Shown: piece by piece, positions 1 through 44,407 of the stretch
Position numbering within the stretch: the stretch's first letter is position 1
Layout: every line of letters starts with the position of its first letter
Assembly: GCA_015486185.1 (NCBI GenBank)
Contig: WFSC01000373.1
Location: 1 to 44,407 of the forward strand
Direction of reading: 5' to 3'
From: Bacteroidales bacterium
GTDB taxonomy: Bacteria; Bacteroidota; Bacteroidia; Bacteroidales; VadinHA17
Length of the DNA stretch: 44,407 bases
Translations under genes and position numbers: made by a program
The notes under the pieces: generated by a model
The model's input: only the letters and a program-made list of their open reading frames with translations
Database searches by the model: none
What the model was told of the DNA's origin: nothing

Positions 1-1145
1 CGGATCAGATAGAGAAATCCATGATGCAGGGAATTGCTTTATTTGACGGCTATTACTATAACTGGATTATTGAGAACAATCTTATTGTAACTGACAGTTG
101 GCACGGTATATCACTGTTGGGCACAGATAACTCTAAAATTGCCAATAATACCATCCTTACCAATCCCATTTACAATCCCCTGGTTCTGAACGGCACTCCT
201 GTCAAGGAGATGACCCCCTGGATATGGGTGGGGCCCCTGAAAGATGACCGGGGCGGCGGTCCCAGCAACAACAATATTATCCGGAACAATCTGATCATTC
301 AGAGCAATGCCGGGTTCAATGGCAACCAAAGCATTTACGACCAGGGAGAAAATACCCTGATCCAGCATAACCAGGAAATTCCTGCCGGCCAGGAAAACAA
401 CTGGTTTACTGATCCGGAAAATTTCGATTATCATCTGAAAAATAGTTCTCCGGCCGTTAACTATGGCATCAATATCGATCTCCCTGAAACAGATCTGGAT
501 CAGGATGCCCGCCTGGTAGGGCCTTCAGTCGATGCCGGAGCCTACGAATGTCAGACCAATACAGCAGGTGAAAACGCCCCTGTACTGGATCCTGTAGTCA
601 ATGACAGTATCATGGAAGGCGACACACTGATCCTGACCTTTGCAGCCACAGATGCCGATCATGATTCCCTCTCATTTACCCTCTCCCCTGCCGTTCCATT
701 CGTCAGTTTCACAGATAACAGGAACGGTACGGCTACCCTCAATGTTACTCCCGTCACCGGAAATTACGGGAGCTATCAGTTCAATATAGTTGTCACAGAC
801 GGAACTTATACCAATACACGTTCTTTTATCATTTATATTACCAAAAACCCGGATCTGGTCCGTACTGATCTTTTCAGGGAAAACTTTAACCTGTATCCTA
901 ATCCGGTGCATAACGGGTCCGTTTTCCTGCAGGTAACAAACACATCATTCCGTACCGGGGAGTTACTGGTCACGGATATAACTGGTAAAACCGTTTACAG
1001 CCGGGAGCTGTCCGGCCTGACAGCAAATAACAGAATAAGAATCGAAGCACCGTGGACACGGAAAAATGGTTTGTATATCCTGAAGATCGTCTCAGACACA
1101 GGGAAAGTCGTAACAACCAAAGTATTGGTTACGTGTAATAAATAA
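1..1145 (+). CDS. Secreted right-handed parallel beta-helix (pectate-lyase fold) repeat protein with an Ig/cadherin-like domain and a T9SS C-terminal sorting domain. The 5' end is cut by the window edge.
   Basis: ORF 21..1145. The frame stays open back to nt 3, so the true N-terminus lies upstream. Beta-helix rungs are visible (IANNTILTN, IIRNNLIIQSN), followed by the cap-like motif 'DLDQDARLVGPSVDAGAYE'. An Ig-like segment 'LILTFAATDADHDSLSFTLSP' follows. The C-terminal tail is 'LYPNPVHNGSVFLQV...GLYILKIV'. Confidence 0.8.
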   Translation, partial: DQIEKSMMQGIALFDGYYYNWIIENNLIVTDSWHGISLLGTDNSKIANNTILTNPIYNPLVLNGTPVKEMTPWIWVGPLKDDRGGGPSNNNIIRNNLIIQSNAGFNGNQSIYDQGENTLIQHNQEIPAGQENNWFTDPENFDYHLKNSSPAVNYGINIDLPETDLDQDARLVGPSVDAGAYECQTNTAGENAPVLDPVVNDSIMEGDTLILTFAATDADHDSLSFTLSPAVPFVSFTDNRNGTATLNVTPVTGNYGSYQFNIVVTDGTYTNTRSFIIYITKNPDLVRTDLFRENFNLYPNPVHNGSVFLQVTNTSFRTGELLVTDITGKTVYSRELSGLTANNRIRIEAPWTRKNGLYILKIVSDTGKVVTTKVLVTCNK

Positions 1146-1164
1146 TAGCAGCAGGAAATAAATA

Positions 1165-3315
1165 CTATTTCAGGATAATACGAACTGATGTCTTCGTTTT
1201 TCCCTGCCTCACAGCCAACAGATAAGCTCCCTTCAGAAAACCCGACATATCTATCTGAACAGGATTAAAACTCTTCTTTTCAGACAAGTCTTTCATAAAA
1301 TATTGCCGGCCGGAACTATCACACAGTCTGATCTGTACAGGTCCGGACGACCTGACCGGATGCACGATGACATTCAACATATGAGTTACAGGATTGGGAT
1401 AACAATGAATAGCAACATTCCCTTTATTCGTAGCCGGCAATATTCCCGTCGATAAACGAAAGATGTCGAAATCCACTTCCGTCAGACTGTTCCAATCATT
1501 CTGACTATTCCCGAATCCGACGATACGAACATACCGTGTAGTTACTGTATCCGGCAAAGTAAATGTCTGAAACCCTGTTGTGGTACCCGAACCGGTACCA
1601 TACAGAACAATATGGTACTGGGTACCGTCTTCCGAAACCTGAACCTGAAAATATGCCTGCCGTTGATCACCCAGGTAAAAAGCGATCCTCACCGCTGTCA
1701 GATCGACCATTTCGCCAAGATCATATGTAATGTATTGTCCGTTTCCCTCGGCCGACCAACGGGTAGCCGTATCATTATCCAATGTATTTTCAGGGATATT
1801 GGGATCCTGCCAGGAGCTTGCAGAGACCTTAATATTTTTCAAAAGCGGATCCCTTACTTGTAAATGAACATTTTTTCCCGTTCTGTTCTCCTTTTTATCC
1901 GTAGCTATGATAGTAAAGGAATAATGACCCGTATCATTCGCCGTAGTATATATTCCCAACAGGGCAGAATCCTTTCCCGTAGATCTAAAGGTCACAAACT
2001 CCGGTTGTCCGCTGATACTCAGAGCGACGGAGTCTCCTTTATCCAGATCCAAGGCTGTCACCACTACCATTGTCGTATCTCCGCCATAAAGAGTACCGGG
2101 TAAATTCATCATGACCTCCGGCGGATTATTAGTATTTACCCTCTGTCTGAAGCGCTTAACTGCCTCAAGAAAATAATAGTCGGCCCAGTTTTCCGGTACA
2201 TCCACTTCCCGGTTGGCAGGTTTATTGCCGGTAGAATGTTTAAGAATAAAATAATGATTGGTTCCGGGATCAGCCATGTAAACATTTGATGAAAGAGATC
2301 GCAGGATCCGGGCAGCCGCCCGGATATAATAAGCTGAATCCTGCAGTGAATAACCGGAAAGCTCAATCAGGGCGGAAGCAGTGATGGCAGCAGCCGAAGC
2401 ATCCCTCGGTTCATCCGGTATATTGGTAGCAAGATAATCCCAGTAAGGAATCATGTCAGCAGGCATGCCCGGCCAGGAAAGAATAAAATGAGCTATGTGT
2501 TCGGCGAAATGCAAATAGGAAGTATCTCCTGTTTCACGGTAACACATAACAAACCCATATAAACCCCATGCCTGCCCTCTAGCCCAGTCAGAGCTGTCAG
2601 AAGCACCTTGGGCTGTGGTCTTACTGATCACATTACCTGTCTCAGGATCATAATCCACAACATGCCACGAACTGTAATCAACCCGGTAATGATTTTTCAT
2701 GGTGGTATTGGCATGACTTACCGCTATGTTATAAAAGGAAGAATCACCTGTTTCACGGGTGGCCCGGAAAAGCAATTCCAGGTTCATCATATTATCAATA
2801 ATGACCGGAAATGACCAGTTCCCGAAATCCCATGACCGGATACACCCTACAACAGGATTAAAACGAGTAGCAAGTGAACGGGCTGCATCCAGCATAACCG
2901 TACGGTAAGCGGTGTCATGCATCAGCCGGTAACCGTTCCCAAAACTGCAATTGAACATAAAACCCAGATCATGCGTACCTGTATTGTATCGCTGGGAAGA
3001 TATGGAAGCCGTCCATTTTACGGCTGCTTTAAAAAATTCAGGATCGCCGGTCTGTTCATACAAATACCAGAGACTTCCGGGAAAGAAACCACTGGTCCAG
3101 TCACCGGCCGTCACCAGTTTAATACTCCCGTCTGCATCGACAGTACGTGGATAATGCAGCGAATCGGGAAGGATTTCTGCCATACTGCGATACTGCTCCA
3201 ATGAAACTTTAATTATATAATTTGCATTGATACTATCGGTAACCGATTGGGCCTTTATATTATGTAATGCCGGCAGGAACGTAAATATAAATATGTAAAA
3301 TATTTTCCTTCTCAT
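1165..3315 (-). CDS. GH88-like unsaturated glucuronyl hydrolase fused to an Ig-like domain, an F5/8 type C (CBM32-like) domain and a T9SS C-terminal sorting domain
   Basis: 716-aa ORF with signal peptide MRRKIFYIFIFTFLPALHNIKAQ. The N-terminal ~390 aa carry (alpha/alpha)6 GH88-type motifs (DWTSGFFPGSLWYLYE, HDLGFMF, RGQAWGLYGF). A discoidin-like segment follows (TLDNDTATRWSAEGNGQYITYDLG...VRIVGFGNSQNDWNSLTEV). The tail is 'CYPNPVTHMLNVIV...GAYLLAV'. Confidence 0.8.
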   Translation of the reverse strand: MRRKIFYIFIFTFLPALHNIKAQSVTDSINANYIIKVSLEQYRSMAEILPDSLHYPRTVDADGSIKLVTAGDWTSGFFPGSLWYLYEQTGDPEFFKAAVKWTASISSQRYNTGTHDLGFMFNCSFGNGYRLMHDTAYRTVMLDAARSLATRFNPVVGCIRSWDFGNWSFPVIIDNMMNLELLFRATRETGDSSFYNIAVSHANTTMKNHYRVDYSSWHVVDYDPETGNVISKTTAQGASDSSDWARGQAWGLYGFVMCYRETGDTSYLHFAEHIAHFILSWPGMPADMIPYWDYLATNIPDEPRDASAAAITASALIELSGYSLQDSAYYIRAAARILRSLSSNVYMADPGTNHYFILKHSTGNKPANREVDVPENWADYYFLEAVKRFRQRVNTNNPPEVMMNLPGTLYGGDTTMVVVTALDLDKGDSVALSISGQPEFVTFRSTGKDSALLGIYTTANDTGHYSFTIIATDKKENRTGKNVHLQVRDPLLKNIKVSASSWQDPNIPENTLDNDTATRWSAEGNGQYITYDLGEMVDLTAVRIAFYLGDQRQAYFQVQVSEDGTQYHIVLYGTGSGTTTGFQTFTLPDTVTTRYVRIVGFGNSQNDWNSLTEVDFDIFRLSTGILPATNKGNVAIHCYPNPVTHMLNVIVHPVRSSGPVQIRLCDSSGRQYFMKDLSEKKSFNPVQIDMSGFLKGAYLLAVRQGKTKTSVRIILK

Positions 3316-3913
3316 TCTCCGTGATCTTCAATTTAACATTTCAACTACTTTATAATCCTCAATACAAACCCATCATCTGATCTTCCAGCTGAGGTCACAT
3401 GCACTTAATTCTATATAATAATACAAAATATATCATTGTTAAATCCATTCAAAATTAACAAAATCATTTAGATAATATCCTGATCTTATGATCATTATTG
3501 TTTGTATAATTTTTTTGGCTTATATCTGATCAGATTCTGTAAGACATAGTAAGGTCCCATTAAAGGTCTTACATCATTATATGGCGGATAAATAAATTGC
3601 AGCGACACTCGTTTTAAGTTTTTTCATGTTAAACGTCCTTTTCCAAAAAATATATATTAAATCAAAAAGCTGAAAATAAAGGCTCCTTATTTAGAAGGCC
3701 TCTAAATTTTACTTTATTAAATATTTTTTTATGCGCCAATTTTAGCAAAATATTCTTACTTAAAACATTGTTCTTTTATTTATATATACACAACTCCCAT
3801 AAAAACAAACAATCTATAATTATACGCCATAAATAAAACTTATTGCATTGATTATCTGATATTTACGAATGTTTTTAAAAATTATTATTTATCTTTGTAA
3901 ATGATCAAAAACT
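3316..3913. promoter_or_regulatory. AT-rich ~600-bp divergent intergenic region between the GH88-like gene (-) and the first DNRLRE-like gene (+); presumed divergent PUL promoters and operators
   Basis: No ORF of 60 aa or more on either strand. The region is visibly much more AT-rich than the flanking coding DNA and is flanked by divergently oriented start codons. It contains a 7-bp inverted repeat, GTAAGAC...GTCTTAC, near 3539-3575. Confidence 0.5.
3890..3897 (+). promoter_or_regulatory. Candidate Bacteroidota -7 promoter element (TAnnTTTG)
   Basis: TATCTTTG at 3890-3897 matches the TAnnTTTG consensus. It lies 17 nt upstream of ATG 3914 and 41 nt upstream of ATG 3938. No clear -33 TTTG was seen. 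Confidence 0.35.
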
Positions 3914-5545
3914 ATGTTTAACCAAAAAAGACCGATTATGAAAAAAAATTTACTTTTCCGTATTTGTTTTATTTTCCTGTTGTTTTTTGCAACCTACCAG
4001 ACACAGGCTCAAACCAGGCAGATCCTTCTCCGGACCAATGCTGATGTTACACTTTGCCGGGCAAAACCTGATCTGAATCTTGGGTATGATTACAGCAACG
4101 AGATGTGTAACTGGGACTCCATTAACATATATGGCGGGAATGACTCTCCGGAAGAATCCTGGGTGCGGTGGGATCTTGGAAATATCGAAAGTCAGTTGCT
4201 GCCCGGAGAAGAAATTCTTTATGTGGAAGCCATATTCAGGGTATCCTGGAACAGTGGCGATACAGCCAATGCACAAGGTTATAGGGTACTTCATCTGTGG
4301 AGCTCGGCTTTTGACAGTTGGAATGAAGGCAACGGCGTTCCCGGCGGCGCACAGGATAATCTGAACGGACTAACCTGGAACAAAGCAAAATCATTTGCCC
4401 ATGACTTTGAAGATCCGGCTTATCTTGACACTTTGTTTGTTAAAAAATATGCCGGTGTGGTTCCGCAAAAGGAATATGTTAATGTAACAAAGGCCGTCAT
4501 GTCAGAACTGAGCGATACAGGGAACAAGATCCTTACCTTACGGGTCGTACCTTATGATTATGATTATGAAAACATCGTCCGGAAAAAATGGCTGGGTTTT
4601 ATTTCCCTTAATTCTCCCGCCTCTTCCTGGAATCTGGAGGTAGATGATGACGGTTATCCGGTGGAAGCACCTCATTTGCGCTTTTACGTCGGTGTTCCCA
4701 TGCACCGGTTCAGCGACTGGGAGAAAATGGGAGATACGACCTATTATAAATTTAAACCCTTTGCTTTCGGTACCTGGATGGTGGAAGAAGATGAAGGAGA
4801 TATCCGTCTGCACCTGGCCCAAAAAACGACCGTTGATACCAATAACTGGAATCCGGGCGCTTTGGCAATTTTTACGGATACTACTTTTCAGGATTTCGAC
4901 CTCCACCTGAAAGCAAAAATGGACTATGTCACTCCATCGGGCATCTTTTTCCCGTTCAATGATTTTATTACCGTTTTCGGATATATTGACAATAACAACT
5001 TTTCATATTTTGCTTTTTACGGGGATGACGAAAGCGGGACATTCAGGGTGATCGACGGAAAACGTTACCGGGTCGGAGAAGCCAAACCCATGCCTGCCAT
5101 GACCGACACTCTTTATCATAACTACAGGATCGTAAGGACCGGTTCCACCGTAACTGCTTACATTGACAGTGTGGAATATTATTCTGTCACCAATGATTCC
5201 CTCAACACAGCAGGAAAAGTCGGGGTAGGGTCACACAACGATGAAGTATTTTTCGATGACATCTGGGTAGATGGTTATAGTGTTGTTTCAGCAGTTCATA
5301 CGCTCAGGGCTCCGGTAGATGCCCAGCTCTTCCCAAATCCTGTCCGGGATCAGTTAAATATCAGATCTGCTGATAATATCGATTACTATAAAATACGGAA
5401 TGTTATCGGAAAAACGGTTCAGGAAGGTACCATGTATGGCTCGGGAACGACCCGTCTTGATGTTTCAAGCATGCCCGCCGGGATCTATTTCATCACCATA
5501 CATACCGGAAATAACCAGGTAGTTAAAAAATTCATTAAAAAATAA
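3914..5545 (+). CDS. T9SS-secreted protein with an N-terminal DNRLRE/CBM96-like module, a central LamG/DUF1080-like jelly-roll and a Por C-terminal domain (paralog A)
   Basis: 543-aa ORF. The more likely start is ATG 3938 (MKKNLLFRICFIFLLFFATYQTQAQ). The N-terminal 'ADVTLCRAKPDLNLGY...WVRWDL' resembles DNRLRE domains. 'GTFRVIDGKRYRVGE...YHNYRIVRTGSTVTAYIDS...VGVGSHNDEVFFDDIWV' is concanavalin/LamG-like. The tail is 'LFPNPVRDQLNIRS...GIYFITI'. It is a strong paralog of 10354..11895. Confidence 0.8.
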   Translation: MFNQKRPIMKKNLLFRICFIFLLFFATYQTQAQTRQILLRTNADVTLCRAKPDLNLGYDYSNEMCNWDSINIYGGNDSPEESWVRWDLGNIESQLLPGEEILYVEAIFRVSWNSGDTANAQGYRVLHLWSSAFDSWNEGNGVPGGAQDNLNGLTWNKAKSFAHDFEDPAYLDTLFVKKYAGVVPQKEYVNVTKAVMSELSDTGNKILTLRVVPYDYDYENIVRKKWLGFISLNSPASSWNLEVDDDGYPVEAPHLRFYVGVPMHRFSDWEKMGDTTYYKFKPFAFGTWMVEEDEGDIRLHLAQKTTVDTNNWNPGALAIFTDTTFQDFDLHLKAKMDYVTPSGIFFPFNDFITVFGYIDNNNFSYFAFYGDDESGTFRVIDGKRYRVGEAKPMPAMTDTLYHNYRIVRTGSTVTAYIDSVEYYSVTNDSLNTAGKVGVGSHNDEVFFDDIWVDGYSVVSAVHTLRAPVDAQLFPNPVRDQLNIRSADNIDYYKIRNVIGKTVQEGTMYGSGTTRLDVSSMPAGIYFITIHTGNNQVVKKFIKK

Positions 5546-5559
5546 TCACAGGGAACAAA

Positions 5560-5612
5560 CCTGCAGGAGTAATTTATTCCCTGAGAATTCATTCTCCTGC
5601 AGGCTTTTTTAT
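5560..5612 (+). terminator. Rho-independent terminator-like hairpin between DNRLRE paralog A and susC-like gene
   Basis: CCTGCAGGAG (5560-5569) pairs perfectly with CTCCTGCAGG (5594-5603), leaving a 24-nt loop. A T6 run follows at 5605-5610. Confidence 0.5.
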
Positions 5613-5642
5613 TCTTATAAACATTTTTAACAATTAGCAGAA

Positions 5643-8600
5643 ATGATGAAACTGTTGATCAACAGGCTATGGTTACTAACTTTTCTGATTGCACTACCCG
5701 TACATGCCCAACAGTTGGAAATTACCGGAAGTGTCACCGACGCTGCCGACGGTTCACCTTTGCCAGGTGTTAATATAATTATCAAAGGCACAACCCGGGG
5801 TACTGCCACAGACGCTGACGGTCATTTTAAAATTACGGCATCCAAAGGAAGCACGCTGGAATTTTCCTTTGTCGGATATGAAGTACAGGAAGTTACAGTA
5901 AAAGATCAGACTGTCATTAATGTGGCTCTTAAGATGAAAACAGAAAAGATCAATGAGGTGGTAAAGGTAGGTTATGGCACTATGAAAAAAAGTGACATTA
6001 CAGGCTCCATCACTTCCGTTAATTCGAAAGAACTGACCGAACGCCCTGTCACGAGCATCGACATGGCCCTGCAAAGCCGTGTTGCAGGCATGCAGGTTTC
6101 ATCAACCAGTGGCATGCCGGGGGCCGGTGCGAGGATCAGGATCAGGGGGCAGGGTTCATTGGCTACATCCAGTGATCCGCTCTGGGTCATTGACGGCTAT
6201 GTTGGTGCCGATATCAACACCGTCGCACCGGAAGATATCGAAAGTATAGAAGTGCTGAAAGATGCATCTTCCACAGCCATTTACGGAGCCCGTGGTGGAA
6301 ACGGCGTTATCCTCGTTACAACAAAAAAAGGAAAAGCAGGCCAAAACCATATGTCCTTTTCCTACTATTCCGAATTCAGGAATGTGACAAAAAAACTGGA
6401 TGTTCTGGATGCTCCCGAATATATGCGGCTCCGTAACAAAGCACTAACCAATGACGGCTTTCCGGATCAGTTCACGGAAGAAGAGATCGATCTGGAAGAA
6501 CCTGTAGCATCAACAGGATATATTGCCAACACAGACTGGCAGGATGTTGTTTTCCGCGATGCCATGGCGCATTACTTTAACCTTATGTTCTCAGGCGGAA
6601 GTCAAAAAACCACCTTTTCCATTGGTGCAAATTTTAAGACAGAGGACGGGATCATCCATTATTCAGATTACAAAAAGGGGTCTCTACTCATGAACTTTAA
6701 CCATGAGATCAATGACAAAATGAAAACAGGGGTAAGCATCAAAGCTTATACAAACCGGCAGAGAGGATTCTCTGTGCCCACCACTTCAACATGGGCCTAC
6801 GGAGCCGCCGGAGGGGCGGTCATCTCCCTCCCTATTTATCCTGTGTATGATTCACTGGGTGATTATTACACAACCAACATATGGGACAATCCCCTGCTGG
6901 CAGCAGAAGGTGATAAAGATGTGCGTACCAATGCAGACGGTCAGGGAAGTTTTTATTTCAGTTACGAACCATTGCCTGGTCTTACTCTGAAAACCTCACT
7001 GGCGGGGGAATTTCGCACCAGTATGCGCACCCGGTTCGTCACTTCCCGCTTAACCGAGGCTACCCTGACACAGAACCTGGCTAAAGGACTGATAGCCCAG
7101 GGAAACTTTGCCAAATGGACAGGGAATATGGTGGCAACATACGATAAGACCTTCAGGCAGAACCATCATATCACCGCCATGCTTGGATTTGAACAGGAAG
7201 TAATTAACTCCAACTCGCACCAGATCAATGGTACAGACATCAATAAAGAATCCCTGTTATGGTATGATTTCAGTGCCTTTGACCCGGATCTTTACAAACC
7301 CTATTCTGACTGGTGGAAATCAGTTTATATCTCCCAGTTTGCCCGTTTAAACTATATTTTTAAAGATAAATATATATTCCAGGCCACCGTCAGAAGGGAC
7401 GGTTCATCTAAATTCGGACCCAACAATAAGTACGGCATTTTCCCTTCCTTTTCTGCAGCCTGGAAAATGCATCGTGAAAAATTCATTAGTGATCTGGGGC
7501 TTTTCAGCAACCTGAAAATGAGGGTCAGTTGGGGACAATCGGGAAACGATCGCATTGCCCTGTATCAATGGCTTCCGGAAATATCCTATAATGTAGCCCA
7601 TACCCTGGCGGTGTTTGGGGACAATGTGGTTCACGGGGCAGCCATCAGCAGGATACCTAATGAGAATATCGGATGGGAAGTATCTACTATCACTGACTTT
7701 GGTATGGATATGTCTTTCCTGGAAAACCGCATATACTTTAATTTTGACCTGTATGACCGGCTGACAAGCAATTTGCTGTGGGCTCAGTTATTACCTCTTT
7801 ATACCGGTTATGGTGATGGCTGGGAAACATCCGGAGTAAAGATCACTTCCAATCTGGCAAAAATGGATAATAAAGGATTGGAGATCGGTTTCGGTGGAAC
7901 CCCTGTAAACAAAGGTCCCTGGAAGTGGAATATAGATGTGAACTTCTCAACCAACAAAAACAAGGTTCTGAATCTCGGCGACCAGAAAGAATTTTATGTC
8001 GGGTACACGAAAATTGAAGTTGGAAAACCGATCGGGAATCTCTGGGGATTAAAAACAGACGGGCTTTATTCCGTTGACGACTCGATCAACGGTGAGATAC
8101 CCACAGGATTGCGGCCGGGAGATCAGAAATACGTGGATGAAAATGGTGACGGGGTTATCAACGACCTCGACAGGACCATTATAGGAAATGCCCTGCCGGA
8201 TTTTGTAATGGGGCTTAACTCCCGTCTTTCCTTCCGCAATTTCGAACTGAGCATGATCGTAAACTGGATCCAGGGAGTAGATATGTATAATGGCACCTAT
8301 GAATCTCTTGCAAAAGGAGACCTGGGAAGGCAGAACGGAGGAAAATTCCTGTTAAATGCCTGGACCCCTGAAAATCAAAATACGGATGTACCCAGACTGT
8401 CCACCAATTATCAGACCAAAACCAGCAATCGTTTTGTCGAAAATGCATCTTTTATCAAATTTTCAAATATACTGCTGGCATACAACGTCCCTCCCAACCT
8501 GTTAAAAAAGATAAAGCTAACCAACCTGCGCCTGTACATAAGCGGACAGAATCTTCTCACAATTACTTCCTATTCAGGTTTCGACCCCGAACAACAATCG

Positions 8601-8690
8601 GGAGGGGACTCAAATCTGAATATTGGTTTCGACAATAAAAATTATCCGTCTTACAGAAGTGTAACCATTGGATTAAATATCGGCTTATAA
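5643..8690 (+). CDS. SusC/RagA-family TonB-dependent outer-membrane transporter
   Basis: 1015 aa with signal peptide ...ALPVHAQQ. It has a carboxypeptidase-regulatory-like domain (ITGSVTDAADGSPLPGVNIIIKGTTRGTATDADGHF), a plug (GYGTMKKSDITGSI..., IESIEVLKDASSTAIYGARGGNGVILVTTKKG) and a C-terminal barrel ending ...TIGLNIGL. A SusD-like gene follows immediately. Confidence 0.95.
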   Translation: MMKLLINRLWLLTFLIALPVHAQQLEITGSVTDAADGSPLPGVNIIIKGTTRGTATDADGHFKITASKGSTLEFSFVGYEVQEVTVKDQTVINVALKMKTEKINEVVKVGYGTMKKSDITGSITSVNSKELTERPVTSIDMALQSRVAGMQVSSTSGMPGAGARIRIRGQGSLATSSDPLWVIDGYVGADINTVAPEDIESIEVLKDASSTAIYGARGGNGVILVTTKKGKAGQNHMSFSYYSEFRNVTKKLDVLDAPEYMRLRNKALTNDGFPDQFTEEEIDLEEPVASTGYIANTDWQDVVFRDAMAHYFNLMFSGGSQKTTFSIGANFKTEDGIIHYSDYKKGSLLMNFNHEINDKMKTGVSIKAYTNRQRGFSVPTTSTWAYGAAGGAVISLPIYPVYDSLGDYYTTNIWDNPLLAAEGDKDVRTNADGQGSFYFSYEPLPGLTLKTSLAGEFRTSMRTRFVTSRLTEATLTQNLAKGLIAQGNFAKWTGNMVATYDKTFRQNHHITAMLGFEQEVINSNSHQINGTDINKESLLWYDFSAFDPDLYKPYSDWWKSVYISQFARLNYIFKDKYIFQATVRRDGSSKFGPNNKYGIFPSFSAAWKMHREKFISDLGLFSNLKMRVSWGQSGNDRIALYQWLPEISYNVAHTLAVFGDNVVHGAAISRIPNENIGWEVSTITDFGMDMSFLENRIYFNFDLYDRLTSNLLWAQLLPLYTGYGDGWETSGVKITSNLAKMDNKGLEIGFGGTPVNKGPWKWNIDVNFSTNKNKVLNLGDQKEFYVGYTKIEVGKPIGNLWGLKTDGLYSVDDSINGEIPTGLRPGDQKYVDENGDGVINDLDRTIIGNALPDFVMGLNSRLSFRNFELSMIVNWIQGVDMYNGTYESLAKGDLGRQNGGKFLLNAWTPENQNTDVPRLSTNYQTKTSNRFVENASFIKFSNILLAYNVPPNLLKKIKLTNLRLYISGQNLLTITSYSGFDPEQQSGGDSNLNIGFDNKNYPSYRSVTIGLNIGL

Positions 8691-8734
8691 AACAGATGCG
8701 AAAAATGGATAAAGCAAAAATGATAAAGATAAAT

Positions 8735-10342
8735 ATGAAGTTAATTTCAACCCTTTTGATCTTTGCCCTGTTCGGATTGTTTTCCTGTGAGTCGCTTGAT
8801 GAGCCCAAGCCTGGCTTTTTGGATCCTGAAACGTTTCTCGAAAATCAGCAGGATGCTCTTGATCTATTGGCCGGGGCCTATTCAGGACAATATTCAATCA
8901 TGTCCTATTTGAAATCATGGATCATACTCAATGATATCGGATCTGATGATTGCGGATATATTTATGCTGAATTCCCTGACCGGGTACAATATGACCGTTT
9001 CATTTATGATCCCGAATACCGGGACTTCCTGAACATGTGGTGGCATCATTACATTATCATTAACAGAGCCAGTCTGGTCATTGCGAAGGTTTCCGATATG
9101 CCTGATTTTGCTTTCGACTCACCATCGATAAAGAAACGGATCATTGCCGAAGCCCGTTTTCTCCGTGCCTATAATTATTTCAACCTGATAAGGGGCTGGG
9201 GTGATGTCCCGTTTTTCGGCGACAACTATGTTTCTGATCCGGTAGGTGCCACCGATATGGACAGAACGGATGTAGAGACCATTTATGATTTTATCATCGA
9301 AGACCTTACCAAGGCTGAAGAGGATCTCTGGGACCGGGAAAAAGTAGAAAAAGGGAGAGCCACCGGAGGGGCAGCCCAGGCCCTTTTATCCAAGGTGTAT
9401 CTGACACGTGCCGGATGGAGGCTTGATGCCAACACAGGAGAAATGGTACAGGGGGATCCTTCCAACTGGGCAAAAGCGGCTGCCTGGGCCAAAAAACTGA
9501 TAGATGAAGGGCACTATGCCCTGATGGACAGTTTCAGACTGGTTTTCCCTGCCAGACCCGAGACGTATAGCTATGAAAACAATCCCGAACAGATCTATTT
9601 CGTCAATGCGGTGGAAGCAGGTCCCTGGTTTGAAACAAAAAAATATTATGGTCCCCGACGATTTGACAACCTGGGTGGCTATTCCTCTTACGTTGGAGAG
9701 ATAGAACTTTACAATTCTTTCGACTCCTCCGACAAAAGGCTCCCCGCCACCTATCTGATGTGGGTATTCGACAGGGATTTCAACAGACGTTTTAACCTCA
9801 ACGATCCCAAAGACAAGTGGTTTTGGTGGCCGGGACTCAACATTCCGCACATAGGAAAATATCTGCCGGATGAACCCTACTATGTGTATCCCCCCAGGGA
9901 AAACTTATCGGGCACCAACTATCCGCTGTTCCGTTATGCTGAAGTACTGCTGATCTATGCGGAAGCTGAAAATGAAGCCAATGGCGGTCCTGACGGGCAG
10001 GCTGTTGAAGCTTATAACCAGGTACGCAGAAGGGCCGGCCTCAGCGAATGGCCCAATGTAACTGATCCGGAAGGCAATCTCTATCCCAATACACAGGATG
10101 GTTTCCGGCAGGCTGTCCGCCAGGAAAGAAGGTTTGAGCTGGCCTTTGAATCCAAGCGCCTCTTCGACCTCAGAAGATGGGGCATCCTGGAACAACTGAT
10201 CAAAGACCGCGCTAATCTGCCTGTTCATACCCAGGAAGATGTGATCAGGGCCCAGAATATTACCAAATACCACAACCTGTGGCCTATACCTTATTACGAA
10301 ATACAAAGGAATCCGAAATTGAAACAGAATCCCGGCTTTTAA
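8735..10342 (+). CDS. SusD/RagB-family nutrient-binding outer-membrane lipoprotein
   Basis: The ORF track starts at 8696. I prefer ATG 8735, which gives the lipoprotein signal MKLISTLLIFALFGLFSC. SusD hallmarks are present: ARFLRAYNYFNLIRGWGDVP, LLSKVYLT, YAEVLLIYAEAENE, ERRFELAFESKRLFDLRRWG. Confidence 0.9.
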   Translation: MKLISTLLIFALFGLFSCESLDEPKPGFLDPETFLENQQDALDLLAGAYSGQYSIMSYLKSWIILNDIGSDDCGYIYAEFPDRVQYDRFIYDPEYRDFLNMWWHHYIIINRASLVIAKVSDMPDFAFDSPSIKKRIIAEARFLRAYNYFNLIRGWGDVPFFGDNYVSDPVGATDMDRTDVETIYDFIIEDLTKAEEDLWDREKVEKGRATGGAAQALLSKVYLTRAGWRLDANTGEMVQGDPSNWAKAAAWAKKLIDEGHYALMDSFRLVFPARPETYSYENNPEQIYFVNAVEAGPWFETKKYYGPRRFDNLGGYSSYVGEIELYNSFDSSDKRLPATYLMWVFDRDFNRRFNLNDPKDKWFWWPGLNIPHIGKYLPDEPYYVYPPRENLSGTNYPLFRYAEVLLIYAEAENEANGGPDGQAVEAYNQVRRRAGLSEWPNVTDPEGNLYPNTQDGFRQAVRQERRFELAFESKRLFDLRRWGILEQLIKDRANLPVHTQEDVIRAQNITKYHNLWPIPYYEIQRNPKLKQNPGF

Positions 10343-10353
10343 AAACTTATCTT

Positions 10354-11895
10354 ATGAAACAAATCAATAAGCTTCTGTTAGCAGGTTTCCTTGTTCTTTG
10401 CCCGGGATGGATATTACATGCCCAGATAAGAACCCTGTCTGTACGTGTCGCAGCCGACGTTACTCTGAAACAATCTGATCCGGACAAAAATCTCGGATAC
10501 CATCCAAACAATGCTGTATGTAACTGCGGACAGGAAACGTGGCTGAAATTTGATGTGGGTGATCTGGAAAATCAATTAATGCCCGGTGAACAGATACTGT
10601 ATGCCGAGGTCATGATGCGGGTATCCTGGAATGCTACGGGAGGGATCCGTGTCATACATCTCCGTAACGATGACAACTGGAATGAAGGTAACGGCACACA
10701 GGATCTGCCTGACAACCTTGACGGCATCACATGGAACAAGGCAATTACCATGACACCCACCATTGATGATCCTGCTTTTCATGACACACTTTACACAAAA
10801 GAACATTGTGGCCTGATGCCTGCAAAAGAATATTTCCCGGTGCTGCGTGCGCTGCAGAGTGAACTCAGTGATACCGGCAACAAGATAATGACTCTGAGAA
10901 TTATTCCCTATGCAGACACTACGGAAGAACAAGCCTGGCTGGGTTTTATCTCCCTCCAGTCACCGGTCTCGGCCTGGAACCTGGAAGTAGATGACGAAGG
11001 ATACCCGGTGGAAGCCCCTCATCTGTTCGTTTATGCAGGCGTCGCACAACAGAGGTTCAGTGATTATATCCATATGGGTGATACGGCTTTCTACTCCTTC
11101 CAACCTTCGTCTTTTGGTACCTGGCTGGTAGAAACAGATGAAGATGATCTGCGGCTTCATCTGGCCCAAAAGACCCGGGTGGATACCAATACCTGGAAAC
11201 CCGCTGCTTTAGCAATCTTCCGGGACACGGTTTTTGATAATCCTGACATCAATCTGCGAGCCAAAATGAATTACGTCACACCTTCCGGGATATTCTTTCC
11301 ATACAACGATTTTATCGTGATCTTCGGCTATACTGATGAAAACAATTTTTCTTATTTCGCTTTTTACGGCGATGATGAAAGCGGGACTTTCAGGGTTATC
11401 GACGGGAAACGTTACCGTATAGGAGAAGCAGATCCCCAGCCCGCCCTGAGCGACACCCTTTATCATAATTACAGGATCGTCAGGGAGGGATCAACGGTAA
11501 CCGCTTATATTGACAGTGCAGTGTATTATTCCGTAAGCAATGATTCATTGAATGTTCCGGGCAGGGTCGGAGTTGGATCCCACAACGATCCCGTTTTCTT
11601 TGATGATATATATGTTGAAGGATACAGTAGTATCACCGGGGTCAGACCTTTCCGGAAAGGCGCTTCCATTACTGTTTTTCCCACCATCGCTTCTCAGGAT
11701 GTTACGGTCAGAAGCACAGATCCGGTAAACGGGTATCAACTGTTAACGGTAAGCGGGAAAATGATCCTTGAAAAATCCTTTGCTCCCAAAAACATTTTCA
11801 ATATTGATCTTTCCATTGTTCCGTCAGGAATGTATCTGATCAGGCTGAGATGTAAGGGGAACAATTTGATAGTTAAAAAATGCATAAAAGAATAA
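10354..11895 (+). CDS. T9SS-secreted DNRLRE/CBM96-like plus LamG-like protein (paralog B of 3914..5545)
   Basis: The ORF track starts at 10279, overlapping the susD-like gene. ATG 10354 gives the signal peptide MKQINKLLLAGFLVLCPGWILHAQ. The protein is collinear with paralog A throughout (for example LSDTGNKIMTLRIIPY, GYPVEAPHL, FSYFAFYGDDESGTFRVIDGKRYRIGEA, YHNYRIVREGSTVTAYIDS). It has a variant Por tail: 'ITVFPTIASQDVTV...GMYLIRL'. Confidence 0.8.
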   Translation: MKQINKLLLAGFLVLCPGWILHAQIRTLSVRVAADVTLKQSDPDKNLGYHPNNAVCNCGQETWLKFDVGDLENQLMPGEQILYAEVMMRVSWNATGGIRVIHLRNDDNWNEGNGTQDLPDNLDGITWNKAITMTPTIDDPAFHDTLYTKEHCGLMPAKEYFPVLRALQSELSDTGNKIMTLRIIPYADTTEEQAWLGFISLQSPVSAWNLEVDDEGYPVEAPHLFVYAGVAQQRFSDYIHMGDTAFYSFQPSSFGTWLVETDEDDLRLHLAQKTRVDTNTWKPAALAIFRDTVFDNPDINLRAKMNYVTPSGIFFPYNDFIVIFGYTDENNFSYFAFYGDDESGTFRVIDGKRYRIGEADPQPALSDTLYHNYRIVREGSTVTAYIDSAVYYSVSNDSLNVPGRVGVGSHNDPVFFDDIYVEGYSSITGVRPFRKGASITVFPTIASQDVTVRSTDPVNGYQLLTVSGKMILEKSFAPKNIFNIDLSIVPSGMYLIRLRCKGNNLIVKKCIKE

Positions 11896-11941
11896 AAATA
11901 AATTTTTATCGATTCTAGTACTAACCTAAAAAGTTCAAATT

Positions 11942-14536
11942 ATGAAACACAAACTTTACATTTTCAGAGCATCCGTTGTGTTGCTGATGTTATTCCTCAC
12001 AGCAGGGATGTTATCTGCACAAACGGTGAATACCCAAATCACTGCGCAAACGGACACTTTCACAGCCACCTTTGATGTGGTTCCCTCAACTGCACCCATG
12101 AACGGTGGTGTTGGCTTCTCAAAAGACACGGTCAATGCCTGGAACCAGATGAGCACGATCCTGGGCTTCCGTTCCGGGGGTGTAATAGATGCACGTAATG
12201 GCGGCGGATATGAAGCATTGCAGACACTGAAGTATGAAGCGGGAAAAACCTATCATGTTGTCATGACGGTAGATGTCCCCAGCAAACTGTATAGCGTCAA
12301 AGTAACCCCTGAGGACGGTTTACCCGTAGTCATAGCCAAAGATTTTGCCTTCAGGGTAGATGTAGATACCCTCAATAACTTTTTCTCCCACAATGACTCC
12401 ATCATTGCCTGGGGGGGCGTTCACGGTGCCACACTCGATGTTTCAAATTTTCAAATCCTCACCGAGCCGGTGGCCATTGATTACCAACCCACCATCAATG
12501 TACCGGTTACACCCCGTGCCGACACTTTCACCGTATCATTCGACATAACACCTTCCGATGCACCTATGAATGCAGGAGTCGGCTTCTCCAAAGGGGCTGT
12601 CGCCTCGTGGGGTCAGATGAGTACCATCGTAGGCTTCCGTTCAGGCGGTATCATTGACGTCAGGGACGGTACCGCCTATAAAGCTCTTGAGGTTATGAAA
12701 TATGAAGCAGGTGTCACTTATCATGTCATTATGACCATTGACGTGGCCCATAACATGTACAGCGTTCAGGTGACCCCGGACGGTGGTTCACCGGTAATAC
12801 TGGCCAAGGACTTTGCTTTCCGTGTCAGCGTTGATACACTCAATAATTTCTTTACCCATAATGACACGCTGGAAGCCTGGGGAGGCGTTCATGGCGCACA
12901 ACTGATCTGTGAACATTTCAACATTGCGGATACGGTCATGACCATCGATAACAGTATCACGGTTGGCACTGCTATTAATACACCCATACCGGGCCAGACA
13001 GGACGTTTCGTTGCCGAATTTGATGCTGTGGCTTCGGATGATTCCATCAATGGCGGTTTGGCCTTCAGTGAACATCTGGCCGGAGCATGGGGACAGTTAA
13101 GCACTATTGTACGCTTCACACCCATGGGCAAGATCGATGTAAGGAACGGAAATATGTATGAATCGCTTTCCGATTATAAATATTACAAGGGACGTACCTA
13201 TCACTTTAATATGTATGTGGATATTCTGTCACAAACATACAATGTTACAGTGACCGGTGATGATCATGTCACGGTTAAACTGGCTGAAAATTATGCTTTC
13301 CGTATCCCCGCCGACACCCTGAACTACCGTGTGGTAATGATCGATACCAACCAGGCATGGGGGGGCAAACCCGGCAGCATGATCGATGTGACCAACTTCA
13401 TGATCCATGGCACCTATGCCCGCGCCAATATTTATCCGGCAGATACGCCTCCTGTCATTGACGGGGATCTCAGCGACGGTTTCTGGGACAACTACGAAGC
13501 GCACAACATCAACGTTAAACAACCCTGGCCCAATGCACCCTGGTATGGTCCTGTTGATTTCTCAGCATACTGGAAGGCTGCATGGGATGCAGATTCCCTG
13601 TACCTCATGGTCGATGTTAATGACTCCATCCTGTATAACGGAGGTGCTCCTGCCTGGAACCATGATGCGTTTGATGTTTATTTCGGCATCCTCAACAACC
13701 GGAACGGTCTGGGAGGAGGAGATCCCAAAGACAGTTCCAAGTTCATGTTCAATGTTCTGTGGCCTGACGTACCCGGTGGCAACGGTACCTGGAACAAGAG
13801 TTACAAATGGGTTGACCGTCAGGACGGAAAAGGTTATGTAGCCGAATTTGCTTTTGCCTGGAATGATCTCAATGCCAATGGTTACAACATTGATTTCACT
13901 GCCGGCACACAATTCCTTTTCGATATTCATCTGGTGGATGATGATAATCCTGCATGGGACGATATGAGCATATGGGCATGGAGTTCCCCGGCCAACTGCT
14001 GGGCAAACATGGATATGGCCGGTGAGGTAACCCTGGCTAACGCGCTGAATACGACCGATCTGCTTCATGCCATAGACAGCGCTGCCGGCATACTTGATAC
14101 GGCTACTGTCGGAAATGGCATAGGTGAATATACCCAGGATAAGGTGGATGCTCTCACCGGCGCTCTCGACACTGCCAGCACATTCCATGTGAACATCGCT
14201 CCGGCTACCACACAGGATGAGGTGGATCAGGCTACACAGGATCTGCTTGATGCCATTGCCGCGTTCACTCCCAATGTAACCGGTATCAAGGTAGTAAAGA
14301 CGGCTACTTTCACCGTTTATCCAAATCCTGTCCACGGCACCCTGACCATCTCCGATCTGGAAAATAATGTCATTATGGTTGAGATCGTTAATATGACAGG
14401 AGCTACCGTTAAACAGATCATGGTCAAAGGCCGAAATAATGTGACGGTCAATGTGTCGGATCTGACAAATGGAATTTATATTCTGAAAGTTATCTCCGGT
14501 AGTCAGATAACCACAAAACTGGTTATTAAAAAGTAA
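11942..14536 (+). CDS. T9SS-secreted multidomain protein: three copies of an uncharacterised ~145-aa domain, a CBM9-like domain, a FIVAR-like helical segment and a Por C-terminal domain
   Basis: 864 aa with signal peptide ...LTAGMLSAQ. It contains three internal repeats, listed as a separate feature. The CBM9-like segment is 'PPVIDGDLSDGFWDN...AAWDADSLYLMVDVNDS...HDAFDVYF...FDIHLVDDD'. The FIVAR-like segment is 'YTQDKVDALTGALDTA...QDEVDQATQDLLDAIAAF'. The tail is 'VYPNPVHGTLTISD...GIYILKVI'. Confidence 0.85.
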   Translation: MKHKLYIFRASVVLLMLFLTAGMLSAQTVNTQITAQTDTFTATFDVVPSTAPMNGGVGFSKDTVNAWNQMSTILGFRSGGVIDARNGGGYEALQTLKYEAGKTYHVVMTVDVPSKLYSVKVTPEDGLPVVIAKDFAFRVDVDTLNNFFSHNDSIIAWGGVHGATLDVSNFQILTEPVAIDYQPTINVPVTPRADTFTVSFDITPSDAPMNAGVGFSKGAVASWGQMSTIVGFRSGGIIDVRDGTAYKALEVMKYEAGVTYHVIMTIDVAHNMYSVQVTPDGGSPVILAKDFAFRVSVDTLNNFFTHNDTLEAWGGVHGAQLICEHFNIADTVMTIDNSITVGTAINTPIPGQTGRFVAEFDAVASDDSINGGLAFSEHLAGAWGQLSTIVRFTPMGKIDVRNGNMYESLSDYKYYKGRTYHFNMYVDILSQTYNVTVTGDDHVTVKLAENYAFRIPADTLNYRVVMIDTNQAWGGKPGSMIDVTNFMIHGTYARANIYPADTPPVIDGDLSDGFWDNYEAHNINVKQPWPNAPWYGPVDFSAYWKAAWDADSLYLMVDVNDSILYNGGAPAWNHDAFDVYFGILNNRNGLGGGDPKDSSKFMFNVLWPDVPGGNGTWNKSYKWVDRQDGKGYVAEFAFAWNDLNANGYNIDFTAGTQFLFDIHLVDDDNPAWDDMSIWAWSSPANCWANMDMAGEVTLANALNTTDLLHAIDSAAGILDTATVGNGIGEYTQDKVDALTGALDTASTFHVNIAPATTQDEVDQATQDLLDAIAAFTPNVTGIKVVKTATFTVYPNPVHGTLTISDLENNVIMVEIVNMTGATVKQIMVKGRNNVTVNVSDLTNGIYILKVISGSQITTKLVIKK
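12029..13410 (+). repeat. Intragenic tandem triplication of a ~145-aa domain (approx. 12029-12470, 12488-12925, 12965-13410)
   Basis: The shared pattern is F..FD..P......G.GFS.....W.Q.STI.GFRSGG.ID.R.G..Y......KYEAG.TYHV.MT.DV....YSV.VTP....V..AKDFAFRV.VDTLNNFF.HND...AWGGVHGA. By eye, copies 1 and 2 are ~65% identical. Copy 3 is clearly homologous but much more diverged. Confidence 0.75.
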
Positions 14537-14565
14537 CCATTCGTTAATAAATCAATTAGATGTTC

Positions 14566-14601
14566 AAGACACCGGCAGTTATATTTCTGCCGGTGTCTTT
14601 T
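14566..14601 (+). terminator. Rho-independent terminator after the triple-repeat protein gene
   Basis: There is a perfect 13-bp stem, AAGACACCGGCAG (14566-14578) with CTGCCGGTGTCTT (14587-14599), and an 8-nt loop. The stem runs into TTTT. Confidence 0.7.
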
Positions 14602-14635
14602 AACCCATTTATTTTTTTAAAAACCCAAAACAGGT

Positions 14636-17152
14636 TTGATAATAACACGATTTAATCTCCTAAATTTTTTACATTTACAGACAGGATCCGCCTCAAATGG
14701 ATTCAGACTTTTGCTGATCTTTCTGGTAACCGGTTTCATGACCGGAAGACTACAGGCACAGGAATCCACTGTCAAGGTCAATCACCAGGGAAAAGATTAT
14801 ACCCGGTTAAAATACGCATGGACAGCACAGTGGATCACTCATCCTGTTGCATCCACTTTGGATTACGGCGTCTTTCTTTTCAGAAGGGATTTTACTCTTC
14901 ATTCTGTACCGGATTCATTTATCATTTATGTTTCAGCCGATAACCGTTACCGTTTGTTTGTCAATGGCCGGTATGCCTGTTTCGGACCATCACAGGGGGA
15001 TCTGGCCCATTATCGTTACGAAAAGCTGGATATTGCCCGTTTCCTAACAACAGGCAGAAATGTCATTGCTGCTGAAGTGGTCAATTTCGGAGAATACCGG
15101 AGAGCTGCCCAGCAAACTTTCCAAACCGCATTTATCCTGCAGGGAGAAAAGAAAAACCCTGTCAATGTAAATACAGGCACTTTTCAGTGGAAAGTTTTAC
15201 GTAATAATGCTTACCAATCCATTCCTTTTACCAGCGATTCATTGAAAGCCTATTATGCTGCCGGACCAGGTGACCGGGTAAATGACAAGGACTATCCCCG
15301 GGGATGGGAAAAACCCGGTTATGATGACAGTAACTGGATGAGGCCGAAAAAAGCTACGGTAGAATTCGCTGTGGGTCGCGGATTTCTTTATGGCAGCACA
15401 TGGTTTCTGGTACCACGTATTATCCCTTTCCTGGAACAGACCATACAGCGTTTTCCACGTATCATCAGATCAAACGGAATAAAGGCAGATCCATCCTTCC
15501 TCAAAGGAACAGGGACTTTGACCATACCTGCTCATACACAGGTTTCCATTTTACTTGATCAGACTTTTCATACTACCGGATTTCCTGTTTTGCAATACAG
15601 CAAAGGGAAGAACAGCCGGATAAAAATAACATATGCTGAAGCACTGTTCAGGATTCATCCTGCAACGGGGCGTATATCGGATGGAAACCTGACATACGTC
15701 GATCTGAAAGGCAACCGCAATATTTTCAAGGATAAGGAGATCAGAGGGATCTATGACATAATCCTTCCTGCCGGCGACGACAACCGTCTTTTCAGGCCTT
15801 TGGGTCGCAGAACCTACCGTTTTGTACAACTGGATATAGAAACAAAAGACGAGCCACTGATCCTGAATGATTACCATAGTGTCTATACTGTTTATCCTTT
15901 CAGGGAAAATGCCGGATTCGAGAGTCCCGACACCATGCTCACCCGTATCTGGAAGGTTGCCTGGCGGACATTGCGCAACTCCGCTGCCGAAACGTTCCTT
16001 GATCCTTATTACGAACAGTTGCAATACATCGGCGACACACGTATCGAAGCATTGGTCTCTCTCTTTGTATCGGGAGATGACCGCCTCATGCGCAAGTCCC
16101 TTGTTCAGTTTAACAACTCCCGTATCCCCGACGGATTAACACAAAGCCGTTATCCATCCTATATAACACAAATTATTCCTCCTTATTCATTGATCTGGAT
16201 TGATATGATCCATGATTATTATATCTACCGGAATGATCCCGGATTTATAAGACAATTTTTACCGGGTATGCGTGATGTGCTTGAATGGTTTGCCTCAAGA
16301 ATCGACTCAAGCGATTTGCCTGCCGGTCTGGAATGGTGGAATTTTACCGATTGGGCGAAAGGGTTCCCCAATGGTATTCCTCCCGGCGCCGATGACGGAT
16401 ACTCGGCCAATGTGTCCCTCCAGTTTGTACTGGCATTGCAAAATGCAGCAGTGATTTTCCATGATCTCGGATGGGATTATGAAAGTAAAAAATACCGGGA
16501 AATGTCCCGATCCGTTATCCATGCTGTCAACCGGCTTTGTTACGACCCGGAAAAAGGGATGTATGCTGAAACGCCCAAAAAAAAGATCTTTTCTCAGCAT
16601 ACCAATATTTTTGCTATCCTGACAGATGCGCTGCCCCGGGAACGGCAACCTGCTTTGATGGAACATATCCTGACTGACCGGTCACTAATCCGGACCACTA
16701 TATATTTTAAATTCTACCTCTTTGAGGCACTTCATAAAAACGGCATGGGAAACCGTTACACAGAACTGCTTTCTCCCTGGAAAAACATGATCCGCAACGG
16801 TATGACCACTTTCGGAGAAACCGATATCAATCCCAGGTCAGAATGTCATGGATGGAGTGCCAGCCCATGCATTGATTTCATGCATATCATAGCAGGGATA
16901 TCTTCCGGTTCAAAAGGTTTTAAGACAGTGATCATACAACCTGCTCCGGGCCCCCTTCCCTGGTTCAAAGCATCCATGCCCCATCCCGATGGAATGGTTT
17001 CTGTTGACTTTTCCAGAAAGAAGAAGAAAAGAATAGCAGCCGTTGTTCATCTGCCTGATGCTACCAACGGCATCTTTATCTGGGAGAATGACACTATTCC
17101 CCTTCATCCCGGACCCAATGACATTCACTTAAAAAACAACCATCCTCAATGA
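14636..17152 (+). CDS. GH78-like alpha-L-rhamnosidase family protein ((alpha/alpha)6 six-hairpin glycosidase)
   Basis: 838 aa. The N-terminal 'FLFRRDFTL...IYVSADNRYRLFVNGRYACFGP' matches the rhamnosidase N-terminal domain pattern. The central motif is 'DPYYEQLQYIGDTRIE' and the C-terminal motif is 'SECHGWSASPCIDFMHIIAGI'. The ORF starts at TTG 14636. The only in-frame ATG would remove the signal peptide (LLLIFLVTGFMTGRLQAQ). Confidence 0.65.
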   Translation: MIITRFNLLNFLHLQTGSASNGFRLLLIFLVTGFMTGRLQAQESTVKVNHQGKDYTRLKYAWTAQWITHPVASTLDYGVFLFRRDFTLHSVPDSFIIYVSADNRYRLFVNGRYACFGPSQGDLAHYRYEKLDIARFLTTGRNVIAAEVVNFGEYRRAAQQTFQTAFILQGEKKNPVNVNTGTFQWKVLRNNAYQSIPFTSDSLKAYYAAGPGDRVNDKDYPRGWEKPGYDDSNWMRPKKATVEFAVGRGFLYGSTWFLVPRIIPFLEQTIQRFPRIIRSNGIKADPSFLKGTGTLTIPAHTQVSILLDQTFHTTGFPVLQYSKGKNSRIKITYAEALFRIHPATGRISDGNLTYVDLKGNRNIFKDKEIRGIYDIILPAGDDNRLFRPLGRRTYRFVQLDIETKDEPLILNDYHSVYTVYPFRENAGFESPDTMLTRIWKVAWRTLRNSAAETFLDPYYEQLQYIGDTRIEALVSLFVSGDDRLMRKSLVQFNNSRIPDGLTQSRYPSYITQIIPPYSLIWIDMIHDYYIYRNDPGFIRQFLPGMRDVLEWFASRIDSSDLPAGLEWWNFTDWAKGFPNGIPPGADDGYSANVSLQFVLALQNAAVIFHDLGWDYESKKYREMSRSVIHAVNRLCYDPEKGMYAETPKKKIFSQHTNIFAILTDALPRERQPALMEHILTDRSLIRTTIYFKFYLFEALHKNGMGNRYTELLSPWKNMIRNGMTTFGETDINPRSECHGWSASPCIDFMHIIAGISSGSKGFKTVIIQPAPGPLPWFKASMPHPDGMVSVDFSRKKKKRIAAVVHLPDATNGIFIWENDTIPLHPGPNDIHLKNNHPQ

Positions 17153-17178
17153 ACAAATATGCCTGAACAACTACAAAA

Positions 17179-18996
17179 ATGACGATCCGTTTACTGACAT
17201 ACTCTCTCATCCTGTTGCTGCTTCATGTTCAGGGTTATCTTTTTGCCCAGCATGAGGAAAATTCGCCTGCAGATCCGGGAAGTACCAAAACATTGCTTAC
17301 ACCGTTCCGCCTTCCTCTTCCGGCCGATACAGGCACGATCAGATATATCGACCTCGACCATGACGGAGACCCTGATGTATTACAGACAATTATTGACGGG
17401 AACATCCCTGTACAATGGATCGATGATGATGATGACATGAAAAAAGGAGATATGGAAGGAGATACGGACAACGATTGTTTGATGATTGACAGGAACAAAG
17501 ACGGACGTTACGGTGGATCGCAAGATCTTATTATCGATTGGGACGATGAAGACGGTGATGGCAAAGCAGATATTCAGGTGCTGGTTGAGAACTCAAAAAC
17601 AAGCTATAAAGGAAAATGGAAATCACATATTGTATATATCTTTGACACGGATCATGACGGCATTTTCAATTATGTTGACTGGTCTGCGTTTAAACCGGAA
17701 GCATGGGATCACAGCGGACGGTGCCGTTTCTATCAGGATTATATGGGGCAGAGCCTGATGCTGAAAACACATATTTCCACCTTTTCTATTTCTGACTTGC
17801 GCTATAACTGGGAAAACCCGTTTCTTTTCTATGATGAAGATCATGACGGATATACGGAAATGGCGATCAGGCTGGTTGATGAACCGGAAAATGTTAAAAC
17901 GAAAAAAAACAAAAAAGAGCGCCATGACGGAGATAAGTATTATACTTTTTCATTCACCAAAAAGATCTCGCTGGCTCAGTTAACCTTTGACCTGGATAAT
18001 GACAACAGGGCAGGAAATGAATTTGATTATGATATGAGCCTGCAATTCTCCGGCACCGGTTTTTCATATGCCGGACAGGTTCATCATTATAACAGTCTGC
18101 GTGGTTTACCTGCGGCAGACCGGTATTTTTATGATCCCCGATGGCGGAGGCTGAATGAATTGATCTATTGTGGTCATGATACGGCCTACCGGATGATCTT
18201 TGACCGGGGCCAATGGTCCTCCTGTTGGATGGTCTTTGATGAAGATGATGATTGTCAGCGATGGGAAAGAGTGGAATTCTATATGCCTTTGGACCCGTTT
18301 ATACATGGAGCAAATAAAGGAGGGCTGGATAATAATCCGCAGGCCGATGTAAGCGGAGACCGTGGAGAATGGGATCTCGACTGCTCAGGCAAAGGAAATC
18401 TTTATATAAGCCCCATGGACGGGAAACTCCATCTATTGGGCGCTGAAACAGGATATTGGCGCATTGACCAGATGGCACTTTATTTCCAGGGATGGCAAGG
18501 ATGGCGCGGTCAGAATATACAGCCCCAGGACATGATTTTCGAAGAACCTAAGTCTTTCGCTACTATAAAATATGAAGATACTGACAGGAACGGATTCTTT
18601 GATAAAATGTCTTTTGATATGGACGGAGATCATAAATGGGAAACACAGATCCGTCTGGCAGATCTTGGATTAACAGATACTGCCGCTATACTGATAACAT
18701 CAAAAGAAGGATATAAGGGACTGCATCAGGCCTACGGGGATATGGCAAATAATATGTGGATCTTTGCCCTGCAAGCCATGAAAGTGGCAGATAAATATCA
18801 TTTGAATACAAGCTGGTATGCCTTTCTGAAAAACCCCGTTACCGAACATGAAAAATATTTCAACGGTTTTTGGCTTGCCTGGTATATTTACAGGGATCTC
18901 GTCAACTGGTCCAAAGCCAATCATAATAAACAGCTTATAAGAAAAATAAATCGGGCTTATTTCAGTTTTAACTGGGACCCGCTTTTAAAAAATTAA
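17179..18996 (+). CDS. Secreted hypothetical protein with multiple DxDxDG-type (FG-GAP/EF-hand-like) acidic calcium-binding motifs; function unknown
   Basis: 605 aa with signal peptide MTIRLLTYSLILLLLHVQGYLFAQ. Repeated acidic motifs include IDLDHDGDPDVL, DRNKDGRYGG, DWDDEDGDGKADIQVL, FDTDHDGIFNY, YDEDHDGYTEMAIRL, FDLDNDNRAGNEFDYD and FDMDGDHKWE. I could not assign a family by eye. Confidence 0.75.
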   Translation: MTIRLLTYSLILLLLHVQGYLFAQHEENSPADPGSTKTLLTPFRLPLPADTGTIRYIDLDHDGDPDVLQTIIDGNIPVQWIDDDDDMKKGDMEGDTDNDCLMIDRNKDGRYGGSQDLIIDWDDEDGDGKADIQVLVENSKTSYKGKWKSHIVYIFDTDHDGIFNYVDWSAFKPEAWDHSGRCRFYQDYMGQSLMLKTHISTFSISDLRYNWENPFLFYDEDHDGYTEMAIRLVDEPENVKTKKNKKERHDGDKYYTFSFTKKISLAQLTFDLDNDNRAGNEFDYDMSLQFSGTGFSYAGQVHHYNSLRGLPAADRYFYDPRWRRLNELIYCGHDTAYRMIFDRGQWSSCWMVFDEDDDCQRWERVEFYMPLDPFIHGANKGGLDNNPQADVSGDRGEWDLDCSGKGNLYISPMDGKLHLLGAETGYWRIDQMALYFQGWQGWRGQNIQPQDMIFEEPKSFATIKYEDTDRNGFFDKMSFDMDGDHKWETQIRLADLGLTDTAAILITSKEGYKGLHQAYGDMANNMWIFALQAMKVADKYHLNTSWYAFLKNPVTEHEKYFNGFWLAWYIYRDLVNWSKANHNKQLIRKINRAYFSFNWDPLLKN

Positions 18997-19083
18997 CCTG
19001 TATCGCTTCCGTCAAAAGATAAAATATTGTCTCCGGAAAATTTGGTTATTTTTATTTCGTCGTAAGGGAATAACTTGTTGCAG

Positions 19084-22000
19084 ATGAAAACGACCATTAA
19101 AACGTTCATCTTTTTTTGCCTGCTCTTCATTGAGGCGTTACCTTCGTGGGCCAATCCGGGATTGAGTTTTTATCATTATTATACAAAAAACGGCCTCCCT
19201 CATAATTACATCTACAGCATATGCCAGGATAGCAGGGGGTTTTTATGGATTGGCACACGCAACGGGATTGCACGTTTTGACGGATATGAATTTATTTCCT
19301 ATGATCCCGAATCACATGATCACGGACTGGTACCTGCTTATGTTACAGGTATCCGGGAAGATAAGAACGACAGATTATGGCTGTTTACCCCGGAAAGCAG
19401 TTTATTTTATTACATACCTGAAAGGGACAGTTTTTATTATCTGAAAGATAAATTCACAAGGATTTATCCGGATCATCAAAAATACGTATGGGTACTTTTC
19501 GGAACCCACCTTTATAAAATCCAACAGAATACCTTTCAAAATAAAACGAGCAGTTACGAATCCCCTGAACCGGGAACCTTTAAAAGGATCTTCCGGGAAA
19601 AGCATGATCAATTATGGGTATATGACACTTTTGATGAAGCAGACCTCAGTATCCTTCCGGCAAGTGCTGTCAAAAGGTACGATATCTCTGTCCCGGACAA
19701 AAAGACATTTTATGTGAACCAGTTTTACCGGGATACGGAAGGAACATTCTGGATCAGCACCTTTAGCAGCGGACTTATACATTTCGTACCGGATAATAAC
19801 GAGACTTTATATGCCATCTCGGCTGCATTACCTGATCATATTCCGGATAATCATGTTTACGGGGTATTCGAAAAATCAAAGGATGAACTGTGGATCGGAA
19901 CAATGAAAGGCCTATCCATTCTGGATAAAAGAACCGGTCATATTACCACCCTGCATAATAATTCCGGAGATCATGAAAGTATCAGTGATAATGTTGTGAC
20001 GACTTTTTATTTGGATAACTCGGGCACTATATGGGTAGGCACCCGTTTTGGACTCAACAGACTTCTCAGAAAGAAATTCATGCATTTTTACCATGAAAAC
20101 GGCAAGAACAGCCTGATCAATAATAACGTTCATGCTTTTTATGAGGATAAGAATAATGATATATGGATTGCCACCAGTAATGGACTGGATCGGTTTAACC
20201 GCAAAACTGAAAGGTTCAGGCATTATCCGGTTGACCAATCCAGGCCCGGATGGCTGGATGCCGCACCGATCACCCTGAGAGGAGATGACCTTGGCAACCT
20301 GTGGATCGGAACATGGCGGGGCGGACTCTTCTATTACGAGAAGAAAAAAAATATTTTTCATAAATTTCACCATGATCCGGATAACTCCGGCTCTATCATA
20401 AATAATAACATTTTCAGCATTTACATCGATTCCCAAAAACGGCTTTGGGTGGGTACCTGGGCTGAAGAGGGTCAGGAAGGAGGACTGGACAGGTATGACC
20501 CGGAGCAGAAGATATTCATCCATTATAAACCGGGTAAACAGAACGGATTGAGCGGCAACCGTGTAGGTTGTATCCTTGAAGATCATATGTCAAGGCTCTG
20601 GATAGGGACCATGAACGGACTGAATAGAATGACCGATCCGGAGAAGGAAACTTTTATTGTTTTCAGGAATGATCCGGACGACTCACTGTCCATCAGTAAT
20701 AACAAAATATCCTGTCTTTTTGAAGATGACAGACATGCTTTATGGATAGGGACAAGTCACGGTCTAAATAAGCTTCTTCCTTCCGGCACAGATTTTTTGA
20801 GAATAACTACAAACCACGGACTTCCTTCTAACTCGATCAAGGCGATTCAGGAAGACAGGGAGGGAAATCTCTGGGTCAGCACCAACAAAGGTCTGGCAGA
20901 GATCGTGAGAGATTCATTAACACAAAGGATAATCAATATTAAAAAATTCGATGTGGAAGACGGCCTTCAGGATGAGGAATTCCTGGAACGTTCCGTATTA
21001 AAATGTTCTGACGGTTCTTTACTGTTTGGTGGCACAAACGGTTTTAATCTTTTTGACCCGCAAAAGATCATAGACAACCCCACTCCCCCAAAGTGTGTCA
21101 TTACACAATTTCGTATCCTGCAACATGTAGCAAAACCGGAGGAAGATATCATGGGGAAAATTATCCTGACCCAACCTATCAGCCTGACAAAAGAAATAAC
21201 CCTGCCTCATAAATTCAATGTTTTTTCCATCGAGTTTGCCGGGTTGCATTATGAATATCCCGAAAAAAACAAGTACGCATACAAACTGACCGGATTTGAT
21301 AAAAACTGGCAATATACGGATGCGTCCAAAAGAATAGCAACCTATACCAATCTGGATGGTGGCAAATATGTTTTCGAGGTAAAAGCAGCGAATAGTGACG
21401 GTATCTGGAGTAATCAACCGGCAAAATTGATCATAAACATCACCCCTCCTTTTACCAGTACACTCTTCTTTAAGATCATTCTTTTTCTGAGCATTGTATT
21501 TATTGTATTTCTCTATTTCGAAGCCCGGCTATTGATCTCCCGTAAACAGAAAAAATTATTAAAACTGCAGGTCACGGTACGTACCAAAGAGATACAACGG
21601 CAAAAAGATGAGATCCTCCAACAAAAGGAACAGATAGAACACCAGGCCAATGAAATCCGAAGAATGAATGAACTGTTAAAGAAAAACAACATCAAACTTG
21701 CCGAACAAATCAAAGACCTTTCCGAAGCCAGAGTGATGCAGAAATTGCTGGATTACGACGAATTCAGAAAATTCTTCCCCGACCGGGATGCCTGCTATAA
21801 ACTGCTGGCAGAGCTGAAATGGGGAAATGGTTTTGTTTGCAAAAGATGTGGAAGTACCAAGTACAGTATAGACGAACCCTTTATCAGGAGATGCAAAGCA
21901 TGTAACTATAAAGAATCCGTTACAGCAGGAACTATCTTTCATCACCTTCGTTTCCCGATCGAAAAAGCCATGTACATACTCATCATAGCCAGTACGGGAA

Positions 22001-22182
22001 GAAAGATCAATATCAGCCAGCTATCCAAAACCCTATCGTTAAGAATGAAGACTTGCTGGAACTTTTATAACAAGGTAAAAAAACAATTATCTGTTCGCAG
22101 CAAAAAATCCAAATGGAAAAAAGGGAACTGGATAGATCTCCTGTTGTTGGATGAAAACCACCCGAGGGATAAGGAAAAATAG
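19084..22182 (+). CDS. Transmembrane one-component-like regulator: periplasmic two-component-regulator propeller repeats plus Y_Y_Y domain, one TM helix, a coiled coil, and a C-terminal IS1595-type transposase zinc-ribbon/HTH DNA-binding module with no DDE domain
   Basis: The ORF track starts at TTG 19075. ATG 19084 gives MKTTIKTFIFFCLLFIEALPSWA. There are about 11 propeller blades of the type 'D..G.LWIGT..GL.R(F/L)'. The Y_Y_Y segment is 'FAGLHYEYPEKNKYAYKLTGFDKNWQYT...YVFEVKAANSDGIWSN'. The TM helix is 'TLFFKIILFLSIVFIVFLYF' (about 21459-21518), followed by a coiled coil (about 21540-21730). The C-terminus is 'FPDRDACYKLLAELKWGNGFVCKRCGSTKYS...RRCKACNYKESVTAGTIFHHLRFPIEKAMYILIIASTGRKINISQLSKTLSLRMKTCWNFYNKVKKQL', with CxxC...CxxC at 21838-21903. 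Confidence 0.85.
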   Translation: MKTTIKTFIFFCLLFIEALPSWANPGLSFYHYYTKNGLPHNYIYSICQDSRGFLWIGTRNGIARFDGYEFISYDPESHDHGLVPAYVTGIREDKNDRLWLFTPESSLFYYIPERDSFYYLKDKFTRIYPDHQKYVWVLFGTHLYKIQQNTFQNKTSSYESPEPGTFKRIFREKHDQLWVYDTFDEADLSILPASAVKRYDISVPDKKTFYVNQFYRDTEGTFWISTFSSGLIHFVPDNNETLYAISAALPDHIPDNHVYGVFEKSKDELWIGTMKGLSILDKRTGHITTLHNNSGDHESISDNVVTTFYLDNSGTIWVGTRFGLNRLLRKKFMHFYHENGKNSLINNNVHAFYEDKNNDIWIATSNGLDRFNRKTERFRHYPVDQSRPGWLDAAPITLRGDDLGNLWIGTWRGGLFYYEKKKNIFHKFHHDPDNSGSIINNNIFSIYIDSQKRLWVGTWAEEGQEGGLDRYDPEQKIFIHYKPGKQNGLSGNRVGCILEDHMSRLWIGTMNGLNRMTDPEKETFIVFRNDPDDSLSISNNKISCLFEDDRHALWIGTSHGLNKLLPSGTDFLRITTNHGLPSNSIKAIQEDREGNLWVSTNKGLAEIVRDSLTQRIINIKKFDVEDGLQDEEFLERSVLKCSDGSLLFGGTNGFNLFDPQKIIDNPTPPKCVITQFRILQHVAKPEEDIMGKIILTQPISLTKEITLPHKFNVFSIEFAGLHYEYPEKNKYAYKLTGFDKNWQYTDASKRIATYTNLDGGKYVFEVKAANSDGIWSNQPAKLIINITPPFTSTLFFKIILFLSIVFIVFLYFEARLLISRKQKKLLKLQVTVRTKEIQRQKDEILQQKEQIEHQANEIRRMNELLKKNNIKLAEQIKDLSEARVMQKLLDYDEFRKFFPDRDACYKLLAELKWGNGFVCKRCGSTKYSIDEPFIRRCKACNYKESVTAGTIFHHLRFPIEKAMYILIIASTGRKINISQLSKTLSLRMKTCWNFYNKVKKQLSVRSKKSKWKKGNWIDLLLLDENHPRDKEK

Positions 22183-22281
22183 CGGATCATTATTCCTTTC
22201 CTGCAACAAACTTGTACCTTTTTCCCCTTTTTCTTTCATGAAAAGTATGCATCTTTGTATAAAATTATTATTTCTCATTCC

Positions 22282-23496
22282 ATGTCAGAATTTACCAATA
22301 ACAAAGATACGCGGGTAAACATGTTGGTCGGTCTGACCCAACAACTGATCCGGGGCGTGCGCGGCATCGACCTGCGGGATAAATACCGGCTGTTGTTCAA
22401 AAGCCTGGTACCTGCCGATATCATCACGGCAGTGGATGCACTGTACAAAATGGATATTCCGTTGGATGAATTGAAAACCGGCATTAATAAAATGCTGAAC
22501 CTTTTTCAGCTCAGGATACTGGAATACCCTGGACTGAAACCTGAAAAAGGATCATTCCTCTGGTATCTGAACAAAAACAATGAAGAACTAAAGAAAAAAC
22601 TGGCAGCCCTGCGGCCCAGAAATACTGCACTCAATAAAGATCCGGAAAATAAAGATCTGAGAGCTGAAATGCTGGCCGGTTTTCGCGAAGTGGAAAAGTT
22701 CATCCCGCTGTATGAAATAAAGGAAAATGTTCTTTTCCCTGCACTGGAAAGGGTATGGACAGACTACCGGTGTGTCCAGGTGATGTGGTCATACCATGAT
22801 GATATCCGCCGGGACCTGCAGGGACTGATCAACGAGATGGAAAAAGAACCTTTTGACATAAAAGCTTTCAACAAATTCCTGGGGAATATTTATTACAACA
22901 TGCATACCATTGTTTTCCGCGATGACAGGATCCTTACACCGGTGATGCTGGAAACCTTTCCGGCAGAAGAACTGAACCGGCTGCTTGAAGAAAGTCTGGA
23001 ACTGGAGTTTCCTTATGTAAAACCGGAGGAAAAAAGAAAAGAACAGCCGGCTTCTCTCAACAGCGAAAAGCGGGAACAAAAGCTGATCGACCTGGGTACC
23101 GGTCAGGTAACTCCCGAACAGATCGCCCTGATGTTCAATCATCTTCCGGTTGACATTACCTATGTGGATGAGAATGATGAAGTACGTTATTTTTCTTCAC
23201 CTAAAAGACGAATATTTACCCGCAGCGTCGCCATCATCGGACGAAAAGTACAGAACTGCCATCCACCTGACAGTGTACATATTGTACAAAAGATAGTGGA
23301 AGCATTCAGAAAAGGGAAAAAAGATGAAGCCAGTTTCTGGATCCAAACAAAAAACGATTACCTGCTGATACGCTACTTTGCTGTTCGTGACCCGGAAGGC
23401 AAATATCGTGGCGTTCTGGAGGTAACCCAGGAAATCGGGGAAATCCGGAAAATCGAAGGAGAGAAGCGATTACTGGATTGGGGAGAGGAAGGTTGA
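22282..23496 (+). CDS. DUF438 / hemerythrin-like / PAS-domain protein
   Basis: The ORF track starts at 22255. ATG 22282 (MSEFTNNKD...) is more likely. The C-terminal 'LPVDITYVDENDEVRYFS...RSVAIIGRKVQNCHPPDSVHIVQKIVEAFRKGKKDEASFWIQ' is the PAS module typical of DUF438 proteins. The central helical region contains 'WSYHDDIRRDL'. Confidence 0.75.
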   Translation: MSEFTNNKDTRVNMLVGLTQQLIRGVRGIDLRDKYRLLFKSLVPADIITAVDALYKMDIPLDELKTGINKMLNLFQLRILEYPGLKPEKGSFLWYLNKNNEELKKKLAALRPRNTALNKDPENKDLRAEMLAGFREVEKFIPLYEIKENVLFPALERVWTDYRCVQVMWSYHDDIRRDLQGLINEMEKEPFDIKAFNKFLGNIYYNMHTIVFRDDRILTPVMLETFPAEELNRLLEESLELEFPYVKPEEKRKEQPASLNSEKREQKLIDLGTGQVTPEQIALMFNHLPVDITYVDENDEVRYFSSPKRRIFTRSVAIIGRKVQNCHPPDSVHIVQKIVEAFRKGKKDEASFWIQTKNDYLLIRYFAVRDPEGKYRGVLEVTQEIGEIRKIEGEKRLLDWGEEG

Positions 23497-23511
23497 TCGC
23501 TGAGAACTTTT

Positions 23512-24426
23512 TTACGACCTTGGGTGATATTCTAAAATCGTACTCCTCAGATATTCTTTATCCAGATGTGTATAGATCTCGGTGGTCTGTATTGATTCAT
23601 GCCCCAACATCTCCTGTATGGCCCGCAGGTCAGCGCCTCCTTCCATCAAATGGGTGGCAAAGGAATGCCGAAAGGTATGCGGACTGACTGTTTTTGTTAT
23701 GCCGGCTTTCCGGGCAAGATCCTTGATCATCTTAAATACATATACCCGGGATAAACTACGGCCAAACCGGTTGAGAAAAAGGATATCCGTGTAGTCCGGA
23801 TCGACGGATTGCTGATTCCGGTCAAACAGGTACAGGTCTATTTCTTTCAGGGCCTTGTCATTGATGGGTACGAGCCTTTCTTTATTACCCTTTCCCAGAA
23901 TGCGTACAAATCCCTCTTCTCTGAAGATATTGGAAATACGCAGGTTGATCACTTCAGAGACACGCAGGCCACAACTGTACATCACTTCTATCAGTGCCTT
24001 GTTACGGTGGCCGTCGGACCTGCTCAGGTCAATAGCGGATTCAATGCGGTCAATTTCCTCAACGGATAACACTTCCGGCAAATGACGGCCCAGGCGTGGT
24101 GTTTCCAGAAGTGCAGTAGGATTAAAGGAAAGAATATTCTCCAACTGTAAAAAGCTGAAAAAACCCCGCAGGGCAGAGATCATACGGGCCTGGGTACGGA
24201 TGCTTATACCAGCCTCATTCAGTTCCCTGAAAAATAAGTCGAATAGTTGAGGTTCGGTATCTTCGGGCAGTATGCCGGGATAGGTAGAAATCAAATATTG
24301 CAGAAACCTGTAAACATCCCGGTGGTAGGCTTCTACTGAAGCGGGAGAAAGGGACTTCTCCAGTCGCAGGTAAGCCGTATATCGTGTCAGCAACCGGTTC
24401 CAGAGTATTTCCGAGGTTTCTGTCAT
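23512..24426 (-). CDS. xerD: Site-specific tyrosine recombinase XerD
   Basis: 304 aa with an N-terminal SAM-like core-binding domain (YLRLEKSLSPASVEAYHRDVYRF). The catalytic motifs are 'GLRVSEVINLR', 'HTFRHSFATHLMEGGADLRAIQEMLGHESIQTTEIYTH'. It sits in the xerD/aroQ neighbourhood that I recall as common in Bacteroidota. Confidence 0.9.
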   Translation of the reverse strand: MTETSEILWNRLLTRYTAYLRLEKSLSPASVEAYHRDVYRFLQYLISTYPGILPEDTEPQLFDLFFRELNEAGISIRTQARMISALRGFFSFLQLENILSFNPTALLETPRLGRHLPEVLSVEEIDRIESAIDLSRSDGHRNKALIEVMYSCGLRVSEVINLRISNIFREEGFVRILGKGNKERLVPINDKALKEIDLYLFDRNQQSVDPDYTDILFLNRFGRSLSRVYVFKMIKDLARKAGITKTVSPHTFRHSFATHLMEGGADLRAIQEMLGHESIQTTEIYTHLDKEYLRSTILEYHPRS

Positions 24427-24496
24427 GGAGAATTTTTATGAATGATAAAATTAATTATTTTTACCAGGGATAAAAAAATATTAACATAAAGAGAAC

Positions 24497-24949
24497 ATGA
24501 AAATACAGATCATCAACGGACCTAACCTGAACCTGTTGGGAAAAAGACAACCGGAGATATACGGTAATGCCGGTTTTGATGAATACCTTAAAACCCTCCG
24601 TGAGTTGTATAAGGACATGACCATCGACTATTTTCAAAGCAATGTGGAGGGTGAGATCGTTACAAAGATACAGGAAACGGGTTATGACCATGACGGGATC
24701 GTGCTGAATGCTGCCGGTTACACCCATACTTCGGTAAGCATTGCTGATGCGGTAGCGGCAGTACCTGCCCCGGTGGTAGAAGTCCATATTTCCAATATCC
24801 TGAAAAGGGAAGAATTCAGGCATATCTCATTGCTTGCACCTGTTTGTTCAGGTACTATCACCGGTTTCGGTCTGGATTCCTACCGTCTGGGTATCGAAGC
24901 GCTGCGCGTGATCCATGCTACCCGTCAGAATAAGAAATATAAGGTATGA
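24497..24949 (+). CDS. aroQ: Type II 3-dehydroquinate dehydratase
   Basis: 150 aa. Diagnostic motifs are 'MKIQIINGPNLNLLGKRQPEIYG', 'QSNVEGEIV', 'GIVLNAAGYTHTSVSIADA' and 'VEVHISNI..RE.FRH'. Confidence 0.95.
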   Translation: MKIQIINGPNLNLLGKRQPEIYGNAGFDEYLKTLRELYKDMTIDYFQSNVEGEIVTKIQETGYDHDGIVLNAAGYTHTSVSIADAVAAVPAPVVEVHISNILKREEFRHISLLAPVCSGTITGFGLDSYRLGIEALRVIHATRQNKKYKV

Positions 24950-25051
24950 CCTTTTTCTGATATCATGTACTATTACTATTCGTATCAATTTGTGTAATCC
25001 GTGGCAAAAAATATCTATCCGTATTATGTGCCGTTAATAAAACCGGAAATT

Positions 25052-27022
25052 ATGAAAAAATCAGCTTTTCTTCTACCTGTTCTTTTCCTATTATTGGGCT
25101 TATCTTCCTGTTTTAATAAAGGATCGTGGCAGATTAACAGTCCTGACGGAAAGATATCCCTGACCTTTCAGATGATCGATGATCAGCCATATTATCAGGT
25201 TTCTTTTGCCGGGAAACCGGTGGTGTTGTCATCCCGCCTCGGCATGATCTTCTCCGATACAACATTATTTAAAAATGGCTTTAAGGTTGTATCCGTAAAA
25301 AAAGTCAGTACCGGCAATACATGGAAACCGGTATATGGTAACCATTCGGAAATCAGGGATTATTACCGTAGCCTGGAGTTGGATATGGAAGAAGTGAATG
25401 GCACTGCTGAGCTGGGGTTGGAGTTTCGTGTTTATGATCAGGGAGCTGCCTTCCGGTATCTTTTTCATCTGGATAAAGAAACAGGCATCCTTTCAGAACA
25501 GACAGAGTTTGTATTTCCGGATAATGAGTTGTGTTTTGCCATGAAAAGAAGGGGGTTTACGGATAGCTATGAGGGAACCTATGATCCCGTAAAAGTCAGT
25601 GAAATTGGGAAGAAAGATTTGATTGCCTGTCCGTTGCTTGTCCGGCAGGACAGCCATTGGGTGGCATTGACAGAGGCAGCACTGGATGATTATTCCGGCA
25701 TGTCCCTCATAAAAGCGGACAAGCCCAATACCTTCAGAACAATACTGGCCCCTTATCCGGAGAAATCCTGCCGGGTATGCGCTCCCATGCCTGAAAGATC
25801 CCCCTGGCGTGTTCTTCTTCTGGGAGAAAGAGCAGGAGATATGATCGGCCAATCCCTTGTTCTTAACCTGAACGAACCTTCTAAAATAAAGGATGTCTCA
25901 TGGATCAGGCCGGGAAAGGCAACCTGGCCCTGGTGGAACGGCCGCATCACAGAACCCGGCATGCACAGCGGGGAACCTTCTACCATGGTAATGAAATACT
26001 ATACCGATTTTGCCGCCCGTCACGGCATTCCCTATCTGGTCGTAGATGCGGGGTGGTATTCTCTGGAAAGTGATGCCTGGAGCCAACCGGAAAAAGAAGA
26101 TGTGCTTACTATGGAAGAAACCCGGAAAGATTTTTATGATATTCATAAAGTCCTCGATTATGCCAATAAGAGAGGGGTGGGTGTTTTTCTCTGGGTACAC
26201 TATGCTTCTATGAAAGACCGTATCGATACGGTACTGGCTACTTACGCCCGCTGGGGTGCCGTGGGGATCAAACTGGACAACTACGGCGGTGAGAATCAGC
26301 GACTGATCAATACCCTGCATAAGATCATACAAACGGCAGCCCGCTATCACCTGATGGTAGATTATCACGGTGCTTTCAAACCGACCGGATATACCCGTAC
26401 CTGGCCCAATTATATGACCTGCGAAGCTGTCAGGGGACTTGAGTATTCAAAAGGTTCATCCGGCAGAGGCAAACATATCTTCCTTCAACACACTGTTACC
26501 ATTCCCTTTACACGCATGCTGGCAGGTCCTATGGATTTTACCCCCGGCGTCTTTGACCTGGACGGAACCAGGGAATCTCCCGAATCGGTGCAGGGAACCC
26601 GCGCCAGACAGATAGCCATGCATGTGATCTATTATTCTCCGCTGCAGATGTTACCGGATTATCCCCGGGCCTATGAGAGCGCTCCCGGGCAATTTGATTT
26701 TCTGCTGAAGATACCGGTAACCTGGGATGATGTGAAGTTCATCGACGGTTATCCCGGTGATTATATCATCCTGGCACGGCGCAAAGGCAAAACCTGGTGG
26801 ATAGGACTGATGACCGACGAACAACCCCGGGCATTGGAGGTACCATTGACATTTCTGCCGGAGGGTAAGTCTTTCAGGGCAGTGGTATTGCAGGACGGTG
26901 ACCAGGCTTCTCAAAATCCGCAGGATGTTAAAATCATCGAAACGAACGTAAAACGCGGTGATACCCTCCACGTAAAGTTGGTCCCGGGGGGAGGCGCCGC
27001 CGTACGGCTGGAGAGGGAGTGA
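25052..27022 (+). CDS. GH97 family glycoside hydrolase (SusB-like alpha-glucosidase/alpha-galactosidase)
   Basis: The ORF track starts at GTG 25001. ATG 25052 gives the lipoprotein-like signal MKKSAFLLPVLFLLLGLSSC. The GH97 N-terminal pattern 'SPDGKISLTFQ...QPYYQVSFAGKPVVLSSRLG' is present. TIM-barrel motifs are 'VVDAGWY', 'GIKLDNYG', 'MVDYHGAFKPTGYTRTWPNYMTCEAVRGLE' and 'LAGPMDFTPG'. Confidence 0.9.
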   Translation: MKKSAFLLPVLFLLLGLSSCFNKGSWQINSPDGKISLTFQMIDDQPYYQVSFAGKPVVLSSRLGMIFSDTTLFKNGFKVVSVKKVSTGNTWKPVYGNHSEIRDYYRSLELDMEEVNGTAELGLEFRVYDQGAAFRYLFHLDKETGILSEQTEFVFPDNELCFAMKRRGFTDSYEGTYDPVKVSEIGKKDLIACPLLVRQDSHWVALTEAALDDYSGMSLIKADKPNTFRTILAPYPEKSCRVCAPMPERSPWRVLLLGERAGDMIGQSLVLNLNEPSKIKDVSWIRPGKATWPWWNGRITEPGMHSGEPSTMVMKYYTDFAARHGIPYLVVDAGWYSLESDAWSQPEKEDVLTMEETRKDFYDIHKVLDYANKRGVGVFLWVHYASMKDRIDTVLATYARWGAVGIKLDNYGGENQRLINTLHKIIQTAARYHLMVDYHGAFKPTGYTRTWPNYMTCEAVRGLEYSKGSSGRGKHIFLQHTVTIPFTRMLAGPMDFTPGVFDLDGTRESPESVQGTRARQIAMHVIYYSPLQMLPDYPRAYESAPGQFDFLLKIPVTWDDVKFIDGYPGDYIILARRKGKTWWIGLMTDEQPRALEVPLTFLPEGKSFRAVVLQDGDQASQNPQDVKIIETNVKRGDTLHVKLVPGGGAAVRLERE

Positions 27023-27096
27023 CGGAGAGAGGGAGAGACGGAGAGATATAAATGTTGTATGTCTGATAAATACTTTAGACACTTTGATATTGTACA

Positions 27097-27114
27097 GACA
27101 AGGCATGCCTTGTC
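27097..27114 (+). terminator. Perfect 18-nt palindrome downstream of the GH97 gene (terminator-like)
   Basis: GACAAGGCATGCCTTGTC is its own reverse complement and is followed by a T-rich tract (tcttctcttatttg). Confidence 0.45.
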
Positions 27115-27147
27115 TCTTCTCTTATTTGTTAAATTTTGTTAAATGAA

Positions 27148-27171
27148 ATTCTCAGGCTGAGAATCATTTTT
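27148..27171 (+). terminator. Second terminator-like hairpin between the GH97 gene and gldA
   Basis: ATTCTCAG-G-CTGAGAAT (27148-27164) is followed by cattttt. The tandem 10-mer TTTGTTAAAT x2 sits just upstream at 27125-27144. Confidence 0.45.
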
Positions 27172-27308
27172 CATTCTTTTTATTTTTGTGTGGCCAATAA
27201 ACAGGATACAACCTTAACGGGTTTATGTCCTTTTGTTTATTGTTTTCAGGAAAGGTGTAAAACATGAAGAATGCAAGATTCTATTTGTCAATATAAAACA
27301 AAAGATTT

Positions 27309-28238
27309 ATGGATATAAATGTTGAGAACATTACCAAAACGTACGGACGGCAAAAAGCGGTTGACAGGATCAGTTTTCATGTTAAAACAGGGGAAGTCCT
27401 GGGATTTCTTGGCCCGAACGGTGCCGGAAAAACCACTACCATGAAGATGATCACCAATTTTCTTTTGCCCGAAGAAGGAAATATTTATATCGGAGGTAAA
27501 TCCATGCTGGAAGATGCTGATGAATTAAAAAAACATATTGGCTATCTTCCGGAGAATAATCCTCTCTATATGGAGATGCCGATAATGGATTACCTTCAGT
27601 TTTCTGCAGAAATACTGGGTATTCCGAAAGATAAGATCCCGGAAAGGATCCATGAAATGGTACGCGTATGCGGATTAAATGCAGAAAAACATAAAAAAAT
27701 AGGAGAATTATCCAAAGGATACCGGCAACGTGTAGGGCTGGCTCAGGCCATGATCCATGATCCGGAAATACTGATCCTCGATGAGCCAACTTCAGGGCTC
27801 GATCCCAACCAGATCGTTGAGATCAGAAAACTGATACGCGAGCTGGGAAAAGAAAAGACCGTGATACTCAGCACACATATCCTACAGGAAGTGGAGGCCA
27901 CCTGCGACCGTATCCTGATCATAAATAAAGGGAAAATCGTAGCCGACGGTACTGCCGAAACCCTTTCACGTCAGGTACAGGGCCAGGAACTGCTTCATGT
28001 AAAGATCGAAGACGGAGATCCCAATGAGATCTTTAAGGCATTGCAGGAACTTCCCACCGTTTCACTGGTAGATTTTACCGACCGCCAGAAAAACAAATTC
28101 GAAGTACAGAGCAAACCGGAGATGAACTCCAACAGGGATATTTTTAACCTGTGCAAGAGCCGGGGCTGGGTGCTTACCGAAATGATCCCCGTTGAAACCA
28201 AGCTGGAAGATATCTTCCGCGAACTGACGATGAATTAA
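27309..28238 (+). CDS. gldA: Gliding-motility-associated ABC transporter ATP-binding protein GldA
   Basis: 309 aa with Walker A 'GFLGPNGAGKTTT', signature 'LSKGYRQRVGLAQA' and Walker B 'ILILDEPTSGLD'. An ABC-2 permease and a GldG-like gene follow, which is the canonical gldA-gldF-gldG arrangement. Confidence 0.85.
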   Translation: MDINVENITKTYGRQKAVDRISFHVKTGEVLGFLGPNGAGKTTTMKMITNFLLPEEGNIYIGGKSMLEDADELKKHIGYLPENNPLYMEMPIMDYLQFSAEILGIPKDKIPERIHEMVRVCGLNAEKHKKIGELSKGYRQRVGLAQAMIHDPEILILDEPTSGLDPNQIVEIRKLIRELGKEKTVILSTHILQEVEATCDRILIINKGKIVADGTAETLSRQVQGQELLHVKIEDGDPNEIFKALQELPTVSLVDFTDRQKNKFEVQSKPEMNSNRDIFNLCKSRGWVLTEMIPVETKLEDIFRELTMN

Positions 28239-28320
28239 TGAACACCCCTCTTTCCCGCAAGGAGGCATGGATGAAGGAGGAGGTTAAACATAATAAAAAC
28301 TGTAATAAATAAAGAAAACA

Positions 28321-29040
28321 ATGAAAACGACCTGGATCATAGCAAAAAGAGAACTAAACTCTTATTTCGACTCATTGACAGCATATATTGTGTTGATATT
28401 ATTTCTCGGATTTAGCGGATTATTCACCTGGATCCTCGGAAATGATATTTTCATGGTTGGACAAGCCAGTCTCCGGTCCTTTTTTGGCGTGGCTTACTGG
28501 ACCCTCTTTATATTCATCCCGGCCCTGACCATGCGCCTTATTGCCGAAGAAAATCGTTCAGGCACTATCGAACTACTTCTAACCAAACCTGTTACAGACA
28601 GACAACTGGTAGGTGGAAAATTTCTGGCGGCCTTATTGTTGGTAATCATTGCCCTTGCCTTTACCTTACCCTATGTGATCACTGTAGCCAGCATCGGGAA
28701 CCTGGACCAGGGAGCAGTATTTTGCGGATACCTCGGCCTGATCCTGCTCAGCGCCGTATATATCAGCATCGGGCTATATGCCAGTAGCGTAACAAGTAAC
28801 CAGATCGTGGCATTTCTTATCGCCATTTTTATAGGCCTGTTCTTCCAGATCATTTTTGACATGCTGGCACGTACTTTCAACGGCGTGACGGGTCAGGTGT
28901 TTAATTTTCTGAGCGTTTCCACACATTTTGAAAGTATGTCACGAGGCGTGATCGATACAAAAGACCTGATCTACTTTCTTTCTCTCATGATACTGGCCCT
29001 GAAAATGGCCGAAGACTCACTGGCCAAAAGAAATGCATAA
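28321..29040 (+). CDS. gldF: Gliding-motility-associated ABC transporter permease GldF (ABC-2 type)
   Basis: 239 aa with about 6 predicted TM segments. It starts 'MKTTWIIAKRELNSYFDSLTAYIVL' and lies between gldA and the gldG-like gene. Confidence 0.8.
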   Translation: MKTTWIIAKRELNSYFDSLTAYIVLILFLGFSGLFTWILGNDIFMVGQASLRSFFGVAYWTLFIFIPALTMRLIAEENRSGTIELLLTKPVTDRQLVGGKFLAALLLVIIALAFTLPYVITVASIGNLDQGAVFCGYLGLILLSAVYISIGLYASSVTSNQIVAFLIAIFIGLFFQIIFDMLARTFNGVTGQVFNFLSVSTHFESMSRGVIDTKDLIYFLSLMILALKMAEDSLAKRNA

Positions 29041-29081
29041 AGAAAACAATAAGAAAAAGATAAAGAAAAAAGTATAAGCAA

Positions 29082-30584
29082 ATGAAAAAGAAAAATATAG
29101 CACTGATAACTCTTTTGATTGCTGCCATCCTGCTGGTGGTGAACCTGATATCGGACAAATTGTTCTACAGGCTCGATCTTACAGAAGATCACACCTATAC
29201 ATTGAGCAAGGCTACCCGTGACATCCTGAAAAACCTGAAGGAGCCGGTAACAGTCACTGCTTATTTCTCCAAGCAGTTACCTCCGGCTGTTGCCGAAACA
29301 AGAAGTGATTTTAAAGATATGTTGATCGAATATTCAAACCGTGCCAAAGGTATGTTGGTGTATCAGTTCGTCAACCCGAATGAAAATCCGGAAAAAGAAA
29401 AGGAAGCTATGCAAAACGGTATCCAGCCGGTAATGATCAATGTAAGGGAAAAGGATCAGATGAAACAGCAAAAAGCGTATCTGGGCGCGGTTATATCCAT
29501 GGGTGACCGTAAAGAGGTGATCCCGTTCCTGCAACCGGGAGGTCCGATGGAATATGCCTTATCTTCAGCCATAAAAAAGCTTTCCGTAGTGAATAAACCC
29601 AAAATAGGTATTCTGGAAGGTTATGGCTGTGCCTCCCTCTCCGAGTTAAGTCAGGTAAAACAGGATCTGGACGTATTATACAATGTCATTCCGCTAAAAT
29701 TAACTGATACAACAGAGATCCCTAAAGACATTCGTACCATTGCCATTGTCAGACCCAAAGACAGTATCCCCTCCTTTGTCTTTAACCAGCTCAACCAATT
29801 TATGGCCCGGGGCGGAAACCTGTTTGTAGCTATCAACAGGGTAGATGGCAACCTGAGTCATGCTTATGGACAGGTATTGAATACAGGTCTCGAATCTTGG
29901 TTGCTGAGCAAAGGGATCCGTGTCGAACCGGTTTTTGTCACCGATGCAAAATGCGGCGCCGTAACCGTACAACAACAACAGGGCATGTTCCGGTTTTCAA
30001 CAAATGTCTCTTTCCCGTATCTGCCTGTGATCGGAACTTTTGCTGACAACCCTGCCGTCAAAGGACTGGAGGCCGTGATAATGGAATTCGCCAGCCCGAT
30101 CGAATATACCGGCGACTCGACCAAAACATTTATACCGCTGGCATTTACATCGGAAAAATCCGGTACCGAACCGGCCCCTACTTATTTCAATATCCAGAAA
30201 CAATGGACGGAAAAAGATTTTCCCAAGAAACATCTGACAGTCGCTGCGCTGATTGAAGGAAAGTTTGGCGGGAAAAATGATGCAAAAATGATTGTCGTCG
30301 GAGATGGTGATTTTCCGGTTAACAGGGGGCAGCAACAAATCAATAAAGATAATGCCAGCCTGATGGTCAATAGCATCGACTTCCTCTCCGATGATACCGG
30401 CCTGATAGAACTGCGTACGAGGGGGATTACATCCAGACCGTTAAAAGAACTTAGTGATAGCAAAAAAATGGTGTTGAAATATCTTAACTTCTTACTGCCT
30501 ATCATACTGGTAATACTGTACGGTCTGTACCGCTTCGAACGCAGCCGGAAAATACGGATGCAGCGGATGGAAGAGAGTTATTAA
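29082..30584 (+). CDS. gldG: Gliding-associated ABC transporter substrate-binding component GldG
   Basis: 500 aa with an N-terminal TM helix and 'RLDLTEDHTYTLSKATRDILKNLKEPVTVTAYFS'. A C-terminal TM anchor is present (LNFLLPIILVILYGLY). This is the typical GldG topology. Confidence 0.85.
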   Translation: MKKKNIALITLLIAAILLVVNLISDKLFYRLDLTEDHTYTLSKATRDILKNLKEPVTVTAYFSKQLPPAVAETRSDFKDMLIEYSNRAKGMLVYQFVNPNENPEKEKEAMQNGIQPVMINVREKDQMKQQKAYLGAVISMGDRKEVIPFLQPGGPMEYALSSAIKKLSVVNKPKIGILEGYGCASLSELSQVKQDLDVLYNVIPLKLTDTTEIPKDIRTIAIVRPKDSIPSFVFNQLNQFMARGGNLFVAINRVDGNLSHAYGQVLNTGLESWLLSKGIRVEPVFVTDAKCGAVTVQQQQGMFRFSTNVSFPYLPVIGTFADNPAVKGLEAVIMEFASPIEYTGDSTKTFIPLAFTSEKSGTEPAPTYFNIQKQWTEKDFPKKHLTVAALIEGKFGGKNDAKMIVVGDGDFPVNRGQQQINKDNASLMVNSIDFLSDDTGLIELRTRGITSRPLKELSDSKKMVLKYLNFLLPIILVILYGLYRFERSRKIRMQRMEESY

Positions 30585-30720
30585 TGAGTGAATGAGTGAA
30601 TGAGTGAATGAATGAATGATGGAAGAATGGAAGAATGGAATGATGGAATGATGGAAGAATGGAATGATGGAAGATTGGAGGAATGGAATATTGGAATGGT
30701 GGAAGAATGAAGAAATGAAA
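30585..30720. repeat. 17 tandem units of an 8-nt satellite (consensus KRATGGAA) starting immediately after the gldG stop codon
   Basis: The units are TGAGTGAA x3, TGAATGAA, TGATGGAA, GAATGGAA x2, TGATGGAA x2, GAATGGAA, TGATGGAA, GATTGGAG, GAATGGAA, TATTGGAA, TGGTGGAA, GAATGAAG and AAATGAAA. All were counted directly and all are in 8-nt register. Confidence 0.95.
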
Positions 30721-30754
30721 GTGATAAAAATATAAAATAAAAAATTACAGAAAA

Positions 30755-31729
30755 ATGGCTAAGAAAAATAATACAATAACATTGCTGGTTGTTCTGGTTG
30801 TTTTAATTGGAATATTTTTTCTGTTACAAGTCAGGAACAACAAAAAAGAGAGCACGCTCAACCGGAATCTGGTGAGAGTAGATACGGCTAAGATAACAGC
30901 AATTTATCTTTATCCACAGGCTGAAAAAGGAAAAGAACTGGTATTCAGAAAGACAGACAACAAGTGGCGTATCAGTGACGGAAAAAAGGATGCCCCTGTC
31001 GAACCGGCTACCATGAAAAATCTCCTTACATCAATAATAAACATCCGGCCGCAGCAACTGGTAGCCAAAGGAAAAGATACGTGGAAAAAGTTTGATGTAA
31101 CAGACTCATTGGCAACCCGTCTGAAGGTAATGGAGGGTACAAAAAAGACCCTTGATCTGTACATTGGCAGGTTCAAGGTCAACAGGAGCAATACCCCGCA
31201 ATATGGAGGGTATGGAGGACAAGGTGTTACCGGCACCTCTTACGTACGCGGAGAAGGACAAAAAGAGGTGTATGCCGTGGACGGCTTTCTGGCCATGACT
31301 TTCAACCAGGGAATGAATGCCTGGAGAGACCAGCGTTTCCTTAAACTGGACAGGTACAAGATCAATAAGATCACTTTTACCTATCCGGCTGACAGTGGTT
31401 TTGTAGCGGTGAAAGATACCACCTCACACTGGAAAATAGGAAACCAGCCGGCCGATTCGGCGGCTATGGCTTCGTATGTATCCAAACTACCCTATCGCAG
31501 GTACTCCACCTTTGCCGACGGATATACACCTCCGGCACAAGCCGATTACCAGATCGTTGTAAATGGAAAGAATATGTCTCCTGCTGTCATAAAAGCTTTC
31601 CGGGACGAAAAGTACCATTTCGTCATGCACTCCAGCCAGAACCCTGATACTTACTTTGCCGATAAAGACAGCTCCATATTCAAGACGTTTTTCGTACCAA
31701 AGAGTAAACTGGCGGGGAAGAAAGAATGA
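30755..31729 (+). CDS. DUF4340-like protein (usual partner downstream of gldG)
   Basis: 324 aa with an N-terminal TM anchor (TITLLVVLVVLIGIFFLL). The position after GldG and the repetitive beta-rich sequence fit DUF4340 proteins. Confidence 0.7.
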   Translation: MAKKNNTITLLVVLVVLIGIFFLLQVRNNKKESTLNRNLVRVDTAKITAIYLYPQAEKGKELVFRKTDNKWRISDGKKDAPVEPATMKNLLTSIINIRPQQLVAKGKDTWKKFDVTDSLATRLKVMEGTKKTLDLYIGRFKVNRSNTPQYGGYGGQGVTGTSYVRGEGQKEVYAVDGFLAMTFNQGMNAWRDQRFLKLDRYKINKITFTYPADSGFVAVKDTTSHWKIGNQPADSAAMASYVSKLPYRRYSTFADGYTPPAQADYQIVVNGKNMSPAVIKAFRDEKYHFVMHSSQNPDTYFADKDSSIFKTFFVPKSKLAGKKE

Positions 31730-31744
31730 TGATGGATAGATCCT

Positions 31745-32122
31745 CTATTCTTTCTTCAACCCTAACCCCCAACTCACGATAAAGAAAGATCCGAGGATCG
31801 TAACCAGGAGTGTGAGAAAGAATGTGCTGACAAAAAAATTGTTGCCCCGGATGTTGAAGAAATAAATCAGAAACAGGCCCAGCAGCGTGATGAGGATGCC
31901 ACCGGTCAGTTCCCATCTCCAGGCAACAAGTACCAGCAACAGCAATACCAGCCAGGGCAGGGCATTGGGACTGTTTTCCAGGATCCCACGCAAGCCACCG
32001 CCGTAATCTTCAGAACCGGAGACCAGAGCAAAGAGGAATATCAGAATACCAAATACCAGCAAGGTATATCTGGCCACTGTTCTGAAGATAATGGCTGTCC
32101 GGAGTCTTTTCTCTGTTTCCAT
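31745..32122 (-). CDS. Small integral membrane protein (4 predicted TM helices), function unknown
   Basis: 125 aa with four hydrophobic stretches (YTLLVFGILIFLFALV, LPWLVLLLLVLVAW, GGILITLLGLFLIYFF, FFLTLLVTILGSFFIV). It is convergent with the DUF4340 gene. Confidence 0.6.
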   Translation of the reverse strand: METEKRLRTAIIFRTVARYTLLVFGILIFLFALVSGSEDYGGGLRGILENSPNALPWLVLLLLVLVAWRWELTGGILITLLGLFLIYFFNIRGNNFFVSTFFLTLLVTILGSFFIVSWGLGLKKE

Positions 32123-32241
32123 GACGAAAAGGATTGGTTTTTAATATAATGTAAGTTACAACATTTTGAATAAAGTACAAACCATATACTCCTTTTTCTA
32201 ATCTTAACCAATCCAAAGAAAACCTCTCTCCCCAAAGAAAA

Positions 32242-33147
32242 TTATCTCTCTTCGATGGCGATATAGGGCATTTCCTTGCCGGGAATAAAATGGGATTCGG
32301 TGACAAAGGCCGTGATCAGGTCGTTGGGTACTGATTCAAAATAGTAATTCACGGGCGTAACCCTTTTAGGTGGGTTTTTCCATATTTCCCCGGCTGGTTT
32401 TTTATCCTCCTTAAACAGCATATTTTGATCCTCCTTTCCTTTTGCATGATAAAATTTCCTGCTGTCAGCTAAAACATACACAGGTACTCCATGGCGGCGG
32501 CTTAAAGAAGCAATAGCATGAGAACCTGTTTTATTGATAAAGATATCCGGTAATATGCGGTCCGCACCCAATATGACCATGTCTGTCTCATGTAACAAAG
32601 AAGAGAATCCCGCATCCGTCACAAAAAGCACTTCGTAACCCAGTCCGGCCAGGTATTTTGCCTGTGTACGGCCTTCGAGCATAGGCCTTGATTCGGTCTG
32701 GATCAGGGTAGCACTATGTTTCCCCTTGCTGAAATGCCGGAACAGATCAAGAACGACAGAACTCTGACTATGCAGAAGAATTTCCTTATCATAAAGAGAA
32801 ACCTTTTCCAGAAATTTTTTAATGATCCTCTCATTAACATGTTGCCACTTTATCCGGTAGGCAAGAATGATATCATACAGGTCGGCAGAGGAAAGCCCGT
32901 CTCCATCCGGCAACTGACTTATCAGATGTCCGGTAAAATGAGATATGATGGCAAAGTCTTTCATCTCATTTCTGAACCATGTTAACATTGAATCAAGCTC
33001 TTTTACTTCCTTTTCAGTAAAATCAGGTGCATCAATAAGATAAGTCAGCAGAAAATCCATCAGATGTTCCTGTAAGGTACCGGAACCCGACTGGTGGTCT
33101 TTCCTGATCATGTCAAAAACAGCGTGTATATTTTCCAGATTACTCAT
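32242..33147 (-). CDS. eIF-2B alpha/beta/delta-like family protein (MtnA/ribose-1,5-bisphosphate isomerase superfamily)
   Basis: The ORF track starts at 33234. ATG at 33147 (MSNLENIHAV...) avoids overlap with the divergent gene. The C-terminal Rossmann-like motifs are 'ILLHSQSSVV', 'EGRTQAKYLAGLGYEV', 'ILGADRILPDIFINKTGSHAIASLSRRHGVPVYVLADSRKF'. Confidence 0.7.
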   Translation of the reverse strand: MSNLENIHAVFDMIRKDHQSGSGTLQEHLMDFLLTYLIDAPDFTEKEVKELDSMLTWFRNEMKDFAIISHFTGHLISQLPDGDGLSSADLYDIILAYRIKWQHVNERIIKKFLEKVSLYDKEILLHSQSSVVLDLFRHFSKGKHSATLIQTESRPMLEGRTQAKYLAGLGYEVLFVTDAGFSSLLHETDMVILGADRILPDIFINKTGSHAIASLSRRHGVPVYVLADSRKFYHAKGKEDQNMLFKEDKKPAGEIWKNPPKRVTPVNYYFESVPNDLITAFVTESHFIPGKEMPYIAIEER

Positions 33148-33264
33148 AGGCGGATGTTTTCCGAAAGATAAAAAAAATATCGCTCGCTTCAATTGTATAA
33201 TTTGACCGCTCAGTATCCTCAGGGTATTAATCACTTTTCTTATCTTTGGTTTTTTCTTAACATA

Positions 33265-35697
33265 ATGTCCATGCTGAAAACATTGATATCAATGTTTCTC
33301 ATCCTCTGGTCTTGTCTGTTGCAGGGACAAGGTATCAGGATCAAGGGAAAGGTCACGGATGCTTCCACCCACAAACCGCTGGCTTTTGTCAATATCATCA
33401 CTCCGGACGGGAAATACGGCACTACCACTGATATCGAGGGAAAATTTTCACTAACCCTCACTAAAAAAGTCTGCTGTTTGCGGGTTTCCTATGTGGGTTA
33501 CGAGTCCGCCATCTACCCGGTTGATTACAACACAAAAGACCAGAACATAACCCTTCATCCAGAAACTGTTAATATTGGGGAAGTAAAAGTTTTTCCCGGC
33601 ATAAACCCGGCCTATCGTATCATACATCTGGCTATAGCCAACCGTGAAAAGAACGATCCGGAAAAACTGAAAAAATTCAGTTATACATCTTATGACAAAA
33701 TGATCTTTACGATAGATGCCGACTCGCTGATGACCATGGACACCGCCCTGCTCGATTCTTCCGAGCGAAAATTCAGAAGATTTCTGGAAAAACAGGATCT
33801 GTTCATGATGGAAACGGTTACCAGGCGTCTGTATATCAGACCGTCCCTGAACCAGGAGAAAGTGCTGGCAACAAAAGTGTCCGGATTCAGGGATCCGGTG
33901 GTTATATTCATGATATCCCGTTTACAATCCACCTCTTTTTACAGGAATAAGATCAACATCCTGACCAAAAGCTATATCAACCCCATCAGCGCCGGCAGCA
34001 TAAAAAAATACCTTTTTCTTCTCGAAGATACGATAATACGGAGCCCGGGAGATACCACCTATATCATCTCCTACCGGCCCCGTCGCAATACAAAATTTGA
34101 CGGATTGAAAGGCTTTCTCTCTATCAACAGCAGGGGCTGGGCCATACAAAATGTAAAGGCCGGACCCGCCAAAGACACCTCAGGCATACTGGTAAACATA
34201 CAACAGGCCTACACCCGGATCGACAGTACATGGTTTCCCGTTCAACTGAATACGGACATCATTTTCAGGAATGCCAATTTTGAGTACAAGGGAAAAACAT
34301 ATAATCTGGTAGCCCATGGAATCAGTTTTCTCAGGGATATAAACCTTCATCCCGATATCAAAAAACGGGATATCGGCCTGCAGGAGGTCGAGATCGAGCC
34401 GGATGCCGTTCACAAAAAAAACGATTTCTGGCAAACATACCGGGAAACGCCACTGACAGATAAGGAAAAGGAAACTTACCGGATCATTGATTCTCTAGGT
34501 AAAGCAGAAAATTTCGACAGATATGCAAATATTATCCAGACACTTATGACCGGCTCCATTCCGGCTGGTCCGCTGGATCTTGAGATGGACCAGTTCCTGC
34601 GTTACAATGATTACGAGGGGATCTATCTGGGACTGGGACTGCATACCAACCGGCGTTTTTCGAAAGTAATTACACTCGGAGGCTTTTACGGATATGGCTT
34701 CAGGGATAAAAAGTCCAAATACGGGGCTGATCTTTTGCTCAATATTCACAAACCTTCCGAATCGGTCCTGCGTTTTGATTATTATTATAAGGCATTGCCG
34801 GGCGGAGGGATCTCTTTCCCTGAAGACAGCCATGACCAGTTGAATGTCAATAATTACAGTCAGTTCTTTACCAAAAGGATGAACATGACGGAGGGTATGG
34901 AGGCACATTACAGTTTCCGTACAAAACTTCTCAGGGACTTCAGATGGCATTTCGGCCTGGTCAGACAATCCAAAACAGCTTTCGGGAACTATATGTATGC
35001 ACCTTTCAGTACTACAGACACCACCCAGACATACGGGTTGACCCTGGCGACAGCCGGCTTCCGCTTTGCCTTCCGTGAAAAGGCCCTCGAAACCACAAAA
35101 GGGCCGGTATCCCTCGGATCTGATTATCCTGTAATCGATTTTAAATTTTCACATGGATTCGGGAATCTCCTCCATGGCGACTTCTCCCTTAACCGCTTCG
35201 ATATTCGTATTTCCGATGTGATCAAAACCAACTACTACGGAGATATGATCTGGTCGGTACATGGGGGAATAGTTAACGGAAATACGCCGGCAACCGAACT
35301 GTTTGCAGCTAACGGCACCTATCGCCCTTTTGTGTTATATACCCCCGGGGCATTCGGCACTATGCGTACCAATGAATTCCTCTCCGACCGGTACACTTCT
35401 GTTTTCCTTACATGGGATTTCAGGGACCTGCTTATTCAGATAAAAAAATGGAAACCCCGTTTGTTACTGGTGACCAACTTTACTATTGGAAATCTTTCCC
35501 ACCCTGAATATCATATCAATTACAACTTCAAAACCTTAACCAAAGGCTATTATGAATCGGGTATTATGATACGAAAATTATTAAGTCTTCAGTTCACCGA
35601 CCTGGGACTGGGGGTCATGTACCGTTACGGACCGTATCACCTTCCTGCAACAAAAGATAATTTTGCATACAAATTCAGTATTTATTATTCTTTTTAG
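33265..35697 (+). CDS. Carboxypeptidase-regulatory-like domain plus DUF5686-type outer-membrane beta-barrel protein
   Basis: The ORF track starts at 33193. ATG 33265 gives the signal MSMLKTLISMFLILWSCLLQGQ. It has 'IRIKGKVTDASTHKPLAFVNIITPDGKYGTTTDIEGKFSL' (CarboxypepD_reg) and a long beta-rich C-terminus ending in aromatic ...FSIYYSF. Confidence 0.8.
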   Translation: MSMLKTLISMFLILWSCLLQGQGIRIKGKVTDASTHKPLAFVNIITPDGKYGTTTDIEGKFSLTLTKKVCCLRVSYVGYESAIYPVDYNTKDQNITLHPETVNIGEVKVFPGINPAYRIIHLAIANREKNDPEKLKKFSYTSYDKMIFTIDADSLMTMDTALLDSSERKFRRFLEKQDLFMMETVTRRLYIRPSLNQEKVLATKVSGFRDPVVIFMISRLQSTSFYRNKINILTKSYINPISAGSIKKYLFLLEDTIIRSPGDTTYIISYRPRRNTKFDGLKGFLSINSRGWAIQNVKAGPAKDTSGILVNIQQAYTRIDSTWFPVQLNTDIIFRNANFEYKGKTYNLVAHGISFLRDINLHPDIKKRDIGLQEVEIEPDAVHKKNDFWQTYRETPLTDKEKETYRIIDSLGKAENFDRYANIIQTLMTGSIPAGPLDLEMDQFLRYNDYEGIYLGLGLHTNRRFSKVITLGGFYGYGFRDKKSKYGADLLLNIHKPSESVLRFDYYYKALPGGGISFPEDSHDQLNVNNYSQFFTKRMNMTEGMEAHYSFRTKLLRDFRWHFGLVRQSKTAFGNYMYAPFSTTDTTQTYGLTLATAGFRFAFREKALETTKGPVSLGSDYPVIDFKFSHGFGNLLHGDFSLNRFDIRISDVIKTNYYGDMIWSVHGGIVNGNTPATELFAANGTYRPFVLYTPGAFGTMRTNEFLSDRYTSVFLTWDFRDLLIQIKKWKPRLLLVTNFTIGNLSHPEYHINYNFKTLTKGYYESGIMIRKLLSLQFTDLGLGVMYRYGPYHLPATKDNFAYKFSIYYSF

Positions 35698-35782
35698 AAA
35701 TTTAATCTGAAATTCAACGTTATATAATTTATTTTGGAATGATTTTTGGGGTTTAATAAAGTTTTATTAATGTGATTTTAAT

Positions 35783-37372
35783 ATGAATGCAAAAAAGAAA
35801 AAGTCCCGGAACCTAAAGATCTTCAGTGGGTTATTTGCCGTTTTGATCATTGTTCTGACTATCAGTTATTGTACAAGGGAAACGACCACCCCAATGAATG
35901 AGAAAAGCCTTATCCCCCTTCCGGTCAATATAAACCCGGCAGATGGTTCTTTCAGACTTAAAAAAAGGAGTGTCATTTATGTTTCGAATGGTTCGGACAA
36001 AGCTTTTGAAGTTGGCGATTATCTCTCCGGTATTCTTCATCCGGCTACCGGTTTTAAGCTTCCGGTCAAGGCAACCAACAAACTGTCAGCCAAAGGCGAT
36101 ATACTGCTTCTCCTTACGCACCGCAGCCTGAATCTCGGAGATGAAGGATATGAATTGAAGGTAACAAAAAGGATGATCACCATAACGGCCAATGAGCCCG
36201 CAGGATTATTCCACGGTGTACAGACCCTTCGGCAACTATTCCCGGATGCCATTGAGAAAACTACCAAACAACCTGGTCCCTGGCTTGTTCCGGCAGGAAC
36301 CATCCAGGATCAGCCGGCTTATTCTTACCGTGGTGCCATGCTGGATGTTGCCCGTCATTTTTTTACGCCTGCGGATGTAAAGGCTTTTATTGATATGCTG
36401 GCTTTCTTTAAACTTAATGTCTTGCATCTGCATCTTTCCGATGACCAGGGCTGGCGTATAGAGATCAAATCATGGCCTAACCTGACAACCTACGGTGGCA
36501 GCACCGAAGTGGGAGGAGGAAAAGGAGGATATTATACGCAGGAAGAATACAAAGATCTGGTAAAATATGCACAGGAAAGGTTCATCACCATTGTTCCGGA
36601 AATTGATATGCCCGGACACACCAATGCTGCCCTGGCTTCTTACGGGATCCTCAATTGCAACGGCAAAGCCCGTAAATTATATACAGGCACGGATGTTGGC
36701 TTCAGCACCTTATGCACATCAAAAGACACGGTTTACAAATTTATTGACGATGTTGTCCATGAGATAGCAGCCATGAGCCCCGGTCCATGGTTCCATATCG
36801 GTGGAGATGAATCTCATGCCACCCCCATGGAAGATTATATTCCCTTTGTTAACCGTGTTCAGGATATAATTCGCTGGAACGGTAAAAAGGTAATCGGATG
36901 GGATGAGATAGCCAATGCCGAACTGCAGCCCAATACCACCATACAATTTTGGGCCAATGCGGAAAATACGCAGAAAGGCGTAAAACAGGGAGCCAAAGTC
37001 ATTATGTCACCGGCGAATAAGGTCTATCTGGATATGAAATACGACTCAACCACTACCCTGGGACTTCACTGGGCCGGTTACGTGGAAGTGGACAGTGCCT
37101 ATATCTGGGATCCTGCCACCCTCGTCCCCGGTGTCAGCAAAGCAAATATCCTGGGTATCGAATCTCCGTTATGGACCGAGACCATTACCAATATGAAAGA
37201 TCTGGAATACATGGTATTCCCTCGACTGGCAGGACATGCTGAGATCGGATGGACCCCCGTATCCGAAAGGAAATGGGATGATTACAAGGTACGGCTTGGA
37301 AATTTTGCCGGCCGTTTTGAAGCCATGGGAATCAATTTCTACAGGTCTCCAACAGTCCCCTGGAAGGAATAG
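35783..37372 (+). CDS. GH20 beta-N-acetylhexosaminidase
   Basis: 529 aa. Diagnostic motifs are 'YRGAMLDVARHFF', 'LNVLHLHLSDDQGWRIEIKSWP', 'IVPEIDMPGHTNAA' and 'FHIGGDE'. Confidence 0.9.
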   Translation: MNAKKKKSRNLKIFSGLFAVLIIVLTISYCTRETTTPMNEKSLIPLPVNINPADGSFRLKKRSVIYVSNGSDKAFEVGDYLSGILHPATGFKLPVKATNKLSAKGDILLLLTHRSLNLGDEGYELKVTKRMITITANEPAGLFHGVQTLRQLFPDAIEKTTKQPGPWLVPAGTIQDQPAYSYRGAMLDVARHFFTPADVKAFIDMLAFFKLNVLHLHLSDDQGWRIEIKSWPNLTTYGGSTEVGGGKGGYYTQEEYKDLVKYAQERFITIVPEIDMPGHTNAALASYGILNCNGKARKLYTGTDVGFSTLCTSKDTVYKFIDDVVHEIAAMSPGPWFHIGGDESHATPMEDYIPFVNRVQDIIRWNGKKVIGWDEIANAELQPNTTIQFWANAENTQKGVKQGAKVIMSPANKVYLDMKYDSTTTLGLHWAGYVEVDSAYIWDPATLVPGVSKANILGIESPLWTETITNMKDLEYMVFPRLAGHAEIGWTPVSERKWDDYKVRLGNFAGRFEAMGINFYRSPTVPWKE

Positions 37373-37414
37373 GAACGGTGAACGGTGAATGGTGAATGTT
37401 GATCGGTGAACAGA
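37373..37414. repeat. Six tandem units of a 7-nt repeat (GAAYGGT-like) immediately after the GH20 stop codon
   Basis: GAACGGT GAACGGT GAATGGT GAATGTT GATCGGT GAACAGA, counted directly from 37373. Confidence 0.9.
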
Positions 37415-37720
37415 ATTAGCCATTCGCTACGCTCATGGCAAAATTAGTATGCTATGCATGTGAAATTAGTGGGCTTTGCCCACGAAATTAGCAGCCTTCG
37501 GCTGCGAAATTAAGTAGTAATTAAGTAGTAATAATTACGTTCCGAACGAAGTGAGGAACAAATTACGCGAGCGACAGCGAGCTAATTACGCAGCGTAGCT
37601 GCAAATTTCGGGAGCGTAGCAACCAAATGACGCGACCGCAGGGAGCTAATTACCGGGAGCGTAGCGACCAAATGACGCGGCGTTAGCCGCTAATTTCGCG
37701 ACCGCAGGGAGCAAATTCCT
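37413..37720. repeat. Array of about 14 degenerate ~22-nt units: an A/T-rich core (AAATTAG / AAATTACG / AAATGACG / AATTTCG) plus a 12-16-nt GC-rich segment that is often a mini-hairpin
   Basis: Example units are GAAATTAG-TGGGCTTTGCCCA, GAAATTAG-CAGCCTTCGGCTG, AATTACG-CAGCGTAGCTG and AAATGACG-CGGCGTTAGCCG. Higher-order repeats are CGGGAGCGTAGC[A/G]ACCAAATGACGCG at 37609-37634 and 37654-37679, and CGCGACCGCAGGGAGC at 37631-37646 and 37697-37712. Confidence 0.85.
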
Positions 37721-37761
37721 CCTAAAATTGTATCTTTACATCTTTACCTAAAAGTAAGATT

Positions 37762-39570
37762 ATGGGCATGACAATCATTGAAAAGATCCTTGCATCCCAT
37801 GCCGGGAGAAAAACCGTACGTCCGGGAGAGATACTGGATGTCTTTATTGATGTGCGGGTAGCACGTGACTTTGGCGGGGCCAATGTGGTAAAGAACATGG
37901 AAGATAACGGGCTTACCCTGGCGGATCCGTCGCGTACCTTTTTTACATTTGATACCAATCCAACCGGATCGGACCAGAAATATGCCACCAACCAGCAAAT
38001 ATGCCGTATCTATGCCCGCAAACACGGGATCAGGGTCTATGATATCAATGCCGGGATCGGGACACATCTGCTCATGCAGGAGGGACTTGTCCTTCCCGGA
38101 ATGACGGCTGTCTCTACCGACTCACATGCCAACATCCTGGGTGCCGTGGGAGCTTTCGGCCAGGGCATGGGGGACAAAGATATCGCCGCTGCCTGGTCCA
38201 AAGGAACCGTCTGGTTCAAGGTACCTCCTTCCGTACAGCTTAACCTCAACGGGAAAATACCGCCCGGCATAACCGCTAAAGAAATAGTATTAAACCTTCT
38301 GGCCCGGTTCGGAGCCAATAAATTGCTTGGTTATTCCATCGAAATGTACGGAGAAGTGACTGACCATCTTCATCTGAACGACCGTATCACCATCGCCTCC
38401 ATGGCTACCGAAATGGGCGCTATCACTATTCTTTTTCCACCAAACAGAGAGGTACTCACCTATTGCGAACAGCAGTCCGGCAAAAAGATCGAACCCGTTT
38501 ATGCCGATCCGGATGCCCAATATGAAAGGACTATCGACCTGGATGTTTCTTCTTTTGTCACCCGTGTTTCACGACCGGGCAAGCCCCATGATACCGTTCC
38601 TATCGACCAGGTAAAAAAGATCAAGATCGATTCTGCTTTTGTGGGCAGTTGTACCAACGGGAGTATTGAGGATATGCGTGTAGTGGCCAATATTCTGAAA
38701 GGACGAAAAGTTGCACCGGGGGTGGTACTTAAGATCGTTCCCACTACTGACAAGGTATGGATTCAGTGTCTGATGGAAGGTTTACTGAAGATATTTAAGG
38801 ATGCCGGAGCCCTGGTATCAAATGCCGGATGTGCCGGATGTGCAGCCGGTCAGGTTGGCCAGAACGGTCCCGGAGAAGTGACGATCAGCACCGGAAACCG
38901 TAATTTCCCCGGAAAACAGGGAAAAGGTGAAGTTTATCTGGCCTCTCCGGCCGTTGTGGCTGCCTCAGCGGTGGCAGGATATATCACTACCCCGGATAAC
39001 ATCCCCGATAAACCTGCAGTCTTCGATATCCGTGAAAAAGAAGAACGTATCCGCAAAGCTTCCCAAAAACAAAAAAGCCATAATCTGCCCGTGGTACTGG
39101 AAGGACGCGTATGGATCATAGACAGGGATAATATCGATACAGACATGATCTTCCATAACCGGTACCTGACCGTTACAGATATCAGGGAGATGGGACAATA
39201 TGCTTTTGATAACCTGGAAGGTTATGAACATTTTGCCAAAGAGGCAAAACCGGGAGATATCATTATTACCGGAAAAAATTTCGGCGCAGGCAGCTCACGG
39301 CAACAAGCCGTAGATTGCTTCAGGTCATTGGGCATACAGGCCATTCTGGCCAGATCTTTTGGCGCTATCTACGAACGAAACGCTATCAATGCAGCCTTTC
39401 CCGTCCTCACATACAAGGATCTGAAAGAAGCAGACATCCGGCAGGGTGACATCATCCGCATCAATCTGCAAAACGGCGAGATAGAGAATCTGAAAAACGG
39501 GAAAAAAGCCAAAACAGAACCTTTCTCGGAGATACAGATGGAAATATATCAAAACGGAGGATTGTTTTGA
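37762..39570 (+). CDS. Aconitase-family dehydratase with fused large (LeuC/HacA-like) and small (LeuD/HacB-like) subunits, paralog 1
   Basis: 602 aa. The large domain has 'STDSHANILGA', Fe-S Cys motifs 'VGSCTNGSIEDM' and 'NAGCAGCAAGQ', and 'GNRNFPGKQG'. After a linker (about aa 430-450) comes the swivel domain 'GRVWIIDRDNIDTDMI...GDIIITGKNFGAGSSRQQA'. Confidence 0.85.
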   Translation: MGMTIIEKILASHAGRKTVRPGEILDVFIDVRVARDFGGANVVKNMEDNGLTLADPSRTFFTFDTNPTGSDQKYATNQQICRIYARKHGIRVYDINAGIGTHLLMQEGLVLPGMTAVSTDSHANILGAVGAFGQGMGDKDIAAAWSKGTVWFKVPPSVQLNLNGKIPPGITAKEIVLNLLARFGANKLLGYSIEMYGEVTDHLHLNDRITIASMATEMGAITILFPPNREVLTYCEQQSGKKIEPVYADPDAQYERTIDLDVSSFVTRVSRPGKPHDTVPIDQVKKIKIDSAFVGSCTNGSIEDMRVVANILKGRKVAPGVVLKIVPTTDKVWIQCLMEGLLKIFKDAGALVSNAGCAGCAAGQVGQNGPGEVTISTGNRNFPGKQGKGEVYLASPAVVAASAVAGYITTPDNIPDKPAVFDIREKEERIRKASQKQKSHNLPVVLEGRVWIIDRDNIDTDMIFHNRYLTVTDIREMGQYAFDNLEGYEHFAKEAKPGDIIITGKNFGAGSSRQQAVDCFRSLGIQAILARSFGAIYERNAINAAFPVLTYKDLKEADIRQGDIIRINLQNGEIENLKNGKKAKTEPFSEIQMEIYQNGGLF

Positions 39571-39630
39571 AGGTTGATCGTTGAACGAACCAAACCACTG
39601 AATGACCACTGAATGTGTAATATAAAAACT

Positions 39631-39678
39631 ACCTATTTAAATACCTATTTAAATACGTATTTAAATAGGTATTTAAAC
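39631..39678. promoter_or_regulatory. Four tandem 12-nt units, each centred on the 10-bp palindrome TATTTAAATA (operator-like array)
   Basis: The units are ACCTATTTAAAT, ACCTATTTAAAT, ACGTATTTAAAT and AGGTATTTAAAC. Nt 39643-39670 (ACCTATTTAAATACGTATTTAAATAGGT) is a perfect 28-nt palindrome, verified by hand. The array lies 34 nt upstream of ATG 39712. Confidence 0.85.
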
Positions 39679-39711
39679 CCAAATACAACTTAACACGTAA
39701 CTTTAACAACT

Positions 39712-41493
39712 ATGTCAGCCAAAACATTTGCAGAGAAGGTCCTCGGAGGGGTGGCGGGAAGTATTGTTTTCCGTCAGCCGGATATCGTATTATCACATGA
39801 CAACACTTCCAGCATATACAAGACCTTTCGGAAAATGAATGGGGAGAAGATCGTTATTCCCGATCGTCTCCTTGTCGTACTGGACCACAATGCACCTCCC
39901 ACCAGTGCCGCTCTGGCTACCCAGTACCAGTTTATCCGTGATATGGTCAAAGACCAGGGTATTAAAATGTTCTATGATGCAGGCAAGGGCATCTGTCACC
40001 AGATCATGTCCTACCATGCCCGGCCGGGGATGATCATTGTGGGCAGTGACAGTCATACCTGTACTGCCGGTGCTTTTAATGCGTTGGCTGCCGGCATCGA
40101 CCGCACCGAAACAGCCGGTATCTGGAAAAGAGGCGAGACCTGGTTTCGTGTACCCGGGTCTATTAAGATCACACTTTATGGTAAACTGCCGGAAGGGGTC
40201 TTTGCCAAGGATCTTTCCCTATGGATCATAGGAATGATCGGTTCGGCCGGAGCCAACTATATGTCAATCGAGTACCATGGACCGGGGGTAAAAACCCTGA
40301 GTATCTCCGAACGCATGACCCTGGCGAACCTGGCCTCTGAGATGGGTGCTAAAAATGCGGTTTTCCCACCGGATGAGATCCTGGCCTCCTTTTACGGAGA
40401 GAAAGAAATCAGAGGCATATGGGCTGACGAAGGAGCACATTATGTACGGGAGCTGGAGATACGTCTTGATGAGCTTTATCCGCTGGTAGCTGCACCGCAC
40501 CAGGTGGATAATGTGCATGCCCTGGCCGAAGTAGCAGGGACCCCGCTCAATGAAGGACTCATAGGAACCTGTACCAACGGTCGTCTGGATGATCTTCAAC
40601 TGGCTGCCCGTTACATCGACGGCAAGAAAGTAAAAGAAGGTTTCCAGTTGCTGGTAGCTCCTGCCTCGCGCAAAATATACCTTGAAGCCATGAAAGACGG
40701 AACCATAGAAACGCTGGTGGAAGCCGGAGCGAACATTCTTTCGCCTTCCTGCGGACCTTGTCTGGGCACGGGACAGGGCATCCCGGCCGACGGCTATAAC
40801 GTAATATCTACCGCCAACCGTAATTTCCTCGGGCGAATGGGCAACAAAAACGCTTCCATTTATCTGGCCTCACCGGCCGCAGTAGCCGTCTCCGCTGTTG
40901 CCGGGGTCATTACAGATCCACGGCCACACCCCGGCCATGAGACATTTCCTTATCGTCACGAGCCATCTCCCACGCTTACTATTCCGGAGGGAGAAAACCG
41001 TCGCATGAACGGGGTATGGAACTATAAAGAGGTAAATGACCTGAACACCGACCAGATGTTTGCCGGGAATCTGACTTATAATGTGCTCAGTTCAGATCCA
41101 CAGGCTATCCTTCCCCACCTGTTTGCCGGCTTCGACCCTGGCTTTTCCAAAAATGTTAAACCGGGCGATATCATCATAGCAGGAGAGAATTTCGGTTGTG
41201 GCAGTTCAAGGGAGCACCCTTCCGTGGGACTAGCCTATGCAGGAGTTCAGGCTGTTATTGTCAAGTCCGTGAATCGCATATTCTTTCGTTCGGCTGTAAA
41301 CCAGGGGCTGGTGCTGATCGTTCAGCCCGATGCTGTGGAAGCTTATCAACCCGGAGATAAGGTCTCCGTTCAGTTGGACAACGGGACCCTCCTTATCGGC
41401 AGTAAAACATTCTCTTTTGCTCCCCTGCCGGATAAGCTGATGGAGATCATTCACAAAAAAGGACTGGTAAACTGGATGAAAAAGGAAGAATGA
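39712..41493 (+). CDS. Aconitase-family dehydratase with fused large and small subunits, paralog 2
   Basis: 593 aa. Motifs are 'DIVLSHDNTS', 'GSDSHTCTAGA', 'IGTCTNGRLDDL', 'SPSCGPCLGTGQG' and 'ANRNFLGRMG'. The C-terminal swivel domain is 'GVWNYKEVNDLNTDQM...GDIIIAGENFGCGSSREHP'. Confidence 0.85.
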   Translation: MSAKTFAEKVLGGVAGSIVFRQPDIVLSHDNTSSIYKTFRKMNGEKIVIPDRLLVVLDHNAPPTSAALATQYQFIRDMVKDQGIKMFYDAGKGICHQIMSYHARPGMIIVGSDSHTCTAGAFNALAAGIDRTETAGIWKRGETWFRVPGSIKITLYGKLPEGVFAKDLSLWIIGMIGSAGANYMSIEYHGPGVKTLSISERMTLANLASEMGAKNAVFPPDEILASFYGEKEIRGIWADEGAHYVRELEIRLDELYPLVAAPHQVDNVHALAEVAGTPLNEGLIGTCTNGRLDDLQLAARYIDGKKVKEGFQLLVAPASRKIYLEAMKDGTIETLVEAGANILSPSCGPCLGTGQGIPADGYNVISTANRNFLGRMGNKNASIYLASPAAVAVSAVAGVITDPRPHPGHETFPYRHEPSPTLTIPEGENRRMNGVWNYKEVNDLNTDQMFAGNLTYNVLSSDPQAILPHLFAGFDPGFSKNVKPGDIIIAGENFGCGSSREHPSVGLAYAGVQAVIVKSVNRIFFRSAVNQGLVLIVQPDAVEAYQPGDKVSVQLDNGTLLIGSKTFSFAPLPDKLMEIIHKKGLVNWMKKEE

Positions 41494-42914
41494 GCAGACG
41501 AAAGAAAAATCTCCCCCTGATCGACAGGGCCGAAGTGGTAGATATTGCCAAAGGAGGCAAGGCAATTGCCCGTAAAGAGGACCTGGTGATCCTGGTATCT
41601 CATGCCGTTCCGGGAGATGTCATTGACATACAGGTCACCCGGAAGAAGAAAAAGTTTTATGAGGGGAAACCTGTACGTTTTCATACCTATTCTCCTTACC
41701 GGACCCGACCTGTCTGTTCGCATTTTCCTGTTTGTGGCGGCTGTAAGTGGCAGGATATGACTTATGAGGCCCAGTTGAAATACAAAGAAAAACAAGTAAC
41801 CGACCAGATGCAGCGTCTTGCCGGACTGTCAGATGAGATACACAATGTCATGCTACCGATCCTGCCTGCCGATACTCCATGGTATTATCGCAACAAGCTG
41901 GAGTTTACCTTCTCGGCAAAACGCTGGCTCACCCCCGAAGAGATAGCATCCGGCAAACCTATAACCGAACCGGCCCTGGGGTTTCATATCGCCGGACTGT
42001 TCGATAAAATACTGAATATCACAGACTGTCATCTGCAACCCGAACCATCCAATGCCATTCGCAACTTTATCAGGGATTTCACCATGGAGAATGGCTATCC
42101 TTATTTTAATATCCGCGAACAGAAAGGATTGATGCGGAACTTGATCATCCGGACAACATTAACTGGCGAAGTAATGGTGATCCTCTCCTTTTTTGAGGAT
42201 AACAGGGAAAAGATCACCCGGCTGCTGGATACACTCAGAGACCGTTTTCCGGAGATCACCTCCCTGCAATATGTCATCAACCCCAAAGGAAATGATACCC
42301 TGGAAGGACTTGAGGTCAAGGTATATCACGGAAAAGATCATATTGTCGAAAAGCTGGATGGTCTGTCTTTCAAGATCAGTCCAAAATCCTTTTTTCAGAC
42401 CAACACCCGGCAGGCAGCCAATTTGTACCGTACCGTATTGGAATTTGCCGGTATAACAGTCCATGATACCGTCTATGATCTATATAGCGGGACCGGCACC
42501 ATTGGACTTTTTCTCGCCTCCCATGCCAGAAAGGTTATTGGCATTGAGAATATAACAGAAGCTGTGGCAGATGCTCTGGAAAATGCCAGACTGAACCATA
42601 TTGAAAATGCCACTTTCATCACCGGTGATACCAAAGAGCTTTTCAATGAATCGTTGTTCCGGGAGCAGGGCCATCCGGATGTTGTCATACTCGATCCCCC
42701 CCGCGCCGGAATTCATCCGGAGATCATAAGGATGCTCTTTCGGCAGGAACCCCGGCGGATCGTGTACGTCAGTTGCAATCCTGCAACCCAGGCACGTGAT
42801 ATACAAAGCCTGATGGAAAAATATACCCCGGAAAAAATACAGCCGGTAGATATGTTTCCCCACACCGATCATATCGAAAATGTGGTGATGCTGGAGAGGA
42901 ACAGGAAGGGTTAA
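41490..42914 (+). CDS. rlmD: 23S rRNA (uracil-C5)-methyltransferase, RlmD/RumA family (TRAM domain, 4Fe-4S cluster, SAM methyltransferase)
   Basis: 474 aa. It has a TRAM-like N-terminus (VVDIAKGGKAIARKEDLVILVSHAVPGDVIDIQVT), a Cys cluster 'CSHFPVCGGCKWQ', SAM motifs 'VYDLYSGTGTIGLFLA' and 'VILDPPRAG', and 'YVSCNPATQARD'. Its ATG overlaps the upstream stop (ATGA at 41490-41493). Confidence 0.9.
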   Translation: MSRRKKNLPLIDRAEVVDIAKGGKAIARKEDLVILVSHAVPGDVIDIQVTRKKKKFYEGKPVRFHTYSPYRTRPVCSHFPVCGGCKWQDMTYEAQLKYKEKQVTDQMQRLAGLSDEIHNVMLPILPADTPWYYRNKLEFTFSAKRWLTPEEIASGKPITEPALGFHIAGLFDKILNITDCHLQPEPSNAIRNFIRDFTMENGYPYFNIREQKGLMRNLIIRTTLTGEVMVILSFFEDNREKITRLLDTLRDRFPEITSLQYVINPKGNDTLEGLEVKVYHGKDHIVEKLDGLSFKISPKSFFQTNTRQAANLYRTVLEFAGITVHDTVYDLYSGTGTIGLFLASHARKVIGIENITEAVADALENARLNHIENATFITGDTKELFNESLFREQGHPDVVILDPPRAGIHPEIIRMLFRQEPRRIVYVSCNPATQARDIQSLMEKYTPEKIQPVDMFPHTDHIENVVMLERNRKG

Positions 42915-42921
42915 AACCCAT

Positions 42922-42960
42922 CTCACAGGGATTATTCGCTTCGCTCATGATCCCTATGAG
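42922..42960. other. Hairpin element downstream of rlmD with a TCGCTTCGCTC-containing loop
   Basis: CTCACAGGGAT (42922-42932) pairs with ATCCCTATGAG (42950-42960): 11 positions, 10 paired, 1 mismatch. The 17-nt loop is TATTCGCTTCGCTCATG. A related loop motif occurs at 37424-37434. Confidence 0.5.
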
Positions 42961-43048
42961 GGCATCGTCAAACAAAAATCAATCCCTCCGGGCTATTTTT
43001 TTTCTCTGCTCATCCTTTTGAAAGCAAGCTTTCAACGGACTCACAGAT

Positions 43049-43084
43049 AAAAAAAACCCCGCTGCGCGGGGTTGATTTTTGTTT
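43049..43084. terminator. Bidirectional rho-independent terminator between convergent rlmD and tRNA-Ser
   Basis: An A8 run precedes CCCCGC-TGC-GCGGGG (43057-43071), which is followed by TTGATTTTTGTTT. A further perfect palindrome, TTGAAAGC-AA-GCTTTCAA, lies at 43018-43035. Confidence 0.7.
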
Positions 43085-43172
<88 letters not shown>

Positions 43173-43398
43173 GGAAAAAGAATGTATTAACAAATATAGA
43201 TCCACTAATTTTAAGAACCTGTTTTTTTGAAGCAGGGCAAAAGTAAAAAAAGGAATGATTTTTTCAAAAAAGTTGTCCGTAAAAAGAGACAATAACCTGT
43301 TCTTACAAGAAAGAACAGGCAGCTTCTTTTATCTTCCGGCAGAATTATTATTTTTGTTTCCTTTATTATCCATGATTTAAAAGGGCAATACATCCGGT

Positions 43399-44407
43399 AT
43401 GCAACAGGTAAAAGAATTTCTGGAATTCCTTAACCAGTATCTGGGAGGAAGTCAATGGTTTGTTTTCCTTTTGTTGGGTACAGGCCTTTTCTTTACTATC
43501 TACCTGGGATTTCCCCAGATAAGGTATTTCAAATTTGCTGTTCGCATTGTCAAGGGCAAGTATGATAAGGATACGGATGTAGGTGATGCCAGTCATTTTC
43601 AGGCTTTGTCAACTGCATTGTCGGGAACGGTAGGTACCGGTAATATTGCCGGGGTGGCCCTGGCCATTCATATCGGGGGACCGGCAGCCTTGTTCTGGAT
43701 GCTCATCACGGCCCTTTTCGGTATGACCACCAAATTTGTTGAAGTAACCCTCTCCCATAAATACCGTGATGTACTGCCCGATGGTTCCATTTCAGGCGGC
43801 CCCATGTATTACATGAAAAAACGGCTGAATATCAACCTCAGGAACGGTAAGATCATCCAAACCGGGAAATGGCTGGGCATCTTCTTTGCCCTGGCTACCG
43901 TACTTTCTTCTTTCGGCACGGGCAGCCTGCCACAGATCAACAGCATTTCCAATGCACTTTTTTCAACATTTAACATAAAACAGATCATATCAGGTGCCGT
44001 TCTGACGGTATTGCTGGCCCTGGTGATCATTGGCGGTATAAAAAGAATTGCAAAGGTTACCGCTACCCTTGTACCTGTTATGGCCATATTTTATTTTCTG
44101 GGTGCCCTTTTTGTTATCTTTTCCAATTACGAAAATATCATTCCTTCCCTGATCGCTATTTTCCGGGATGTTTACACAGGAACAGCAGCCGTGGGCGGAT
44201 TCATGGGAGCCGGATTTGCCTATGCTTTCAACAAAGGGGTCAACCGCGGATTATTTTCCAACGAGGCCGGCCAGGGATCGGCGCCTATCGCCCATTCGGC
44301 TGCCCGTGCCCATGAGCCGGTATCCGAAGGAATGGTCGCCATTCTGGAACCTTTTATTGATACAATCATCATCTGTACCCTTACAGGTCTTGTTCTGCTG
44401 GCATCAG
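43399..44407 (+). CDS. Alanine/glycine:cation symporter (AGCS) family transporter; 3' end cut by the window edge
   Basis: This gene is absent from the ORF track because no stop codon is reached. Manual translation from ATG 43399 gives [56 protein letters not shown]...[36 protein letters not shown]..., the AGCS signature. The frame is open to nt 44407. Confidence 0.85.

What the first reader, a model, noticed from the sequence alone, without database searches (positions are those of the whole stretch)
19084..22182. PUL sensor whose output is a domesticated IS1595 transposase zinc-ribbon/HTH module instead of a kinase/AraC
The N-terminal ~780 aa are a textbook Bacteroidota hybrid-two-component-type periplasmic sensor, with about 11 Reg_prop blades and a Y_Y_Y domain. 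After the single TM helix and a ~60-aa coiled coil there is no HisKA, HATPase, receiver, AraC or LuxR domain. The last ~130 aa instead match the N-terminal DNA-binding module of IS1595/ISXO2-type transposases. That module has the 'FP...AC..(Y/L)L...(K/R)W.....C..CG' opening, a second CxxC, 'T.GTIF...' and an HTH-like 'I...QLS..L.....T.W....K'. The ORF then stops with no DDE catalytic domain, and the next gene starts about 100 nt later. This architecture implies a membrane-tethered (ToxR-like) glycan sensor that binds DNA directly through a transposase-derived domain. I do not know of a characterised PUL regulator of this kind. It sits at the 3' end of a PUL made mostly of uncharacterised secreted proteins.
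Basis: partly seen in the sequence, partly recalled or inferred. Interest (0 to 1): 0.8.

Follow-up and report, generated by a model that had tools for sequence, protein, structure and literature searches.

The report
Glycan sensor with transposase-type DNA-binding output
A membrane-spanning sugar sensor in a Bacteroidales polysaccharide-utilisation locus ends in the zinc-ribbon/helix-turn-helix DNA-binding module of IS1595 transposases instead of a kinase, and it belongs to a large, conserved, undescribed family of apparent one-protein sensor-regulators rather than being an accident.

Summary
The ORF at 19084-22182 (+, 1032 aa) has this order: signal peptide, Reg_prop double propeller, Y_Y_Y domain, one TM helix, a ~80-aa coiled coil, then a Zn_ribbon_IS1595 (PF12760) plus helical module. 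It has no HisKA, HATPase, REC, AraC or DDE domain.

- The PF12760 hit is above Pfam's gathering threshold.
- Genuine IS1595 transposases align over the whole ~125-aa module, and the protein ends where their DDE domain begins.
- The architecture is collinear in at least 10 independent genomes, with no IS remnants, flanking inverted repeats or GC break.

The same coiled-coil + ZnR-HTH cassette also ends an unrelated sensor class, 7TMR-DISM, in Cytophagales and Sphingobacteriales. That class is also often next to SusC/SusD. The module also occurs as a stand-alone ~145-aa protein. In 48 of 50 loci, a conserved tandem operator-like repeat lies in that gene's promoter region.

The module is the best conserved part of the protein. 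Its helical part is strongly basic.

Most likely this is a membrane-tethered one-component transcription regulator of its PUL. DNA binding, the operator and the ligand remain untested. I found no literature on this architecture. I rate it a new variant of a known kind.

The parts
19084..22182 (+). Whole gene (1032 aa + stop): transmembrane sensor with IS1595-type ZnR-HTH output
   Evidence: ORF list; Pfam; the same gene is called on the ENA source contig
19084..19152 (+). N-terminal signal peptide or anchor (aa 1-23, MKTTIKTFIFFCLLFIEALPSWA)
   Evidence: Read directly from the translation; hydrophobic N-termini are also seen in relatives
19153..21249 (+). Periplasmic Reg_prop beta-propeller sensor region (aa 24-722; the length fits two 7-bladed propellers)
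   Evidence: Pfam Reg_prop E 6.5e-60, 9 stretches. Nearest relatives by this region are propeller sensors with many different outputs
21250..21441 (+). Y_Y_Y (Ig-like) domain, aa 723-786
   Evidence: Pfam PF07495 E 8.1e-18
21448..21516 (+). Single transmembrane helix, about aa 789-811 (LFFKIILFLSIVFIVFLYFEA)
   Evidence: Hydrophobicity scan of this family; sequence; part of the continuous helix aa 794-886 in the AF2 model
21517..21753 (+). Cytoplasmic coiled-coil / signalling helix, aa 812-890. Its conserved motifs (V..RT.E, I..MN.LL...N..L, ARVM.K) are shared with the 7TMR-DISM class
   Evidence: AF2 single helix with pLDDT >95; heptad a/d hydrophobic fraction 0.61 vs 0.37 overall; nearly invariant columns V830 R833 T834 N862 L865 N869 L872 across both sensor classes; 33-44% identity
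21754..21957 (+). Two short helices plus a four-Cys zinc ribbon (aa 891-958; C919/C922/C937/C940 invariant, plus conserved C904). The Pfam Zn_ribbon_IS1595 match covers aa 902-942
   Evidence: Pfam PF12760, 38.1 bits vs cut-off 25.4; invariant Cys columns; AF2 3-stranded ribbon with pLDDT ~95; Foldseek aligns the ribbon only to eL43/L37ae-type ribbons, not significantly
21958..22107 (+). Three-helix HTH-like region (helices aa 959-970, 977-984, 988-1008; 'ISQLSKTLSLRMKTCWNFYNKVKK'), strongly basic
   Evidence: AF2 helices. In aa 946-1010, K+R is 14 vs D+E 1, pI 10.9. Aligns to the equivalent region of real IS1595 transposases just before their DDE domain. Weak HTH_24/Mga HTH hits in 4 of 31 family members
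22108..22182 (+). Short C-terminal tail with the 'W..LLL' motif (W1016 nearly invariant in the membrane-sensor versions, absent from stand-alone proteins and transposases), then the stop codon
   Evidence: Alignments
1165..18996 (.). The PUL that the sensor presumably controls. Genes: GH88-like/F5_F8 T9SS protein (1165-3315, -), 3-keto-disaccharide-hydrolase-like T9SS protein (3914-5545), SusC (5643-8690), SusD (8696-10342), T9SS protein (10279-11895), CBM9/sialidase-CBM T9SS protein (11942-14536), GH78 rhamnosidase (14636-17152), and a conserved 605-aa protein with no family hit (17179-18996)
   Evidence: Pfam/NCBIfam; orthologues of these genes flank the sensor orthologue in 10 of 10 related loci
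3316..3913 (.). 598-bp, 25% GC divergent intergenic region at the head of the PUL. It is the most likely place for the regulated promoter(s). No operator was identified
   Evidence: Composition; only weak AT-rich inverted repeats; no tandem repeats

Best explanation
The gene encodes a transmembrane one-component signal transducer that most likely controls transcription of the adjacent PUL.

Proposed steps (all inferred):
1. A periplasmic double beta-propeller + Y_Y_Y domain, the input module of Bacteroidota hybrid two-component systems, binds a breakdown product of the PUL's target glycan. GH78 and GH88-like enzymes suggest a rhamnose- or uronate-containing polysaccharide.
2. The conformational change passes through the single TM helix and a long (~90-residue) dimeric signalling helix.
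3. It reaches a C-terminal zinc-ribbon + helix-turn-helix module that binds DNA while still tethered to the inner membrane. This replaces the kinase-receiver-AraC relay of ordinary HTCS.

The module is homologous to the end-binding N-terminal domain of IS1595-family transposases but has no catalytic DDE domain. It is therefore a transposase-type DNA-binding domain working as a signalling output.

Shown here:
- the architecture;
- homology to the transposase N-terminal module and absence of DDE;
- conservation as a family;
- reuse of the same coiled-coil + module cassette on an unrelated sensor (7TMR-DISM);
- conserved linkage to PUL genes;
- stand-alone relatives with operator-like repeats in their own promoters.

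Inferred, not shown: ligand binding, dimerisation, DNA binding by the module in this protein, its operator, and whether it activates or represses.
For: Architecture and thresholds are.

Homology to real transposases:
- It covers 84-100% of the 146-aa module.
- The transposases' DDE domain starts at aa ~131-139.
- No DDE remnant exists in the window.

The protein belongs to a family rather than being an accident:
- 389 50%-identity clusters match the module profile at E<=1e-30.
- The top 150 all carry the module at the extreme C-terminus.
- Of 64 full-length proteins scanned, 23 are Reg_prop+Y_Y_Y+PF12760, 41 are 7TMR-DISM+PF12760, and none has a DDE.

Purifying selection on the output:
- Among 22 Reg_prop-class representatives, identity to the window protein is 49% in the module and 44% in the coiled coil, against 32% in the periplasmic domain.
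- Among 41 proteins whose 7TMR-DISM sensor is unrelated to this one, identity is 45% in the module and 33% in the coiled coil.

PUL linkage:
- 10 of 10 orthologous loci carry orthologues of this PUL's genes despite rearranged order.
- 9 of 17 7TMR-DISM loci (9 of the 12 long ones) have SusC/SusD directly adjacent, against 0 of 50 with SusD for stand-alone loci.
- In cultured Persicobacter and Aureibacter the gene sits at the end of CAZyme/SusD clusters.
- There is no other regulator in the window's PUL.

The propeller sensor is a promiscuous input. It is fused elsewhere to kinases, phosphatases, cyclases and a LuxR HTH, so an output swap is the natural reading.

DNA-binding plausibility:
- The AF2 model is confident (pLDDT ~95 in the core): a ribbon followed by three helices.
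- The helical part has K+R 14 vs D+E 1.
- There are weak HTH_24/Mga hits.

Stand-alone DDE-less relatives behave like classical autoregulated transcription factors:
- They are divergent from a conserved methyltransferase / radical-SAM / thioredoxin cluster.
- The motif AAATC-N7-TATCAC lies within 600 bp upstream of their start in 48 of 50 loci. It is always in the same orientation, usually as two copies 20 bp apart.
- The motif is absent upstream in 0 of 27 sensor loci, with a background of 9 hits in 448 kb.
Against: - No DNA-binding experiment exists for this module in any context that I could find, and no structure. Foldseek against the PDB gave nothing at E<=1e-3, and the sequence search of the PDB gave nothing significant.
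- I could not identify an operator in the window's PUL or across orthologous PULs.
- The stand-alone family's motif is not enriched in the window (17 hits vs 18.6 expected).
- HTH assignment of the last three helices rests on the model, on charge, and on weak Pfam hits in 4 of 31 members.
- A DNA-binding domain on a ~14-nm helix tethered to the membrane must reach the nucleoid. This is known for HTCS, ToxR and CadC, but proteolytic release cannot be excluded.
- Most family members are from MAGs.
Confidence: 0.7

Rival explanations
1. The sensor logic is the same, but the ZnR-helical module does not bind DNA. It signals through protein-protein or RNA contacts, for example by sequestering or recruiting a transcription factor, sigma factor or RNA at the membrane.
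For: - Zinc ribbons are versatile. The only structural neighbours of the ribbon are RNA-binding ribosomal proteins (eL43/L37ae), and those matches are not significant.
- No operator was found for the PUL-linked classes.
- HTH support is weak at the sequence level.
Against: - No candidate partner gene (sigma, anti-sigma or response regulator) is conserved next to the sensor.
- The module is homologous over its full length to a transposase end-recognition domain.
- Stand-alone relatives have conserved operator-like repeats in their own promoters.
- The putative recognition helix region is very basic.
Confidence: 0.12
2. The protein is a DNA-binding regulator, but it acts only after regulated proteolysis. 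That cleavage releases the coiled-coil + ZnR-HTH fragment from the membrane. This is a variant of the mechanism rather than a different function.
For: - The DNA-binding module sits at the end of a ~90-residue helix, with a lower-confidence hinge at aa ~880-890.
- An N-terminally truncated 406-aa version is encoded in one relative (L003/P0001).
Against: - HTCS with AraC outputs, and ToxR/CadC-type regulators, work while membrane-anchored (established knowledge).
- No protease gene is conserved in the loci.
- The coiled coil is itself conserved across sensor classes, as expected for a signalling helix that transmits conformational change.
Confidence: 0.12
3. The gene is an artefact or a dead gene: an ordinary HTCS truncated by an IS1595 insertion, a frameshift, or an assembly chimera.
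For: - The C-terminal domain is otherwise typical of transposases, and annotation pipelines call stand-alone relatives 'transposase'.
- One relative (L023) is frameshifted and one (L003) is truncated.
Against: - There is a single ORF with an in-frame junction.
- Collinear full-length orthologues exist in at least 10 independent assemblies.
- There are hundreds of clusters with the same architecture and no DDE.
- The module is the most conserved part of the protein.
- There is no DDE remnant, no flanking terminal inverted repeats (in contrast to real IS copies) and no GC break.
Confidence: 0.01
4. The module keeps a transposon-related role. For example, it could act as a membrane-anchored decoy or repressor that binds IS1595-family ends and modulates transposition, as IS1 InsA does for IS1.
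For: - It is homologous to the transposase end-binding domain.
- N-terminal transposase fragments can act as repressors in other IS families (recalled knowledge; IS1 InsA).
Against: - There is no IS1595 element in the window or in the related loci examined.
- The module is fused to two kinds of extracytoplasmic sensor input domain (Reg_prop/Y_Y_Y; 7TMR-DISMED2) and is conserved next to PUL genes, which makes no sense for IS control.
- The family scores far from real transposases: 89-114 bits for sensor proteins against <=76 bits for transposases in the same search.
Confidence: 0.03

Closest known systems
Bacteroides hybrid two-component systems (HTCS, e.g. the BT4663 type)
   Same: - The periplasmic input is the same: Reg_prop double propeller + Y_Y_Y.
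- There is a single TM helix, a PUL-adjacent location, and a membrane-anchored protein that is itself the DNA-binding regulator (HTCS biology from established knowledge).
   Different: There is no HisKA, HATPase, receiver or AraC domain. The whole phosphorelay + AraC output is replaced by a coiled coil + IS1595-type ZnR-HTH, so signalling must be conformational, without phosphotransfer.
Reg_prop-Y_Y_Y-GerE/LuxR one-component sensors (e.g. P0206, 907 aa) and SusR / ToxR / CadC-type membrane-bound one-component regulators
   Same: The logic is the same: an extracytoplasmic sensor and a DNA-binding domain sit in one membrane-spanning polypeptide with no phosphorelay. P0206 shows the same propeller sensor directly fused to an HTH.
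   Different: - The output domain family is different (PF12760-type ZnR-HTH, not LuxR, wHTH or other HTH).
- ToxR/CadC have the opposite topology, with the DNA-binding domain N-terminal.
IS1595-family transposases (ISCsp2; Chondrinema IS1595-family copy; ISXO2-like)
   Same: The N-terminal ~125 aa (helices + four-Cys zinc ribbon + three helices) are homologous at 30-33% identity over the full module. The family is described as having an N-terminal zinc finger (PMC8101967).
   Different: - There is no DDE_Tnp_IS1595 catalytic domain.
- There are no terminal inverted repeats.
- It is single copy in the window.
- It is fused behind a sensor, a TM helix and a coiled coil.
7TMR-DISM receptors (7TMR-DISMED2 + 7TM, with diverse intracellular modules)
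   Same: A sister branch of this family uses the 7TMR-DISM sensor with the identical coiled-coil + ZnR-HTH cassette, often next to SusC/SusD.
   Different: The input domain and number of TM helices are different. The window protein has the propeller sensor and one TM helix.
Transposon-protein-derived bacterial transcription factors (TnpB-derived TldR repressors; IS1 InsA as an IS-encoded ZF-HTH repressor)
   Same: The concept is the same: a transposon-encoded nucleic-acid-binding protein or domain used for gene regulation (PMC10705468, seen; InsA is recalled knowledge).
   Different: The protein families and mechanisms are unrelated. TldR is RNA-guided and InsA is still part of its IS. Here only the DNA-binding domain is used, as the output of membrane sensors.

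Membership tests
Hybrid two-component system (HTCS) | Periplasmic sensor domain + TM helix | tested here: met
   Reg_prop x9 and Y_Y_Y; TM at aa ~789-811
Hybrid two-component system (HTCS) | Histidine kinase core (HisKA + HATPase_c) | tested here: not met
   No such Pfam hit at E<=1. Only 221 aa are cytoplasmic, and all of them are accounted for by the coiled coil + module
Hybrid two-component system (HTCS) | Receiver domain and AraC-type HTH output | tested here: not met
   No Response_reg, HTH_18 or HTH_AraC hit
IS1595-family transposase | N-terminal Zn_ribbon_IS1595 + helical DNA-binding module | tested here: met
   PF12760 at 38.1 bits, above the 25.4 cut-off; full-module alignment to ISCsp2 and a Chondrinema transposase
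IS1595-family transposase | DDE_Tnp_IS1595 catalytic domain | tested here: not met
   Absent from the protein, from the window and from 64 of 64 family members scanned. Present in the true transposases used as controls
IS1595-family transposase | Terminal inverted repeats flanking the gene; multicopy | tested here: not met
   Only weak, chance-level inverted repeats around 21300-22600, against clear 15-25-nt terminal IRs in real copies. There is a single copy in the window
Transmembrane one-component transcription regulator | Sensor and putative DNA-binding domain in one membrane-spanning polypeptide, with no phosphotransfer domain | tested here: met
Transmembrane one-component transcription regulator | Sequence-specific DNA binding and control of target promoters | not testable with these tools
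   Indirect evidence only: a basic HTH-like region, homology to a transposase end-binding domain, and operator-like repeats for stand-alone relatives. No operator was found for this PUL
PUL-associated regulator | Conserved genomic linkage to SusC/SusD and CAZyme genes across divergent genomes | tested here: met
   10 of 10 orthologous loci carry orthologues of the window's PUL genes. The 7TMR-DISM sister class has SusC/SusD adjacent in 9 of 17 loci, against 0 of 50 with SusD for the stand-alone class

The most novel reading that the evidence does not exclude
The coiled-coil + ZnR-HTH cassette may define a previously unrecognised, phylum-wide class of signal-transduction output.

- A DNA-binding domain of IS1595-transposase type was recruited in the Bacteroidota-Ignavibacteriota lineage.
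- It now serves in three forms: (i) as the output of HTCS-type propeller sensors; (ii) as the output of 7TMR-DISM receptors, both controlling PULs without any phosphorelay; and (iii) as stand-alone autoregulated transcription factors of a thioredoxin / radical-SAM / methyltransferase cluster.
- The 20-bp-spaced tandem operators of the stand-alone factors may descend from a transposon end.

If true, this would be a large bacterial family of transcription factors built on a transposase DNA-binding domain, at present hidden under 'transposase' and '7TM ... domain-containing protein' annotations.
Probability: 0.5. Interest if true: 0.8.

Novelty: new variant of a known kind. Interest (0 to 1): 0.66.

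Why it matters
PUL regulation is usually described in terms of HTCS, SusR-like, ECF-sigma/anti-sigma and cytoplasmic LacI/GntR/AraC regulators. This family adds an output type that current annotation hides, so PUL regulator censuses in environmental Bacteroidota (Bacteroidales MAGs, Cytophagales, Sphingobacteriales) miss it.

- **Phosphorelay-free signalling.** The same input domain as HTCS can apparently signal without a phosphorelay, through a long helix to a small DNA-binding module. That gives a compact, testable model for transmembrane conformational signalling.
- **Engineering.** It could be a portable sensor-to-DNA cassette.
- **Evolution.** It is a candidate case of a transposase DNA-binding domain reused as a cellular transcription factor. 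This route is well documented in eukaryotes and rarely in bacteria.
- **Annotation.** Pipelines that count PF12760 as a mobile-element marker (for example the list quoted in PMC13639185) will misclassify these regulators as transposases.
- **Experiments are feasible.** Cultured carriers exist: Persicobacter psychrovividus, Aureibacter tunicatorum, Flammeovirga kamogawensis and Mucilaginibacter sp. UYCu711.

Tried and rejected
1. **Operator search for the propeller-sensor class.**
   - K-mers shared among large upstream regions of the window, L007, L008 and L023 gave one 14-mer (CCGCAATTTTCAAA). It lies inside what looks like a small conserved coding sequence that is absent from the window, so I rejected it.
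   - Repeat scans of 3316-3913 and of orthologous intergenic regions found only weak AT-rich inverted repeats and no shared tandem repeats.

2. **Transfer of the stand-alone family's motif to the window.** AAATC-N7-TATCAC is not enriched there: 17 matches against 18.6 expected.

3. **Conserved blocks between the 7TMR-DISM sensor gene and SusC in five Cyclobacteriaceae/Ohtaekwangia loci.** The blocks are TGTTTTTnAAGCG..AA (twice) and AATCGNTTGNAATCNATG. They are candidates only. The loci are related and the blocks may be promoter elements.

4. **Structural neighbours.**
   - Foldseek against the PDB gave no hit at E<=1e-3. Only the ribbon matched ribosomal eL43/L37ae.
   - The PDB sequence-profile search gave nothing significant.
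   - BFVD gave two hits at about 2e-5 to unnamed viral proteins, which were uninformative.

5. **Word-indexed protein search with the C-terminus.** It returned only 7 hits. The exhaustive representative search was needed to see the family.

7. **Formal phylogeny rooting DDE-less modules against transposases.** I did not attempt it. Only two transposase sequences were in hand and there are only ~120 alignable positions.

8. **Literature.** Seven searches found nothing on PF12760 as a signalling output, or on this architecture.

Full report
**1. The observation.**

The window has one uninterrupted ORF at 19075(TTG)/19084(ATG)-22182 on the + strand. The 1032-aa ATG form is also the gene called on the source metagenome contig, ENA ERZ23495180 scaffold_281.

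Pfam gives the following:
- Reg_prop, E 6.5e-60, nine stretches.
- Y_Y_Y at aa 723-786, E 8e-18.
- Zn_ribbon_IS1595 (PF12760) at aa 902-942, E 1.5e-9, 38.1 bits against a gathering score of 25.4.
- No HisKA, HATPase, receiver, AraC, LuxR or DDE_Tnp_IS1595.

NCBIfam finds no transposase model.

An AlphaFold2 model of aa 780-1032 has mean pLDDT 89.7. It shows one continuous helix from aa 794 to 886, covering the TM segment and the coiled coil. After a short hinge come two helices, a three-stranded four-Cys ribbon and three further helices. The best heptad register has hydrophobic residues at 0.61 of a/d positions, against 0.37 overall.

The coiled coil is about 80 aa rather than 60. The PUL also contains recognisable genes: SusC, SusD, a GH78 rhamnosidase, a GH88-like protein, CBM proteins and 3-keto-disaccharide-hydrolase-like T9SS proteins.

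**2. Is the C-terminus really the transposase module?**

A tblastn of the last 146 aa against plasmids finds annotated IS1595-family transposases (Chondrinema, ISCsp2 and others). They align over 84-100% of the query at ~30-32% identity, E 1e-10 to 1e-14.

In the reverse direction, aa 3-127 of the 300-aa Chondrinema transposase and aa 18-150 of ISCsp2 hit window 21736-22161. Their DDE halves hit nothing anywhere in the window.

In those transposases Pfam places DDE_Tnp_IS1595 from aa ~131-139 onward. The alignment shows the window protein ending where that domain would start. The homology therefore covers the whole N-terminal module, not only the 46-aa ribbon.

**3. Not an accident.**

(a) The PF12760 hit is significant.

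(b) There is no frameshift or chimera.
- A scan of one genome per species found 263 relatives of the module.
- Among the best 80, ten are ~970-1084-aa ORFs. They align collinearly with the window protein over ~860-1099 alignment columns at 35-65% identity, from independent assemblies.

(c) The gene is not unique and not flanked by IS remnants.
- An exhaustive profile search of 1.84 billion representative proteins gave 389 clusters at E<=1e-30.
- All of the best 150 carry the module at the extreme C-terminus.
- In a Pfam census of 64 full-length proteins, 23 of 23 long ones (22 library representatives plus the window protein) are Reg_prop+Y_Y_Y+PF12760. All 41 of the ~600-aa ones carry 7TMR-DISM_7TM (39 also 7TMR-DISMED2), PF12760 passes E<=0.001 in 60 of the 64, and none has a DDE domain.
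- Around the module there are no convincing inverted repeats. Real IS copies have 15-25-nt terminal repeats.
- There is no GC discontinuity.

**4. A shuffled output cassette.**

The second architecture has a different sensor, 7TMR-DISMED2 + seven TM helices, followed by the same coiled coil and module.

Identity to the window protein, by region:

| Region | 22 Reg_prop-class representatives | 41 7TMR-DISM proteins |
|---|---|---|
| ZnR-HTH module | 49% | 45% |
| Coiled coil | 44% | 33% |
| Periplasmic domain | 32% | ~11% (aligned only nominally) |

Nearly invariant positions span both the helix (V830, R833, T834, N862, L865, N869, L872) and the module (C904, K912, W913, C919, C922, C937, C940, E944, T950, F952, P958, K961, T990, W1016).

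So the output is the most constrained part of the protein. It has been combined as a unit with two unrelated membrane sensors.

The propeller sensor is itself a promiscuous input. Its closest relatives carry HisKA/HATPase (with or without REC and AraC), HisKA_3, GAF, PAS, SpoIIE phosphatase, nucleotide cyclase, Ser/Thr kinase, or a GerE/LuxR HTH (P0206). An output swap is therefore the natural interpretation. A direct sensor-HTH fusion already has a bioinformatic precedent.

**5. Linkage to PULs.**

In all ten orthologous loci the sensor lies beside orthologues of the window's own PUL genes. These are the family-less 605-aa protein (17179-18996), GH78, the CBM/T9SS protein, the 3-keto-disaccharide-hydrolase-like T9SS proteins and SusC/SusD. 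Gene order and orientation differ: the sensor is last in the window, first in L007 and L008, and convergent in L004.

The window's PUL contains no other regulator.

For the 7TMR-DISM class:
- 9 of 17 loci (9 of the 12 that are ~20 kb) have SusC/SusD directly adjacent. Among the stand-alone class, 3 of 50 loci have a SusC-like gene and 0 of 50 have SusD.
- In cultured Persicobacter psychrovividus the gene ends SusD/GH3/GH16 and GH3/GH5/GH2 clusters.
- In Aureibacter tunicatorum it follows GH43/GH97/BglX/sulfatase genes.

NCBI names these proteins only '7TM diverse intracellular signaling domain-containing protein' or 'two-component regulator propeller domain-containing protein'.

**6. Evidence that DDE-less modules are DNA-binding regulators.**

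The third architecture is a stand-alone 137-153-aa protein, found in Bacteroidales, Prolixibacteraceae, Ignavibacteria and Kapaibacterium. It is annotated 'transposase'.

It is conserved divergently from a cluster of SAM-methyltransferase (37 of 50 loci), radical-SAM (35) and thioredoxin (42) genes.

Its upstream region carries a striking tandem repeat: TAAATCGCAATAGTATCAC-TT-AAATCTTTTTAATATCAC. The pattern AAATC-N7-TATCAC, allowing one mismatch, behaves as follows:
- It occurs within 600 bp upstream of the start codon in 48 of 50 loci.
- It is always on the coding strand, typically as two copies 20 bp apart at about -75 to -25.
- It occurs upstream in none of 27 sensor loci.
- Background in the sensor loci is 9 hits in 448 kb.

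Further paired copies lie in other intergenic regions of the same cluster. This is the signature of an autoregulated transcription factor with a small regulon, and it extends across two phyla.

It is indirect support for the window protein. The putative recognition region (LSLR..TCW.F..K) is well conserved between the classes.

In the window protein, the helical part (aa 946-1010) has 14 K+R against 1 D+E, pI 10.9. A few family members give weak HTH_24/Mga HTH hits.

**7. What could not be shown.**

- No solved structure resembles the whole module.
- I found no operator for the window's PUL, nor one shared among orthologous PULs.
- The stand-alone motif is not enriched in the window.
- Conserved blocks upstream of SusC in five related 7TMR-DISM loci are only candidates.
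- Ligand, dimerisation, the sign of regulation, and whether the protein acts tethered or after cleavage are all inferred.
- The direction of evolution is inferred only from distribution. The transposases occur in Proteobacteria, archaea and Bacteroidota. The fusions were seen only in Bacteroidota, and the stand-alone forms in Bacteroidota and Ignavibacteriota.

**8. Comparison with known systems, and verdict.**

- The protein works like a membrane-tethered one-component regulator (SusR/ToxR/CadC logic, or the Reg_prop-LuxR fusions).
- It uses the HTCS input domain, but it fails the HTCS membership test: no kinase, receiver or AraC domain.
- It fails the transposase membership test: no DDE domain, no terminal repeats, single copy in the window.
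- It is a member of the PF12760 domain family.

Seven literature searches found no description of this architecture or of PF12760 as a signalling output. One recent pipeline uses PF12760 as a transposase marker, which would misclassify these proteins.

I rate it a real feature and a new variant of a known kind, with moderately high interest. It is large, conserved, hidden by annotation and directly testable in cultured Cytophagales and Sphingobacteriales.

Noticed in passing
L025-L080 (stand-alone class), e.g. L048:9931-9968, L048:7233-7272, L041:5041-5078, L059:9818-9945: The stand-alone 137-153-aa ZnR-HTH genes are annotated 'transposase'. They carry a conserved tandem repeat (AAATC-N7-TATCAC, two copies 20 bp apart) in their own promoter region in 48 of 50 loci across Bacteroidota and Ignavibacteriota. 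Extra paired copies lie elsewhere in the divergent SAM-methyltransferase / radical-SAM / thioredoxin / DUF302 cluster. This looks like an undescribed autoregulated transcription factor and regulon, possibly related to redox or metalloids.
   Followed up: partly
window 17179-18996 (+): A 605-aa secreted, Asp-rich protein has no Pfam or NCBIfam hit. It lies immediately or closely upstream of the sensor gene in 9 of 10 orthologous loci at 52-74% identity. It is a conserved PUL component of unknown function, possibly a new glycan-active enzyme or a sensor partner.
   Followed up: partly
L003:9236-10456 (protein P0001, 406 aa): In one Bacteroidales MAG the sensor orthologue lacks the propellers. 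It starts inside the region before Y_Y_Y, directly after the GH78 gene, leaving Y_Y_Y + TM + coiled coil + module. This is either a natural deletion variant or an assembly problem.
   Followed up: no
L023:7247-10431: The orthologue in an uncultured Bacteroidaceae MAG (long-read contig) is interrupted. The ORF ends 88 codons before the end of the module match. This suggests a frameshift, a pseudogene or a sequencing error.
   Followed up: no
window 22282-23496 (+) and 23512-24426 (-): Downstream of the sensor are a hemerythrin-HHE + PAS_10 protein and a XerD-like tyrosine recombinase (with an N-terminal SAM-like domain). Neither is IS-related. The PAS_10 gene is not conserved next to the sensor in other loci.
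   Followed up: partly
window 3316-3913: There is an unusually long (598 bp) and AT-rich (25% GC) divergent intergenic region between the GH88-like gene and the first T9SS/SusC operon gene. It is the presumed regulatory hub of the PUL. No clear repeats were found.
   Followed up: partly
L021/L019/L022/L016/L014, intergenic between the 7TMR-DISM-ZnR gene and SusC (alignment A8): Conserved blocks (TGTTTTTnAAGCGnnAA twice, about 66 bp apart, and AATCGNTTGNAATCNATG) lie within otherwise divergent intergenic DNA. They are candidate promoter or operator elements for the 7TMR-DISM class. 'AATCG' also starts the stand-alone motif.
   Followed up: partly
L081:1405-1429 (Chondrinema IS1595-family element, left terminal repeat): The left inverted repeat of a genuine IS1595-family element lies 60-84 bp upstream of its transposase start and contains TTTAAATCT. 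The position and an 8-mer resemble the stand-alone regulators' repeat (..CTTAAATCTTTT..). This is a weak hint that those operators could descend from a transposon end, but it may be chance in AT-rich DNA.
   Followed up: no
cluster 3 (144-aa stand-alone proteins): IMG annotates some 144-aa stand-alone ZnR-HTH proteins as 'two-component system, sensor histidine kinase LadS'. This is presumably annotation transfer from 7TMR-DISM proteins that share this C-terminal module, and so an annotation artefact.
   Followed up: no
window 8696-10342 and 10279-11895: The listed ORF for the T9SS protein (GTG at 10279) overlaps the end of SusD by 64 nt. The true start is probably further downstream.
   Followed up: no
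L007:7051, L008:12690, L023:14211 (minus strand): A conserved stretch of about 100 nt (containing CCGCAATTTTCAAA) lies between the T9SS genes and SusC in three orthologous PULs. It looks like a small conserved coding sequence, and it is absent from the window.
   Followed up: no
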